Assembly: GCA_963705305.1 (NCBI GenBank)
Contig: OY970067.1
Location: 192,001-256,000 of the forward strand
Direction: 5' to 3'
Length of the DNA stretch: 64,000 bases
DNA from: an uncultured Methylomirabilota bacterium
GTDB taxonomy: Bacteria > Methylomirabilota > Methylomirabilia > Methylomirabilales > 2-02-FULL-66-22
Made by a program: the position numbers and the translations under genes. The stretch's first letter is position 1. Each line of letters opens with the position of its first letter. The notes under the pieces were generated by a model. It made no database searches. It had not been told where the DNA came from and was given only the letters and a program-made list of their open reading frames with translations. Of this stretch, positions 1 through 64,000 are shown one piece after another.

Positions 1-70
1 AGGGGCAGAGCAGGGCTCGGCGCAAGCGTCGTCCGCGCCGGTCCCCCGGTTCCTCGGGGCCGATCGGCAG

Positions 71-110
71 TTGACAGTGGGGCTAAGGCATGGTAAGCAA
101 ATACTCACTA
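71..110 (+). promoter_or_regulatory. sigma70-type promoter of tetR with overlapping imperfect palindrome (possible autoregulatory operator)
   Basis: TTGACA (71-76), 17 bp, TAAGCA (94-99) preceded by TGG; imperfect palindrome tggtaagcaaatactcacta (91-110). Confidence 0.5.
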
Positions 111-168
111 TGTGGGAGGATTTCCCCGGCGGGCGCTCTCGTCAGGCCCTTTCACGGGAGATACCAGC

Positions 169-774
169 ATGAAGCCACGTTTGTCTGGCGCGGAGCGACG
201 CCGACAGATCATCCAGGCGGCGGCTGCCTTGTTCTCGAAAAAGGGATTCGGCGGGACGACCACCCGGGAGGTCGCACGCGCTGCGGGGGTCAGCGAGGCG
301 ACGGTCTTCAAGCACTTCGCCACCAAGGAAGAACTATACGCGGCTATCATCGAGGCCAAGTCCCAGACCCGGCAGATCCTGGATCCCGCCATGTCGGCCT
401 CCGGCCAGCGGGACGATGCGCACCTGCTGCGGACCCTGGCCCGCGCGATGATCGACCGGACCAAGGCGGACCCGACCCTGATGCGACTGCTCACCTTCAG
501 CGCGTTGGAGGGCCACTCGCTGTCGGAGATGTTTTTCCGCTCCCGCTTCCAACAGCTCAACACCTTCTTCAGCAGCTACATCGCCGAGCGGGTGGCCGCC
601 GGGGCCTTTCGCCCGGTGGATCCCACGCTGGCAACCTGGAACTTCATGGGAATGGTGGCCTACCACGTCCAGCTGCGGGAGCTCTTCGGCCAGAAACTTC
701 CTTCCCACCTGACCACGGAGCAGGCCGTCGAGGAGATAGTCGCGCTCTTCCTGGGCGGCGTCCGCCGCCCGTGA
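169..774 (+). CDS. TetR/AcrR family transcriptional regulator
   Basis: N-terminal HTH RRQIIQAAAALFSKKGFGGTTTREVARAAGVSEATVFKHFATKEEL; ATG 169 preceded by GGGAGA. Confidence 0.92.
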   Translation: MKPRLSGAERRRQIIQAAAALFSKKGFGGTTTREVARAAGVSEATVFKHFATKEELYAAIIEAKSQTRQILDPAMSASGQRDDAHLLRTLARAMIDRTKADPTLMRLLTFSALEGHSLSEMFFRSRFQQLNTFFSSYIAERVAAGAFRPVDPTLATWNFMGMVAYHVQLRELFGQKLPSHLTTEQAVEEIVALFLGGVRRP

Positions 775-835
775 CGCCGGCGGGCGCCCTCGCTGGGTAG
801 GTCCGGACTCACTGGCCCGCCGGCCGGATCCGCGG

Positions 836-1558
836 TCAGTTCCTCCGCGCCCCGATCCCAAGATAGGTCTGCCGCACCAGGTCGTTCCGGAGCAGCCCGC
901 TCGCCGTATCGCAGAGCACGGTCTGTCCCATCCGCACGACGTAGCCCCGGTCCGCGATGGTAAGCGCCATGCGGGCATTCTGCTCGACCAGCAGGATGGT
1001 AGTGCCGGACTTGGCAATACTCTTGATCGCATCGAACGTCCGCTCCACCATCACGGGGGCCAGGCCCATCGAGGGCTCATCCAGCAGCAGCAGCTTGGGT
1101 CGGGACATCATGGCTCGCCCCAACGCCAGCATCTGCTGTTCGCCGCCCGAAAGCGTTCCTGCCAGTTGCGTCCGCCGGTCGCGCAGGATCGGGAAATAGC
1201 CGAAGATCTGGTCCACCGTCTCCGCCAGCCAGCGCTTGTCGCGGCGGCGGATGAAGCCCCCGATCTCCAAGTTCTCGTGCACTGTCATGGCACTGAAGAC
1301 CTTGCGACCCTCCGGGACGCAGGAGATTCCCAATCGCACGATGTCCGACATCCGGAGGCGGGTGATCGCCTGCCCCAGGAACTCCACCTCGCCCTGCGTC
1401 ACCGGCAAGGCGCCGGTGACGACTCGGAGGGTCGTGGTCTTGCCGGCGCCGTTGGCGCCGATCATGCACACGATTTCCCCTTCACGGACCTCCAGCGAAA
1501 GCCCGAACAGGGCGCGGACACTTCCGTAGGCGGCCTCCACGTCCCGAAGGCTCAGCAT
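836..1558 (-). CDS. livF: branched-chain amino acid ABC transporter ATP-binding protein (LivF-like)
   Basis: Walker A GANGAGKTT, LSGGEQQM signature, LLLDEPS. Confidence 0.9.
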   Translation of the reverse strand: MLSLRDVEAAYGSVRALFGLSLEVREGEIVCMIGANGAGKTTTLRVVTGALPVTQGEVEFLGQAITRLRMSDIVRLGISCVPEGRKVFSAMTVHENLEIGGFIRRRDKRWLAETVDQIFGYFPILRDRRTQLAGTLSGGEQQMLALGRAMMSRPKLLLLDEPSMGLAPVMVERTFDAIKSIAKSGTTILLVEQNARMALTIADRGYVVRMGQTVLCDTASGLLRNDLVRQTYLGIGARRN

Positions 1559-1564
1559 CTCAAT

Positions 1565-2341
1565 CTACCCTACTTTCTCGTGTTGGGCTCCGAGATAGGC
1601 CGTGATGACCTCCGCGTTTTCCTGGACCTCCTTAGCGGAGCCCTCTGCGATCTTCTTCCCGTAGCTGAGGACGATGATGTGCTCCGCGACGTTCATCACC
1701 AGCCGCATGCGATGTTCGACCAGGAGGAGTGTCACGCCTCGCTTCTGGATGGTGTGCACTAGGTCGATCACCCGGTCGATCTCCTCCTCCGACATGCCGG
1801 CGGCGGGCTCGTCCAGAAAGAGCAGCTTCGGCCGAGTGGCCAGCGCCCGCGCAATCTCGAGCAGCCGCCTGGGGCCGTAGGGCAAGCTCTTGGCGAGCAT
1901 GTGAGCTTTGTCCTGCAGCCCCACCAGCTCCAGCAACTCCCAGGAGCGCTCCAGCGCCTCTCTGTTCTCGCGCTGGCCGGCCCGGGTTCGTAGGATCGTC
2001 CGGAGAAATTCCACCCGGCTGTGGAGGAACTGCCCCATCAGCACATGGTCGAGCACGGTCAGCGTTTCGAAGAGGCGGAGATTCTGAAAGGTCCGGGCCA
2101 GTCCCGCCTGCACGATCCGCTCTCGCGATAGCCCATCAATGCGCTGTCCGCCGAAAAGGACGGTGCCCGCCGTCAATCGATAACATCCCGTGATCAGGTT
2201 GATGCAGGTGGTTTTGCCGGATCCGTTGGGCCCGATAATGGCCTGAAGCCCTCCCTGCGGGATGCCGAAAGACAGCTCGTCCACCGCCTTGACGCCGCCG
2301 AAATGCTTGCTGATCTGGCTGACCTCGAGGAGGTTAGCCAC
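1565..2341 (-). CDS. livG: branched-chain amino acid ABC transporter ATP-binding protein (LivG-like)
   Basis: GPNGSGKTT, LARTFQN, LPYG, LDEPAAG; GTG start 2341 after GGAGAGG. Confidence 0.9.
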   Translation of the reverse strand: MANLLEVSQISKHFGGVKAVDELSFGIPQGGLQAIIGPNGSGKTTCINLITGCYRLTAGTVLFGGQRIDGLSRERIVQAGLARTFQNLRLFETLTVLDHVLMGQFLHSRVEFLRTILRTRAGQRENREALERSWELLELVGLQDKAHMLAKSLPYGPRRLLEIARALATRPKLLFLDEPAAGMSEEEIDRVIDLVHTIQKRGVTLLLVEHRMRLVMNVAEHIIVLSYGKKIAEGSAKEVQENAEVITAYLGAQHEKVG

Positions 2342-3329
2342 GGGCGTCCTCTCCGGCGGGAGATGGTTTCTTCGACGAGCCCCAGAGGTGGCGGCAGAGT
2401 TGGACTGCATTCTCGATGAAGACGACCAGCCCGCCGGGCTCGAACAGCATGACCAGGATGATGAAAAGGGCGAAGACTGTCAGGTACTTCTCCTTCAGGG
2501 GGCGCAGGACCTCGATGGCCCCCGTCAAGAGGATTGCGCCCAGCACGGAACCCGGGACCGACGAGAGGCCGCCGACCACCAGCATGCAGAGGAAGATCGA
2601 GTTGTAGTTGAAGGTGAAAATCTCGGGGCTGATGAACACATTGAACGCGGCAAAGAGCGCCCCCGCAATCCCGGTGTAGAGCCCGCACAGAACGAAGGCC
2701 AGCACCTTCAGATACGTGGAGGAGACGCCCACCATCTCCACCGCCAGCTCATCGTCGCGAACCGCCTTGAACGCCCGCCCAAACCGGGAGTCCTCCACCA
2801 GGATGGTCAGCCAAGCCAGGGCAAAGGCGAACGCCCAGCACAGATAGAACATGTGGAGGTTCTGGGTGAGCACGAAGCTTCCCAGCGCCGGCCGTGGGAT
2901 GCTGGGGATCCCCCAGACGCCGCCGGTGAAGGACATCCAGTTCTTCAGGACATCCCCCACCACGATGATGAATCCCATGGACATGAGCGCGAGATACGCG
3001 CCCCGCACCCGGAGGGTCGGGATTCCCATCAGGAGCGACAGCAGGGCCGTAACGAGGACGGCGAACGGCAGCGAGCTCCAGAATCCCCAGCCAAGCTTCA
3101 TGAAGAGCATCCCGTATGTGTAGCTCGCCACCGCGAAGAAAGCGATCGTCCCCAGAAAGACCTGGCCCGCGAAGCCGAGGATATAGTTCAGCGCCAACAC
3201 CAGGATGATGTTGATGGCCACCGTATTCAGCACGAAGATGACGTAGGGGGCGGAGGTGGCGAGCGGCACAAGCCCCAGGAGGAGGAAAAGTGCGAGGGTC
3301 GTTCCGTTCCGGACGCCGGTCCTGATCAC
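2334..3329 (-). CDS. livM: branched-chain amino acid ABC transporter permease (LivM-like)
   Basis: hydrophobic; LRVRGAYLAL, TGGVWGI, SRFGRAFKAVRDDE; GTG start after GGGAGG. Confidence 0.88.
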   Translation of the reverse strand: MIRTGVRNGTTLALFLLLGLVPLATSAPYVIFVLNTVAINIILVLALNYILGFAGQVFLGTIAFFAVASYTYGMLFMKLGWGFWSSLPFAVLVTALLSLLMGIPTLRVRGAYLALMSMGFIIVVGDVLKNWMSFTGGVWGIPSIPRPALGSFVLTQNLHMFYLCWAFAFALAWLTILVEDSRFGRAFKAVRDDELAVEMVGVSSTYLKVLAFVLCGLYTGIAGALFAAFNVFISPEIFTFNYNSIFLCMLVVGGLSSVPGSVLGAILLTGAIEVLRPLKEKYLTVFALFIILVMLFEPGGLVVFIENAVQLCRHLWGSSKKPSPAGEDARG

Positions 3330-3340
3330 GCCCAACCTCC

Positions 3341-4219
3341 CTAGAGGCCACTCTCTTCCGCGCGCGTCCCGAAGAGTCCCTCCGGCCGGAGCAGGAGAAA
3401 CGCGATGATGACGACGAAGGCGATGGTGTCCTTGTAGAGGGAAGAGATGTAGGCGGCCCCCAGAGTCTCGACAAGTCCCAACAGGACGCCGCCGGCCATC
3501 GCCCCTCCGATGCTCGAGAAGGAGCCGATGATGCACGCCCCAAATCCCTTGAACCCGATGTTCTGCAGGAAGGGGTCGATGGAATAGAAGGGGGCAATGA
3601 GCGTCCCCGCCAGCCCTCCCAGGACCGAACTATAGGCGAAGATCAGCGAGATGGTCAGGTCCGTCTCGATCCCCATCAACGCCGCCGTGTCCCTGTCCAG
3701 CGCAACAGCGCGCATGACCTTGCCCACCATGGTGCGCTTGAACATCCAATTTTGCAGGAGGAGTAGCAAGCCCGTGGCCACGATGATGAAGACGGACTGA
3801 TGGAAGATGGCGATCGACCCGATGTGGAAGGTTGCCTGGCCGAAGAGGCCGGTCGTCCCCTGTGGGTAGGCGCCCCAGACGATCAGGGCGAGATTCCCGA
3901 GGAGCATCCCCAGCGCCACCAGGCTCACCAGGACTGTCCGAATATGTGCCCGCTTGAACGGGCGGAAGAAGAAGCGCTCGCACACCATCCCGAAGAGGCC
4001 CATGCTGAGGATCAGCACCGGCAGCGACACCGCGAAGGAGGCGTGAAGGTGGTTGGTGAGCGTGACGCCATAGATGAACGCCCCGATCATGACGAAGCTG
4101 CCCTGGGCGATATTGATCACGCCAACGGCGTTGTACAGGAAGCTATACCCCAGGGCGATCAGCCCGTAGACACAGCCCAGCGCCAGCCCCGACACGAGTT
4201 GCTGCAAAAAGATTCCCAT
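3341..4219 (-). CDS. livH: branched-chain amino acid ABC transporter permease (LivH-like)
   Basis: GLALGCVYGLIALG...INIAQG, GKVMRAVA, RPEGLFG. Confidence 0.9.
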   Translation of the reverse strand: MGIFLQQLVSGLALGCVYGLIALGYSFLYNAVGVINIAQGSFVMIGAFIYGVTLTNHLHASFAVSLPVLILSMGLFGMVCERFFFRPFKRAHIRTVLVSLVALGMLLGNLALIVWGAYPQGTTGLFGQATFHIGSIAIFHQSVFIIVATGLLLLLQNWMFKRTMVGKVMRAVALDRDTAALMGIETDLTISLIFAYSSVLGGLAGTLIAPFYSIDPFLQNIGFKGFGACIIGSFSSIGGAMAGGVLLGLVETLGAAYISSLYKDTIAFVVIIAFLLLRPEGLFGTRAEESGL

Positions 4220-4300
4220 GGTCCCTTCCGCGGGCGAGAAGAGGGGGGGCGCCCGCCAACCGCCCCCCCCCGACGCCGCATTGCCGGCACAGGATCCTGA

Positions 4301-5446
4301 CTACTCTCCCGACACCTTCATGATGACCTTTTGCTTCAATTTCACGTAGGTGATCAGGATCAATTCGTGGATGGTCTCGCCGTTCGGCGACACGTTGTAC
4401 GTCAGGCCGGTCCCCCCCGTATACCCCTTGATCGCCCTGAACGCATCCCGCATCTTGAGGTGATTGGCGGGTCCGCCGGCCTCCTTGGTGGCCTGGGCCA
4501 GCATCTCGATGGCATCGTAGGAGAGCCCTGAGAAGAAATCGAGGGGGGGCGTGCCGAATTTGGCCTTGAAGGCCGCGATGAACTTCTGCACCTTCGGATC
4601 CGGGTTCGTCTCGGTGTATGGGACGACGGCGAACGTGCCGTTCGCGGCGTCCCCGGCGACATCCATGAAGGGCTTGGTTGCCCCTACCGACGACATGAAG
4701 ATCTTCACCTCAGGAATGAGCTGGCGGGCCTGCTTCACCATGATGCCGAGATCGGGCACCCCGGAGATCAGGACCACGCCGTCGGCTCCCGCCTTCTTCA
4801 CATTGAGTAGCTGCGAGGTGAAGTCCTTATCGCCTGCATTATGGGCCTCCGACGCCACCAGCTTCAGGCCCTTGGGAGCCAAGGCCGCGATGAGGTTGTC
4901 ACGGCCGCCCATGCCGTATTGGTCCGACTGGTAGATCACCCCGATCTTCTTCAGGCCCGCCTTGTCCACCATGTAATTGGCCAGGACCTTCCCGGTCAGC
5001 AGATCGTTCTCGCGGACGCGGACGATCCAGGGATTCTTCAGCTCCGTCACTTTCTGGGCGCTGCCCATGGCGATGTCGAGGATCTGGTTCTGCATCATGA
5101 GATCGGCCGTGGCGAGGACGACGGTGCTGGCATGACACCCCAGGATGGCATCCACGCGATCGTTGAAGACCAGGCGCTGCGCCAGCGTCCGTCCGATGGA
5201 GGGAGACAGCTCATCGTCATACCAGACCATCTGCAGCTTGTAGCCGTCGACACCCCCCGCCGCGTTGATCTCATCGACGGCCACGCTCGCTCCTGCCTGC
5301 ATCGATTGGCCGAATCCCTGCTGCAGCGCCGCGAGGCCGCCGATCTTGAAGATCTTCTCGGCCGCGGAGGCGGAGGAAACCGCTAGGACAAACAGGAGAC
5401 AACAGAAGAGGGTCGACCAAAAACACACCTTGGTCCGCGTAGCCAT
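4301..5446 (-). CDS. ABC transporter substrate-binding protein (LivJ/K-like)
   Basis: signal peptide after GGAGG SD (start 5446 rather than the 6028 ORF start); AVDEINAAGGVDG, DFTSQL, YDA motifs. Confidence 0.88.
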   Translation of the reverse strand: MATRTKVCFWSTLFCCLLFVLAVSSASAAEKIFKIGGLAALQQGFGQSMQAGASVAVDEINAAGGVDGYKLQMVWYDDELSPSIGRTLAQRLVFNDRVDAILGCHASTVVLATADLMMQNQILDIAMGSAQKVTELKNPWIVRVRENDLLTGKVLANYMVDKAGLKKIGVIYQSDQYGMGGRDNLIAALAPKGLKLVASEAHNAGDKDFTSQLLNVKKAGADGVVLISGVPDLGIMVKQARQLIPEVKIFMSSVGATKPFMDVAGDAANGTFAVVPYTETNPDPKVQKFIAAFKAKFGTPPLDFFSGLSYDAIEMLAQATKEAGGPANHLKMRDAFRAIKGYTGGTGLTYNVSPNGETIHELILITYVKLKQKVIMKVSGE

Positions 5447-6390
5447 AATGCCTTCCTCCATGTGTTGCGTTGATCCCTTCGGCCTACCCCCCTCCCCGAC
5501 TCTGTTTTTCTCCTTCCTCACTCTCACTTCAATGTCGTCTGCCCATTTGGTGCGGGGATCAGAACCGGGAGGAGTCCTCCTTTCCGCCTGCCCTGCAGGC
5601 TGCCCGCCGCCGGGCCCGGATCTCCGCGGGAACGCGCAGGCCAGCCGGGCCGTCGGGGAGAGACCGGCCGCCCCCAAGCAAAACGCGCCGGCCTTGATGT
5701 TGCGGAGTATTTCGTGAGGATGGCCGGCCGTGACCCACAACTCCCCGACCCTCACCCCTCCTCCAAGGGGGAGGATCCGCGTGGGGCTTGCGAGGTCGCC
5801 TCCGTCGAGGCGGCCGGCAACCAGTAAATGATGGCGGCGATGCCTTTCCGGAGAGGAAGTCCCCCAACCGGTGAGACGGAGTGGCCCCTTGTTGGATTGC
5901 CCCAACGCAACCATAGGCCCTCTGAGCCACTCGACACTCGCTGGGGACTTGCGATCCCGTGGAGCGGCCGTGGAGGACGTGCCAGGGGCCGGGTCGGGGT
6001 CTTCCAGCTTCAGCACCGCGTGCCCCATCCCAGAGCGCAGATGATCTTTTCTTGCTCCCCGACGGCCATTTGCCCTGGCGCCATCTCAACCCCATTCGGC
6101 TTGATGGCGACCGGTGATGCGAATACACCCAATGACGAAAGAAAGTCAAGGACATGTTCGGCGCATGTGCACATATCTGTTCATTCTCACCCCCCTGGAG
6201 GGGACGCATCCGGGCGGAGCGGGGAAACTTCCCTGGGAAGGTTCGGGCGGCGCGCAGGGAGAGGTTCCTCGATGGTGCGGAACGGGAAGACCGACTGATC
6301 CAGCGAGGGGAGATCGATATTGTTACGATGTTCTGGACGCCCGCGCCTCAGGGAACACGCGAATGCAGCGCTCCCTTGCCGCCGGCGGGC

Positions 6391-7383
6391 TCAGCGCGCC
6401 GCGTCGCCCATCCGGTAGTCGTGGGTGAGCGCGTCGAGCTGCGCCTTGAGTGCCGGAGCGAGCTGGACGTCAACCGCGGCGACGCTCGCCTTCAACTGCT
6501 CGGGCCGGCTGGCGCCGATGAGGGGCGCGGTGATCGCCGGGTGGGCCAGCACCCAGGCCACGGCCAGCGTGGCGGGCTCCAGTCCCTGCTCCCCTGCGAG
6601 CTTGACCACCGCCTCCACGGTGTCGAATTCCCGCTCCTTCCAGTAGCGCTGGACGTAGGTTGTGGCGGCGGTGCCCAGCGTGAACCGCGAGCCGGCCGGC
6701 GGCGGCGCGGTGCGCTGGTGCTTGCCGGTGAGGAGCCCGCCGGCAAGGGGGTTGTACGGGATCACCGCGAGCCCCTCCTCCTCGCACAGCGGCAGCAGTT
6801 CGCGCTCGATCTGGCGGAACAGCAGGTTGTAGCGCGGCTGGACGGACACCAGGCGGGTGATCCCCAGCGCCTCGCCCCTGCCCAGCGCCCGCGCGACCCG
6901 GTAGGCCGGGAAATTGGACACGCCGATGTAGCGCGCCTTGCCGCTCTGCACCACGGCGTCGAGGGCTTCCAGCGTCTCGTCGAGCGGCGTCTTGGCATCG
7001 AAGTGGTGTACCTGGTAGAGGTCCACGTAGTCGGTGCCGAGCCGCCTGAGGGAGGCGTCGATTGCCGCCAGCACGTGCTTGCGCGACGTCCCCTGGTCCC
7101 AGGGCGCGGGGCCCATTTGCCCGCTGCATTTCGTCGCCAGGACGAACCGCTCGCGCCTCCCGCGCAGCCACCGGCCCACGATCTCCTCCGTGCGGCCCTT
7201 GGTCTCCAGGGCGCCGCCGAGCGGGTACACGTCCGCCGTGTCAAGGAAGGTGATCCCCCGGTCGGCCGCGGCGTCCAGGATGGCGTGCGAGGTCGACTCG
7301 TCGCACTGCAGTCCGAACGTCATGGTGCCGAGACAGAGGCGGGAAACGTGCAAGCCCGTGCGGCCGAACCGAACGTGTTGCAT
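6391..7383 (-). CDS. aldo/keto reductase
   Basis: GLHVSRLCLGTMTFG, DTADVY, LRRLGTDYVDLYQVH, IGVSN, YNPLAGG. Confidence 0.93.
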   Translation of the reverse strand: MQHVRFGRTGLHVSRLCLGTMTFGLQCDESTSHAILDAAADRGITFLDTADVYPLGGALETKGRTEEIVGRWLRGRRERFVLATKCSGQMGPAPWDQGTSRKHVLAAIDASLRRLGTDYVDLYQVHHFDAKTPLDETLEALDAVVQSGKARYIGVSNFPAYRVARALGRGEALGITRLVSVQPRYNLLFRQIERELLPLCEEEGLAVIPYNPLAGGLLTGKHQRTAPPPAGSRFTLGTAATTYVQRYWKEREFDTVEAVVKLAGEQGLEPATLAVAWVLAHPAITAPLIGASRPEQLKASVAAVDVQLAPALKAQLDALTHDYRMGDAAR

Positions 7384-7707
7384 CAGCGTGTGCCTCCCTG
7401 GTCTGTTGTTCTCGCCGGTCCTGGTCGACCGACAGCCGATCCGTCCCATCTCTCCTCCCCCGGCTGCGCAGAGCCGCCGGGAAAGGGGCCGGACGAACCG
7501 CCTGGCCCTATACGGCGCGGAGATTGTATCCGAACCCCAGTGCCGGTGGAAGGGCTTTTCCGCCGAAAGGCCCCGTAGTCTTCACCGCGGTGGTGCCGGG
7601 AGTGTCCGGATGCGACGCCCCGTCCACTGATCGTTGCGTTACCCGCGAAGGTGCTCCGGCTTGTCTGGGGCGTGTGGTGGGGCGGAACCTCGTACACCCG
7701 CTGCGGA

Positions 7708-7763
7708 CGGGCGCCCTCCCGGGCGAGCCGCACTGGGCGGCGGCTCGCCCGGGAGGGCGCCCG
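7708..7763. repeat. perfect 24-bp inverted repeat (8-nt loop)
   Basis: cgggcgccctcccgggcgagccgc / gcggctcgcccgggagggcgcccg. Confidence 0.9.
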
Positions 7764-7931
7764 GGGAGGCAGGCAGTCCATCAGGCAGGATGCGTTCGCC
7801 TACACAGGAGGGGTCCGGCTTGACACCGTAGAGGGGACCGGGTTCCGGTTTCTGTCCGTGAACCTATGCCGTCGTGGCCACGGCCGCCGAACCGCGCCGG
7901 AAACGGCGGCCCCTCCGTCGCAAAGAACTCT

Positions 7932-8354
7932 TCAGGCGGCGGCTTTGGTTTCCCAAGGCCGCGCGACTGGAGGCTGAACCGCGTCGGTCTCCTGCGCCTT
8001 GCGCACAGACTCTTCCGGCAGAGTGAGGACGATTTCGTAGCGACCCAACTTCATCCGGTTCGCTGCGGAGAAGACCTCGTGCGCTGCCACGAGGGCCTTG
8101 TTCACCGCGCCGGGCCGGACTGCGAGCAGGATCCGGCGGGGACCCCACAGGGGGGCGGTCAGGATGGGCGAAGCGATCGCCCCGAACCGCTCGTAAATCG
8201 CATCGGTCAGCGCGATCTGATGCCGGATCGTCGCTTCATTCCGCTTCCGCCACCAATCGACCAGAACCGTCGGGCCGGCGATTACCAGGCCCAGAATCAG
8301 CAGGAATTGCACAACCTCGATCGCATGAGTGTTCCACCCGAGAGCCGTTTCCAT
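7932..8354 (-). CDS. hypothetical protein with N-terminal membrane anchor
   Basis: ATG after GGAGA; one hydrophobic segment; no family recognised. Confidence 0.55.
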   Translation of the reverse strand: METALGWNTHAIEVVQFLLILGLVIAGPTVLVDWWRKRNEATIRHQIALTDAIYERFGAIASPILTAPLWGPRRILLAVRPGAVNKALVAAHEVFSAANRMKLGRYEIVLTLPEESVRKAQETDAVQPPVARPWETKAAA

Positions 8355-8584
8355 ATCGTCTTCTCCATCTTGTCTATCTTGGCGAGAAACCCCGGGAGCG
8401 TTCCTGATCTCCGGGGGTCTTGCGCTCTGTCTTCTCTAGCTCCACCATCCAGTGGGCGCTTCTTCGGGCCTGCCCGCAGGCCCACCGATCATCCCTTCGG
8501 CCCGCGCCCAATTGACTCTCTTCGCCTGCGCGCCCCCCGCTGGGTCGCGCCTGGGCCGCAGTGCTCGCTCGGCTCCCCGAGGCC

Positions 8585-8695
8585 CTAGTGCAGCAGCGCT
8601 TCCCAGGCCATGCCGAGGCGAAGCCCCACGGCGACAATGAACATCAAGGACAGGGTGATCAGCTCAGCCAGTTTCGACTCCCCGTTGTGCCGCAT
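8585..8695 (-). CDS. small (36 aa) membrane protein
   Basis: strong SD AGAGGAGG before ATG; MRHNGESKLAELITLSLMFIVAVGLRLGMAWEALLH. Confidence 0.5.
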   Translation of the reverse strand: MRHNGESKLAELITLSLMFIVAVGLRLGMAWEALLH

Positions 8696-8966
8696 GAGAG
8701 ATCCTCCTCTCTTACTTTCTGCCGGAGGCACCGCGCGACCCGTTCGCTCGGGTCCGGCCCCTCCGCTTTCGTCGTGTCTTGCCGGTCGTGCCGCCCGGTC
8801 CGCGAATCGATCAGGCCCGACCTCTGCCGGATCTGCGTACCCGGACCGGACCCCAACCACGCCCCCAGGATGCCGGCAAGCTGTGGTTTGTGGCCCCCCT
8901 GGGGGGAGGGGGCCGGCCGCTTTGTCCCCCATGCTCTTTATGGGGGTGGCTTTCGGCTGTGAAGAT

Positions 8967-8983
8967 TGCAGCACCGATGCCAA
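8967..8983 (-). promoter_or_regulatory. sigma54 (-24/-12) promoter
   Basis: minus strand TTGGCATCGGTGCTGCA = GG-N10-GC; AT-rich tract upstream (9000-9040); directly downstream of a sigma54 activator gene. Confidence 0.6.
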
Positions 8984-9105
8984 CTGCCACCGCATCGCTA
9001 ACTTGTTGGAAATATTTAACTGGATATAAAATGGATAGACTGCGAGTGAATTAGGTGTGTATGGATGCGCGGCTGGCTGCGCAATGGTGGACGGAGCGTG
9101 CAGAA

Positions 9106-11214
9106 TTACACGGTGGGCTTTGCGGCAAGCCCGAACCGCTTCAGCCGGGTGTGGAGCTGCGTCCGGGTGATGCCGAGGAGGGCTGCGGCCTGCGTCTTGT
9201 TGCCGCGGGTGGACTCCAGGGCGGCCAGGATGGCGCGCTGCTCCAGGGTGGCGAGGGGCTCGGGGGCCGCCTTCGCCTCTGTCGCCCCCCCATCGGGGAC
9301 GGCCGGTCGCGCCTCTTCTCCCCCACCGAGCCCCAGGTGCCTCGCCGTGAGGAGGCCCCCCTCGGTGATGATGAGCGCGCGCTCGATGGCGTTCTCGAGC
9401 TCCCGGATGTTGCCGGGCCAACGATAGGTGAGGAGGGCGTCCCGGGCGTCGGCGCTGAACCCCGGCTCTCCCTTGCCCAGACGCGCCCCCAGCTCGCGCA
9501 CGAAATGGTGCGCCAAAAGCAGGACGTCCTCCCCCCGCTCACGCAGCGGGGGCAGGTGGATGCTGAAGACGTTCAGGCGGTAGAAGAGATCCTCGCGGAA
9601 CCTCCCCTCCTGGACCGCCCGGTCCAGGTCCTGGTTGGTGGCGGTGAGGAGCCGAATATCCGCCCGCAGGGTGGCGGTCCCCCCCACGCGCTGGAACTCG
9701 TGCTCCTGGAGCACCCGGAGGAGCGCGGCCTGGACGCTGAGCGGCAGCTCGGTGACCTCATCCAGGAAGAGCGTCCCCCCGGCGGCCAGCTCGAAGCGGC
9801 CGAGCCGCTGCTTGTCGGCGCCGGTGAAAGCCCCGCGCTCGTGGCCGAACAGCTCCGACTCCACCAGCGTCTCGGGGAGGGCCGCACAGTTGAGGGCCAC
9901 GAACGGCCCCTCGGCCCGCGGGCTGCTGACGTGGATGGCGCGGGCGACCACCTCCTTCCCGGTCCCGCTCTCGCCGGTGAGGAGCACCGTGGCTTCGGTC
10001 GGCGCCACCTTGGCGGCACGGTCCAGCGCCTCCAGGATGGCGGGGGCCCGGCCGAGAATCCGGTCGAACCCATACTGCTCGCCGAGGGTCTGCCGGAGCG
10101 TGGTGATCCGCGCCTCCAGTTGGCGCGCGCGTCCCTCGACCCGGGCGCGCTGCTCGCGCTCCTCGGCCAGCCGCTGGTGCTGGAGGGCCACCACGACCTG
10201 GGCGGCAATGGCGCCGCCGATCTCGACATCCGTGGAGTCGAACCAGTTGGGCAACTGCTTCCCGAAGAACAGACAGCCGGTCACCTGGTCGCAAGACCGG
10301 AGGGGAAGGAGGAGGCCGGAGCGGTTCCCGTGCTCCAGGATGACCCGATCCCCCGGGCGGCTGGGGTCCAGTTCCGCTCGCGCGTCTCGAATGAGGACCG
10401 CCTCCCCCGCCTCGACCCGGCCGAAGAACGACAGGTGGTCCAGGGGGATCCGGTCCGGGAGGGGCGAGTCGGGATGATCGTTGCCCACCCGCCGGATGAT
10501 CTCCAGGTCCCGCCCGCTTGCTCCCACGAGCGTCACCCCCATGACGTCGAAATCCAGGTGCGGGCGCACGGCCTCCGCCAGCTGGTCGAACCGCCCTTTG
10601 ATGTTCAGGCTGGCGCCGAAGACGCTGGCGAGGTCCGAGAGGGCGGCCAGCCGACGGCGGCGGCGCTGCTCGCGGTGGAGGAGCACGACGTTCTGGATGA
10701 AGGGCGCGATGAGGTCCGCCACGTGCTGCAGCCCCTGCAGGTGCAGGTCGGTGTAGAGCCCCGGGGTATAGCTCGTCGCGGACAGCGTCCCGGTGATCCG
10801 GCCCCCGCACCGCAGGGGGACCGCCAGTCGCGAGCGGAGACCCGCCTGGCGCACCCTCGGCGGCTCGCCTCCCTTTTGGGCGAACCGGGGATCCGCCTGG
10901 ATGTCCTGAACGCGCATGGGTTCCCCTGCCAGCACGGAACTCAGGACTTGCGCATCGGGGTCGTAGTACCCGGCCGGATCGAAGTCAATGGTGTAGTGCC
11001 CCACGTGGACCAGGGGGCCCTGCCGGGCATGCTCGGCGAACACGGAGAGCCGTCCGCCCTCTTCGAGGTGGGCGATCATGAGCCGGTCGTGCGGCATCAA
11101 CCGCTGCACCGGCGCGGAGAACTCCGCCAGGAAGCGCTGAGGATCAAACGTCTCCTGCAGCGAGTGGCCGATCGCCGTCAACGAGGACAGCAGGTCGGCG
11201 AGTCCCGCGTCCAT
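9106..11214 (-). CDS. sigma54-dependent transcriptional activator with two GAF domains and Fis HTH
   Basis: [31 protein letters not shown]-terminal [12 protein letters not shown]. Confidence 0.93.
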
Positions 11215-11703
11215 TCGACCTCCTGATCGATCCCCCTCATGCTCCACGGACGAACCTCTCGTCGTTCCCGCCAGGCCGTCTCGAACGATCCTGGAGCCCC
11301 ACTCTCGGGGAAGCCCCCGGGAAGCCGGCGCCCCCTGTCACCGCCCCTCTCGGTCGGCGCCTGAAGGACGACCGACGTGATCATAGGGAGGGACCGGCGC
11401 GAAGTCAATTCGCGCATCCGTGGAGAAGCTCTGGACGGGGGGCGGGCTGGCTGCTTGACGCCCCAACCTCCTCGTGCTAGCGTTCGCGCCGACGTTGGAT
11501 CCCCGTCGATCATCCGTTGTTGGATGGGGGTTTCCGGCCCGGGTTCGAGTGGCCCGGGGCTCCGGCGTCCGGGCCCTGGGCCCTGCCAGGCATGCGCAGG
11601 CTCCACCCTCCGATCGGGTGGAGGCAGTCTGGTGGTGAGCGCGCGGCGCCGCGCTCTGTTGTGTTCGTCAAGGGAGGTCAGCCATCCTCCCGAGGAGGTC
11701 TCC

Positions 11704-12168
11704 ATGCCGAAGAAGCCGACCCCGGCCGATGCCGAACTGATCCTCAAGCTCTACGATCTGCGCCGCGAGGCGGAGATCCGCAAGGCGCGCAACTGGTGGC
11801 TGGTGAGTTTCTGGCCCGAGAACGCCGACGACTTCATGAAGGTCGTCCAGGCGATGGGCACGCAGGAAAACAACTGGCTGCGCCAGGTGATCGGCTACTG
11901 GGACCTGGCCGCGTCCCTCGTCCTGCACGGCACCCTGAACGAGACACTCTTCCTGGAGCCGGCCTTCAGCGGCGAGATGTTCCTTATCTTCGCCAAGCTC
12001 CGTCCCTTCCTGAAGGACGTGCGTGAGAAGATGCAGAACCCGCGCCTACTGGCAAACGTCGAGGCCGTCATCAAGAAGTCCAAGGCCAGCCAGGAGCGGT
12101 TGAAGTTCGTCGAGCAGCGCGTCGCCGCCCGGCGCCAGCAGATGAAGGAGGTTGCCGCCCGGGCGTAG
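11704..12168 (+). CDS. conserved hypothetical protein (DUF4760-like)
   Basis: GAGGAGG SD; DAELILKLYDLRRE...R.AR.W motif. Confidence 0.7.
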   Translation: MPKKPTPADAELILKLYDLRREAEIRKARNWWLVSFWPENADDFMKVVQAMGTQENNWLRQVIGYWDLAASLVLHGTLNETLFLEPAFSGEMFLIFAKLRPFLKDVREKMQNPRLLANVEAVIKKSKASQERLKFVEQRVAARRQQMKEVAARA

Positions 12169-12563
12169 CCGCCCGTCGGCACGGACCGCGCGTCTTTCTT
12201 CCGTTTCCAAGGCCGCCGGGTGCGCCACCCGGCGGCCTCACCCTGTCGTGCCCCCCTGCTCCCGGAACGCTGGGGGTGTAGAGACGGGGGCAGCCAGCCC
12301 GGCACGAAAAGAGCAATTCTTGTCAAAAGGTCCCCTTGTATATCCGGGAATTCGGCTCGGAGTACGCTGATTCGGGCGTTTTTGAGCGTGCGACCCGGGG
12401 GCACGTCTGGTTCCTCGAAAAGCTGGGCTCGGGTCACCTGGAGGCGAGCCCGATCGGCGTGAGAGCTCGGGCGACAGCCATTTTCTTAGCGGGCAGATTG
12501 AGGCCATTCGGGCAGCAACGTGCCCCCTCGCCAGCCTGTCGGATGGCGAGGGGGCGACGCGGA

Positions 12564-13922
12564 CTACGCACCATAGACTCGCCGCAGCTGGTCGGCACCC
12601 CAGTTGATTGCGGCAGTGGCATCGCCGGATTGCACGGCGCGGGCAAAGGTATCGATGATGAGGTACTTCGAGTAGACGAGCGACGCCTTGTCATTGGCCG
12701 GTCCCGCGTAGCCGAGGTCGCGGCCGTATTTCGAAATCTCGCGGAACACCGACATCTTCGGATCCTTGTCCCACATCGGGTCCTTGGCGAGCTTGATGAC
12801 GGGTTGGATCTGATAGCCTTCCTGCAGCCGCCACCACGCCACGTACTGCTCATCCTGGAACCACCACCGCAAGAACTCCTTGGCGGCGGGGATGTTCTTC
12901 GAGCTCTTGAGGATGGCAAACGTCCGGGTACCCAGCCAGTAGAACCGGCCGGTCGGCCCCTTCGGGATCAGCATGTGGTTCATGTCGTTCGCAATGGCCG
13001 GTTGGTCTCTCTTCGCGACATAATAGATGCTCGAGCCGTTCTGGGTCGCGGCGATCTGCCCCGCCAGGAAGGCCCGATTGTTGCTGCTGTCGTCCCAGGA
13101 GGTGCCGGTCTCGTCGTAGCCGTCCTTCCAGGCCTGAATGAATCGCTTCATCCCGTCCACGAACTCCGGCTTGTTGAAGAGGACGGTCTTCCCCTCCTTG
13201 TCCACCTCCATGGCCCCGTGGCTCCACATGTAGGGATAGCAGAAGTTCGTGGGGTCCCCGGTGCTGTGGCCCAACGCCTGCCCGAAGGGGTGCCCGGCCG
13301 CTTTGCACTTCTTGGCCACGGCGTGATATTCCTCCCAGGTCATGTCCAGCTTCCGGCCGTCTTCGGCGTTGGCCACACCGGCGTCCTTGAACCAGCTGAT
13401 CCGATAATTCATGGTGGTATTGGATTGTCCGTGGGGAATGCCGAGGTACCGACCGCTGACGCGGGCCGAATTCAAGACGTAGGCCTCGAAACCGCCGTTT
13501 CGCTTGCCGAATTCCTCGGCCTCGGTAGTGAGATCCACGAGGCTGTCTCGGTACAGGAAATTCCAGGAGGGCCACAGTTCCACGATGTCTACGCCGCCGG
13601 TCTGGACGGCGACGGCGATCTTTGGCTGCAGATCGGGCCAGTTCAGGAAATCGGCCGCGACCTCGACGCCCTGGGCTTTGCCCCATTCGACGGCTTGCCG
13701 CTTGTACAGATCCTGAGCCGCAGCGAGGAAGTACGTCCCTTGGAGAATGGTGAGCTTGGTCCCCCGAATCGCAGCCGGCGCTTGGCCGAAGCTTGTGCGC
13801 GGGGAGACACTCGAAGTCGCGACGCCCAGGCCGGCGAGTCCGGCCGTCTTGAGCAGTTGCCGCCGCGTCATGCCTGTGCGTGGCCCCTGATTGGCCGTGG
13901 GTTTCCGGTGTCCCAACATCAT
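12564..13922 (-). CDS. Tat-exported carbohydrate ABC substrate-binding protein (no permeases adjacent)
   Basis: TRRQLLK twin-arginine signal; WDDSSNNRAFLAGQIA family-1 SBP motif. Confidence 0.85.
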   Translation of the reverse strand: MMLGHRKPTANQGPRTGMTRRQLLKTAGLAGLGVATSSVSPRTSFGQAPAAIRGTKLTILQGTYFLAAAQDLYKRQAVEWGKAQGVEVAADFLNWPDLQPKIAVAVQTGGVDIVELWPSWNFLYRDSLVDLTTEAEEFGKRNGGFEAYVLNSARVSGRYLGIPHGQSNTTMNYRISWFKDAGVANAEDGRKLDMTWEEYHAVAKKCKAAGHPFGQALGHSTGDPTNFCYPYMWSHGAMEVDKEGKTVLFNKPEFVDGMKRFIQAWKDGYDETGTSWDDSSNNRAFLAGQIAATQNGSSIYYVAKRDQPAIANDMNHMLIPKGPTGRFYWLGTRTFAILKSSKNIPAAKEFLRWWFQDEQYVAWWRLQEGYQIQPVIKLAKDPMWDKDPKMSVFREISKYGRDLGYAGPANDKASLVYSKYLIIDTFARAVQSGDATAAINWGADQLRRVYGA

Positions 13923-14137
13923 GTTATCCTCCTCTTAGGTGCCCCGTGGTGGATGAGTGACGCTCCATGTGCACGTTTCCGGTACGTGAATTCAGGATAC
14001 CCCGTGTCAATTGGGCTTCCCTGCCGGTGCATCCGCAGCGCCGGCCGAGGGCAGCCCGCCGGCCATGGCCCGACACACCGGACAGAGCAGCCCCAATCAT
14101 CTCTTCATCGCGCACCTCCGTTTCTGGACGGCCCGCA

Positions 14138-15487
14138 TCAATTTCGGCTCACTTGCGTGGGCGGTATCACGGCTTCCTGGAGCTGCCGCAGATGATAGAG
14201 CATCGTGTCGGTCTTGAGCTGCACCATGTCGTATGTGATCACCTGGTCCCGCTTGGCGGGCTTGACGAGCTTGGCCCCGTCGAGCAGTCCGAGTGGCACG
14301 CACCCTTCCTGCTTCGCGATGCAGGCCAGGTCATTTACACCATAGAGGGTAAACCCGCCGCCGCCATCGAGGGTGGTGCCGGGGGCAAGGGCGGATTTGG
14401 CGGCCCCCAGCACCTCGGCCAGGAGTCCGTGATGGGGCACGACGGTCGGCTCCTTGTCCTCGACCGCCCAGACGATCGAGAGGGGAATTTCGTTTGTGAC
14501 GAGATGGTAGGGGGTATGGAACGTGTAGTACTCGCCGGTATGGACCACGTCGAAGTACCCGAGGTCCTGCTGAATCTGGGGATGCGCGGCCCGGACGACC
14601 ACAAAAACGCCGGGCGTCACGCTGCGCAGGAAATCGATTGAACCGTCCGCGTGCTTCAGCGGGCGCGCATAGTCCACTACCCCGCGGTTCTTGAGGATGC
14701 CGCCCTCCTTTTTCAGGCGGAAGAAATTGGCCATCTCGTAGATGCCCGCCTGTGGACCGTGCATCCCCCGCACGTCGGGGATCAGGCCGGTCGCGTTGGC
14801 AATGCACGACATTTCGATCGCCGTCTTGGTGGCGTCGCGAAAGGTCACCAGGAAATGGGGGTTGACCTTGAGCTGCTTGGCCTCTTCGGCGAGCGTCTCC
14901 GGCGTGCAGTACAGGTCCATCTTGCCCAGGCTGGCAGGGGTCTTGCCTACCGCCACGATTTCGAACCCCAGCCCACCCCAGCGGTCCACCAGCTCCGTAA
15001 TCAGCCCTGGCTCATCGCCGCTCGACACGGAGTACACGACGCCGGCGGCTTGCGCCATCTGATGGAGGATCGGGCCGATCACGACGTCGGACTCGACGTT
15101 CAACATGATGATGTGTTTGCGGCCCTGAATACAGCGATACGCCACCGCCGCCCCGACTTCTGGCACGCCGGTGCCTTCTACGACGCAGTCCACCTCGAGC
15201 GCGGGCATCAGGTTGCAGTCCCGGGTCACGACCGGCCTCCCGCCTCGGAGGGCGTCGTTGATCGTCCCCACATCTTCTGAAAACACGATGTCGTCGCGCT
15301 TATACCCGTTGATCTCGTAGGCCCGGACGGCGGCCTCTGGCCGGACATCACAGATTACGGCATTGCTCATCCCCTTCATCTGGGCCGTCTGGCAGATGGC
15401 CCCCGTAATCATGCGGCCTGCACCGACCCAGCCAACCTTGATCGGATTCCCTGCCGATTCTCGTTTCAAGAGCTTGCGCGAAATCAT
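14138..15487 (-). CDS. COG4091 homoserine-dehydrogenase-like NAD(P)-dependent oxidoreductase with C-terminal SAF domain
   Basis: VGWVGAG Rossmann motif, NVESDVVIGPIL, GDEPG, D.TKTAIEM..IANATG, PYHL, SAF tail. Confidence 0.85.
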   Translation of the reverse strand: MISRKLLKRESAGNPIKVGWVGAGRMITGAICQTAQMKGMSNAVICDVRPEAAVRAYEINGYKRDDIVFSEDVGTINDALRGGRPVVTRDCNLMPALEVDCVVEGTGVPEVGAAVAYRCIQGRKHIIMLNVESDVVIGPILHQMAQAAGVVYSVSSGDEPGLITELVDRWGGLGFEIVAVGKTPASLGKMDLYCTPETLAEEAKQLKVNPHFLVTFRDATKTAIEMSCIANATGLIPDVRGMHGPQAGIYEMANFFRLKKEGGILKNRGVVDYARPLKHADGSIDFLRSVTPGVFVVVRAAHPQIQQDLGYFDVVHTGEYYTFHTPYHLVTNEIPLSIVWAVEDKEPTVVPHHGLLAEVLGAAKSALAPGTTLDGGGGFTLYGVNDLACIAKQEGCVPLGLLDGAKLVKPAKRDQVITYDMVQLKTDTMLYHLRQLQEAVIPPTQVSRN

Positions 15488-16311
15488 GACTCCTCCTCTG
15501 TGCCTTCAAAGGGGTATGGGCGCGTGACGGGCTGCGCCCTCTTGGTGCGTCTTGAGAGACGGGGGTTGGTCGGCCGGGACCGGCTTCCATTCCGAGGCCC
15601 CTCTGGAATTTTCGCCTGGTGCTCCTCGGCGTCCGCTTGGCCAGCCAACCGCTCACGCGATCGGCGGAGATGGACCCGCATCGCCGCCTCACTCGCGTCG
15701 GGGTCTCGCTTCCGGAGGGCGGCCAAAATACTCCAGTGCTCCCTGACCGTCTCGGCCGGGGGGCGCGCAAGACCCATTTGATAGGTAAAGATCATGAGGT
15801 TGACCGACTCCATGGCGTGCGTAAGGTAGGCGTTGTCGGCCAACGCGAGCAACCGGAGATGGAAAGCGCGGTCCTCTTCGATATACCGCTCCAATGCCCG
15901 TCCATGTGGAGTCAGATCGAGGGACCGGAACTTCGCGGCAATCCGATCCACCTCGTCCCGGCTGATGCGGGTGGCGGAGCGCCGGGCCGCCAGTCCTTCA
16001 AGCATTTCCCGGACCTCGAAAAGAAGGGCAAGCTCCCGGGTCGTGAATTGCTTGACGTAGACCCCTCGTCGGAGCACCCACTCAACGACGCGCTCCTGCC
16101 GCAGGCGCTTGAGCGCATTTACCACAGGCGTGCGGCTGACACCGAGGTTCCGGGCAATACGATCCATGTTGATCCGCTCACCGGGCAGGATGCGCCGCTC
16201 GGCGATCATCAACCGGATACGCGTGTAGATCGTGTCGTCCAGATTCTCGCGTTCGATGAACTGATCCAGGGGGTTGGGCGGGGAACTCGCGGGGGCACTC
16301 ACGAGCGGCAC
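15484..16311 (-). CDS. GntR family regulator (FCD domain)
   Basis: LGVSRTPVVNALKRL wHTH; D.AFH...EH..IL.AL. Confidence 0.9.
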   Translation of the reverse strand: MPLVSAPASSPPNPLDQFIERENLDDTIYTRIRLMIAERRILPGERINMDRIARNLGVSRTPVVNALKRLRQERVVEWVLRRGVYVKQFTTRELALLFEVREMLEGLAARRSATRISRDEVDRIAAKFRSLDLTPHGRALERYIEEDRAFHLRLLALADNAYLTHAMESVNLMIFTYQMGLARPPAETVREHWSILAALRKRDPDASEAAMRVHLRRSRERLAGQADAEEHQAKIPEGPRNGSRSRPTNPRLSRRTKRAQPVTRPYPFEGTEEES

Positions 16312-16394
16312 ATGTCGAGAGAGGTCTGTAACATCTCCGCACGTCGGAACATGACCGTCTCCCTGTGAAAGGTCACATTACCCAATTCTATCCC

Positions 16395-16439
16395 ATATTA
16401 AATTTTAAATTTAATATCAAAAGACGGTTAGGATGTCAA
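16395..16439 (-). promoter_or_regulatory. gntR promoter with perfect AT palindrome over the -10 (likely operator)
   Basis: TTGACA (16439-16434), 17 bp, TATTAA; palindrome atattaaattt-t-aaatttaatat (16395-16417). Confidence 0.7.
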
Positions 16440-16814
16440 GCCCAATCCGACCCAATACTCGACGGCCGGTCCGCCTCGAAGTTGCGGATTCGGCCGTCGC
16501 GTGGTTCTCTCACACCACAGGGGAGGTCCTCACGGGGAACCCGTTCGCGCCTGTCAGATCTTGCGAAAGCTTGTCGTTAGCCCCGTCGTCATGGAACCGC
16601 TCTGGAGGTGCATGGATACGACCGGAAGGGCGAGCGAGACGTCGGCGCAGTCCTGGAAGGGGAGAAACAAATACCTTTGGTCCCGGGGATCGGGCCAACA
16701 ATGTACTGAGCCGTCCGGCCTGCCACCGGGAGGCCCCCGCCGGCGCACCCCCCGCCGCCGGAGCACCAGGAGTCTCTGGATGCAATGTTCCCTTTTCCTG
16801 ATGTGGATATGCCC

Positions 16815-17723
16815 CTATTTACCAAACTTCTCGCTGCGGGCCTCCGCGCCCGCGATCTTTTCCCACATCTTGACGAGCGCCGTGACGTTCTCCCCACCCA
16901 GACCCGTGGCTTTGGCCAGATCGAGCACGCTCAGCAGCGAGTTGACCATCGGGAGGGGGACGTTCTCCTCCCTCCCGAGCGCGCTGACATACGACACGTC
17001 CTTGTGGGCCAGGGCGAGCTGAAAGCCCACCGCGAAGTCTCCTCTGGCGATTTCGGGGACCGCCCTTTCAAACGCTCGACTGTTTCCACCGCTGACGCGG
17101 ATGACGTTGTATAGGGACTTGAGATCGACGCCGCATTTCACCACCAGGGGCAGGATCTCGGCCACGCCCGCGTTGCCGAGCTGACTCAAGAAGTTGTTCA
17201 CGAGCTTGACAATATTCCCATGGCTGACTGGTCCGACATGGAAGACGTTCTTCGCGATGGCCTGGAAGATGGGGCAGCAGCGCTCGAAAACGGCTTGATC
17301 GCCACCCACCATCAAGTTTAACTCGCCCGACCGGGCCTGGGCAGGTCGGCCGGTCATCGGGGAGTCCAGCATGGCGATCTTCCGCGCGCGCAGCCTCTCG
17401 GCCAACATCCGAGTGGAAGCGGGATAGCTCGTGCCGAGATCGATCACCACCGAGCCCTCTTTGAGATGCTCCAGGAGGCCGGGTGTCCCTAGAACCGTTG
17501 CCTCAACCTCCTTCGACGTTGGCAGCGTGAGGACCGCCACCGTGCTGGATGAGGCCACTTCGGCGAGCGAGCGGGTGGCCTTCCCCCCCGCCTGCATCAG
17601 CTCTCCGAGATCAAGCCCGTCGCGATGTGCGAATACGGTGACCGGAAATCCCTTCGTCAACAGCGTCATGATGATGCCCCGCCCCATCAACCCCGGCCCA
17701 AAGTACCCGATGTGCTCGGCCAT
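16815..17723 (-). CDS. NAD(P)-dependent beta-hydroxyacid dehydrogenase (3-hydroxyisobutyrate DH/GarR family)
   Basis: G.GLMG, DSPMTG, MVGG, KLVNN, LAHKD. Confidence 0.88.
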   Translation of the reverse strand: MAEHIGYFGPGLMGRGIIMTLLTKGFPVTVFAHRDGLDLGELMQAGGKATRSLAEVASSSTVAVLTLPTSKEVEATVLGTPGLLEHLKEGSVVIDLGTSYPASTRMLAERLRARKIAMLDSPMTGRPAQARSGELNLMVGGDQAVFERCCPIFQAIAKNVFHVGPVSHGNIVKLVNNFLSQLGNAGVAEILPLVVKCGVDLKSLYNVIRVSGGNSRAFERAVPEIARGDFAVGFQLALAHKDVSYVSALGREENVPLPMVNSLLSVLDLAKATGLGGENVTALVKMWEKIAGAEARSEKFGK

Positions 17724-18399
17724 GGCCTGCCTCCTTATAGTTTGTCGCCGCTCGCCTGACGCCTCTCACTCTCTCCGAACGCCTTGCAACGAACCGGAAG
17801 CGGAAAAGGCGATCTCACACATTCCGACGAGAATCGCCTCTCGAGTGTCCTGGGACCTTAGGATGATTACATGGCTCAATACGAGCACACTTGTTAGCAT
17901 ATTTATTCTGAAATACGTCCACTGTCTCCTATAGATCACGTCAAATATTTCTGGAGCGCACGCTTCGCTGGAACACGCAAAGGCACGCGCATTGTCTGAA
18001 GAATCGACCATTGGGGAAGTCCCAGTAAGCAGCGGAAGAGAGATGCGGTCATGAACGAGAGAGGGCTCCGGCGGGATGCGCCTAGCAAGATCTGCCTCGC
18101 AAAGAGTGAAGACTAGGCAGGCCCGCAGCTCGCGATTGTTCTTGCCAAGTGAGCTTATCAAGCAGTAAACATGTGCCATAGAGCTCGCCGCACGCGTAAT
18201 TCGATGAGCGCCCCTCGTCCGGTGGGTTGCTTTTCTCACCATGCTGAATAGCGGGAGGGGCAGCAACCGGTCCTGAATGACGAGGAGATGCACTCGGATG
18301 AGTAGGGGTGTCTCCTAAATCGTCGGCCGCCTCCTGGGATAGCCTGCATCGTCAAGGAAAAAGCCCATGAATCACAAGCTGACCAAGCGTCGGACCGGC

Positions 18400-19335
18400 A
18401 TGAAAACAAATGGAGTCACAATGCCAGCCGCGACGACCATGGATCGCATGCCGGAGAGTCGTCCGCGACACATTGTACCGCATTCCTCCGGCATCGAGGC
18501 TCCCAAGCTCACGGCACCTCCGAATGCGTGTGACTGCCATATCCACATCTACGACGAGCGCTTTCCCCCTGCCGGACCGACAGCACGGCATCAGACAAAT
18601 GCCGGCGTGGAAAGCTATCGGCTTCTGCAGAAACGAATCGGGACGACCCGGACTGTGGTCGTTACTCCCTCCTCGTATGGAACGGACAATCGGGCCACCA
18701 TCGACGCAATTTCCCAACTTGGCCTGAACACCGCACGAGGTGTGGCTGTTGTCCACCCCACTGTCACAGACGCTGAGTTAAGGAGCCTGCACGAGGCCGG
18801 CATCCGCGGTGTGCGCTTTACCTTGTTTGACCCCAAGACGGCTGCCACCACAATCGACATGATCGAACCGCTTTCCAAGCGTGTGAACGAGTTTGGTTGG
18901 CACCTGCAGATCCACATGCGGAGCGATCAAATTGTTGAGGCGGCTGACCTACTGTGGCGCCTCTCCTCGCCGCTAGTGTTCGACCACATGGGGCGCCTCC
19001 CGCAGCCGATTGGCATCGGCCACCCTGCCTTCGGGGTGCTCTGCCGGCTCATCGACAAGGGGCAGACTTGGGTCAAGTTGTCGAGTATTTATCAAGACAG
19101 CACGGTCGGCCCGCCGACCTACGCGGATGCGAGCAGGGTTGCCCGCTCTTACATCAACATCGCCCCGCAGAGGATGGTGTGGGGGAGCGATTGGCCGCAC
19201 CCTACCGAGACGGAAAAGCCGGACGACGCCTTGCTTTTCGACCTGCTGGCGACGTGGGCGCCTGACGATGCAACCCGCCATCGCATTCTTGTCGAAAACC
19301 CGGAAGTTCTTTATGGCTTTCCACCGCCGAGCTGA
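18400..19335 (+). CDS. amidohydrolase family lactonase/isomerase (LigI-like)
   Basis: ACDCHIHIY, YGTDN, RGVRF, FDHMG, WGSDWPH; start uncertain (18367-18448). Confidence 0.85.
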   Translation: MKTNGVTMPAATTMDRMPESRPRHIVPHSSGIEAPKLTAPPNACDCHIHIYDERFPPAGPTARHQTNAGVESYRLLQKRIGTTRTVVVTPSSYGTDNRATIDAISQLGLNTARGVAVVHPTVTDAELRSLHEAGIRGVRFTLFDPKTAATTIDMIEPLSKRVNEFGWHLQIHMRSDQIVEAADLLWRLSSPLVFDHMGRLPQPIGIGHPAFGVLCRLIDKGQTWVKLSSIYQDSTVGPPTYADASRVARSYINIAPQRMVWGSDWPHPTETEKPDDALLFDLLATWAPDDATRHRILVENPEVLYGFPPPS

Positions 19336-19895
19336 CATACTCGGCCCGAGCCGAGGACGGCGCCGTTTGGGTTCTAATCCGGTGCAGCCCTGGATCCACG
19401 TCCCATAGAACACTGCAACAAATTCTGCGTTGAGACCCTGAACGATAGGACGTCGTTGACGGAGTGGAACAACCCTCGTAGCGTTTCCTCTGATCGGACG
19501 GAGAGACCCTCTGTGTGGGCGGTGTGCGCTGGTAGCCCAGGCCAGCCCCTGCATGGCCCACAGGGGGACGGGTCTGCTCCCCAGGCGGTGGCTCCGGGGC
19601 CCAGCACCCTCACCGAAGGAAATGGCCATCCGATCCCCTGGGTCTTCCATAGGTGGGGGCCACACTCTGCTTTCCTGCTCCCTTCGCGCCCCGGGTTATG
19701 GGACCTCGCGACTGGGAGGGCTTTCAGCCGGGGCTCCAAGAGTCCCCGCCTACTCCACATGCCCACTCGGTCGTCGCCGGGGCGTAAATCCTCTTGCGCC
19801 AGAAGCACAGTGAGATCTTGCCACAGCCGGGAGGTCTTTGCCTAGCGCTGGCAGATCCTCCACCCGGCCTTCTTCCCCGACAGTTCTTGTCCAGT

Positions 19896-20684
19896 TCACC
19901 CGGCTAGCTCATAGCCATATTCCTTGATCCAGCCGAGGGAGCTCAGGGTGTCGGGGGCAGGTTCGTACTCCAATCCAACAAACTCCCTGTAGCCGAGCTT
20001 GTCCATCTCGCTGAAGAGGAACGGGTAGTTGATCTCGCCGGTCCCCGGCTGATGCCGCCCGGGGGTGTCCGCAACGTGAATGTGATCGATTTGTGCGATG
20101 TGCTCACGCAGGATCTGGGCGAGATTCCCCTCTGTTCGTTGCGCGTGGTAGAGGTCATACTGAACGTAGAGATTTGGCCGTTTTGCTTCGGCGATCACAT
20201 CGAGCACATCCTGCACGCGGTTGAGGAAGAAGCTCGGGATGGTGTAGCGATTCACATGCTCGATGACCACCTTGGCCCCGATTTCGCCCAGGGCATCCGC
20301 CGCGAACCGAAGGTTCTCAATCATAGTCGCACAATGCTGCTCCGGGCTAAATCCTGGCGTCATCTTGCCTGCCATGCAGTTTACGCGAGGAACGCCGAGG
20401 ATCTTTGCGTAGGAAATCGCGATCTTGACGCCCGCACGGAACTCCCCCACCCGGTCCGGAATGGCAGCGATGCCACGGTCTTTTGGCCAGTTGCCGCTGG
20501 GCAGGATGAAAAGAACAGCCCGAAGACCGTTCGCCTCTAACAATCCCTTGAGCTCTTCCGCCGGATATTCATAGGGGAGGAGGAACTCAACCTGCTTGAA
20601 GCCGGCCTGCCTGGCGGCAGCGAACCGGTCCGTGAACGGGACCTCCGTAAACAGCCACCCGAGATTAGCCGCAAACTTTGGCAT
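19896..20684 (-). CDS. hyi: hydroxypyruvate isomerase family (Hyi/OtnI)
   Basis: MPKFAANL, DLYHAQ..EG, AD.PGRHQPGTGEINY. Confidence 0.88.
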   Translation of the reverse strand: MPKFAANLGWLFTEVPFTDRFAAARQAGFKQVEFLLPYEYPAEELKGLLEANGLRAVLFILPSGNWPKDRGIAAIPDRVGEFRAGVKIAISYAKILGVPRVNCMAGKMTPGFSPEQHCATMIENLRFAADALGEIGAKVVIEHVNRYTIPSFFLNRVQDVLDVIAEAKRPNLYVQYDLYHAQRTEGNLAQILREHIAQIDHIHVADTPGRHQPGTGEINYPFLFSEMDKLGYREFVGLEYEPAPDTLSSLGWIKEYGYELAG

Positions 20685-20840
20685 GGAGCGCTTTCCTCCC
20701 TACCAGGGTGGGTGCCATGGCCTCAATTGATGGCCCCAGCCGCCTAGTGCGAGGCAGAAAGGAGCCATAGGGTCGGGAACCAGATCGCGTTCTCGTAGGT
20801 CACAGCGAGCACAGTTGTTGCTTTCTTCAGTGAAGGCACA

Positions 20841-21857
20841 TCACACATGCTGGCCTCGGCGATCAGCGAGAATGGTGCCCATCCGGCACGCCACCCTGAG
20901 CGCCTCGTAAAGGCCCTGTGAGCTCGCTTTCCCTTGTCCGACGATGTCGAAGGCGGTTCCGTGGGCCGGCGTGGTGATCGGAATTGGTAACCCTCCCTCG
21001 ACTGTCACTCCTCGCTCGAAGCCCATCAGCTTCATTGCAATCTGGCTCTGGTCGTGATACATGGCCACAATGGCATCATAGGTCCCTGCCTTAGCCCGAA
21101 GAAAGATGGTGTCTGCCGGGAACGGGCCGGCCGCCTGGATTCCTTCCGAACATGCTTCCTGGATACCTGGGGCGATCGCCCGGATTTCTTCGTCGCCGAA
21201 TAGCCCACCTTCCCCACCGTGTGGGTTAAAGGCTGCCACCGCCACTCGTGGCTTCGCGACGCCCGATAGGCGTAGCGCGTCGTGGATTAGCACGATGGCG
21301 TCATGCACTGCTATCGGGGTGATGAGATCACTCACTTGCTTGAGGCCCACATGCGAGGTCACGCGGGAAGTCCAGAGGTTTTCCAGTACATTGATCTCCG
21401 AGATGTACCCTTTCCATTGCAGCCGATCAGCGATGTAATGCAACTCATCCGGGAAGGGGGAGCCGCCAAGGTGCATGGCCTGTTTATTCAGCGGGGCGAA
21501 GACGATGGCGTCCAGCTTCCCGCCCCGTGCCAAGTCGAGGGTGAATGCCAGCACATCTAGGACCGACTTACCCGCCTTAGGGCTGACCTGTCCAATCGTG
21601 AACTCGTCAGGAGATGGGCCCGAAAAGTCCAGGAATTGAAGCGATCCGCTGTCGAAGCGTACGTCCTCCGAGCGACGCACGATTTGCACACTGAGGGAGA
21701 TGCCAGCCGCCCTCTGGCCCATTGCAAAGCTACGACGATCCCCGATCACCACTAGGGCCGCATGCTCCTGAACGTCGGTGGTCGCAAGGAGCTTGGCTAC
21801 GATTTCCGGACCGATCCCAGTTGGATCCCCCAGCAATAACGCAATCCTTGGCTTCAT
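20841..21857 (-). CDS. pdxA: PdxA-family dehydrogenase (PdxA2-like, catabolic context)
   Basis: GDPTGIGPE, PLNK, NPHGGEGGLFG.EE, GPFPADT, MYHDQ, HGTAFDI. Confidence 0.9.
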   Translation of the reverse strand: MKPRIALLLGDPTGIGPEIVAKLLATTDVQEHAALVVIGDRRSFAMGQRAAGISLSVQIVRRSEDVRFDSGSLQFLDFSGPSPDEFTIGQVSPKAGKSVLDVLAFTLDLARGGKLDAIVFAPLNKQAMHLGGSPFPDELHYIADRLQWKGYISEINVLENLWTSRVTSHVGLKQVSDLITPIAVHDAIVLIHDALRLSGVAKPRVAVAAFNPHGGEGGLFGDEEIRAIAPGIQEACSEGIQAAGPFPADTIFLRAKAGTYDAIVAMYHDQSQIAMKLMGFERGVTVEGGLPIPITTPAHGTAFDIVGQGKASSQGLYEALRVACRMGTILADRRGQHV

Positions 21858-22344
21858 TCTCCGTTTCTCCTCTGCGACAGGGTACCGCCAGCCCGTAGCG
21901 GTCCCCCTCGCCCTGACGTTTCACCTAGATTTCCTGGTTCCATGCCGTGAGGCCGTTCGGTGAGCAGGTGAGTGGCGCTTAGTATTCCGTCGCACTGGAT
22001 GAGGATCACCGCACTGCGACACGTTTCGGCATACCGGCGAACTTCCTATGTTTCTCGATTGGAGGACGTCCTCGTGATTTCCATGCACCCTTTCGGCGTT
22101 CGGTTCGTTTCGGCGCAGGATTCAGTTTGAGAAGCCCCTCGTAGGTTGTTCCGGAATCTTTAAGCCGACCTTCTGTGCCATTGCTCCCCAATACCCAAAA
22201 CGCCCCGTGGGCTGACCGGGTGCAGCTGTGGCCGTCGGTCAGGAGCGTGAGAGGCCATCCTCCCCCCATGCCGTGGGATCGTCAGGATGAACCCGTCATC
22301 GCCCGTGACCCGCTCGACCTTCATCATTGATGTAAATGCTGGCA

Positions 22345-23730
22345 TCACTGCTTGCCGAAGGCCGCCTCCTGTTCGCGGCGGAGCTCCCACAGGTAGGAAT
22401 CTTGGGGAATCTCCACCATCGCCTCGGTAAGGGGCGTTCCGGCCGCAACATCCTTCATCAGCCGTAACCCCGCGCACAATGTCAAGGGGACTAATTTTTC
22501 CCGGCGCGCCTCGGCCCAAGACTCGTAGCTCGAGGTTAGCTGGTCGGTCAGCTCGAGGTTCCGATCGATGGCTGTCCCCTGCTTGAGATCACGCTTCGCC
22601 ACCGCGATGAGGTCCCATCGCGGGCGGCTCTCGCGTGCTCCTGTCGGAACCCCGAGCCTCGCCGCCGTGAGGATGGAAATGGGGGTTTCCACCCCGCAGA
22701 GATGATACGGCCGGTAAATCACGGCCGCGGTCCCGGCGCGGTTCGGAACCAAACCCTTCGTGTGCAGGATCGTACGCGAGTAGGTGTTCTCGCAGCGGAC
22801 CACCACGAACACGCCTCCCCCCATGGTCGGGATCTCCGGTGTTATGAGCGAGCAGACCGTATCCAGCATTCCAGGGCGCTCCAGGGTTCCCCCGTCGGTT
22901 TTCAGACATAATGACTCCGGAATCTCAAGGGTCCGGAGGATGGGCTCGGCATGCGGTCCGGTGATCGGGTCTAGCCCAGTGGCATTGGCCACGCAAATCA
23001 TCTCCATCCGGTCATAGTTAGCCCCCGTCTCTCCGAAACACTTGCGGCGGGCCGCGATTTTCGCCGCGGCATCATCCCGGATCGGCCGGGCTGCCTCGAC
23101 CCAGGTCGGCTGGATGGGTAGGCTCCTTCCCCCAATCCGAACCTCTCCGGCTCGCTCGTCCAGGACGATCTCCTTGTCATGACTCTTGCCCGCTGCGATG
23201 ATCTCGAGCCCGAGTACCCTCGCCCAATCGCACAGGCCGATGATGGCCGCGGGCTGATCACCATCGGCTTGCGTGTACACCACGCCGGCCCTCTCCGCCT
23301 TCCGGTGGAGAATCGGCCCAACGGCGGCATCCGTCTCCTTGTTGACCATGACTACATGGCAGCCCTGCGCGAATGCCGCGACGGCGTGGATAGCTCCCGC
23401 CTCCGCCTGGCCGGTCGCCTCGACCACCACCTCGACATCGCAGGCGGCCATCAGTTCCGGGCGAGCCGTGAGAACCACCTTGCCGCTGCGTCGGGCGTCG
23501 CGCACCTCTGATTCTTTCTCTGCGACAGCAAGACGTCCCTCGTCCCACCCAGCAAGGCGGCACGCCTTCTTTGCGGATTCGACGTTCGTATCGGCAATGC
23601 ACGTGACAGCATACTGCGGGATTACCGGGGACTGTGTGATGACGGCTGTTCCAAAATGGCCGGCTCCGATGATCCCAACTTTCACTGGTGGCTTCTGAGG
23701 ACCCTTCGACAGCAGATTTCCGTAGATCAT
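22345..23730 (-). CDS. second COG4091 SAF-domain oxidoreductase
   Basis: VGIIGAGHFG, NKETDAAVGPIL, GDQP, EMICVANATG, RPYHLCGVE. Confidence 0.85.
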   Translation of the reverse strand: MIYGNLLSKGPQKPPVKVGIIGAGHFGTAVITQSPVIPQYAVTCIADTNVESAKKACRLAGWDEGRLAVAEKESEVRDARRSGKVVLTARPELMAACDVEVVVEATGQAEAGAIHAVAAFAQGCHVVMVNKETDAAVGPILHRKAERAGVVYTQADGDQPAAIIGLCDWARVLGLEIIAAGKSHDKEIVLDERAGEVRIGGRSLPIQPTWVEAARPIRDDAAAKIAARRKCFGETGANYDRMEMICVANATGLDPITGPHAEPILRTLEIPESLCLKTDGGTLERPGMLDTVCSLITPEIPTMGGGVFVVVRCENTYSRTILHTKGLVPNRAGTAAVIYRPYHLCGVETPISILTAARLGVPTGARESRPRWDLIAVAKRDLKQGTAIDRNLELTDQLTSSYESWAEARREKLVPLTLCAGLRLMKDVAAGTPLTEAMVEIPQDSYLWELRREQEAAFGKQ

Positions 23731-23796
23731 CGTAACCCTCCGCGCTAGCGTTCGACTTTACCTTCTACTAGCCACTCCATTCAATTTATCAGTTAC

Positions 23797-24968
23797 TAGT
23801 CTACCGTGTCACACAGATGCCATCTTATGCAGCACTGCTCGAGCCCGCTCGACTTTCGCCAGGATGTCCTCCACCTTGGCCGTCCAGGTGAACGACCGGG
23901 GGTGGCGGTTGTGGTGTGCGATGAAGGCCTCAATGGCGGCGATGAGGTCGGCGACGCTCTTGAAGACGCCCCGGCGGAGCCGCTTGGTCGTGAGCTCCCG
24001 GAACCACCGCTCGATGAGATTCAACCACGAGCTGCTGGTCGGAATGAAGTGCATGTGGAAGCGTGGGTGGCGGGCGAGCCAGCGCTGGACCGCAGGGTGT
24101 TTATGGGTGGCGTAGTTGTCCACGATCAGGTGGAGGTCCAGGTCGGGCGGGGTCTGCGCGTCGATCAGCCGGAGGAACCGGAGCCACTCCTGGTGCCGAT
24201 GCTTGGGCAGGCACGTGCCGATGAGCTGGCCCGTCACGAGCCCCAGGGCGGCGAAGAGCGTGGTCGTGCCGTTCCGCTTGTAGTCGTGGGTCAGGGTGCC
24301 GCACCGGCCCTTCTTCAGCGGGAGGCCGGGTTGGGTGCGGTCGAGCGCTTGGATCTGGCTCTTCTCGTCGGCGCACAGCACCAACGCGTGCTCAGGGGGA
24401 TTCAGGTACAGCCCCACCACATCGGTCAGCTTCTCGAGGAACCGCCGGTCGCGGCTCACCTTGAACGGGCGGACCCGATGCGGCTTCAGGCCGTGGGCCT
24501 GCCAGACCCGGTGCACGGTCTTCGGGCTCACGCCGACCGCGGCCGCCAGGGTCCGCGTGCTCCAGTGGGTGGCGGCGGGCGGCGCGCTGGTTGTCGTCAG
24601 GGTGACGATGCGCTGCAGGACCGCCGGGGCGATGGCGGGCGTCCGGCCGGGGCGCGGGGCATCCCGCTCGATCCCGGCCAGCCGCTGCTGGGCGAAGCGA
24701 GTCCGCCACCGACCCACACACTCGCGATCCGTGTCCAGGGCCCGGGCGACCTCGTCGTTCCGCTGCCCCGCCGCCGCGCGCAGGACGATCTGCGCCCGGC
24801 GCACGAGGCGCGCGGGGGTGCGCCGCCCCCGTGCCCAGCGTTCCAAGATGGTGCGTTCCTGCGGGCTCAGCACAATCGGCACCGCCACACGCATGGCTTG
24901 CTCCTCCTCACCGAGGAGCATACCAGAGTACGTACTATAAGTCACCGTATTTATGACACACTAGACTA
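23797..24968 (-). mobile_element. IS630 family insertion sequence (copy A)
   Basis: ends ctagtctaccgtgtca / tgacacactagactag are imperfect TIRs at CTAG/TA; full transposase inside; exact end +/-5 bp. Confidence 0.88.
23809..24894 (-). CDS. IS630 family transposase
   Basis: [51 protein letters not shown] (DDE). Confidence 0.95.
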
Positions 24969-25289
24969 GGAGGAGCCCCTGAACGTCAAACCTCCGTCAT
25001 ACGAACGGAAATTACCCTGAGTCGCGTGTAAGTGTGAACCGCTCAGCAGGCCAAGGCCCTCATTCCGACTTCCTGCTCCCCTCTAGCTCCGCGTTGTGGG
25101 GCCTAGTGACCGGGAGGTCTTTCGGCCGGGGAAACAAGAGCCTTCGTCGACTCCGCACCGGGCGCGCACGCATCCCGAGCGGAGTCTAGTTTTTCTGTCT
25201 TGCATCGAACGGCTCGAGCCTGCTCGCCATTCGTTTTTTTCCGCCTCCAGCCGAATTGGCTCGCGCGCCCACCAAGGTGTGTCGCACGC

Positions 25290-25567
25290 GGTCGGAGTCC
25301 CACCGTATCCTCCCGGCGGAGGCTGCTAGACACCTCGTCATCTTTGGCCGCGTGCGGTATTTCAGCCTGTCGATGAACGGCTCGGTCGTCAGCCTCTCCC
25401 GGCGCACAGTCAGCCAGGTGCGGCGGGGGATCCTTCCGCGTCACAGCCAAGACTTCTGTCGCTCCTGGTGGCAGATGACGCGCCACATCCCCGGTGGACT
25501 TCCGTCCAGTCGCATCTGCTCTCCCTACCCGCTGGTTCACCTCAAGGGTGTCCCCCGAGGCAAGAGC
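25290..25567 (+). pseudogene. decayed 3' end of group II intron RT/maturase (domain X) running into start of intron domain V
   Basis: translation RYFSLSMNG...LPRHSQ...W.MTR...LP..RICSPYP resembles the maturase C-terminus (RYY...N...LRRRSQ...W..M......LP..RI.HPYP), followed by cccgaggcaagagc. Confidence 0.7.
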
Positions 25568-26649
25568 TAGTGTTGTGTAACTAACGCTGCTTTACAACGA
25601 TCGACCTTCGTCATGATCATGTCAGCGCTCTTGGTCCAGACGAAGCGTTTGGGAGCGCGGTTGTACTCATCGAGGTACTCCTGGATCGCGGCCAGGAGCT
25701 CCTTGACGCTGGCGAAGCTGCCGCGACGGATGCGCTTCTGGGTGATCTCGCGGAACCAGCGCTCGACCAGGTTGAGCCAGGAGCTGCCCGTGGGCGTGAA
25801 GTGGAGATGGAAGCGCGGGTGGCGGTGGAGCCAGCGCTGGACCGGGGGGCTCTTGTGGGTGCCGTAGTTGTCCACGATGAGATGCAGGTCCAGGGCCGCC
25901 GGCGTCTGCTGATCGAGGGTACGGAGGAAGCGGAGGAACTCCTGGCTGCGGTGCCGGGGCAGACACTGGCCGATGACCTTGCCATCGAGCAGGCAGAGGG
26001 CCGCGTAGAGGGTGGTGGTCCCGTGGCGCTTGTAGTCGTGGGTCATCGTGCCGCAGCGGCCCCGCTTCATCGGCAGCCCCGGTTGGGTCCGGTCGAGGGC
26101 CTGGATTTGGCTCTTCTCGTCCACCGACAGGACCAGGGCCCGGTCCGGCGGATCGAGGTACAGCCCCACCACGTCGCGCAGCTTCTCGACAAAGTGGGGA
26201 TCGCGGGAGAGCTTGAAAGTCTCCACCCGGTGCGGCTGCAGCCCATGCTGCTTCCAGATCCGCTGGACCGTCATGTGGGAGAGGCCCTGGGCCTTGGCCA
26301 GGGTGCGGGTGCTCCAGTGCGTCGCCCCCCGCGGGGTACTGTGCAAGGTCGCCTCGACCACCCGCTTCACGACCGCAGGCGAGAGAGCCTTCTTGCGGCC
26401 TGGCCGCGGCGCCTCCTTCAGCAGCCCGGGCGCCCCGCGGGCCTGAAACCGGCTCCGCCACAGCAGCACCGTCGGGCGACTGGTGCCCAGCCGCGCCGCG
26501 CTGGCGTTGTTGGGGACGCCCTCGCTGGCCAGCAGGACGATCCGGGCCCGCAGGGCCACCTTCTGCGGTGTCTTGCCCGAGTTCGCCAGGAACCGGAGTC
26601 GCTTCCGCTGATTCTCGTCGATCGTGAGCGCCCGCGCTGGAGTAAACAT
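25567..26649 (-). CDS. IS630 family transposase
   Basis: [36 protein letters not shown]; stop within the terminal CTAG. Confidence 0.95.
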   Translation of the reverse strand: MFTPARALTIDENQRKRLRFLANSGKTPQKVALRARIVLLASEGVPNNASAARLGTSRPTVLLWRSRFQARGAPGLLKEAPRPGRKKALSPAVVKRVVEATLHSTPRGATHWSTRTLAKAQGLSHMTVQRIWKQHGLQPHRVETFKLSRDPHFVEKLRDVVGLYLDPPDRALVLSVDEKSQIQALDRTQPGLPMKRGRCGTMTHDYKRHGTTTLYAALCLLDGKVIGQCLPRHRSQEFLRFLRTLDQQTPAALDLHLIVDNYGTHKSPPVQRWLHRHPRFHLHFTPTGSSWLNLVERWFREITQKRIRRGSFASVKELLAAIQEYLDEYNRAPKRFVWTKSADMIMTKVDRCKAALVTQH

Positions 26650-26707
26650 GAGCCCTTGTACACATACAGCACCTGATTGTAAAGCTATTTCTGTTACAGA
26701 TCACTAG
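25567..26707 (-). mobile_element. IS630 family insertion sequence (copy B)
   Basis: TIRs ctagtgttgtgtaac / gttacagatcactag; CTAG at both ends. Confidence 0.92.
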
Positions 26708-26944
26708 AAGTAGGAGAGAACCATGATTGGTCGTGCCTTTCTCCACAGATCCGGACATGTGGGGGCTCTATGGCGTTGTCGGTTCCCCATTCCCTAAAGC
26801 GCTAGCCCCACGAAGATCCCCCTGAGCATCTACGGTCTACGAGGGACAGCTCACGGACTACATCACCGAGACGAGCGTGCTCTCCACCGCCGATTCATCT
26901 TGGGCCATCCCTTCTTTCCCTCTGACGACGCAGAGCCCGCTCGT

Positions 26945-28120
26945 TCATCCATACCGGCCAAACTCTCGCGCCTCCTCTACCATGGCCACAATATTCTGCG
27001 GTGGGACATCGTCCTGGATGTTGTGCACCGCAGCGAGAACGTAGCCACCGTTCATCCCCAGGGCACCGATCTGGGCCTTAACCTCCTGCCGCACCTCCTC
27101 GACCGTGCCCTTGGGTGGAACAGTGTGAGTGTCAATGGCTCCCCAGAACGCCGGCCGATCCCCGAATTGCGATTTCAGGGATTTGCTATCCCTCCCCTTG
27201 GCCGAGATCTGAACCGGGTTCAGCGCATCCACACCGATCTGGATAAAATCGCCAATGATCGGCAGGATCGCGCCGTCACAATGATAGACACCCCTCGCAT
27301 GGCTATGGCTCTTGATGAAGTCCACGATCTGCCGGTGGCGCGGTTTGATGATTTTCCGATAGATCTCCGGAGAGCACATCAACTCCGCCTGGGTGGCCAA
27401 GTCGTCGTGAAAAAAGACGATGTCCACGTACTTTCCGATCAAATCCAGCAACTTGCGCCCGATCCGGAGGTCGACCTCCAGGATCCTATCCATGAGGGCC
27501 ACGATCAGCTCGTGATTGATGCTCAGGTCCACGAACCAGTCCTCGTGCCCCCGAAGGAACTGACTCAGGGACACGATCGGTCGGGGAAACATGGCAACCA
27601 CCGCATAGTCGGTGTTGGTCTTCAACTGCTCAGCCTGCTCCCGCAACCCGGCGTACCGCTCTGGGACGTCGGGATCAGGCCACGGGTATTTCTCCAGGTC
27701 CGCCAGGGTGATCTCACCCGCCAGCGGATGCTTTGCAATGAAGGCTGGCCCGGTCTCCGGCCCCGTCCAGAGGACGCCCCATTCGTCCCGGTAGGTCACG
27801 CCGTCGGGGAACGACGAGAGCATCCAGTACTCGTTCCAATCAGGGTCATGGCGGGGCACCACCATCCGCGTGTCGATGTCAAGGCGCTGAAGGAGGGCTT
27901 CATCTGGGCGGCCCACGCTGGCCCATTTCCGCATGATGGCGGCTTCGCCTTTCATGTTCAAGTATCGAAGCAAGCGACCGGGCGCGGTCGAGGCAATGCT
28001 GGAGGCATAGGTGCCCCCAATGTCGACGGGGAATCGGTCCGGCTCTTGATGATCGAGAGCCCGCATGATGCGGTCGCGATGCGTAAGCGAGGCCGTCGGG
28101 TCTCCTTCTGAGGCCGGCAC
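26945..28120 (-). CDS. uroporphyrinogen decarboxylase / MtaA-CmuA family protein
   Basis: R...ALDHQEPDRFPVDIG, DEWG, DDLATQ, YHCDGA, NPVQ, FWGAIDT, HNIQDDVP. Confidence 0.85.
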   Translation of the reverse strand: MPASEGDPTASLTHRDRIMRALDHQEPDRFPVDIGGTYASSIASTAPGRLLRYLNMKGEAAIMRKWASVGRPDEALLQRLDIDTRMVVPRHDPDWNEYWMLSSFPDGVTYRDEWGVLWTGPETGPAFIAKHPLAGEITLADLEKYPWPDPDVPERYAGLREQAEQLKTNTDYAVVAMFPRPIVSLSQFLRGHEDWFVDLSINHELIVALMDRILEVDLRIGRKLLDLIGKYVDIVFFHDDLATQAELMCSPEIYRKIIKPRHRQIVDFIKSHSHARGVYHCDGAILPIIGDFIQIGVDALNPVQISAKGRDSKSLKSQFGDRPAFWGAIDTHTVPPKGTVEEVRQEVKAQIGALGMNGGYVLAAVHNIQDDVPPQNIVAMVEEAREFGRYG

Positions 28121-28303
28121 CTGATCCGCTCAGAAAGCAGGTGAGTCCGCATGCCTAAAGGCCGCCTGTGGCATTTTGCGCCCACCGCTGCTCAGTCGGC
28201 AATGGATCGTTCGTTCCCGAATGTGGTCTAGGCGCCCTCTCCGTCTTCGCGTCGACCAGACGACCTGCGGGCCCGCCATGCGAATGAATGGGTCGGATTC
28301 CTT

Positions 28304-29848
28304 TCACGCGTTCTGCTCCTGCGTGAGTGCGCGCCTGACCGCAGGCTTCAGGGCAACGAGCCCAAGCAGGCCCGCGATGATGTCGAAGATGCCAGCGATA
28401 TAGAACGGAACCTGGAAGCTGCCCCCAAGGAATGCAACCAGCACTGCGGCCCCCCAGCCTCCGAGAATGGCCGAGAATCCCTTTGACGTGTACAAGATCC
28501 CATAGGTCGCCGTGACATACCTGGGGCCGAACACATCGCCGAGGCACGCGGGGATCAGCGCGGAGGTTTCTCCCCAGGACAGGAACACGATGGGTAGAAG
28601 CACGACGAAGAGTATGGGCATGCCAGTAATCTGGGTGACCAGCAGAATGAGCAGTCCCTCGAGGGAGAAGGCGATGGCCATCGTGTTCTCCCGGCCAATC
28701 CTATCGGATACTGACCCCCACATGATCCGGGAGAGCGAATTGGCGACCCCACCGATCGTCGCGGTGAAGGCTACGAGGGAGATCCCGAGCAGCTTCACGC
28801 TCTGGACGTTGAGCGATCGGGCGAGCTCGGACATGTGCCCAATTGTCATCAGGCCACCCGTGGTCATCACGAGGAACTGGAAGTACATGATGTAAAACTC
28901 CCGCCGGCCGAGCGACTGTTGCCAGGTGTAGTTCACCTTGGACTGGAGGACGCTGCCCGACGCCTTCGGTACCCACCCGGCCGGTGTCCACCCTTCGGGA
29001 GGATGCCGCAGAATCATCGCCATGGCGAAGGCGACCACTCCCAAGATCACCCCCCAGATTGCCATCGCGTGCGCCCAGCCCATGGAGGTGATGCTTTCTA
29101 GCCGTTACACAAAGGTGTTGATAACGGTCGGCGTTTCGCTAGTAACGGCATGAATTGGTTGACCGAATCGGAACGCCTTGTCGGGGAAGAAATCTTCCTC
29201 GATGTCAGCTCAATCCGAAAAGGACGGAATGCGCTGTAACCACAGAGGAATCGCGCCTATTGACAAGCGAATCTTCAACACCTTTGTGTAGCGGGTAGTG
29301 ATGCTTTTGGAAATGGGAATGATGGTCAGGGCGGCCCCCCCGCCAAATCCAGCGCTTGTGAGGCCGGTTGCCAGTCCCCGCCGATCCGGGAACCACTTGA
29401 CGGCATTGCCGGCTGCTGCAATATATATGATCCCTGCCCCTGTGCCCGTGAGGAAACCGTAACAGAGGTAGAGGCCAAATACCGACTGGACCATCGCGCC
29501 GCCGAGGAGCCACCCGACGAGGATCATGCACGACCCGATCGCCATGAGCGTCCGAATCCCGAATCGATCTACCAGGATCCCAGCGATGGGGACTGGCCAA
29601 GTCTGAAAGAGGATGTACAGGGAGAAGATGACCGCAATTTCGGAGTACGGGACCCCCGCAAACTGCTGTTTTAGACCCGGTGTAAAGAGGGTGAACGCAT
29701 ACTGATAGTTGGATATCACCATCATCGAAATGACCCCGGCACACAGTTGCACGACCCGGTTTCCCCTAAACGAACCGAAGAGTTCTTTTGCGAGGTCCTG
29801 GCCTGTCGCTGCAACCGCCTCGATTCGGCCTGTGGTCCCGTTCACCAT
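28304..29848 (-). pseudogene. oxalate/formate antiporter (OFA) family MFS transporter interrupted by a MITE
   Basis: ISNYQYAFTLF, GNAVKWFPDRRGLA.GL..AGFG.G; removing 29098-29307 restores the frame ...PISKSITSMGWAH... Confidence 0.88.
29098..29298. mobile_element. 201-bp MITE with 24-bp TIRs and 9-bp target duplication (IS4/IS50-like ends)
   Basis: ctagccgttacacaaaggtgttga vs revcomp of right end ctacccgctacacaaaggtgttga (22/24); TGATGCTTT at 29089-29097 and 29299-29307. Confidence 0.9.
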
Positions 29849-30420
29849 GACCGGCCTCCTTTCAAGTCCTCAGGACTTGATCGAGAGCACCTCCGCCCCG
29901 AAACCCTTCGCAAACCGAAGGAGAAACAATTGAAAGCGAAGCAAAACCTCCAAAAACGACGCGCATCCGTACCTGCACATGGAAGTCAACGACCAGCGTC
30001 GAAGTCGACCCTAAGAGGGTCGATCTCGAGCCCTACCGAAACATATGGTCTCGGATGCGAGGACAAATGAGTCGTGCACAGGTCCTCTGTAGTCCCAGGG
30101 GGCCTGGCATCTGACATGGCGGGAACATTGGCCCGAAGGAGAATAGGAGCGATAGAAGATGGTAGCGACGTGCATTTCGGCAGCGAGCGATGCCACGCCC
30201 TGTTTTGCCGATCTATCTTGCAGCCGGCAACTCCTCGATAGCTTCATAGTTGCGTTCAGCCTGGGGATTGGCTAATCCTTGTAGTACCGGGATTTTCCTT
30301 GCGGCAGGTCGAGGGCGAGGGCGCCACCGAATTCAGGAACCCAAACCCCCCAGATCTTGCGATATGTCCGCCGCCCTATCCTTAATGCTCTTTCCGATCT
30401 CCCTGAGTTTCTCATCAATG

Positions 30421-30664
30421 AAGGGCCCTGGCAATTCGCGCAAATTGCGGCAGCGCTAACCGCGCGACACCTGCCGTTTCCATCCTCCGATGACACCGGC
30501 CTTCAATAACACAACAGCCCCTGGGGATCCGTGATCCACCGGGGGCCGTAGGGTTCGCACGCCAGGAGCTTTCCGGCCGGCATCGTTGCCTCCTTCAGGC
30601 CGCCTTGCTGGGCACCGAATTCATTCGGGCCAGACGCTACCGCTCATCGGAGGGGGAAGTCAAG
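30421..30664 (-). repeat. array element type A, copy 1 (promoter - structured RNA - terminator; decayed GGGGACGT end)
   Basis: core gggttcgcacgccaggagctttccgg.cggcatc..gcctcc.tcaggcc shared with 35323-35568 and 40956-41200; minus TTGACT-18-TAGCGT. Confidence 0.85.
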
Positions 30665-30681
30665 GTGCAAATGTGGAAAGA

Positions 30682-30778
30682 CGGAGGTCAGAGGTCCCTG
30701 ATCAGCCGTCAGTGGTCAGAGATCAGCCGTGAGCGGTTAGCCATCAGCCGAGGAATGACCACGGACCGCTGACTATCG
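30682..30778. repeat. heptamer-rich low-complexity tract (TCAGAGG/TCAGCCG/CTGAC)
   Basis: shares gcc.aggaatgac.acggacc with 41212-41382; same position relative to element A. Confidence 0.6.
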
Positions 30779-30839
30779 TCAAGGTGCTGGGGGACGTCCC
30801 CTTTTCACGGCCGGGTGAGGCCTCATCCCCTGCCGTTCG

Positions 30840-31295
30840 TCAGCTCTCGACGCGCTCCCATGTGAGCGAGGACTCGAGGACACCCACGGGCAGTGGAGGC
30901 GCAAGCCGTAGCACCAGCCGATTGCCGGTAAAGGTGAAGAGCCGCTTCCGGTCCGTCCCGACCGCGTTGGGGACCTTGTCGAGCTCCACATGGTGGACCA
31001 CGGATCCCTCCCCGGCGTCTACGTCGTAGGTGCCACAATAGGCCACAAGACCGTTCATGGCTGACCTGATCTCCTGCTCGGCGGGATTGCTTGGGATCAC
31101 CCACTTTGGTCGAGCCGGATTCATGAGGACGGCGCACATCCGCTTGGCATCGATGTACATCAAGTAGCCGACGCCGTTCGGGCCGAGATCGGGGCTCGGG
31201 CGCGTCGTCCCGTCGGCCATGAGCTGTTCGGTCGAAACCAGGCGCCACACCCCGATGAACTGCCTTGCCACAGCATCTTGGGATCGTGCCCGCAT
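30840..31295 (-). CDS. lipocalin-like domain protein
   Basis: FIGVWRLVS, G.N.VGYLMY, AYCGTY, L.WERV; GGAGG SD. Confidence 0.85.
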   Translation of the reverse strand: MRARSQDAVARQFIGVWRLVSTEQLMADGTTRPSPDLGPNGVGYLMYIDAKRMCAVLMNPARPKWVIPSNPAEQEIRSAMNGLVAYCGTYDVDAGEGSVVHHVELDKVPNAVGTDRKRLFTFTGNRLVLRLAPPLPVGVLESSLTWERVES

Positions 31296-31321
31296 CTGTG
31301 CCCCTCCGTTTGGGAGATGAC

Positions 31322-31446
31322 GGCTAACGAAAGAAGTTAACCGGCCCACCCGGCGACCGGGCGATGGGTGGAGAAGAGAAAGGTGAAGGACGGAAACATG
31401 AAACCCGACACCACCGGTCGGGCCCGAGTTGAACGATGGGTTCCGT
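31322..31446 (-). other. integron attC recombination site (125 bp)
   Basis: minus strand: ACGGAAC, 5 bp, GTTCAAC (extra C) ... GTTAAC, 7 bp, GTTAGCC; palindromic arms gggcccg/gggccg; lies 20 bp after one gene's stop and 26 bp before the next start. Confidence 0.82.
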
Positions 31447-31466
31447 GCGCCATGGACGCGCGCTCC

Positions 31467-31913
31467 CTAGAGCCAGCGCCGTACATCATTCTTGTAATGA
31501 ACCCAGGCTGAGCCAAACGTACGAGCCAACCAAGGTTCTTCGGCGTGAATGACGCGGAAATGGAAGGCGAAGGCCACCAAGACCGTGTAGACGAGTAATC
31601 CGCGCGACCCAAACGCGGACGACCAGCCGAGAAGGACGAAGATGACGGCAATGTACATGGGGTTCCGCGAATAGCGATAGAGGCCGCTCGTCACCAGGTG
31701 TTTGGGTGGCGCCCACGGGGCGAGTGTCCCTTTGCCCGAGACATAGAAATCGCGGACGCACCAGAGAAGCGCCAGAAAGCCGATGCCCAGCGGGATCAAG
31801 CCCAAAGGATGAAGGAGCGCAGTGTGTGAGCTACGCCAAAGCCAGGCGAGGGGAACAAGGATCCCGACCACGCCTGGTAGTGCGAGGAAGGCTAGAACTG
31901 CACGTGGGAACAT
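31467..31913 (-). CDS. isoprenylcysteine carboxylmethyltransferase (ICMT/PEMT) family membrane protein
   Basis: GKGTLAPWAPP..LV..GLYRYSRNPMY, EE..L...FG..W..Y...V.RW. Confidence 0.88.
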   Translation of the reverse strand: MFPRAVLAFLALPGVVGILVPLAWLWRSSHTALLHPLGLIPLGIGFLALLWCVRDFYVSGKGTLAPWAPPKHLVTSGLYRYSRNPMYIAVIFVLLGWSSAFGSRGLLVYTVLVAFAFHFRVIHAEEPWLARTFGSAWVHYKNDVRRWL

Positions 31914-31955
31914 GTGCACCTACCGACCGCGCTCACTCGCCGTCGCTTATCACCT

Positions 31956-32252
31956 GGGACGTCGCCAATTTCACCAACTTGCTGGCGAAACGGCCGCAAC
32001 CCGTCTTCCGTGCCTGCAGATGGGCACGCAGCATCGTCTATCAAATGACGGTACTACCTGCCCCGTCATGCCCCGTCAAGGCCGCTTGGACGGTCCGGGC
32101 GCCCTCCACCGGACGATGCTACCGGGGCTAGAGCGGCGCGCCATCCTTCAGGATGGCACGGACCGCACGGATCTCGTAGTCCGCCTCGCGGTGCCGTCGC
32201 GTCCATCCCCTGCCGCCGGCGCGCCAGGAGTGTCCGGGTGCAACGCCCTCCA
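31956..32252 (+). mobile_element. non-autonomous Y1/RAYT-like element with best-preserved transposase 5' remnant
   Basis: left end gggacgtcgccaatttcaccaactt; ATG 32068 reads MPRQGRLDGPGALHRTMLPGLERRAILQDGTDRTDLVVRLA; right end ggagtgtccgggtgcaacgccctcc. Confidence 0.78.
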
Positions 32253-32315
32253 TTTCCGGTCGAGTGACCTGCCCCCTCGAAAATGGGGGGCGGTTTTCGA
32301 CTCGCCCCTCCTCCT

Positions 32316-33509
32316 CTACTTATAGTGGATTGAGCCGACGGTGTGCTTGGCGATGTAATCCCAGTTATAGGAGACTCCCAGACCGGGCCCCTGGGGAATC
32401 GGAACGCAACCCGCTGCATCGATCCCGTCGAAATCCCCGTCCGCGTAGCCGTCCGTGTACAGGCCCTCGGTGTAAAAGGGATGCGAATGCCGGTCGATCT
32501 TCGGATGGACCAGCCCCCATTCGTAGTAGTTGGAATTGCGGATTGCCGCGAGGCAATGGCGGGTCGGGGGATCCCCCAGATGAATCTCCACATCGATGCC
32601 GAGGCTCTCGGCGGCGTGGGCGAGTTTCATCGTCCCGGTGATCCCGTCCAGCCTCACATCGCCCCGCACGAAATCCGTCGCCTCGGCGAGGAGGACGTTC
32701 ATCCGTTGTTCTACGCCGCGGACATGCTCTCCCTGGAGGAGGGGGGTCTTGATCATCTGGCGCAATCTCCGGTGCGCGAAGTTGGATTGCCCCATGTCCT
32801 GGAAGGGATCTTCCAGCCAGAAGAACCCCTCCTCGTCGCAGGCCCGCCCGACCTTCAGGGCCTCCCCGAAGGTCGCATAGGCATTGGCCGGATCGAGCAT
32901 CAGGTCCATCCGGCCCCCCACGCGCTTCCCGACCGCGTGGATCAGCGCGACCTCGCGGGCAATCGGGCCCTGCCACCACGGATGAATCTTGAACCCGCGG
33001 TAGCCCTTCTCGAGGCAGACCTGGGCGAAATCGGCAAAGGCCTCTGGAGAATCCAGGCCGCCGCGCTCATCGCCGAAAGCCGTGCTCGCATACACGGGGA
33101 GCTTCTGTCGGAACCCCCCCAGCAGCTCGTAGATCGGCGCGCCATAGTACTTTCCCGCGATGTCCCAGAGCGCGATATCCACCGGCGCACTGCCCATGCG
33201 TCCGAGATGCCTGAGGATCCGGTTGACCTCGTTGTAGATCTTCTCCCGCTCTAGCGCGTTCTGACCAATGACAATTGACGCAATCCCCGCCATGGCGGCT
33301 GGCTCGATGACGGTGAAGGTCGATACGTATTCTCCCGTGATGCCGGCGTCTGTATGGATCTTGATGGCGTGCGACTTCCGACGAGTCACGGTGCCGGGCT
33401 CGTACACTTCTCGGGTCTCCAGCGTGCCAAAGTCTCGTCTCTCGCGCTCAAACTCGCAGAGTTCGATCCCGGTGATCTTGAGGTTTCTCTGGGCTGTCGC
33501 GTCTGTCAT
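32316..33509 (-). CDS. mandelate racemase/muconate lactonizing enzyme (enolase superfamily) protein
   Basis: VDIALWDIAGK...PIYELLGG, FKIH, LMLDP, WLEDP, GE; AAGGAG SD. Confidence 0.9.
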   Translation of the reverse strand: MTDATAQRNLKITGIELCEFERERRDFGTLETREVYEPGTVTRRKSHAIKIHTDAGITGEYVSTFTVIEPAAMAGIASIVIGQNALEREKIYNEVNRILRHLGRMGSAPVDIALWDIAGKYYGAPIYELLGGFRQKLPVYASTAFGDERGGLDSPEAFADFAQVCLEKGYRGFKIHPWWQGPIAREVALIHAVGKRVGGRMDLMLDPANAYATFGEALKVGRACDEEGFFWLEDPFQDMGQSNFAHRRLRQMIKTPLLQGEHVRGVEQRMNVLLAEATDFVRGDVRLDGITGTMKLAHAAESLGIDVEIHLGDPPTRHCLAAIRNSNYYEWGLVHPKIDRHSHPFYTEGLYTDGYADGDFDGIDAAGCVPIPQGPGLGVSYNWDYIAKHTVGSIHYK

Positions 33510-33778
33510 CCAAGTGCTCCTTCCGCCATGAACCGCGGGGCTCGAAAGTGGTTCGTCGGGGGGCCCGACCGGTTGCCCGTCGGCACGCGGCGAGACCGGC
33601 TCCGCCATTCGGAGGGTGCCGCGCCCGCCCTGCCGGGTGACTCAAAGAGGGTGGCAGTTCCAGGAGAATTGGCAAGCCCTGTGGGGCCGTGCACCGCGCA
33701 CAGCTCACGTCATCCTACGAGGCGTTCCCTGGACGCGAGCGAGAGCATAGCCCGCACCCGGTGCGAGTGCAAGCAATA

Positions 33779-34020
33779 CGGCGCGTTGGATTAATTGTCA
33801 TATCTTGCCGCCGCCCGCCTCGCCAGGCTTCGGTACGCGGAATGCGGCGGCCTGCGAGGCATCCGTACCGTGATTGTGCCAGGGCTGGAGTGCTGGATCA
33901 TCTTCCGAGACGATCGGGGCCGCGCGGAATTCGGTTTCTGGCGGCTTGGCAAGGCCTTGCTTCGCTGTTGCTGAGGACACTGTCGCTGAGGATACTTGAC
34001 AAATAAAGAGAACGTCTCTC
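33779..34020 (+). mobile_element. array element type B copy (transposase 5' remnant between inverted ends)
   Basis: encodes VIVPGLECWIIFRDDRGRAEF; ends gcgttggattaattgtcatat ... ttgacaaataaagagaacgtctctc. Confidence 0.75.
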
Positions 34021-34021
34021 A

Positions 34022-34420
34022 TCACATCCGCGGCAGGGGCTTCACATCGGCGTCGGCACCCGCCGACCGCTCAACCGGATACCCGCATCGCACCCATGCC
34101 TCCATGCCGCCTTCGAGGTTGTAGACCCGCTCGCCGCCGAGCAAGGCGAGAACCTCGGCGCCGAGGGCGCTGATTGCTCCAATGCGGCAGACCACCACGA
34201 TGTCGCGCTCGAGGGCGAGCTCGGCGTGGTGCTTGAAGAGCTCGTCTACCGGAAGGTTCCGGGCCCCGGCGATATGCCCCTGGGCGTACTCCCCCGGCAG
34301 GCGCACATCCACCACCTGGGCCCCGCCCGTCTCGATGAGGGGTCGGGCGTCCGAAACCTCGATCCGGCTGAAGGGCTCCTCGGGGTCAGCCTCCCCCCCT
34401 CCCAGGGGACCGGTCCTCAT
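34022..34420 (-). CDS. rhodanese-like domain protein
   Basis: VDVR.PGEY..GHIAGA.NLP, VVCRIG..S, NLEGGM.AW. Confidence 0.88.
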   Translation of the reverse strand: MRTGPLGGGEADPEEPFSRIEVSDARPLIETGGAQVVDVRLPGEYAQGHIAGARNLPVDELFKHHAELALERDIVVVCRIGAISALGAEVLALLGGERVYNLEGGMEAWVRCGYPVERSAGADADVKPLPRM

Positions 34421-34520
34421 GACTCCCGCGTCCTTCTTTCTCCCCTTTCGCCCGGACTTCGTTTCCCGGCGGCTTGCCAGAAACTCGCTTTGGTGCCGCT
34501 GAAGATATGATTTTGCTAGA

Positions 34521-35180
34521 TCAGCCCTTCCGCGCTGAGGCATCCAGCATCGCCTGGAGCAGCGTTTCCGGCGGCTGCGCTCCGGACACCGCGGCGCGGC
34601 GATTGAAGATGAAGCAGGGCACCGCGTTGATGCCGGCCTGCCGGGCTTCGAGGTCGACTCGCAACACGTCCTCCCGGCCGTCCTCGGACGCCAGGTAGGA
34701 GGCCAAAGCGGCGCGATCCAGGCCGGCACGCTCGCCGACGCTCGCCAGCGCCGCCTGGTCGGTGAGGTCGGCGCCATCCAGGAAATAGGCGCGGAAGAGC
34801 CGCTCCGCGACCGCGTCTTCATGCCCCTGCGTCGCACCGTAGAGCATGAGCCGGTGCGCGTTCAGCGTGTTCGGCTGCACCGTGATGCGGTCGAAGGCGA
34901 AGTCGATACCGACTTCCCGGCCCACGCCCGCCACGCGCGCGTAGCTGTGGGCGTGGCCGGGGCCGAACTTGCGCTCGAGGTAGTCCTGGCGCGGCATGCC
35001 CGCGTCCGGCAGGTCCGGGTTGAGCTGGAACGGCAGCCAGCGCACGGCCGGCTTTCCCCCATCGGGCACGCGCTCCTGGTATAGCCGCAGTGCGGCTTCC
35101 AGGCGCCGCTTGCCGATGAAGCACCAGGGTCAGACGATGTCCGAGACGATTTCGATGGTAAGCGTGGGTTGAGCTTGCAT
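34521..35180 (-). CDS. DsbA/FrnE-family oxidoreductase, predicted selenoprotein (UxxC)
   Basis: MQAQPTLTIEIVSDIV-TGA(35132-35130)-PWCFIGKRRLE continues in frame into PFQLNP...VPCFIF..SGAQP; AAAGGA SD; hairpin GCGGC-GCCTGGAA-GCCGC about 21 nt after UGA. Confidence 0.85.
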
Positions 35181-35322
35181 GCGCCGGTCCTTTCTGCTGG
35201 GAGTGGCCCCGATGTGTCCTGGCGCGGCGTGCGGGGTGCCGGACGGGGCCATTATACCGTCGGAAGGGGCCTTTGTGGATCTCTTCATGGCCGCGAGCGT
35301 TCTTGCTCGTAATGGACGCAAT

Positions 35323-35568
35323 GGGGGACGTTGCCAATTTCGTCAACTCGCGACGGCAACGGTCACGCCCACTCACCGCGCCTCTATCTTTCAGGGACAC
35401 CGGCCTCTACGAACCCAACAGCCCCCTGGGATCCCGTGATCCGCCGGGGGCTGTTGGGTTCGCACGCCAGGAGCTTTCCGGTCGGCATCTTCGCCTCCCT
35501 CAGGCCACCTAGCTGAGAGCGAATTGATTGCGACATGACGCTACCGCCTGTCGGAGGGCGAAGTCAAG
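35323..35568 (-). repeat. array element type A, copy 2
   Basis: end gggggacgttgccaatttcgtc; 15-bp stem gaacccaacagcccc/ggggctgttgggttc; minus TTGACT-18-TAGCGT. Confidence 0.88.
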
Positions 35569-35607
35569 ATGGAAATGCGGGGGCCAGAAATCGGCTTTCA
35601 GAAATAC

Positions 35608-35894
35608 GGGACGCCGCATTCCCTCCCAGACTTTGCCAACGTCCGCCTCGCGAGGTTCCCGCAAGCAGAACTCGATGGCCTGCGAGCCCTCCACAAAGTG
35701 ATGGTGCCAGGCCTGGAGTTTCGGATCATTTTCTGGGAGGACACGGACCGTGCAGATTTCGTTCTCCGCCGGCAAGCCGGGACCCCGCGCTGGTACCGAT
35801 GGAAAGATTCGACGGAGAATGCTACGTCTCCTCTTTCGGCGATACGCGGGGAGGTCGTTAGCAATTAGGACAATTAGGCCACAACGTCCCTTTT
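35608..35894 (+). mobile_element. array element type B copy plus short terminal module
   Basis: encodes PQAELDGLRALHKVMVPGLEFRIIFWEDTDRADFV; ends gctacgtctcc and ggccacaacgtccctttt; near-identical to 38155-38381. Confidence 0.85.
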
Positions 35895-35903
35895 ACGCGG
35901 TTC

Positions 35904-36124
35904 ACAATTCCGGCGTACGAGAACGCGTGAGGACCCGCCCCGGGCCGGGAGGCGCGGCTGACTCTGCATGGGGTGGCCCCGGACCCCACGCCCGCAGGCT
36001 CCTCTGCCGCCGGGGCGCCCGGAGTGCCGGGAGGCTGCCTCCCTCCGAGAAGTTGTTTCAGAACCTACGTCCCGTATTACGTTGGTCTCGTCGGGAGGAT
36101 TTGACAGATAATGCAACGTCCCCC
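35904..36124 (+). repeat. array element type C (ends cagaacctacgtccc and ttgacagataatgcaacgtccccc)
   Basis: first about 48 bp and the gccgggaggctgcctccc...ttcagaacctacg block recur at 37397-37484. Confidence 0.75.
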
Positions 36125-36210
36125 ATTACTGAGGCCGAGGGACGATGCGCCGCCCGCCGATCCGACCTCGCCTGCGGCCGCCACCGGCGGGATCCCCGGG
36201 ACCGGCCGGC

Positions 36211-37422
36211 ATGCGTGAAGCGCCCGCCTTCCCGGGGCCGGCCCGATCCCGGGCGGTCGTGGTGACCGCCCTGGGGACGGCCCAGACCTTGGCCTGGGCG
36301 TCAAGCTACTACCTGCCGGCGATCCTCGCCCATCCGATTGCCGCGGGGCTGGGCGTCCCGCACGCGTGGGTCTTCGCGGCCTTCTCGGCCGCCCTGCTCA
36401 TCGCCGCCCTTGCCGGCCCCGTCGTGGGGCGAGGGATCGATCGCCACGGGGGGCGGGGCGTGCTCGTCCTCTCGAACCTGGTGTTCGCCGGCGGACTGCT
36501 CGCGCTCGCCGCGGCCACGGGCCCCCTCAGTCTCTTCGGGGCCTGGGCGGTGCTCGGCGTCGGGATGGCGCTGGGGCTGTACGACGCCGCGTTTGCCACG
36601 CTGACAAACCTCTACGGCCGCGCGGCCCGCGGCCCAATTACCGGCATCACCCTCTTCGCCGGTTTCGCGTCGACGGTGAGCTGGCCGGTGTCCTCGCTCC
36701 TGATTGATATGCTGGGGTGGCGCGAGACCTGCCTCGTCTGGGCCGCCCTCAACCTGGGAATCTGCCTTCCGCTCAATCGCTTCCTCGTGCCGCTCGCCAC
36801 GGAGCAGGCGCCTCCGCGCCGCGTGCCGGGAGCCCGGGTGGGGTGGAAGCCGCGCAGGGAGATGTTCCTGCTCGCCTTCGTGTTCGGGGCCGCCTGGTTC
36901 GTCACCGGCTCGATGGCGGCCCACCTGCCGCGCCTCCTCGAACGGGCGGGGGCGACGCCCCTCCGGGCGGTCGCCATTGCCGCGCTGGTCGGGCCGGCCC
37001 AGGTCGCCGCGCGGCTGGCCGAGTTCTTCCTTTTGAAACGGACACACCCGGTGGTCTCGGCGAGGATCGCGACGACGCTCCACCCCATCGGCGCGGTCGC
37101 CCTGGCCTGTTGTCCGGGCCCCCTGGGGACAGTGAGCTTTACTGTCCTGTACGGGGCCGGGAATGGCCTGCTAACGATCGCTCGGGGCACGGTCCCGCTC
37201 GCCATCTTCGGTCCTCACGGCTATGGCGAGCGCACCGGCCTCCTCGGCGCCCCCGCCCGCGCCGCCCAGGCGTGCGCCCCGCTGGTGTTCGGGCTCTTGT
37301 TTGACGCCATGGGGCTTGCAGTCATCCTGGTCTCGGCGGGATTGAGCCTGGCCGCGCTGGGCGCCCTGCTGTGTCTGCGCGCAACCCCGGATCGGACAAT
37401 TCCGGCGTACGAGAATGCGTGA
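36211..37422 (+). CDS. MFS transporter
   Basis: LG..QTLAWASSYYLPA, G..IDR.GGR, GLYDAAF; multi-TM pattern; start 36145 or 36211. Confidence 0.88.
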   Translation: MREAPAFPGPARSRAVVVTALGTAQTLAWASSYYLPAILAHPIAAGLGVPHAWVFAAFSAALLIAALAGPVVGRGIDRHGGRGVLVLSNLVFAGGLLALAAATGPLSLFGAWAVLGVGMALGLYDAAFATLTNLYGRAARGPITGITLFAGFASTVSWPVSSLLIDMLGWRETCLVWAALNLGICLPLNRFLVPLATEQAPPRRVPGARVGWKPRREMFLLAFVFGAAWFVTGSMAAHLPRLLERAGATPLRAVAIAALVGPAQVAARLAEFFLLKRTHPVVSARIATTLHPIGAVALACCPGPLGTVSFTVLYGAGNGLLTIARGTVPLAIFGPHGYGERTGLLGAPARAAQACAPLVFGLLFDAMGLAVILVSAGLSLAALGALLCLRATPDRTIPAYENA

Positions 37423-37484
37423 GGGCCCGCCCCGGGCCGGGAGGCTGCCTCCCCTCGAGAAGCTGCTTCAGAACCTACGGCCTT
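37397..37484 (+). repeat. internally deleted type C copy overlapping the MFS stop codon
   Basis: acaattccggcgtacgagaatgcgtgagggcccgccccgggccgggagg is nearly identical to 35904-35952. Confidence 0.8.
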
Positions 37485-37603
37485 ATTCGATGGCTCAAGA
37501 CTTCCCGCAACCGCAGAGCGACCGGAGTCGGCCTGGCGAATTCCCCGGCCGCATCTGCTATACTCCCGGCAAATCTGCGGCCCATTCCTACTGGAGGGCG
37601 CCC

Positions 37604-38098
37604 ATGGACGAACCGGTATTCATCGAGTCACGGGACGAGATGGAGCAGATCCTGCGGGAGGAGGTGCTGGGTCACCTGGGCCTCGCGGGCGACGGGCAGC
37701 CGTACGTGGTGCCCGTCAATTACGCCTACCTGGCCGGGAGGATCCTGTTCCACTGCGCGCTCGCGGGCCAGAAGCTCGACGCCATCCGCCGCAATCCCCA
37801 CGTCTGTTTTACCGTCAGCCGGCAGCGGGGGGAGATGCGGGACCACACCGGCGCCCCCTGCCACATCGACAGCGACAGCGTGATCTGCTACGGCCGGGCG
37901 AGGCTCCTCGAGGACCTCACGGAGCGGGCCGCCGCGCTGAACGCCTTCAACCGCCGCTACCGGCCCGATGCGCCCGATCTCCCGGTGGATCGGGTGGCGC
38001 AGTGCATGGCAGTCGAGATCACGATTGCCGTGATGACCGGGCGGCGGGAGCGAGACCGCCACCGCACGTACTGGCGCGCCATCTTCCATCCGCAATAG
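37604..38098 (+). CDS. pyridoxamine 5'-phosphate oxidase-like / NimA family flavin-binding protein
   Basis: GHLGL...PYVVPVNY, FHCA..GQKLD.IR.NP.VCF, SVI.YG. Confidence 0.88.
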   Translation: MDEPVFIESRDEMEQILREEVLGHLGLAGDGQPYVVPVNYAYLAGRILFHCALAGQKLDAIRRNPHVCFTVSRQRGEMRDHTGAPCHIDSDSVICYGRARLLEDLTERAAALNAFNRRYRPDAPDLPVDRVAQCMAVEITIAVMTGRRERDRHRTYWRAIFHPQ

Positions 38099-38382
38099 GG
38101 GCCGCTGCATTATCTGTCCTGCCGGCGCCCGTCCCGCCAGCCCGCGCCAGGCGCAACTCGACGGCCTGCGAGCTCTCCACAACGTGATGGTGCCAGGCCT
38201 GGAGTTTCGGACCATTTTCTGGGAGGACACGGACCGTGCAGATTTCGTTCTCCGCCGGCAAGCCGGGACCCCGCGCTGGTGCCGATGGAAAGATTCGACG
38301 GAGAATGCTACGTCTCCCCTTTCGGCGACACGCGGGGAGGTCGTCAGTGATTAGGACAATTAGGCCACAACGTCCCCTTTTC
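38098..38382 (+). mobile_element. array element type B copy plus short terminal module
   Basis: left end ggggccgctgcattatctgtc (19/21 to revcomp of 36103-36123); encodes LHNVMVPGLEFRTIFWEDTDRADFV; right end aacgtccccttttc. Confidence 0.88.
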
Positions 38383-38640
38383 ATGAGATTCGGTGACGGA
38401 CAAGGGCAATTCGGCTAGCAGTCTGTCGAAGTCACCCAAATACCTCTCGAAGAGATCGATAAAGAATCCGACGTAGGCAGCTATATTATCCGGCCAATCG
38501 AGATGCGCACGATGAGACTGCACCTCACCTTGGAGTCCCTTGAGGGTCTCGATGCACTTGGCAGTTTCAGCCCGCCAATCTCGGATGTGCGCAAGGATCG
38601 TGTCCATGGAGACACCGGTGTAATCAGTCATCCCAGCCAT
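38344..38640 (-). pseudogene. hypothetical gene probably truncated by the element end at 38382
   Basis: helical protein MAGMTDYTGVSMDTILAHIRDW...; last 13 codons and stop lie inside the repeat. Confidence 0.55.
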
Positions 38641-38784
38641 GAGAGAACGCTCTCTGACAGTCATTGGCCGTCAATCCTCCGCCCCAACTCCACGAAAAAT
38701 AATCCTTTGCGTGGCAAGCTGCACGTAGAACAGCACCCCGACCGGTGCCGGGTGGAGTCGAGCATACCAATAAAGCAGTGCTGA

Positions 38785-39007
38785 GGGAGGCCGCACTATT
38801 TGTAATATGCCGCCGCCGCCCGCCTACCAGGCTCTTCTAGACAGGACTTGATGGCACGTAATGCCTCCACTCCGTGATGGCGTCAGGACTGGATCCGCGG
38901 ATCGTTTGCCAAAGGGCACAGGCCGCGCGGATTTCGTTCCCTAGCGACCTGCCGGGATCCCACTTCGGTGCTGTTGGAAAGATTCCACAGATAATGCTAT
39001 TTCCCCC
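38785..39007 (+). mobile_element. array element type B copy (more decayed)
   Basis: gggaggccgcactatttgtaatat ... gtgatggcgtcaggactgga ... gcgcggatttcgtt ... acagataatgctatttccccc. Confidence 0.78.
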
Positions 39008-39031
39008 ATTACAGGAATCAACCCATTATCT

Positions 39032-39865
39032 TCAGGCAATTCGTGCTAAAGCCTTTGCTGCGATCGCCTTATAGGCGAGCGCCTCCATGAGACTGTCCTC
39101 GGTGCCAAAGAGGGTATATGCGTCAATGTTCATGAGCGAAAGTCTCTCAAGGAAGGGACCGCGCTGACTTCTTGGGAGCCGATATTTCACAAGAACATCC
39201 TGATGGGCATCGGCTTTTTGAAACACTTCCTCGTGACTAGCGTAACTGCACCAACTATTCCGGATGACCCTGCAAATCGTGTACTCGCTCTGCTGCCGGA
39301 AATGCAGGGGAGTAGTTACGATATTGGGCCCCAGCCCCATAATATGTGGCTCATTCTCATCCCATATCTTCGCTTCCCCCGTATATTCCTGAAAGTAATA
39401 GACGGCGACTTCCTCATCAGGATCTTCGTGGGTCCTCTTTGCACATGCTGCCGATCGGAAAGCAAAGAAAGCAGCGACATATGGAGACTCCGACCAGTCG
39501 AGAAGCGGAGACGGGAATCCGTGATGTCTTAGGTAGACCATGAATTCGTATCCAAAAGGTGCCTGGTAAGGTTCCGGCCCCTCCTCTGGGTATGCGCCGA
39601 TGTCCCAGCGTTTCTCCGTCACAGACTCGACGGGTTTCTGGAGAAAGTTGCGGAGCACCCTCCAGCATTCCTTCGTCGTATACGGGTGGTCCGTATACCT
39701 CTCTAGCGTCGTTTTTAGCGGCCAGGAGGCCTTCTCTTGCCCCCGAAATAGAGGCGGGGGGATATAGAGACCCGGAGCCTTCTTGCATGTCTCCGAATAC
39801 CGACGCAAAACCTCACCGACCGCGCGCCCAAAGTCCTCCCAACTCGAAAGCACTAATTCTTTCAT
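39032..39865 (-). CDS. FRG domain protein
   Basis: LFRGQ...W.L.TTLER, LRHHGFPSPLLDWS.SPYVAAFFA, QQS; lower GC than flanks. Confidence 0.9.
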   Translation of the reverse strand: MKELVLSSWEDFGRAVGEVLRRYSETCKKAPGLYIPPPLFRGQEKASWPLKTTLERYTDHPYTTKECWRVLRNFLQKPVESVTEKRWDIGAYPEEGPEPYQAPFGYEFMVYLRHHGFPSPLLDWSESPYVAAFFAFRSAACAKRTHEDPDEEVAVYYFQEYTGEAKIWDENEPHIMGLGPNIVTTPLHFRQQSEYTICRVIRNSWCSYASHEEVFQKADAHQDVLVKYRLPRSQRGPFLERLSLMNIDAYTLFGTEDSLMEALAYKAIAAKALARIA

Positions 39866-39881
39866 TGAATTTTCCTATGGT

Positions 39882-40090
39882 GAGAGACGTCGCATTACTT
39901 GTCATATTTTGTCGGATCCACCAAGCGGATGGATGGCCAGCTAGCCCTCTACGGCGTGATGGTGCCAGGACTGGAGTTTCGGATCATTTCCTGGGAGAAC
40001 ACGGGCCGCGCGGACTTCATTTCCTGGCGGCTTGCCGGGACCACGCCCTGGTGTCGATGGAAAGATTCGACAAACAATGCAACTTCCCCT
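39882..40090 (+). mobile_element. array element type B copy
   Basis: inverted ends gagagacgtcgcattacttgtca / tcgacaaacaatgcaacttcccc; encodes VMVPGLEFRIISWENTGRADF. Confidence 0.85.
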
Positions 40091-40118
40091 GTCATTCACC
40101 CGATCGGATCGTTCCTAG

Positions 40119-40817
40119 TCAATGAATCCAGGCCACCCGGAATGGTTTCTGCCAGTCGTACTGAACTACCGGAACCACCCGAGAGAGACCAGCAGCTTCA
40201 ATAAGAAGTTTGTAGTCCTTCAAAAGGCGCTCCAAAAGATCGAGACACGCGTCAAGATCTCCGTAGGTCGGCAAGTGCCGCATTGGGTGCATACTGCGGT
40301 GCGCCACATGCCTGTTCACAAAGCGTCGCAGCTTTCTTTCTGCCGCAAGGAGTTCGCGCTCGTGTTTGCGAACTACAGCAGGATTGATTTGGTCCGTACC
40401 CCTTTTTGCATAGTGCTCAAAGGATCGATTCCCCAACGTCCGCATCCGTCCCGAGCGATAGAGGCCAACATAGCGGCGCCGGCTAATTACCTCGGGATGG
40501 TCTCTGACGTCCTGGATTAGCCTGAGTAGTGAAATTGAGCGGCTGTCTTTGTCCGTCTGTCGCCTGATGGCGACCGCCATGTCAGCCACGTACGCGCGGT
40601 TCATCCAACTGTAGAAGACGCTGGGCACCTGAAGTTCGGGATTGGAGGCAATCATTGCCTGGACTTCCCGGTACACGTGGCGGTCGAGCGCCATCTCGAC
40701 AATCTCGTCATAGATGCACCGAAGCCAGCGCTTCCAGCGCAGATATACGCTGCGCCGTCTGGATGCAGACGTGATCGCCTGAGGCTTCGGGGGGGCCTTT
40801 TTCCTCTTCCTGCTCAT
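40119..40817 (-). CDS. hypothetical protein, AbiU2/HEPN-like
   Basis: helical; I.R..D...S.SL..L and C-terminal NRHVAH (RxxxxH-like); family call tentative. Confidence 0.6.
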   Translation of the reverse strand: MSRKRKKAPPKPQAITSASRRRSVYLRWKRWLRCIYDEIVEMALDRHVYREVQAMIASNPELQVPSVFYSWMNRAYVADMAVAIRRQTDKDSRSISLLRLIQDVRDHPEVISRRRYVGLYRSGRMRTLGNRSFEHYAKRGTDQINPAVVRKHERELLAAERKLRRFVNRHVAHRSMHPMRHLPTYGDLDACLDLLERLLKDYKLLIEAAGLSRVVPVVQYDWQKPFRVAWIH

Positions 40818-40955
40818 GCTGACCTCGTCTGGCTGCGGCGGACCCGAACGATTAGATCAGAACTCCTTTGGGCGACCGGTGGCCGTTCGATTTGACCGTC
40901 CGCTGGCGTATGGCACCCACTACCTAGCCCTTGTTTAAGGGGACGCGTATTTGAT

Positions 40956-41200
40956 GGGGGACGTTGCCACTTTCGTCACGTTGCCGCAAGCATCATGCAT
41001 CGCTGGGCGCGTGCCATCCTCCCAGGTTCCCGTTCCTACAAAAACACAACAACCCCATAGGATCCCAAGATCCGCCGGGGACTGTCGGGTTCGCACGCCA
41101 GGAGCTTTCCGGTCGGCATCTTCGCCTCCTTCAGGCCGCCTAGCTGGTGTCTGAATTCATTCGGGCAAGACGCTACCTCTCACCGGAGGGGGAAGGCAAG
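40956..41200 (-). repeat. array element type A, copy 3
   Basis: end gggggacgttgccactttcgtc; conserved core; minus TTGCCT-18-TAGCGT; 3' hairpin followed by TTGTGTTTTT. Confidence 0.88.
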
Positions 41201-41211
41201 GGAAAAATACA

Positions 41212-41454
41212 GAGGACGGGGGACCGGAGACGGGAGACAGAGGTCAGGAGTCAGAGGTCGGGGGTCGGGGGTCAGCCAAGGAATGACTACGGACCACGGA
41301 CCTGGGACAGGGGACCGAGGACCGGAGACGAGGGAGGGGAGACGGCCAGAGGATGACCACAGACTACTGACTACTGACCACGGGCCAGAGAGGGGAAAGG
41401 GCCTCCAGCCAGGAGAGGGACCAAACAGGGGGACGTACGCAATTTATTCAACTT
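41212..41454. repeat. heptamer-rich tract followed by an isolated element end (gggggacgtacgcaatttattcaactt, 41428-41454)
   Basis: TCAGAGG/TCGGGGG/ACTGACT units; end motif matches 31956. Confidence 0.65.
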
Positions 41455-41562
41455 ACGTGGAGGCTACCATGAAAATCCATCATGGCATGTTCGATTTTCA
41501 TGGTACGTTTCGATCAATCCCCCGGTTGTTGACGACAGGCCGAATTGGGTGGATTCCAGCGC

Positions 41563-41799
41563 CTAGGCCGCATCCAGGGTGTAAACGGGCACCTCCGCGA
41601 CACGGCTGGGGGTCGGCTCGGACGCCAGCAGGGCCTCAATGCGCTTCACCGTCTCTGCCGAGAACGTCTCCTCCCCGCACTGCCTGCACACTAGCGCCGG
41701 CACCTGCTCAATCGAGACGAGCTTTCCGTGAACGTCGGCGGTGAAGGTCACCCGCCTGGAATCCTCGGTTCCTCCGCATACCGGACACCTACTATCCAT
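41563..41799 (-). CDS. YgiT/MqsA-type zinc-finger protein (putative antitoxin)
   Basis: CPVCGG...VPALVCRQCGE..FS.E. Confidence 0.85.
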   Translation of the reverse strand: MDSRCPVCGGTEDSRRVTFTADVHGKLVSIEQVPALVCRQCGEETFSAETVKRIEALLASEPTPSRVAEVPVYTLDAA

Positions 41800-42130
41800 T
41801 ATCAATCCTCCGGCTCCGCCAGTTCGACCACTCATGCGGATCGGGCTCGTAGACTGTTACAATCCGCGTCCGGGCGAGCGCAATCTGGATGTGGAGCGGC
41901 CGGCCCGTTTCAGTAAAACCCAACAACAAGAGGCTTGGACCGTACTTATCTTGGAGGTACTCCTCGACAACTTCCGCATTGGCAATCGCCTGCTCGATTT
42001 CGTCCGTCCGGATTCCCTGCCGAAGCATGCGACCTACCGCATGCCGAGAGATCTCGTAGCGGCCCGAGCGGAAAGCAGCGCGAATCGCCTCCAGCTGTTC
42101 CCGGCTTTCGTCAGGCACAATTGGAATCAT
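41792..42130 (-). CDS. DUF4258 protein (putative toxin)
   Basis: SRHA..RM...I, EEY..DKYGPS.LLLG....RPLH, VTVYEPD..W; overlaps the partner gene. Confidence 0.85.
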   Translation of the reverse strand: MIPIVPDESREQLEAIRAAFRSGRYEISRHAVGRMLRQGIRTDEIEQAIANAEVVEEYLQDKYGPSLLLLGFTETGRPLHIQIALARTRIVTVYEPDPHEWSNWRSRRIDNG

Positions 42131-42204
42131 ACCAAAAACGGGCGAGGCGGTCCAATCCCCGGCGGACACAGAACGGAATGGAGGCAGGGAGAACGGAAGG
42201 AGAT

Positions 42205-43728
42205 CTACAGCCGGGAGAGGGCGTGGGATTCCAGGTCGACGCGGATGTACCTGGCCAGCAGGGGCTGGACGCGCTCCAGCTCACGGAAGACGTCCTGGGC
42301 GATCTGCCGGTACGAGGGGTGGCCCTGCTTGCCCGAGCGCAGCTCGACGAAGTGGTAGATCTCGCGCAGGTTCCAGGTGAACAGGACCCGCTTCCGGAAG
42401 GCCAGGGGCAGGACGTACTGGGCCTCGCGCGGGAAGCCGGACGCGATCGTCCGGTAGGCCGACTCGGCGCGCGCCATGCACTCGTCGTAGGGGGCCGTGA
42501 GGCCGTAGCGGGCGATCTCGGGCGGCGTGCTGTAGCCGTGCAGGTCGGTGGACTCCTGCGGGATCTGGGTGGCCATGCGGTGCCGCTGGATGTCCCGGAA
42601 GGCTCCGAAGTCCACCAGGATGTCGAAGGTGTAGGTGAGGTGCTCCAGCGCCCGCAGGGGCGCGTCGTGCGGCCCCCGCCGCGCCAGGTACTCCTCGACG
42701 ACCTTCTCCCGCGCCTCCCCGCCCATCGCCGCCGCCCGCGCCTGCACCTGGCGGAAGGGAAGATGGCCGTAGCCGTACAGGATCGCGGCCGCGAGCTGCA
42801 CCTCGGCGTCCTCGGGATACCGGACCAGCGACACGGCCGGCGCCTCCGCGGGGGCGGTCCCCGCGAGCTCCGCGGCGGCCAAGCGTTCCATCGCCTCCGC
42901 CGTCTCGGCCAGGTAGGAACTCTTGTCGGCGTACTTGATCAGGGTGGGAATGACCTGCTGCGCCTCGGTCTTCAGCCGGGCGCCTACCTCCTGCGCCTCG
43001 GCCAGGGGGTGGGAGAGGAGCTTCACGATCAGGTGCTCGAGGAGGCGCCCGTTGATCGTCATCCCGATGTTGGTCAGGGTGGCCGCGGGCAGGACGTAGC
43101 GCAGGATGTCGCAGCTCTTGGCCCGGCAGGCCGCCTCGTGGGCCCGCTCGCTCTGCCCCGCCTCGCGCGGCACCTCCGCCTTGACGGCGGCCGTCACCTG
43201 CTCGATGAGCCGCGTGTAGGTCTCCAGCAGGAAGGCGCAGGTCTCCCGGAAGAGGGCGCCGTGCCTGGACGCGGTCAGGCGCGGCTCGCGGTAGAACTTG
43301 CCCCGATCGAAGACGACGTAGCGGGTGGATTTTTCGGTGTACGAGGCGAGGCGCGTGTCCTCGATGATCTTGCTGGCTACGATGGAGACGTCCTCGACGG
43401 CCAGGTGGGCCACGGCGTGTTCCGCCACCGAGGCGTGGCCGTAGCCGACGACCCACTTCTCGTGGAACTCCTTGGCCTTCTGCCGGGCCCGGGCCAGCTC
43501 GTCCTGCCCTGTGGCGGCCCAGGTCAGCCGCTCCGCCAGGTCGAGGTCCCGGTCCTGGATCAGCTTCAGGAGATTCCGCCGCAGGCTCTCCCGGCTGCGG
43601 CTGTAATAGGCGAACAGGACGGCCACCACCTCTTCCGGGAGATTCTTCAGGGCGAAGATGGGCCGCTCTACATTTGTCACGTAGGGACGGAGGATCGCCG
43701 TCTCTTCCGGCGTGAAGACCTCGCTCAT
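42205..43728 (-). CDS. thyX: FAD-dependent thymidylate synthase, tandem Thy1-domain form
   Basis: YSRS, GYGHASVAEH, YTEKSTRY, RYVLP; second domain FRDIQRHR...QGHPSYR. Confidence 0.85.
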   Translation of the reverse strand: MSEVFTPEETAILRPYVTNVERPIFALKNLPEEVVAVLFAYYSRSRESLRRNLLKLIQDRDLDLAERLTWAATGQDELARARQKAKEFHEKWVVGYGHASVAEHAVAHLAVEDVSIVASKIIEDTRLASYTEKSTRYVVFDRGKFYREPRLTASRHGALFRETCAFLLETYTRLIEQVTAAVKAEVPREAGQSERAHEAACRAKSCDILRYVLPAATLTNIGMTINGRLLEHLIVKLLSHPLAEAQEVGARLKTEAQQVIPTLIKYADKSSYLAETAEAMERLAAAELAGTAPAEAPAVSLVRYPEDAEVQLAAAILYGYGHLPFRQVQARAAAMGGEAREKVVEEYLARRGPHDAPLRALEHLTYTFDILVDFGAFRDIQRHRMATQIPQESTDLHGYSTPPEIARYGLTAPYDECMARAESAYRTIASGFPREAQYVLPLAFRKRVLFTWNLREIYHFVELRSGKQGHPSYRQIAQDVFRELERVQPLLARYIRVDLESHALSRL

Positions 43729-43782
43729 ACCCCGGCCGCCCTGCGGAGCCCCCCGTCGGCCCCCTCCCGAATCACGGCCGCC

Positions 43783-44214
43783 TCACTCCTCGTCCTCCTC
43801 GCTCTCGACCTCCTCCATCAGATTGAGAAAATCCTGGTACCAGTCGGTCCGGTATTGCAGGAGGAAGGCGATGCCGTCCTTGATCCAGCCCATGCGGATC
43901 TCCCCGACGGCCCCCACGTAGCGCTCGAACTCCCGCAGCTTGGCGCGGTCGCCGTTGGCCGACCCCGGCCCGCTGTGCTCCTCCACCCAGTCCGCCAGAT
44001 CGTGGAGGTCGTCGGGCTCCAGGCCGGCCCGGCCCACGAAGAGCGTCCGGACGCCCTCCGTCTTGGCGATGCCCAGGAAATCCGGCCAGTTGTCGGGATC
44101 CCCCTGCCACCAGACCTCCGGCATCTCCTCCCCGATGTAGCCGGGAAAGACCAGAAATCCCTGCCGGTCGGCGGCCGCCGCGATCTCGTCGAAAAGTGCC
44201 GTAAGATCCGTCAT
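43783..44214 (-). CDS. hypothetical acidic protein
   Basis: GC3-biased ORF in operon between the nuclease gene and thyX. Confidence 0.65.
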   Translation of the reverse strand: MTDLTALFDEIAAAADRQGFLVFPGYIGEEMPEVWWQGDPDNWPDFLGIAKTEGVRTLFVGRAGLEPDDLHDLADWVEEHSGPGSANGDRAKLREFERYVGAVGEIRMGWIKDGIAFLLQYRTDWYQDFLNLMEEVESEEDEE

Positions 44215-44272
44215 CTGTCCCACCTGTCGGTTCCCTCCCCTGGTGACCAGCACAGCCCCTCGGGCCGTCGCC

Positions 44273-44815
44273 TCACGCGTCCCACGCCACGTACACCGTC
44301 ATCTCGCGGCCCTGCGAGGGCACCTTGACAAAGCCCTCGCGCCGGCCATAGACCACGATCTTCCGCAGGATCTCCACATCCATCCGGCAGTAGTCCACCA
44401 CTCGCTGCCGCAGGGCGGGGTCGCCGGATCTCCACCACTTCACCGCATCCAGCCCCGAGCCCGTCTTCCCCTGCCCCAGAGTCGCCTGGGCCAGGGCCTG
44501 GAGGCTCACGCGAAAGCCCAGGCGTCGCTTCAGATCCTGCAGCAGGTCCAGGCTTTTGGTCTTGAGCTCGCGGACATCGCCGTAGGCCGAGAGCACCTCC
44601 AGGTCGAAGCGCAGCCCGTTGAAGGTCACGATGCGGTCAAAGGTCCGCAGCTCGCCGATCAGCCGGCCGGCGTCGGCCTCGTACCAGTCGCGGAAATCGC
44701 TCGCCTCGTCCCAGGTCACGGCCACGGTCAGGCCGAACGCTCGGATGTTGTCCCAGCCGCCGGACACCTCTTCGGCCAGTCGCTGCGTCTCCACGTCGAG
44801 AAAGATCTCGGCCAC
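44273..44815 (-). CDS. stand-alone RNase H-like (YprB/MrfB-type, DEDD) exonuclease domain protein
   Basis: FLDVETQR, FNGLRFD, SL..LAQATLG, YCRMDV. Confidence 0.85.
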   Translation of the reverse strand: MAEIFLDVETQRLAEEVSGGWDNIRAFGLTVAVTWDEASDFRDWYEADAGRLIGELRTFDRIVTFNGLRFDLEVLSAYGDVRELKTKSLDLLQDLKRRLGFRVSLQALAQATLGQGKTGSGLDAVKWWRSGDPALRQRVVDYCRMDVEILRKIVVYGRREGFVKVPSQGREMTVYVAWDA

Positions 44816-44899
44816 GGCTCACCTGCCGGTGGAGCGTTATCTACACATCCTATTACGCTCTCGGCGGGAAGGGCAAGGGGAATTGAGAGGCGGGGCGAG

Positions 44900-45175
44900 G
44901 GGGCGCTGGGGAGCTCCGGAATTCGAAATTGGAGAACACGTATCTCACGCAAAGCACGCAAAGGTCGCAAAGAAAAGCCGAATAGGAAGGTGGATTACAG
45001 GACCACTGACCAGTGACTACTGACCCCCGCCTACTGCATACTGGAAATGGCGATCTTTGCGTGAGATCAGGCTCGGATTTTTCCTCACGCCAAGACGCAA
45101 AGGGCGCAAAGTAGAAAAGGGGCAAATGGAGGGAAACGGGGAAACGAGTCAATTCGAAGTTCGAAATTGAAAGGA
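44900..45175 (+). repeat. composite intergenic repeat (CGCAAAG, ACTGACC and TTCGAAA modules), copy 1
   Basis: direct copy at 59331-59504; inverted, permuted copy at 49051-49229. Confidence 0.85.
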
Positions 45176-45177
45176 AG

Positions 45178-46986
45178 CTACTCCAGCAATTCCTCCCCGG
45201 CGATGATGTCTTCGGCGGCCAGGGTGCTGAGGAGGTAGTGGCGCACCCGGTAGGTCAGGTGATCGTCCTTCTCCAGGCTGCCCGGTTTCAGCACCAGACC
45301 GTAGCAGTTCTTGGCCTGGTCCCGGCCGATGAGGCCGCGGGCCAGATCCTCTTCCAGGCGCATGAGCGAGCGCTGGAAGCCCATGCTCCAGCCGCCGCCC
45401 CCGCCGCTCGCCAGGGTCAGGCGGTGCCCGGCCCGCAGGCCGCACGAGATGCGCGCAGGCCCGACCTCTTCCCGCGTCCCCTCCTCCGGCGACCACAGCG
45501 CGAGGCGGGCCTCGGCCCCCCGCATCCCGCCGCGCAGCCCCATGGCCCGCCCGGGCAGCAGTACGTCCGCCTCCGCCCGTCCTTCCAAGAGCGTCAGCTC
45601 CAGCAGCGCGCCCAGGCCGCCCCGGTACTGGCCCGGGCCAGCCGAATCCGGCCGCAGCTCGAGGCGCGAGATCCGCACCGGCACGGCCCGCTCGATCTCC
45701 TCCACGGGACGGACGCGCAGCGGGGAGAACGACGGAGCCGCGTGGCTCAACCCGTCGCCGAAGACCGAGGCCCCCAACCCCCCGCCCAGCCCCAGCCGGA
45801 TGCGGTAGCGGCTGCCGTCGGCCCGCTCGCCGCGGAGGTCCAGCAGGCAGCAGCCTGCGTCCGGCGCCTGCGAGAGCTGGGCCAGCGTGTCGGCGAAGGC
45901 GGCCCGGACAGCCTCGGCCACGGCCTGCGCCGCCCCCTGGCGTGTCCGCTCGGGCGCGCCCTCTCCGGCCTCGTCTCCCCAGCCGATCTCGATGGAGAGC
46001 GCCTCGGCCACGCCCCCCAGCACGCTCTGGGCCGGCGACTCCGCCGCCAGGATCCGCCGGAAGGCCGCGCGGACCGCTGCCCGCGCCGCGGCCGGCGTGA
46101 GATCCGGCCCCCGGCCCTCCGCGATGTGCTCGACGGCCACGCGGGCCTGGTCGGCCTCGCGCCAGATCCGGACGGCGAAGGGGGCCACGCGGCCCTGGAT
46201 GCTCTCCACCTCCAGCCGGTCCAGCAACTTCTGCAGGCCCCGCCGGCAGCCATCCTCCAGCGCCGACCGGATGGCCGCCACAACCCCCGGCCCGAAGCGA
46301 ACCAGCATCTCTTCCATCACCGCCCGCCCCTGATGCAGGGCGTGGAGCTGCGCCGACAGATCCTCCAGCAGCTCTTCGGGCCGCTCCGCATTGGCGGCCA
46401 GGACCTCCAGAATCTCGGGCCGGACGGCGCCGTTGCGGCCGACGCACGTCCAGGGAAGGACCAGCCCCTCGCGCCGCAGGCTCGGAGCGGGCCCCAGGCT
46501 GGATCGCCCCAGGGCCGGATGGCTCGCCGACAGCACCGCGAAACAGACCGCCGAGCCCTCCCGGACGATCGGGACCGCCAGCAGCAGGTCCTCCAGCCCG
46601 GCGACCGCCGCGCGCGGGTCGTTCGTCCAGTAGATGGCGCCGGCGGCCAGGGCCCGGCCCTCCGCCGCCTCCCGGCGGATCAGATGTCCCAGGGCCTCTC
46701 CCGCGGCCTCCAAGAGCAGGGGGTGGCTCTCTCGGCCCCCGATGAGCACCGATCCCGTCGGCCCGTAGAAGCCGGCCGCCGTCCCGCCGGATCGCGCGAT
46801 CCCCGTAGAGACCGCCGCCCTCCGCAGCGTGGCGTCCATCGCCGCCGCGGCCTCCTCCAGCTGCTGGCGCACGGCCAGCAGGATGCCCGGCGTCAGCCCT
46901 CCCATGGGGGCCTCGGAGAGCGGGACCGGCTCTGCCGGATGCTCGGCGGGGATCTCCCCCTCGCCGCGGATGTCCATGAGCGTCAC
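45178..46986 (-). CDS. hydantoinase B/oxoprolinase family protein (divergent)
   Basis: TNDP, EG...P, VE..E...PV....LRPDSAGPGQYRGGLG, SGGGGGW; GTGA overlap with the upstream gene. Confidence 0.8.
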   Translation of the reverse strand: MTLMDIRGEGEIPAEHPAEPVPLSEAPMGGLTPGILLAVRQQLEEAAAAMDATLRRAAVSTGIARSGGTAAGFYGPTGSVLIGGRESHPLLLEAAGEALGHLIRREAAEGRALAAGAIYWTNDPRAAVAGLEDLLLAVPIVREGSAVCFAVLSASHPALGRSSLGPAPSLRREGLVLPWTCVGRNGAVRPEILEVLAANAERPEELLEDLSAQLHALHQGRAVMEEMLVRFGPGVVAAIRSALEDGCRRGLQKLLDRLEVESIQGRVAPFAVRIWREADQARVAVEHIAEGRGPDLTPAAARAAVRAAFRRILAAESPAQSVLGGVAEALSIEIGWGDEAGEGAPERTRQGAAQAVAEAVRAAFADTLAQLSQAPDAGCCLLDLRGERADGSRYRIRLGLGGGLGASVFGDGLSHAAPSFSPLRVRPVEEIERAVPVRISRLELRPDSAGPGQYRGGLGALLELTLLEGRAEADVLLPGRAMGLRGGMRGAEARLALWSPEEGTREEVGPARISCGLRAGHRLTLASGGGGGWSMGFQRSLMRLEEDLARGLIGRDQAKNCYGLVLKPGSLEKDDHLTYRVRHYLLSTLAAEDIIAGEELLE

Positions 46987-48986
46987 GATCCGATCTCCAG
47001 GGTGAGGTTCCCCCACCGGTCCACGCGATAGGCCACGGCCGGCGGCACGAAGGCCGTCGCCCCCGGCAGGACGACCAGGGCCGGGCCGGTCGCGCTCGCC
47101 CCGACCTCCAGGGATTCCACCGGGATCTGCGGGGTGCCGTTGCCGGCGGCCGATTCGACCGCCCGGGGGCCGGAGCGCCGGCGATCGAAGGTGGCCCGCA
47201 GCGCCGGCTCCAGCGCGATGGCCGAGCCGCCCTCCTCCAGGACCCCCAGCAGGCGGATCACCCGCACCGACTCGGGGGACGGCTGGATGCCGTAGGCCTT
47301 CCGGGTGAAGGCGTGGTAGCGGGCGACGCGCGCCCCGGCGGACTCCAGGGGATCCCGCACGGCCAGAAGATCCGCCTGGGGATTGTCCCCGCGGACCAGC
47401 ATGAGGTGCAGCCGCAGCCGACCCTGCGCCGGGCCGGGGAAGGCCCGCTCGACCAGCTCGCGCAGCCGCCCGGGGCCCAGGGCGGCCAGCGTCTCCTCGA
47501 CGGCGATCATGGCGGTCCGCGCCGGGGGCGACAGCAGGCACCCCAGGGCCGAGAAGCCGGAGGCCAGGTACGGGATCACCACCCGGGGGACGCCCAGTTT
47601 CTGGGCCACCGCCGCCGCCTGGATCGGTCCCGCGCCGCCGAAGGCGATCAGCGAGGCCTCGCCGGGCGCCACCCCGCAGGCCGCGAGCTGGGTCCGCAGG
47701 AAAGAGGCCATGCGCGCCTCGGCCACGTCCAGCACCACGCGGGCCGCCGCCAGCGGGTCCAGCCCCAGCCCCGGGCAGACCTCGTCCAGCATGGCCCGCC
47801 CCGCGGCCGCCGCATCCAAGGGCGGCAGGCCCAGGTCCGTCCGCTCGCCCAGGAGGCGCCCGAGCAAGAGGTTCGCGTCCGTGACGGTCGGCCGCCGCCC
47901 GCCGCGGCCGAAGCAGGCCGGTCCCGGATGGGCGCCGGCGCTTTCCGGCCCCACCTGAAGCCCGCCCGCGACGGACTCGTCCACCCACACCAGGCTCCCC
48001 CCGCCGATCGCCGCGGTGTGGATGTCCACCGACGGGACCGCGACGGTCAGGCCGAACTCCAGCGTCCGGTCCCCCCGGAGCCCCGGCTGCCCGTCGCGGA
48101 TGACCGCAACGTCAAAGCTCGTTCCTCCCATGTCCGCGGTGAGGGCGCTGGGAAGGCCCAGTAGCTCGGCCAGGCTGGCGCCGGCCCGGGCGCCGCCCGC
48201 CGGCCCCGAGAGGATGGTCTGGAGCGGCTGCTCGCGCACCTCTTCCGGACGGCAGGAGCCGCCGGCCGACTCGATGAAGCGGAAGTGGGCGGCCGTTCCC
48301 ACCTCGCGGAGGACCCGCCCGAGGCCTTCCACGTACCCCGCCATGAGCGGCGTGAGGTAGGCCGCCAGCGCCGCCGTGGCGGCGCGCAGCCGCTCGTCGG
48401 GAAAGGGGCAGACCTCGCCGCCCAGGACCACGGGACCGCCGGGACAGACGCCGTTCAGGATCTCCCGGGTGCCCCGCTCGTGGATCCCGTTCTGATCGGC
48501 ATGCAGGAAGGAGACGGCCAGGGCCTGGATGCCCTCCCGCCGGAGGATCTCGACGGCCGCCCTGACCTGTTCTTCGTCCAGGGGAGTGAGGACCTTCCCG
48601 CCGGCGTCCAGCCGCTCCGCGATCTCCCAGCGCCACTGCCGGGGGATCAGCGGCTCGAAGGAGGGCTCTTGCGCCCACAGGCCGCGCCGCCCCGCGTCCC
48701 GCAGCTCCAGCAGGTCCCGGAACCCGGTCGTGGTGAAGAGGCCGGTCCGCGCCCCCTTGCGCTCCAGGACCGCGTTGGTGGCCACGGTGGTCCCGTGGGC
48801 GATCTCTTCCATTTCCGCCGCGGGCGCGCCGCAGGCCCGGAGGCCCGCCAGGAGTCCCAGCCCGATGTCGTGGGGGGTGGTGGGAACCTTGTGGAGGGAG
48901 AGGCTGCCGTCGATTCCGTCGCAGACCACGATGTCCGTGAAGGTGCCGCCCACATCGATGCCGATCCGGAATTTTCCCTGACCCAT
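46983..48986 (-). CDS. hydantoinase A/oxoprolinase family protein
   Basis: GIDVGGTFTD, HGTTVATNA, SGPAGG, DMGGTSFD, GP.SAGA.PGPAC..GG..PTVTDA. Confidence 0.92.
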   Translation of the reverse strand: MGQGKFRIGIDVGGTFTDIVVCDGIDGSLSLHKVPTTPHDIGLGLLAGLRACGAPAAEMEEIAHGTTVATNAVLERKGARTGLFTTTGFRDLLELRDAGRRGLWAQEPSFEPLIPRQWRWEIAERLDAGGKVLTPLDEEQVRAAVEILRREGIQALAVSFLHADQNGIHERGTREILNGVCPGGPVVLGGEVCPFPDERLRAATAALAAYLTPLMAGYVEGLGRVLREVGTAAHFRFIESAGGSCRPEEVREQPLQTILSGPAGGARAGASLAELLGLPSALTADMGGTSFDVAVIRDGQPGLRGDRTLEFGLTVAVPSVDIHTAAIGGGSLVWVDESVAGGLQVGPESAGAHPGPACFGRGGRRPTVTDANLLLGRLLGERTDLGLPPLDAAAAGRAMLDEVCPGLGLDPLAAARVVLDVAEARMASFLRTQLAACGVAPGEASLIAFGGAGPIQAAAVAQKLGVPRVVIPYLASGFSALGCLLSPPARTAMIAVEETLAALGPGRLRELVERAFPGPAQGRLRLHLMLVRGDNPQADLLAVRDPLESAGARVARYHAFTRKAYGIQPSPESVRVIRLLGVLEEGGSAIALEPALRATFDRRRSGPRAVESAAGNGTPQIPVESLEVGASATGPALVVLPGATAFVPPAVAYRVDRWGNLTLEIGS

Positions 48987-49050
48987 CGGACTCCTCTCAG
49001 GCGGGCGGCATAATACGCAATTTCGGCAGAGGCCGCAAGGCCCATCGACA

Positions 49051-49229
49051 TTTCCAGTATGCAGTAGGCAGGGGTCAGTGGTCAGTGGTCCTGTATTCCA
49101 CCTTCCTATTCGGCTTTCCTTTGCGACCTTTGCGCCTTGGCGTGAGGAGGAATCCGAGCCTGATCTCACGCAAAGATCGCCAAGACAAGCACTTCAATTT
49201 CGAAATTCGAACTTCGAAATTCGAATTGT
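49051..49229 (-). repeat. composite intergenic repeat, copy 2 (inverted, modules permuted)
   Basis: revcomp matches 45049-45102 followed by 44957-45048. Confidence 0.85.
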
Positions 49230-49301
49230 TCCATCTCCCCTGCTCCCCCTCGCCCGCTCTCCCCCTCTCTCCCTCTCTGTAGCCTGAAGCCATCGGACGG
49301 C

Positions 49302-50269
49302 TCACCGCGCCTCCTCGGGCCGCGCCTGGACCGGCGGAAGCGGCCGCTCGTTGACGACGAGCTGGAACACGTCGGGCCGGGCGTAGTGGCCGACGACGTC
49401 GAAATCGAACTTGGCCCGGGCCACGTCCGCCAGATCCAGCTCGGCCGCCAGGATCTCCTCCCTATCGTAGACGGGGCCGGCCAGGACCTCTCCCAGCGGC
49501 GAGACGATCGCGCTTCCTCCGCGGCACAGGATTTCTGGCTGCCCCGCCAGATCCGCCACCCCCTCCAGGTCGGGCGGGTACATGGCCTTGGTGACGAACT
49601 GGTTGCACCCCAGGACGAAGCAGCGGCCCTCGCACGCGATGTGGCGGATGGTCGCCTGCCAGGAGTCGCGGGCGTCGGCAGTCGGCGCCAGATAGATCTC
49701 CACGCCCTTGGCGTACATGGCCATCCGCGCCAGCGGCATGTAGTTCTCCCAGCAAATCAGGCCCCCGACCTTGGCGAACTCCGTCTCCACCGCCGTCAGC
49801 GTGCTGCCATCCCCCTCGCCCCAGATGAGGCGCTCGGCCGCGGTCGGCTTGAGCTTGCGGTGCTTGCCCAAGAGCCGCCCGTCAGGCCCGAAGTAGAGCA
49901 GGGTGCAGTAGAGGGTCCCGCCGCCGAAGTCCCGGTCCCGCTCGATCACCCCGACGACCAGGTACGCGCCCGCCCGGCGGGCCGCCTCCCCCAGGGCCCG
50001 GGTGGCGGGGCCGGGCACCTCCACCGCCCCTTTCCAATAGGCCTCCCACGTCAGCCGCCCCGCCGGTGTGCGGCCGCCCACCACCGTGCCGAAGCTCAGG
50101 CCCCGCGGGTAGGCGGGGACGAAGGCTTCCGGGAACAGCACCAGCCTGGCCCCCGCTCTGCCGCCCGGGCCGTCAGGTCGCAGGCCTTGGCGATCGAGGC
50201 CTCGCGGTCGAACAGAACCGGCGCGGCCTGCACCACCGCCACCGTCACTCGGGGCAACGCATCGCGCAT
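49302..50269 (-). CDS. nitrilase (carbon-nitrogen hydrolase) with a 1-bp frameshift in a homopolymer at about 50150-50154
   Basis: MRDALPRVTVAVVQAAPV... then FPEAF, HRKLKPT..ER, ICWENYMP, D.VGHYARP; one extra G restores AERGARLV. Confidence 0.85.
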
Positions 50270-50463
50270 CGTCGGCCTCCTGCCTCAAAGGTTGGCCCGC
50301 ACCGGGTACCCGCCCGAAGGGTGGGTGCAGGCGCCAGGCGTCGAAAGGGCGCCACGGCCCGACTCCGGTCTGGCCGTCACTTTCCTCTTGCAGGATTCAG
50401 TAAAGCCAAGACCCCGGCAGGCGGCCGGGGTCCGGTTCATCACGGGGCAGCATGGTCATACGG

Positions 50464-50661
50464 CTAGGCGCGGTCGGGAGATTCACGCTTCTTGGAAAGG
50501 ACCAGCACGGTACGCTCGGGGTCCCTGGGGTTGGGGCTCTCCATCACGTCGTATCCTTCCTCGCAGCGCTGGCACCAGATCTCCTCCAGGCCCGGCCGCA
50601 GCACCAGGATCTCCAGGCAGTTGGGGCAGCTCACCTCGGCTTTTTCCCACGGCGTGTCCAT
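50464..50661 (-). CDS. small zinc-ribbon protein
   Basis: CPNC...CQRC; GGGGG SD. Confidence 0.6.
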   Translation of the reverse strand: MDTPWEKAEVSCPNCLEILVLRPGLEEIWCQRCEEGYDVMESPNPRDPERTVLVLSKKRESPDRA

Positions 50662-50870
50662 GTGGCCCCCCGCTTCGCAACGGCGTCAGCGGTACTGCAT
50701 CTTCTAGAATAGTATAGCGAGCGATAGGACCCGGCGTCGAGCGCTTTCTGGTCCCGTAATGTCCTGCGCCCCGGCGGCGGCCGGGTCTCTTCCCGGGCCG
50801 AGGCCCGGCTTGACCCCTTCGGGTGAATGCGCTAGATTCGGCCCGGCACACTTCACAGGAGGGCTCGCGC

Positions 50871-51251
50871 ATGGCGACGGAGCGCAAGATTCGGATCACG
50901 GCCGGCCAGGTGAGCGCGGAGGCGGTCCTGAACGACTCGCCGACCGCCGGAAAGATCTGGGAGGCCCTGCCCATCGACGGCCGCGCCAACACCTGGGGGG
51001 ACGAGATCTACTTCTCCATTCCGGTGCAGGCCAAGCAGGAGAAGGACGCCCGCGACATCGTCGCCGTGGGCGAGCTGGGCTACTGGCCGCCCGGCAGCGC
51101 CTTCTGCATCTTCTTCGGCCGGACCCCGGCCAGCACCGACGAGCGGCCCCGCGCCGCCAGCGCGGTCAACATCCTCGGCAAGGTCCAGGGGGATCCCGCG
51201 GCGTTCAAGGCCGTCCGCTCCGGGACGCAGGTGAGACTGGAACGGGCGTGA
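50871..51251 (+). CDS. cyclophilin-like fold protein (TM1367/DUF369-like)
   Basis: TA..I..ALP...WGDEIYF, GELGYWPPG.AFCIFFG.TP. Confidence 0.85.
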   Translation: MATERKIRITAGQVSAEAVLNDSPTAGKIWEALPIDGRANTWGDEIYFSIPVQAKQEKDARDIVAVGELGYWPPGSAFCIFFGRTPASTDERPRAASAVNILGKVQGDPAAFKAVRSGTQVRLERA

Positions 51252-54200
51252 AGCGCCCGCTCGTCCCCGCCGCCCTTCCGCAGGCCGGCGCCCTTCAAGA
51301 GCTCGACGGCTTTCTGCAGACCCTGCTCCATCGGGAGATGAGCCGGGGGCACGTCGTGCACGTCGAGCGCATTCCCACCCGTGTGCCCCATCACGCCGAT
51401 CCCGATCCCCCGCTGCCCGAGCCGCTGCAGCAGTCCCTGCGGGCCGCCGGGATCGACCGGCTCTACACGCACCAGGTGGAGGCGCTGGAGCACGCCCGGG
51501 CCGGACGCGACGTCTCTGGTGGTCACGGGCACGGCCTCGGGGAAGAGCCTGGCCTACCAGCTCCCCGTCCTGGAGACGCTCCTCCGCGAGCCGGAGTCCC
51601 GCGCCCTCTTCCTCTTCCCCACCAAAGCGCTGGAGCAGGACCAGCTGAAATCCCTGCGCGAGCTCATCCCTGAGGGCGCGGGCATCCGGGCCGAGATCCT
51701 GGACGGCGACACCCCGGCCCACCGCCGCGCGCAGCTCCGGGAGACGCTCCCCCACATCCTGGTCAGCAATCCCGACATCCTGCACCTCTCCCTGCTGCCC
51801 CACCACGCCGCCTGGAAGGGCTTCTGGGAGCGGCTCCGCTTCATAGTCCTGGACGAGCTGCACACCTACAAGGGCATCTTCGGATCGCACATCTCCCACG
51901 TCCTGCGCCGGCTGCACCGGGTGGCGGCCTTCTACGGCAGCCGGCCCCGGTTCATCACCTGCTCCGCCACCATCAGCAACCCCGCCGAGTTCGCCGAGAC
52001 CCTGGTCGGCCGGCCCTTCGTCCCGGTGTCCGACGACGGATCGCCGGCCCGCGGCAAGCGCTTCGTCTTCGTCAACCCGACCGGCAGCCCGTACGGCGAG
52101 GCCACGGAGCTTCTGCTCCACTGCATCCAGGCCGGCTACAAGACCATCGCCTTCGCCAAGGCGCGCAAGATCGCCGAGCTGATCACCATGTGGGCGCACC
52201 AGGCGGCGCCCCAGCTGGCGTCCAAGATCCGCGCCTACCGGGCGGGCTATCGCCCCGAGGAGCGGCGCGCCATCGAGCAGGGCCTGTTTCAGGAGCGGCT
52301 CTCGGGGGTGGTCTCCACCTCAGCCCTCGAGCTGGGGATCGACGTGGGCGGCCTGGACGCCTGCCTGCTGGTGGGCTACCCGGGCAGCATCGCCAGCACC
52401 TGGCAGCGCGGGGGCCGCGTCGGACGGGGCGGGCAGGAGGCCCTGATCATCCTGGTGGCCCTCCCCGACGCCCTGGACCAGTACTTCATGCGGCACCCCG
52501 GGGACTTCTTCGCCCGCTCCCCAGAGGCCGCGGTGGTGGATCCCGGCAACCGGCGCATCCTCCAGGACCACCTGGTGGCGGCCGCGGCGGAGCTGCCCCT
52601 TCGCCCCACCGACACGATCCACTACGGCCCGGACCTCGGCCGGCATATCGCCGATCTGGCCGACGAGCGGCGCCTGGTCCAGAGCGCCGACGGCAGCGAG
52701 TGGTACGCCCGCCGCCGTAATCCGGCCCGCGAGATCAGCATCCGCTCGGTCGGCGAGCCCTTCGCCATCCTGGACCCGGCCGGAAAGAGCGTCGGCAGCG
52801 TGGACGGATTCCGCGCCGTGCGCGAGTGCCACCCCGGCGCAGTCTATCTGCACCAGGGGCGGCAGTTCGAGGTTACCGACCTGGACCTGGCCCAGCGGAA
52901 GGTGCGGGCCCGTCCGGTGGAGGTGGACTACTACACCCAGACCACCGGCGAGAAGGAGACCGAGATCCTCCACTGCCAGGAATTCCGGCAGGTCCGGGGG
53001 ACCGTGGCGCGCCTGGGGCGCCTGAAGGTGACGGAGCGGATCACCGGCTTCGAGAAGCGGCGCATCTTCGGCCAGGACCGGATCGGCAGCTACCCGCTGG
53101 ACCTGCCCCCGCACACCTTCGAGACGCAGGGCTTCTGGTTCGAGATTCCGGAGGTGCTGCGCGACTACGTGAAGTACGGTCCCCGGCCCGGCCTGCACTT
53201 CATGGGGGGGATCCACGCCATCGAGCACGCCACGATCGGGCTGTTCCCCCTCTTCGCCCTCTGCGACCGGGGGGACGTGGGAGGGATCTCCCAGACCTTT
53301 CACCCCCAGGTCGGGCGCCCGGCCATCTTCATCTATGACGGCTACCCCGAGGGCATCGGCCTGGCCGAGCGGTGCTATCGGGTCCTGGAGGAACTCCTGG
53401 CCCACACCCTGCGCCTGCTCCTGGACTGCCCCTGCGAATCGGGGTGCCCGTCCTGCATCCACTCGCCCAAGTGCGGCTCGGGAAACAAGCCACTGGACAA
53501 GGCCGCGGCCGTCTTCATCCTGCAGGGCCTGCTGGGCTTTATCGAGATCCCCGAGGCCGTCGAGGCGCCGCCGCCGGACCGTCTGCTTGCCCCGGCTTCC
53601 GCCGAGCGCCCGCTCCCGGCCGGAGTCGCCGCCTCGCTGCCGGCCGCGCCCCGCATCCTGGTCCTGGACCTAGAAACCCAGCGGAGCGCGGAGGAGGTCG
53701 GAGGCTGGGAGCATGCCGACCGCATGGGGCTGGCCGTGGCCGTCACGGCGGATCTGGCCACCGGCGAGATGCGGGTGTACACGGAGGCGCAGGTTGACGC
53801 CCTGCTGGAAGCGCTGTCCGCCGCCGCCTGCATCATCGGGTTCAACATCCGGCGCTTCGACTTCACCGTCCTCCGCGGGTACCGGCAGATGGACTACGCG
53901 GCCCTGCCGGCCCTGGACATCCTGGAGGAGGTCCACGCCGGCCTCGGATTCCGGCTCAGCTTGAACCACCTGGCCCAGGAGACGCTGGGGGCTCCCAAGC
54001 TGGCGGACGGCCTGCAAAGCCTGGCCTGGTGGAAGGCCGGCGAGACGGAAAAGGTCCTGGAATACTGCAAGGCGGACGTGGAGCTGACCCGGCGGCTGTT
54101 CGAGTTCGGCCACACTCACGGCTATCTGCTCTACCGGGACTACCAGGGTCGGCCGGCCAGACTTCCGGTCCGGTTTCGGGAAAAAATATTGTCGCAGGGA

Positions 54201-54308
54201 GAGGGATTCGGATATAATCCGTCCCCTGCGGACGGACGGCCGTTAGGCGAAGTAATCTTCTTGGCGGATCGCACCAATCTCGGTTCAGCACCCCAGGGAG
54301 GCGGTTGA
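51248..54308 (+). CDS. DEAD/DEAH helicase with DUF1998 (MrfA/YprA/Hrq1-like) fused to a C-terminal RNase H-like exonuclease; 1-bp frameshift at about 51515
   Basis: GTGA overlap start; LYTHQ..A (frame 2) then TGTASGKS, DELH, SAT, LELGIDVG, QRGGRVGR, C.C..GCP.C, LDLETQR (frame 3). Confidence 0.88.
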
Positions 54309-54314
54309 CGCGAG

Positions 54315-54935
54315 ATGATGGATTACAAGACGATTCAGCGTGCTTACGCCATGCTTTCGCCGGTCTACGATTTTCTGTTCGATAAGGTCTTTTATCCCGG
54401 GCGGGTGGAGGCCGTCAAGCTGTTGGAGATCAAGCCGGGCGATCGGGTCCTGGAGGTGGGCGTGGGCACCGGCCTGAACCTGCCCCTGTACCCAAAGAAC
54501 TGCGAAATCGTCGGCATCGATATCTCGGAGGGGATGCTCAAGAAGGCCTGGGAGCGGGTGAGGGACCTGGACCTCACCAACGCCACGCTCACCGTGATGG
54601 ACGCATCCAAGCTCGAGTTCCCCGACAACAGCTTCGACCGCGTCATCGCCACCTATGTCATCAGCGCCGTGCCGGATCCGGTGAAGACCCTGCTGGAGAT
54701 GCAGCGGGTGTGCAAGCCGAACGGCCATCTGGTGATCTTGAACCATTTCAAGAGCGAGAATCCGATCATCGGAGCCTTCGAGAAGATGCTGGCCCCGGTG
54801 TGCACCCGGATCGGCTTCCAGACCGATTTGAAGCTGAAGCCGCTCCTGGAACGGGTGTCCCTGCGCCCCGAGCGGCTGTATCGGGTCAATTTGCTGAACG
54901 GCTGGCGTCTGGTCCGCTGCATCAATCCGCAATAG
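54315..54935 (+). CDS. phospholipid N-methyltransferase-like SAM methyltransferase (PmtA type)
   Basis: Y...SPVYD..F, VLEVGVGTGL.L, GIDIS, MDA, VPDP, LNHF. Confidence 0.8.
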   Translation: MMDYKTIQRAYAMLSPVYDFLFDKVFYPGRVEAVKLLEIKPGDRVLEVGVGTGLNLPLYPKNCEIVGIDISEGMLKKAWERVRDLDLTNATLTVMDASKLEFPDNSFDRVIATYVISAVPDPVKTLLEMQRVCKPNGHLVILNHFKSENPIIGAFEKMLAPVCTRIGFQTDLKLKPLLERVSLRPERLYRVNLLNGWRLVRCINPQ

Positions 54936-55072
54936 GCGGATAGACCACCCGCCTTGGCGAAGGCGCAGCTCCACGACCGACGCCCCGGAGAGTCCCCGGC
55001 CGCTGGTGGGGAGCGCTGGCTCTGCCCCAGGTGCTACTGCCCGGGGCATTTGTTTCTGCGGAGAGAGACCCC

Positions 55073-56299
55073 ATGGCGATGAAATTGATGAAGGCCTTCA
55101 TCTCTCTGGACGAGGGGATGCGCATCCTGCTGGAGTGCGTGACGCCCGTCTCCCGGACAGAGCGCATCCCGCTGGGCCAGGCCGCCGGCCGGGTGCTGGC
55201 GGAGCCCGTCGTGGCTGGGATGGACGTGCCGCCGTTCCCGCGGGCGGCCATGGACGGCTATGCGGTCATCGCCCAGGACACGTTCGGGGCTGGGAATTTC
55301 AACCCAGCCCGCCTACGGCGGATCGAGGTGATTCACGCGGCCGAGATCGCAGAGCGCGAGGTCGCGCCGGGAACCTGCATCCAGGTGGCCACCGGCTCTC
55401 CCATCCCGGCGGGGGCCGACGCCGTGGTCCAGGTCGAGGACACCGAGCTGGAGGGAGACTCCCCGGCGGAGGAGACGATTAAGGTTTACAAGCCGGTCTA
55501 TCCGCGCCAAAACGTCTCGCCCCAGGGCCAGGACATCCAGGCCGGGTGCGAGGTCCTGCCGGTCGGCATTCAACTGCACCCCAGCAAGATCGGCGTGCTG
55601 GCCGCCCTGGGCATCGTCGAGGTCGCGGTCTTCGCCAGGCCGGCGGTGGCCGTGATCCCCTCGGGCAACGAGATCGTGCCGCCGGGCGATCCCCTGGTGC
55701 CCGGGAAGATCTACGATATCAACTCCTACACCCTCTCCGCCCTGATCCAAGAGCAGGGGGGGACGCCCAGGCTCTTCCCCGTCATGAAGGACACGCTGGA
55801 GGACGTGCGCCGCACCCTGCGCGAGGCCTTGGCCTGCGACCTGATCGTCCTGTCCGGCGGAAGCTCCGTCGGCGAGCGGGACGTGATGGTCGAGGCGGTC
55901 GAGGGCATGGGCGAGGTGAAGTTCCACGGGATTGCGGTCAAGCCCGGAAAGCCCACCCTCTGCGCCCTCGTGGAGGGAAAGCTGGTCCTGGGGATGCCGG
56001 GGTATCCCACCTCGTGCCTCACCAACGGCTACGGCTTGCTGGCTCCCGCCCTGTGGAAGCTGGCCCGTCTTTCTGCGCCCCGGACGGGCGGCGTGGAACT
56101 GCCCATGTCGCGCCGGTACACCTCCACCATCGGCCGCCACCAGTTCCTGCCGGTGCGGGTGGAGAGCGGCGAGGTCGTCCCGGTCTTCAAGGAGTCCGGG
56201 GCCATCACCTCCATGGCCAATGCCGAGGGCTACATCGAGATTCCAGCCAACGTCGACCTGGTGGAGAAGGGCGAGAAGGTCCGGATAACGTTCTTCTGA
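55073..56299 (+). CDS. moeA: molybdopterin molybdenumtransferase
   Basis: VPPF.RAAMDGYAV, TG.PIP.GADAVV, SGNE, YDIN, SGGSSVG..D, KPGKP, PG.P.S. Confidence 0.93.
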   Translation: MAMKLMKAFISLDEGMRILLECVTPVSRTERIPLGQAAGRVLAEPVVAGMDVPPFPRAAMDGYAVIAQDTFGAGNFNPARLRRIEVIHAAEIAEREVAPGTCIQVATGSPIPAGADAVVQVEDTELEGDSPAEETIKVYKPVYPRQNVSPQGQDIQAGCEVLPVGIQLHPSKIGVLAALGIVEVAVFARPAVAVIPSGNEIVPPGDPLVPGKIYDINSYTLSALIQEQGGTPRLFPVMKDTLEDVRRTLREALACDLIVLSGGSSVGERDVMVEAVEGMGEVKFHGIAVKPGKPTLCALVEGKLVLGMPGYPTSCLTNGYGLLAPALWKLARLSAPRTGGVELPMSRRYTSTIGRHQFLPVRVESGEVVPVFKESGAITSMANAEGYIEIPANVDLVEKGEKVRITFF

Positions 56300-56309
56300 G
56301 GAGGTGGCC

Positions 56310-56843
56310 ATGCATCGCAACTGGTGGCTGCCGGTCTCCGCCATCGGGGCCGCGCTTTTGACGCTGCCCGTGCTGCCCGCGGCGGGCGCACCCGCCCAGG
56401 CCGGTCCCCCGACCTACCAGATGGAGGTGTTGGGGGTCGCGCCCGATCCGCAGTCCGGCGCGCCCGTGCTCTTCCTCCGGGCAAAAGAGGACAAGCGGCA
56501 GCTGTCCATGTTTATCGGCCCCTTCGAGGCCCAGGGAATCGTGCTGGCCCTGGAAGGGAGCCGGACAGAGCGGCCGTACACCCACGAATTGATGCTGGAG
56601 GCGATCCACCGCCTCCAGGCCAAGGTGAAGCGCGTGGTGATCACCGGAGTCAAGGAGGATGCCTTCCTGGCCGATCTGGTCCTGTTGAACGCGGAGGGAC
56701 GGGAAGTCGTCTTGGACGCCCGCCCCAGCGATGCCATCGCCCTGGCCCTCCGGGAGGGGGCCCCCATCCTGGCGGCCGAGCCGGTCTTCGCCCACTCCCA
56801 GAGCCCGCGCGAGTCGCAGCCGAGGCGGGGGAGCAGGCTGTGA
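56310..56843 (+). CDS. bifunctional nuclease (DUF151) family protein with N-terminal signal-like peptide
   Basis: IG.FEA..I, RP.THEL, DARPSDAIALAL. Confidence 0.87.
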   Translation: MHRNWWLPVSAIGAALLTLPVLPAAGAPAQAGPPTYQMEVLGVAPDPQSGAPVLFLRAKEDKRQLSMFIGPFEAQGIVLALEGSRTERPYTHELMLEAIHRLQAKVKRVVITGVKEDAFLADLVLLNAEGREVVLDARPSDAIALALREGAPILAAEPVFAHSQSPRESQPRRGSRL

Positions 56844-57766
56844 GGCGCTGGGCTATCGGGCTGCTCCTGGTCGTGCTGTCCGCCACGACGGGAGTGGCGG
56901 CAGAGCCCCCGGCCGAGTCTCCGCCGCCGCCCGCCAAGATCGACCCGCAGATGCAAGAGGCCATTCAGCGCTACAATGCGGGGGTGGCGGCCCTGCAGCG
57001 GCGCGACCTGGACTATGCGCTCTATCAGTTCCGGCAGGCCGTCCGCCTGAATCCCGCCATGGTGGAGGGCTACCACAACCTGGGCATCACCCTGCTGGAG
57101 CTCCGCCAGTTCCCCCAGGCCATCGAGGCCTTCACCCACACCCTGGAGCTCGATCCCAACCACATCGAGGCCCGCCTGGGCCTGGGCATGGCCTATCGCG
57201 GCAACGGCAATTTCCACCGCGCCATCGCGGAGCTGACCCGCGTGCTGCCCTCGAAGGCGGATGATCCGCAGGTCCACCTGGCCCTGGGCGACCTCTACCG
57301 GAAGATCAAAGAGCCCCAGCTGGCGATCGACCAATTCCGCGAGGCCGCACGCCTGAACCCCGACGACGCCTCGGCGCAGTTCCAACTGGGACTCGCCTGC
57401 GCGGATGCCGGCGAGATCGACCCCGCCATCCGGGCCTTCCAGGCCGCCGCCCGCCTTCGTCCAGAGGACGCCGACTCCTACTTCAACCTCGGCGTCGTGA
57501 TGGGAAAGAAGATCCGCAACCTGGTGGACGAAAAGGTCGAGGCCTACCGCCAGGCCGTGGCCCTCCGCCCGACCCAGGCGGACGCCCATTACTACCTGGG
57601 GGTGGCCTACATCGAGAAAGCGCAGCTCAGCCCGGTGGAGGAGAAGCGCGCCCTGCTCCAGCTCGCCCTGGAGCAGTTCCGGCTGTTCCAGCAGTACGCG
57701 CCCGAGGATCCCAAGGCCGCGGCGGCGGCCCACAACATTCGGGTGCTGGAGCCGCAGACGAAATGA
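56840..57766 (+). CDS. exported TPR-repeat protein
   Basis: GTGA overlap start, signal peptide, repeated A...LG...A...Y/F..A..L.P motifs. Confidence 0.85.
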   Translation: MRRWAIGLLLVVLSATTGVAAEPPAESPPPPAKIDPQMQEAIQRYNAGVAALQRRDLDYALYQFRQAVRLNPAMVEGYHNLGITLLELRQFPQAIEAFTHTLELDPNHIEARLGLGMAYRGNGNFHRAIAELTRVLPSKADDPQVHLALGDLYRKIKEPQLAIDQFREAARLNPDDASAQFQLGLACADAGEIDPAIRAFQAAARLRPEDADSYFNLGVVMGKKIRNLVDEKVEAYRQAVALRPTQADAHYYLGVAYIEKAQLSPVEEKRALLQLALEQFRLFQQYAPEDPKAAAAAHNIRVLEPQTK

Positions 57767-57826
57767 GCCGGGCGGGCGGGACGCCCGCCTGAGCCGATCG
57801 GGGCAAGGCGCACATTGGAGGCGGCC

Positions 57827-58354
57827 ATGGGCTCCGCCCTCCTGATCACGGGCCCACCGGGGGTTGGGAAGACGACCCTGGTCCGCAGCCTGGTCGCCGA
57901 GCTGCCCGTGCGGGCGGGAGGGTTCTTCACCGAGGAGATCCGCGAGAACGACCGGCGCGTCGGGTTCCGCGTCACCAGCCTGGACGGCCGCACGGGGATG
58001 ATGGCCCACGTGAAGGGCGGTGCGGGACCCCGGGTCGGACCCTACTACGTGGACGTGGCGACCTTCGAGGCCGTGGGGGTGGCGGCCCTGGAGGCCGCCG
58101 CGCGCGACGCCGACCTAGTCGTGGTGGATGAGATCGGGAAGATGGAGTTGTGCTCCTCCCGCTTCATCGCCACCCTGGAGGCCGCGCTGGCCTCCCCCAC
58201 GCCGATCCTGGGGACGATCCTCCAGGCCCCCCACCCATGGACGGACGCGCTGAAGCGACGCCCCGGCGTGGATCTGTACCGGCTCACCTCCCGCAACCGC
58301 CAACACCTGCAGGACGCCCTGCTGGCCCGGCTGACGACGGAGGCCGCTTCGTGA
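57827..58354 (+). CDS. nucleoside-triphosphatase THEP1 (NTPase_1)
   Basis: ITGPPGVGKTTL, GGFFTEEIR...RVGF, VDEIGKMEL. Confidence 0.92.
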   Translation: MGSALLITGPPGVGKTTLVRSLVAELPVRAGGFFTEEIRENDRRVGFRVTSLDGRTGMMAHVKGGAGPRVGPYYVDVATFEAVGVAALEAAARDADLVVVDEIGKMELCSSRFIATLEAALASPTPILGTILQAPHPWTDALKRRPGVDLYRLTSRNRQHLQDALLARLTTEAAS

Positions 58355-59274
58355 GCTTGCCCTTCGGCGGCCTGGTCACGTTCGTCCAGGTCCCCCGCTA
58401 CGATCCGGGCGAAGCCCCCGCCCCCCAGGCGGCGGTCCTGGGGATTCCCACCGACGAGGCCACCACGCAGCACCCGGGCGCGCGCTACGGCCCTCGGGCC
58501 ATCCGGGACGCCTCCACCCAGTTTCCCTACTTCAAGCGGGGAGGCGGATACTTCGATCCCGAGCGGAGCCGTCCCATGCTCGCCGACCTCACGCTGCGCG
58601 ATGCCGGGGACGTGGAGATCGTTCCCACCCTCCCCCGCGAGAACGGCGCGCGGATCGCCGAAGCGGCCGCCGCGCTGCTGGGCCGCGAGATCTTCCCCAT
58701 CTGTCTGGGCGGCGATCACAGCGTCACCCCGCACATCCTGACCGCCTTCGCGCTCATCCCCGTGCACCTGATCCAGATCGACGCCCACATGGACTTCGTG
58801 GACCGGCTGGGCGGGGCTTCGGCCACGCACGCCAGCCCCATGCGCCGCGCCCGCGAGCTGCCCCAGGTGCGCAGCCTGACCCAGATCGGCATCCGCAGCA
58901 TCGTGTCCGGGGCCGAGGATTACGACGCCGCCCGGGCGGCCGGGAATCGCATCATCACCTCGGCCCGGGTCCTGGAGGGACGGGAGGGGGACTGGTGCGC
59001 CGACCTGGAGGGGGACGCCTACCTCACCATCGATATCGACGCCTTCGATCCCGCCGCCGCCCCGGGGACCGGTTTTGCCGAGCCGGGGGGCTTGCAGTTT
59101 CGCGACGTCGTCCGTCTGGTGCGGACGCTCGCGTCCCGGCTCCGTCTCCGGGGCATGGATCTGGTCGAGGTCAACCCCTACCTGGATCCCAGCCGGCGCA
59201 CCGCCGTTCTGGCTGCCCGCACGATTCTCGAAGTGCTGAGCGGGGTCTTCGATCCGCCGATCCCCCCTGCCTGA
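58351..59274 (+). CDS. agmatinase/ureohydrolase family protein
   Basis: GARYGP.AIR, GGDHS, DAH.D, DID..DP..APGTG..EPGG, VEVNP. Confidence 0.9.
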   Translation: MSLPFGGLVTFVQVPRYDPGEAPAPQAAVLGIPTDEATTQHPGARYGPRAIRDASTQFPYFKRGGGYFDPERSRPMLADLTLRDAGDVEIVPTLPRENGARIAEAAAALLGREIFPICLGGDHSVTPHILTAFALIPVHLIQIDAHMDFVDRLGGASATHASPMRRARELPQVRSLTQIGIRSIVSGAEDYDAARAAGNRIITSARVLEGREGDWCADLEGDAYLTIDIDAFDPAAAPGTGFAEPGGLQFRDVVRLVRTLASRLRLRGMDLVEVNPYLDPSRRTAVLAARTILEVLSGVFDPPIPPA

Positions 59275-59330
59275 CGCGAGGGCGCTGGGGAGCGGGGGCG
59301 AGGGGGCGCACCGCTTCGCTCGGGCGCAGA

Positions 59331-59504
59331 GGCGCTGGGGAGCTCCGGAATTCAAAATTGGAGAACACGTATCTCACGCAAAGCACGCAAAGGTCGCAAA
59401 GAGAAGCTGAACAGGAAGGTGGATTACAGAACCACTGACTACTGACCCCTGCCTACTGGAAATGGCGATCTTTGCGTGAGATCAGGCTCGGTTTCTTCCT
59501 CACG
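59331..59504 (+). repeat. composite intergenic repeat, copy 3
   Basis: ggcgctggggagctccggaattc.aaattggagaacacgtatctcacgcaaagcacgcaaaggtcgcaaag ... gatcaggctcgg, as at 44902-45090. Confidence 0.88.
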
Positions 59505-59587
59505 GTCGCAGCTCTTGCTCCGGTTCACCGGTTCCCCGGCTCACCGATTCGCCGCACGGGAGCCACCGCAGGAGAGCGCACTCTGGA

Positions 59588-60541
59588 TCAGGGCGCGCCG
59601 CCCCCGGTGAATTCCCGATCGGCCAGTTCGGCCGCGTAGCGGGGGAAGACGCGGCGCACGGCCGCCAGGTCCTCGGCCCAGAGGAAGCGGGGGAGCATGA
59701 CCTTGGTGAAAGCCCGGCTGCCGACGAATTGCACGCCCGCAGACGCCACGGGGTGCCCGTCCGGCGTCACGACCATTGCCTGCGTCTGCCACACCCGCTC
59801 CTTGGGATCGTCCGTTCGCACCGCGGACCGCACCCCCAGTGCCAGCAGGGGCGCCTCGTGCGGCACCGGCGGCCCCAGCAGGAGCGACACTCGGTTCGAC
59901 AGCCCGCACTCCCCCTGACGGAGCGCCCCCAGCCACCATCCCAGCTCGTCGCACACGATGGCAAAATACCCGGGAAAGAGGCTGCCGTCGCGGCAGCGAA
60001 AGTGGCCCTGGGGCGCCAGCCGCTTCCACATGAACTCGTCATTGTACGCGAAGCGGATCTGGGCCCCCCGCGGGTTGCGCTGGCCGCACCCCAGGCAGAA
60101 TTCGTAGGCCGGCACCTCGAACGCGTCGTGGCGGGATGCCTCCCAGCCGCGGGGCGCCTCCGGCGCGGGGGCCGGGAGCGAAGCGGCTCCCGGAGAGATC
60201 TCCGCCTCCGCGATCGGACTGCCGTCGCGCAGGATGCGACTGACCCATCCCGCCGGTGTGGCTGCCGCCTCGACCTCCAGAGCCGTCTCCAGCGGAAGCG
60301 CCCGGTGCAGCGTGACATCGACGCGAAGCGGTCGGGGCAGAACGACCTCCCCGCCCCGCTCGCCCGCCAGGAGGCGCACCAGCTCCACGAGCATGGCGGC
60401 CACTCCGCCCCCGTGCCCCGTCTCGGGCGGGCCCTGGAGGTCGGACGGAAACTGCACCCGGGCATGCAGCTGATCCGACCCCATCGCCGTGGCGGCGAGG
60501 CAGTTGCGCAGGTACTCTTCCATCGGCTCACCGCTGGCCAT
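59588..60541 (-). CDS. double hotdog-fold (thioesterase-like) protein
   Basis: GPP..GHGG, C..CG..NP.G, G......DE. Confidence 0.65.
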   Translation of the reverse strand: MASGEPMEEYLRNCLAATAMGSDQLHARVQFPSDLQGPPETGHGGGVAAMLVELVRLLAGERGGEVVLPRPLRVDVTLHRALPLETALEVEAAATPAGWVSRILRDGSPIAEAEISPGAASLPAPAPEAPRGWEASRHDAFEVPAYEFCLGCGQRNPRGAQIRFAYNDEFMWKRLAPQGHFRCRDGSLFPGYFAIVCDELGWWLGALRQGECGLSNRVSLLLGPPVPHEAPLLALGVRSAVRTDDPKERVWQTQAMVVTPDGHPVASAGVQFVGSRAFTKVMLPRFLWAEDLAAVRRVFPRYAAELADREFTGGGAP

Positions 60542-60553
60542 TCCTTCTCCCGT

Positions 60554-60979
60554 TCAGCCCCCGCTCGGCGAAGCGGAGGACGCCGGCTGCGCCAGGGACC
60601 GGATGTATGCCACGATGGCCCCGATCTCCGCGTCGGAAAGCTTCATCCCCCAGGCCGGCATGGCGTTGGATCGGCCGAACTGGGACCCGCCCTTCTTGAT
60701 GATTGCCGCCAGGAACGCGTCGTCCACCTTGCGCATGGCGGCGGCATCGCTGAAGTCCGGCAGGCGCTGCCCGATCACCGCGGCGGCTGGACCATCCCCT
60801 TTCCCCGACCGGCCGTGGCACTCGGCGCAATGCTCGGCGTACAGCGCCCGCCCGCCGGGAGACGGGCCGGGGGCGGATCCGTGCCGGCCGCTCAAGAGCG
60901 CGGTGCCCCCCATGATCGCGCCCGCCAGGCCGGCGGCCGCCAGCAATCCGATCAGGGTGCTTCGTCCGGGACGCTGCAT
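60554..60979 (-). CDS. monoheme cytochrome c
   Basis: signal/anchor, CAECHG..GKGDGP, distal Met in AMPAW. Confidence 0.9.
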   Translation of the reverse strand: MQRPGRSTLIGLLAAAGLAGAIMGGTALLSGRHGSAPGPSPGGRALYAEHCAECHGRSGKGDGPAAAVIGQRLPDFSDAAAMRKVDDAFLAAIIKKGGSQFGRSNAMPAWGMKLSDAEIGAIVAYIRSLAQPASSASPSGG

Positions 60980-61042
60980 GCGCGCTCGAGGCCTCCCGAC
61001 GCGAGAGCAGCGGCCGGCGCCCGCGGCGGGGGACGCAGGCCG

Positions 61043-61237
61043 CTAGCCCTGCTTGACCGCCATCTCTGCGCGCACGTATCCGAGGGTCCGGAGGTATTTC
61101 TCCCCCTCGGCCGACTTCAGGAAGGTCACCAGGTAGTCGCCGAGGTTTCGCAGCATGTGCGGCGGAATCACCGTCGGGGTGCCAAAGGCGTTCCACACCG
61201 TGATCATGTGATGCAGGGTCTTGACGTCGTCGGTCAT
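61043..61237 (-). CDS. small hypothetical protein
   Basis: AGGAG SD before ATG 61237; GC3-biased codons. Confidence 0.55.
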   Translation of the reverse strand: MTDDVKTLHHMITVWNAFGTPTVIPPHMLRNLGDYLVTFLKSAEGEKYLRTLGYVRAEMAVKQG

Positions 61238-61381
61238 CGTCTCGCCGCTCCTGTCTTGAGTTGCGTCGCCGTTCGTCCGTGTCCGGACACCGTGGAATCT
61301 CGCCTCCATCCGCCTGGAGGGCTGCCTCGGCGAGGCTACGCAAACCCGCTGCGGATGTCAAGGATCGCCTTCCGGGCCCAG

Positions 61382-61527
61382 CAGGCTGCTGAAAAAGGCC
61401 CATCTGCGGCGTTGACGCGCTCCCGCGACGCTGCGACGTACGCGTAAGTACGCCTCGCGTCTGCACCCATCCTCACGGATAGGTACCCGGCGCGTCGCCT
61501 TGCATCTGGACCTTTTTGAGCAGCCTG
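61382..61527. mobile_element. 146-bp MITE-like element with about 26-bp TIRs
   Basis: caggctgctgaaaaaggcccatctgc vs revcomp of right end caggctgctcaaaaaggtccagatgc. Confidence 0.8.
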
Positions 61528-61555
61528 GGGGGAAAGCGGGTTTCTCGGCATCCTA

Positions 61556-62566
61556 CTAACCCGGAATCCCCACTACCTTGCACAGCAGGTAGGCCGCCGC
61601 GCCGATGGCCGCAGCCCCGGGAACCGTCAAGACCCAGGCCCAGACGATGCGTCCGGCGACCCCCCAACGCACGGCCGAGAACTTGCGCACGGACCCCGTG
61701 CCCACGATTGCCCCCGTGATCGTGTGGGTGGTGGAGACCGGAATCCCCAGGGTCGTCGCCAGGAACAGCGAGGCGGCGCCGCTCGTCTCCGCACAGAAGC
61801 CTCCGATGGGCGCCAGCTTGGTGATGCGCATACCCATCGTCCGCACGATGCGCCAGCCGCCGCTCATGGTTCCGAGCCCCATGGCCGCGTGACACGACAG
61901 GACGACCCAGAGCGGGATAGGCGCGTGCCCCCCGCCCGGCGCGTACTGGTAGAGTCCCTGGGAGGCCAGCGCCGCCACGATGATCCCCATCGTCTTCTGG
62001 GCGTCGTTGGCCCCGTGGCCGAGCGAATAGAGCGCCGCGGAGACGAGCTGCAGCTTGCGGAACGTGCGATCCAGCGGCCCCGGCGCATGCCCGCCCAGGA
62101 AGAACACCAGGGCCCGCATCACCAGGACGGCCAGCCCCAGGCCGAGCATGGGGGAGACGACGATGAACGCCACGGTCTTGAGGAAAAAAGGGGCGTCCAA
62201 AGAGCCCACGCCCGCCTTCACGATAGCGGCCCCGGCCAGCCCGCCCAACAGGGCGTGGGAGGAGGAAGTCGGCAGCCCCCACAACCATGTCAGCAGGTCC
62301 CAGACGATGGCTCCCGTGAGTCCCGCGGCCACCAGGGTGAGGGTCACCACGCTGGGTTCGACCCCTTTGGCGATGTTGGACGCCACCCGGGTCTCGAAGA
62401 CCAGAAAGGCCACGAGATTGAAGAAGGCCGCCCAGACGACCGCGATCCGGGGAGTGAGGACCCGTGTGGAGACCACGGTGGCGATGGAGTTGGCGGCGTC
62501 GTGAAACCCGTTGATGAAATCGAACACCAGGGCCAGCGCGATGATGGCGATCAGCGTCAGCGTCAT
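61556..62566 (-). CDS. pit: inorganic phosphate transporter (PiT family)
   Basis: NGFHDAANSIAT, GLPTSSSHAL, HGANDAQK, PVSTTH. Confidence 0.93.
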   Translation of the reverse strand: MTLTLIAIIALALVFDFINGFHDAANSIATVVSTRVLTPRIAVVWAAFFNLVAFLVFETRVASNIAKGVEPSVVTLTLVAAGLTGAIVWDLLTWLWGLPTSSSHALLGGLAGAAIVKAGVGSLDAPFFLKTVAFIVVSPMLGLGLAVLVMRALVFFLGGHAPGPLDRTFRKLQLVSAALYSLGHGANDAQKTMGIIVAALASQGLYQYAPGGGHAPIPLWVVLSCHAAMGLGTMSGGWRIVRTMGMRITKLAPIGGFCAETSGAASLFLATTLGIPVSTTHTITGAIVGTGSVRKFSAVRWGVAGRIVWAWVLTVPGAAAIGAAAYLLCKVVGIPG

Positions 62567-63183
62567 GAGTACTCCAGAACCAGTCCCCCGATCTGGTCTG
62601 CGACGTCCTCGCACCGATCCAAGGCCGTCTCCAGATGATCGTAGACCTCCCGCCACTTCATGACCTCGAGCGGGTCGTTCTCCCTCCGGTACAGCCTGCC
62701 CAGGACCTGCCGGTACAGCTCGTCGCCCTCGTTCTCGATCTCGTTGAGGGTCTCGCACAGCTTGAGGATCTCCTCGGATCGCTTCATGTCATTCAGGAGG
62801 CTCACGGCCTGATGCATTGCCTGGGACGCCACCAGGATGAACCGGGCCATGGCCACAGCCTCCGGCGGGGTCGTCTGAAATTCGAAGAGCAGCACCCGCT
62901 TGGCCGTAGCATGGATCAGGTCCAGCACGTCGTCCAGCCGCGAAATCAGATCCTGGATGTCTTGCCGATCGAAGGGGGTGATCCAGGTTGCTCGCAGCGT
63001 GCGGACCATATCGTGCAGGATCTTGTCCCCCTGGTGCTCGTCCGCCTCGATCTGCACGGGCAGATCGGCGCGGGTGGGATGCTCGAACAGCTCCAGGAGC
63101 ATCGCCGCCGCCCGGGCCGTCAGCGCCGCGTGCTGGCAGAAGGCATCGAAGAATCGCTGGTCGACTCTCTTGGGTCCCCACAT
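62563..63183 (-). CDS. DUF47/PhoU-like phosphate transport regulator
   Basis: EH.GD, ITPFDRQDI, LDDVLD, ENEGD, LE...DRCEDVA; directly upstream of pit. Confidence 0.9.
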   Translation of the reverse strand: MWGPKRVDQRFFDAFCQHAALTARAAAMLLELFEHPTRADLPVQIEADEHQGDKILHDMVRTLRATWITPFDRQDIQDLISRLDDVLDLIHATAKRVLLFEFQTTPPEAVAMARFILVASQAMHQAVSLLNDMKRSEEILKLCETLNEIENEGDELYRQVLGRLYRRENDPLEVMKWREVYDHLETALDRCEDVADQIGGLVLEYS

Positions 63184-63405
63184 TGGCTTGTCCTCATGTC
63201 TGATGTTTCTTCGCCCTTCCACGGATCGCCCGGAGGCACCCAGCACAGCTGGGTCGAGCGCGCCCCGCCTGCCGACCTCGGCGCCCGGATCGGAAGCCCC
63301 GACCGCGCGACAACGCTTGACAGATGCGAGACCGGAAGCCTAATCTGCAGGCCGTCAGCCGGACATGCGCCGGCCTACTCTTTCCCTCTGGATGGAGCGT
63401 CCGAC

Positions 63406-63789
63406 ATGAGCAAAGCCCCCGAACGGCGGCAAGGTCGCCGCATCACCATCGCGGGCCGCCCCGGCGGTCGCGTCCGCGTCACCCTGGAGGCCCGCCTCCT
63501 CGATCTCAGCACCAGCGGGGCCCGGATCGAGCACTTCAACGTCCTCCGGCCCGGATTCACCTGCACCCTCGAGTTCCCCGCCGCCCTGGGCCCCCTCGTC
63601 CTCCCCGTGCGGGTCGCCCGCAGCACGGTGGTGGGCACGGATTCCGGCAGCGCAGGCGAGCGGCTCCTCCGCTACGAGAGCGGGGTGATGTTCGTCGGAC
63701 TCACGCCGGAGCAGCAGCGCGGCCTCGACGAGATCCTGTCGCACCTGCTCCCCCGGGAGGATCTTGGGGAAGGGCGGCTCATCCTCTGA
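63406..63789 (+). CDS. PilZ domain protein
   Basis: ERRQGRR (RxxxR) and DLSTSGA (DxSxxG). Confidence 0.85.
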   Translation: MSKAPERRQGRRITIAGRPGGRVRVTLEARLLDLSTSGARIEHFNVLRPGFTCTLEFPAALGPLVLPVRVARSTVVGTDSGSAGERLLRYESGVMFVGLTPEQQRGLDEILSHLLPREDLGEGRLIL

Positions 63790-64000
63790 CGATGCCGAAG
63801 TCACCTCCCTGTCCCGCGCCATGCGCCTCCCGCGCGCTCACAGATCGACGGCATGTCCGGTGTGGGTGACAACCCCGGCCGACGCCTAAAGCGCCACGGA
63901 CAACCCCGGCCACCCTGTGATAAGAATATCCGCGTCGTCACGGGCGTCTTGCCGGGGACGGGAATGCGGGCGGGGCGACACCCTGCGCGCAGGAGTCGCG

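Follow-up and report, generated by a model that had tools for sequence, protein, structure and literature searches.

Accessory genes alternating with TIRtron-derived repeats beside thyX in an uncultured Methylomirabilota bacterium

Adjoining thyX in the genome of an uncultured Methylomirabilota bacterium, ~11 kb of DNA (30.4-41.5 kb of the window, the 64,000-nt stretch of contig OY970067.1 analysed here) hold eight one- or two-gene blocks of unrelated accessory genes that alternate with repeats, raising the question of how such an array was assembled. An earlier note had read the locus as an integron-like cassette array, built at the ends of Y1/HUH, RAYT-like elements by a transposase encoded elsewhere.

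Layout of the array

The separators comprise six miniature elements of 215-295 bp (fam1 and one variant copy), three copies of a second non-coding element (fam2) and, as the remainder, five to six solo ends. The features are as follows.

30421..30801, +: fam2 copy 1, with a degenerate left end, a ~200-nt conserved non-coding core (30480-30680), simple repeats and the palindrome GGGGGACGTCCCC (30789-30801)
30840..31349, -: lipocalin-like cargo, PF13924 (Lipocalin_5; Pfam)
31467..31919, -: PEMT/ICMT-type membrane methyltransferase, cargo (Pfam)
31955..32251, +: miniature TIRtron, variant copy, with a left end, a TIRYT N-terminal remnant (32065-32190) and a degenerate right end
32316..33608, -: enolase-superfamily enzyme (MR_MLE_N + MR_MLE_C), cargo (Pfam)
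33779..34021, +: fam1 miniature TIRtron, both ends degenerate, with the shared deletion junction
34022..34837, -: rhodanese-domain ORF, cargo (Pfam)
34521..35180, -: DsbA/FrnE-like gene, cargo, whose CPWC motif has an in-frame TGA (35130-35132) at the position of its first Cys
35323..35607, +: fam2 copy 2, with an intact left end GGGGACGTTGCCAATTTCGTCAAC and the conserved core
35608..35835, +: fam1 miniature TIRtron, 95% identical over its 71-301 nt portion to the 38098 copy (226 aligned nt)
35883-35894, 36066-36077, 36103-36127, -: three solo right-type ends of three subtypes (end families)
36145-37422, +: MFS transporter (MFS_1), cargo (Pfam)
37415-38098, +: PNPOx-like/Pyridox_ox_2 protein, cargo (Pfam)
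38098..38321, +: fam1 miniature TIRtron (alignment, tblastn remnant)
38344..38784: cargo block of two overlapping ORFs, 38344-38664 (-) and 38503-38784 (+)
38369..38380, -: solo right-type end, sharing its subtype with the ends of an intact paralogue (5.41 Mb of the genome)
38785..39010, +: fam1 miniature TIRtron, degenerate ends
39032..39865, -: FRG-domain protein, cargo (Pfam)
39882..40093, +: fam1 miniature TIRtron (alignment)
40119..40817, -: AbiU2-type HEPN protein (HEPN_AbiU2, abortive-infection family), cargo (Pfam)
40939..41427, +: fam2 copy 3, with a repeated core (40939), an intact left end (40956), the conserved core and simple repeats
41428..41455, +: solo left-type end GGGGGACGTACGCAATTTATTCAAC
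41563-41835, -: small zinc-ribbon partner, weakly MqsA-like (22 bits, below the Pfam 30-bit cut-off)
41792-42169, -: DUF4258 protein, cargo (Pfam)
42205..43728, -: thyX, flank (507 aa)

Pfam upheld the earlier identities of the lipocalin, ICMT, enolase-family, rhodanese, MFS, NimA-like, FRG and HEPN genes. The DsbA-like gene is placed at 34521-35180 (-) and not at the ORF 34819-35400, which reads as a wrong frame. This gene is a candidate selenoprotein or pseudogene, and the rhodanese ORF, because its N-terminal third overlaps the DsbA-like frame, probably starts at or below 34520. A family search gave no match for the ORFs 38344-38664 and 38503-38784. The DUF4258 and MqsA-like genes (41563..42169) are presumed to be a toxin-antitoxin pair. 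The cargo has a GC3 of 0.59-0.87 against 0.95 for thyX, and no duplicate of its genes was found elsewhere in the genome. The MFS and PNPOx-like block (36145..38098) is 68-73% GC; a partial duplicate of its MFS/PNPOx junction sits among the solo ends of 35883-36127.

The 200-300 bp repeats placed here earlier were recovered as families of 143-261-nt repeats, each in 3-6 copies, plus inverted end pairs. At all 21 end positions claimed, the motif or a degenerate form of it is present in context, and alignment identifies these positions as left or right element ends or as members of genome-wide end families; most end cores of the six miniature elements carry 1-4 changes. The window has 11 copies of the octamer GGGGACGT where 4.25 would be expected (at least 11 in 0/100 shuffles), and seven of them are within 30.79-41.44 kb. 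Across the genome the bare octamer is uninformative (477 against ~423 expected), but the 11-mer GGGGACGTTGC is informative (72 against ~8), and the ends are unevenly distributed. The tight abutment of genes and ends also proved correct: the rhodanese stop (34022-34024) follows an end core whose last base is 34020, the TAG that stops the PNPOx-like (NimA-like) gene (38096-38098) shares its final base with the initial G of an end, and the FRG start at 39865 faces an end at 39882.

Identity of the repeats and the transposase

TIRtrons, with their transposases, the TIRYTs (TIR-associated tyrosine transposases), are a little-studied element family already in print (Di Nocera et al. 2013, PMC3733652; PMC6006769), the enzymes corresponding to TnpA-Y1 subclass 2.1 (Quentin et al. 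2018, PMC6006769) and RAYT Group 1 (Bertels et al. 2017, PMC5581495). A TIRtron is ~1.1 kb long, codes for a TIRYT, a tyrosine (Y1-HUH) transposase with a C-terminal helix-turn-helix (HTH) domain, and has inverted repeats of 26-30 bp at its two ends. Their outer core, (TA)GGGGACGTTGC, is common to all paralogues and across phyla and is the putative site at which the conserved catalytic domain nicks and joins DNA; their inner part, of 12-18 nt, is paralogue-specific, consists of two short direct sub-repeats and is the putative binding site of the cognate HTH domain.

An intact 352-aa TIRYT matched Y1_Tnp (2.2e-06), REP_Tyr_transpos (59 bits, below the model's 80-bit cut-off) and Bac_DnaA_C (0.012; 16.1 bits, below the Pfam 31.5-bit cut-off). 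A tblastn search of the genome with this copy found 13 loci with at least 300 aligned residues and, in addition, fragments, of which three are in the array (32065-32190, 35662-35778 and 38142-38264). The 13 near-full-length paralogues are 47-70% identical, with one identical pair, and every full TIRtron copy has its own inverted repeats around the common core. The miniature elements align with both ends of an intact TIRtron, all six in one shared orientation, and a single internal deletion junction is common to five of the six. The six elements are internally deleted TIRtrons, and the three fam2 elements are a second non-coding element starting with a left end. These results bear out the proposal that the repeats are remnants of a Y1/HUH, RAYT-like element whose transposase is encoded elsewhere; all near-full-length TIRYT genes lie outside the window, as do all 26 PF00589 matches in the genome, in agreement with the reported lack of an integrase or intact transposase.

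About seven copies of the array's miniature element are present in the 5.6-Mb genome, six of them within 8 kb; another miniature type occurs elsewhere in the genome as three near-identical, singly dispersed 213-bp copies. The single-strand fold of the miniature element is nothing unusual against shuffled controls (z = 0.36), and the palindrome GGGGACGTCCCC, which might represent an empty site, shows, with 3 copies, no excess over nine control palindromes (0-7 copies). Element orientation does not agree consistently with replichore.

Proposed growth of the array

Of the 30 relatives searched, 21 have a conserved ThyX (62-77% identity), the nearest genomes being other species. None of the cargo or left-flank proteins was found near thyX in nine relatives, in which the cargo is not syntenic. 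The exact 11-mer is present 72 times here against 3-17 times in five relatives, and the miniature element, searched across its deletion junction, was not found in 65 other genomes of the order. The FRG protein is present in 5 of 66 genomes of the order, counting the present one, and its sole same-genus homologue (62% identity) has no recognisable ends beside the gene. The only sequencing run containing the stretch yielded short contigs with no joints at ends. The neighbourhood as a whole is variable: a TetR gene (window 112-774) lies ~41 kb from thyX here, whereas in two relatives its orthologues, and those of genes just beyond the left edge of the window, are within 3-7 kb of thyX. Other mobile DNA is close by, with an MFS gene interrupted at 29097-29298 by a 202-bp miniature element that has ~18 copies, and a pair of IS630-like genes at 23.8-26.6 kb.

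Two further arrays in this genome consist of solo ends without an inverted-repeat partner: at 4.32 Mb, 14/14 ends lie on the minus strand, a count that takes in a segmental duplication, so that these ends are not independent, and at 4.38 Mb, 7/7 lie on the plus strand. Between the ends are PIN, DUF5615, HEPN/nucleotidyltransferase, HepT and DUF2442 genes. The duplicated pair is 99.86% identical across 2116 nt, breaking off 4 nt outside an end, and its copies differ by exactly one 1061-nt unit (an end and a HepT toxin gene) between two direct ends. An adenosine deaminase gene that adjoins an intact TIRYT gene is bracketed by two co-oriented cognate ends. At 69 of 117 family ends, a total that takes in ends of diverged full-length genes, homology extends inward for 40 nt or less with any copy of differing outer flank. 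In other phyla, the same core flanks relatives at 27/38 loci examined, and extra cognate ends lie upstream of the transposase gene at 9/52 evaluable loci (16 co-oriented, 2 opposite; 0 matches in a reversed control), often around toxin-antitoxin modules; ParE, MazF, HigBA, MazE/PIN, Phd/PIN and Fic modules are present in the bracketed stretches. In one MAG, an end + HigBA unit recurs beside a different left neighbour with homology beginning 4 nt outside the end; one MAG also has an end-[DUF4143 ATPase]-truncated end-remnant-end arrangement.

The preferred explanation, given a little under an even chance, is that the locus is a lineage-specific accessory island downstream of thyX, its blocks split by non-autonomous TIRtron derivatives, which grew at these ends. 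New DNA would have been joined at or beside an existing end, some joinings adding a unit of one end and its cargo, rather than miniature elements inserting at random into a pre-existing gene row. Capture or insertion of cargo at ends by TIRYT is a plausible proposal with indirect support from the paralogous arrays and other phyla, but every such case also fits other processes: units could have been lost or exchanged by homologous recombination between direct repeats of 30-110 nt, and the junctions could stem from deletions that the transposase induced next to ends. A serious competitor, rated almost as probable, is a passive hotspot in which the cargo came by other routes into a permissive, variable region, miniature TIRtrons and end fragments then entered the intergenic gaps locally, as ordinary non-autonomous transposons mobilised in trans, without the ends ever carrying genes, and RecA-dependent recombination between repeats later reshuffled or deleted units. 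The variable TetR-thyX neighbourhood and the other mobile DNA close by favour it, as do operon-like gene pairs left uninterrupted, spacers between genes and repeats (0-170 nt) of normal intergenic length, the singly scattered 213-bp elements and separators that are mostly complete left-right miniature elements, as transposition would give. Such a hotspot accounts poorly for the confinement of six of ~7 miniature copies to 8 kb and their common orientation, for conserved single-orientation solo ends with unique flanks, which are hard to derive from decaying complete elements, and for the end-cargo-end-TIRYT pattern, with its strong orientation bias, in unrelated phyla.

It is unlikely that the repeats are REP-like domesticated sequences that serve the host, for example as terminators, mRNA stabilisers or insulators between separately acquired genes, and are kept up by TIRYT paralogues, on the model of the proposed upkeep of REPINs by RAYTs. 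TIRYTs are akin to RAYTs, and end repeats are single, paired and grouped like REPs in the available text of PMC3733652; the 13 diverged paralogues suggest long-term residents rather than a recent IS burst, and the repeats lie at the 3' ends of minus-strand genes. However, cores are decaying in the flagged array, the element folds no better than shuffled controls, and the scarcity of the 11-mer in relatives counts against any host role being conserved. Highly improbable, too, is a genuine integron array, either a sedentary integron or an integrase-less attC cluster, with the repeats as attC sites for a tyrosine recombinase. The architecture does resemble one, as genes that are unrelated, promoter-poor and for the most part co-oriented, among them a lipocalin and a probable toxin-antitoxin pair, are separated by related imperfect inverted repeats. 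Against it, the repeats are TIRtron remnants, solo ends lack an inverted-repeat partner, no PF00589 match is in the window, and the sole recombinase beside a fam2 copy (0.517 Mb) looks by sequence like a phage-type integrase.

Relation to known systems

Integron arrays share small unrelated genes mostly in one orientation, lineage-specific imperfect inverted repeats, and toxin-antitoxin, lipocalin and defence-type cargo with the present array, which unlike them has no IntI, attI or attC; its repeats come from an HUH transposon, whose enzyme would work by nicking and joining instead of the strand exchange of a tyrosine recombinase. The rolling-circle elements IS91/ISCR and Helitron, in which HUH enzymes move neighbouring genes by one-ended transposition, also combine such an enzyme with single ends beside varied cargo; by comparison, a unit flanked by a pair of co-oriented nick sites might in principle be copied out as a single-stranded circle. 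Their enzymes, however, are two-tyrosine and Rep-like, the ori end differs from the ter end and there are no inverted repeats, whereas here a Y1 enzyme has identical inverted ends and mobilisation is putative. REPIN/RAYT systems belong to a related Y1 clade (Y---NP motif) with short non-autonomous repeats presumably moved in trans, but REPs are short GTAG-tagged hairpins, typically with one RAYT per genome, in contrast to the present non-palindromic ends of 26-30 bp, the 13 gene copies and the gene remnants that the miniature elements keep. The fam1 copies are, like MITEs, classic internal-deletion derivatives with both ends, and the DUF4143 ATPase between ends in one MAG recalls mobile insertion cassettes (passenger genes, no transposase), yet most cargo here follows a single end or has complete miniature elements on either side, rather than being inside a left-right pair, and the parent transposase is HUH, not DDE.

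The likeness to TIRtrons extends to the HUH motif NHAH, the Y motif Y[LI]HLNP, an HTH resembling DnaA_C within a long C-terminal extension, flanking inverted repeats beginning GGGG, several diverged copies per genome and end repeats that are also single, paired and grouped (PMC3733652, available text); the core GGGGACGT differs from the core GGGG[AT][CG]A[CG] given there, agreeing at 6/8 positions. The suggestion that the architecture was undescribed must be trimmed, since the family and its end repeats were described in 2013 (PMC3733652). The available text of PMC3733652, PMC6006769 and PMC5581495 contains no account of accessory genes alternating with miniature copies that have internal deletions, or of co-oriented solo ends around toxin-antitoxin modules.

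Arrays in the present and distant genomes hint that TIRtron ends help to stack genes. The flagged array is largely a fossil, mainly a record of putative past events at the ends, because most of its cores are mutated or degenerate; the 4.32 and 4.38 Mb arrays are fresher and therefore a better place to watch the process.

Repeats and cargo of the array beside thyX

The alternation of repeats and gene blocks described in the earlier note was borne out at 30.4-41.5 kb of the window, beside thyX, and seven of the 11 copies of the octamer GGGGACGT in the window (4.25 expected) lie inside this array. When the repeats were searched by BLAST against the complete genome, one family, fam1, matched both ends of a ~1.1-kb element at genome 0.481 Mb. 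This element is a TIRtron, which encodes a Y1-HUH transposase (TIRYT) and is bounded by inverted repeats, here termed ends. The array also contains a second, non-coding element (fam2) and lone left- or right-type ends (solo ends).

Repeats of the array (window coordinates)
Starts at 31955, 33779, 35608, 38098, 38785 and 39882: six fam1-type miniature TIRtrons in one orientation, each a left end, a remnant and a right end, 215-295 bp
30421, 35323 and 40939: three fam2 copies, left end first, then a ~200-nt conserved non-coding core and simple repeats
35883, 36066, 36103, 38369 and 41428: solo ends of other subtypes

Alignment of the miniature elements with both ends of the intact element revealed a single deletion junction common to five of the six; two ends are retained, the interior is lost, and homology to the full element is present on each side of the deletion. 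N-terminal TIRYT remnants were detected within them by tblastn. Most fam1 cores are altered at 1-4 positions and identity between copies is 65-96%, indicating that the array is old. The single-strand panhandle fold of the miniature element was unremarkable (z = 0.36). The fam2 core lies at window 30480-30680, 35385-35585 and 41015-41215 and at genome 516.5k, 769k and 774k, with a mean column identity of 82% over these six copies; a left-type end always precedes it, and in each of the three window copies another left-type end comes after. Its consensus yields long predicted hairpins, yet two-sided changes occur in just 6 of 58 pairs among the six sequences; no Rfam family matches the core.

Pfam searches agree with the cargo previously named from the sequence: a lipocalin-like protein, a PEMT/ICMT methyltransferase, an enolase-superfamily enzyme, a rhodanese, an MFS transporter, a PNPOx-like protein, an FRG protein, an AbiU2 HEPN protein and a DUF4258 protein, the small zinc-ribbon partner of which is weakly MqsA-like (22 bits, under the 30-bit Pfam cut-off). 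The GC3 of the cargo is 0.59-0.87, compared with 0.95 for the flanking thyX. The DsbA cargo gene is real and on the minus strand, but it lies at 34521-35180; the ORF first assigned to it, 34819-35400, is an artefact of a wrong frame. This DsbA/FrnE-like gene contains an in-frame TGA at 35130-35132 that falls exactly on the first Cys of the CPWC motif (IV-TGA-PWC), making it a candidate selenoprotein or pseudogene. The genome encodes SelA (488.8 bits), and a hairpin 3' of the TGA is no better than shuffled controls (z = -1.64).

Other mobile elements are present to the left of the array. A 202-bp miniature element with 24-nt inverted ends (29097-29298) splits an MFS gene into 28304-29083 and 29210-29848; it has ~18 further genome copies at 95-100% identity and is unrelated to the TIRtron family. 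Two IS630-type transposase genes with DDE_3 and HTH domains lie at 23809-24942 (-) and 25567-26646 (-). TA is the target of IS630-type elements, and TA often flanks TIRtron ends.

The TIRYT family and its ends

The element at 0.481 Mb carries a 352-aa TIRYT gene (genome 481030-482085) and the cognate end (TA)GGGGACGTTGCATTATCTGTC. The protein matches Pfam Y1_Tnp (E = 2.2e-06) and scores 59.3 bits against the NCBIfam RAYT model, under its 80-bit cut-off. TIRYTs typically have a C-terminal helix-turn-helix extension similar to Bac_DnaA_C, HTH_23 or HTH_28; the C-terminus of the 352-aa copy resembles Bac_DnaA_C weakly (E = 0.012; 16.1 bits against a cut-off of 31.5), and TIRYT relatives at locus L061, in a deltaproteobacterial metagenome-assembled genome (MAG), match that domain at E = 2e-08 (34.5 bits) and 8e-06. 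A full Y1_Tnp gene with motif-bearing termini of its own, the search for which the earlier note had proposed, was found many times over: tblastn gave 13 loci with at least 300 aligned residues, all outside the window and, except for one identical pair, 47-70% identical to the query. Shorter fragments were also found, three of them inside the array. The window itself contains TIRYT remnants only, with intact genes elsewhere in the genome, as the earlier note had anticipated.

Full TIRYT copies are each flanked by inverted repeats, visible by eye in most, in which an outer (TA)GGGGACGTTGC is common to all, whereas each paralogue has its own inner 12-18 nt; GGGGACGT is present on both flanks in at least nine of the 13. 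The core agrees with the published GGGGWSAS at six of eight positions, and GGGG-led terminal inverted repeats also flank TIRYT relatives at 27 of 38 loci in other phyla. Across seven aligned paralogues, intact genes from outside the window, N59, H60 and H62 of the HUH motif (NHAHLL / NHVHLL) and Y119, H121, L122, N123 and P124 of the Y motif (YLHLNP / YIHLNP) are invariant. The motifs of TnpA-Y1 subclass 2.1 are NH[VAYF]H and Y[IV]HLNP, the second of which, with its class 2 signature Y---NP, was compared with Table 1 of PMC6006769. By motif and end sequence, the parent family thus matches the TIRtrons/TIRYTs of PMC3733652, TnpA-Y1 subclass 2.1 of PMC6006769 and RAYT Group 1 of PMC5581495, as described in the available text of each. 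The closest transposase relatives, at 58-79% identity, are in MAGs labelled Methylomirabilota or Methylomirabilia.

The inner part of every end subtype contains two direct sub-repeats ~8-9 nt apart (for example at genome 4323810, 4322290, 1865637 and 5462777), such as GACATTAT/TGACTTTAT, AACCTTA/TTACCTTA and TAGACTTAA/TAGACTTAT. This pairing suggests that they are predicted tandem binding sites of the cognate HTH domain. The terminal 9-15 nt are also repeated in short tandem directly outside many ends, here and in several phyla and on either side, with AATAGGGGACG present up to four times (genome 481-503k, 739k and 2525k; loci L045, L055, L056, L089, L110 and L115); these tandem core repeats may be scars of cleavage and joining chemistry. 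Two further ideas were discarded. Nine of the 13 full TIRYT copies are co-directional with their replichore, as determined from GC skew, whereas the window copies are not, giving no rule of replication-strand orientation. The palindrome GGGGACGTCCCC, considered as an empty target site, has three copies, compared with 0-7 for nine control palindromes.

Distribution of ends in the genome, its relatives and other phyla

In this genome (5.65 Mb, 66% GC), the 11-mer GGGGACGTTGC occurs 72 times against ~8 expected, and 3-17 times in five relatives of the genus; a stricter catalogue comprises 135 ends in 19 families. By a looser count of the octamer, the densest two 50-kb bins are those of the array and of 4.30-4.35 Mb, so the uniform spread that the earlier note had held would tell against it is not seen. 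Nor is the cargo syntenic in relatives, another such sign: the thyX neighbourhoods of nine relatives contain no ends and none of the 17 window proteins tested, and these species are therefore too distant for breakpoint mapping. In two relatives, a mere 3-7 kb separates thyX from orthologues of a TetR gene (window 112-774) and of genes that precede the window (genome 186.9-191.8 kb), against ~41 kb here for the TetR gene, suggesting that ~41 kb of the window (about 800-42200) may be lineage-specific. fam1 spanning its deletion junction was not found in 65 other genomes of the order, and in a congener, a single case, no end could be recognised in the 1.5 kb around an FRG homologue. Among sequencing runs, one matched 20% of sampled words, as contigs only, and three gave short pieces with no joints at TIRtron ends; the pieces stop loosely at 36098/36128 and 41147, which appear to represent further repeat copies.

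Two other arrays of the same genome, at 4.32 and 4.38 Mb, are made up solely of solo ends, well conserved and all pointing the same way (14/14 and 7/7, respectively); the former includes a duplication, and so its 14 ends are not independent. The genes between these ends encode PIN, DUF5615, HEPN/nucleotidyltransferase, HepT and DUF2442 proteins. The duplicated segments are 99.86% identical over 2116 nt and break off 4 nt outside an end, and one duplicate is longer by exactly one 1061-nt unit, lying between two direct ends and containing a HepT gene. A TOTE conflict-system primase-helicase (AEP-TOTE + ResIII, 863 aa; genome 4329950-4332541, L036:11951-14542) is situated between the duplicated arrays. 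Elsewhere, two co-oriented ends bracket an adenosine deaminase gene (345 aa; genome 1465626-1467877, L157:1627-3878), the start of which is 2 nt from the inner end; both ends share their subtype with the intact TIRYT gene next to it.

A survey of other phyla covered 80 loci, 70 with a recognisable left end, 52 of these with at least 1.5 kb upstream. Extra cognate ends were found upstream at nine of the 52; 16 of these ends share the orientation of the left end and two face the other way, against 0 matches in a reversed-sequence control. Ends bracket ParE, MazF and HigBA modules in the L061 MAG and ParE, MazE/PIN, Phd/PIN and Fic in others. In the former, the unit of an end plus HigBA recurs beside a different left neighbour, with homology starting 4 nt outside the end. 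The same region (L061/L149, at a contig end) has at least ten co-oriented ends in ~10 kb, 630-740 nt apart, duplicated ParE, MazF and HigBA units, and one TIRYT copy that stops short at an end. A DUF4143 ATPase gene there has a left end on one side and a truncated element on the other. Across the genome studied here, at 69 of 117 family ends, those of the diverged full-length genes counted, nothing beyond the end itself is common with any copy of differing outer flank.

Proposed growth of the arrays and relation to known systems

That ends direct the growth of the array, for which the other arrays of this genome, the duplicated segments and the loci of other phyla offer indirect evidence, is a possibility we place close to, and just under, an even chance. 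A more far-reaching reading is rather unlikely. In it, TIRYT ends would act as HUH-type recombination sites: a segment flanked by two ends of like orientation would give rise, by copying, to a single-stranded circle that carries the cargo and one end, in the way that a rolling-circle plasmid starts and ends at one nick site. Joining of the circle to a further end, round after round, would stack end-plus-gene units. TIRtron arrays would then constitute a second, HUH-based, integron-like stacking system, enriched in toxin-antitoxin and defence genes and found widely in Methylomirabilota, Desulfobacterota and further phyla, with the tandem core repeats outside many ends as scars of its chemistry. 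Unit-sized differences such as the 1061-nt one can also arise by homologous recombination between 30-110-nt repeats, and junctions at ends can arise from deletions beside an active transposon end; a passive hotspot is a serious alternative, itself short of even. 

A REP-like host role of the repeats is improbable. REPIN/RAYT systems comprise short GTAG-tagged palindromic REPs around a usually single-copy RAYT, whereas TIRtron ends are 26-30 bp, non-palindromic and GGGGACG-led, and the gene has 13 copies. IS200/IS605 elements differ likewise, with a Y---Q motif, a ~150-aa protein and subterminal hairpins without inverted repeats, in contrast to the Y---NP motif, 327-352 aa and inverted repeats of TIRYT here. 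A true integron, to which the array had been likened, is very improbable: IntI is found neither in nor next to the array, and the window contains none of the 26 PF00589 matches of the genome and no recombinase among the Pfam matches of its ORFs, in keeping with the lack of an integrase noted from the outset. attC sites have an R''-L''...L'-R' structure with a GTTRRRY core; by eye, the ends lack such core sites and solo ends lack an inverted partner; an Rfam search of 29.5-42.5 kb, with a database that holds no attC model, gave nothing relevant.

In their available text, PMC3733652 describes TIRtron end repeats singly, in pairs and in groups, PMC5581495 describes TIRYTs as the largest RAYT-like group (150 species, 21 bacterial classes), and neither these nor PMC6006769 reports a TIRYT function or mechanism. 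Miniature copies and co-oriented solo ends interleaved with accessory genes were not found described there, though the supplements of PMC3733652 may list grouped repeats, and nor was end-[toxin-antitoxin]-end-TIRYT as a pattern that recurs in different phyla. The element family and its single, paired or grouped ends are thus known, and none of the titles and abstracts listed in literature searches describes arrays of this kind. If the ends do not join genes, the arrays still mark variable, horizontally filled regions and caution annotators against integron calls. If TIRYT ends do join gene units, they would add to integrons and ISCR elements a new means of stacking genes, one based on single-strand HUH chemistry, and would account for the piling up of toxin-antitoxin and defence genes near TIRYT elements.
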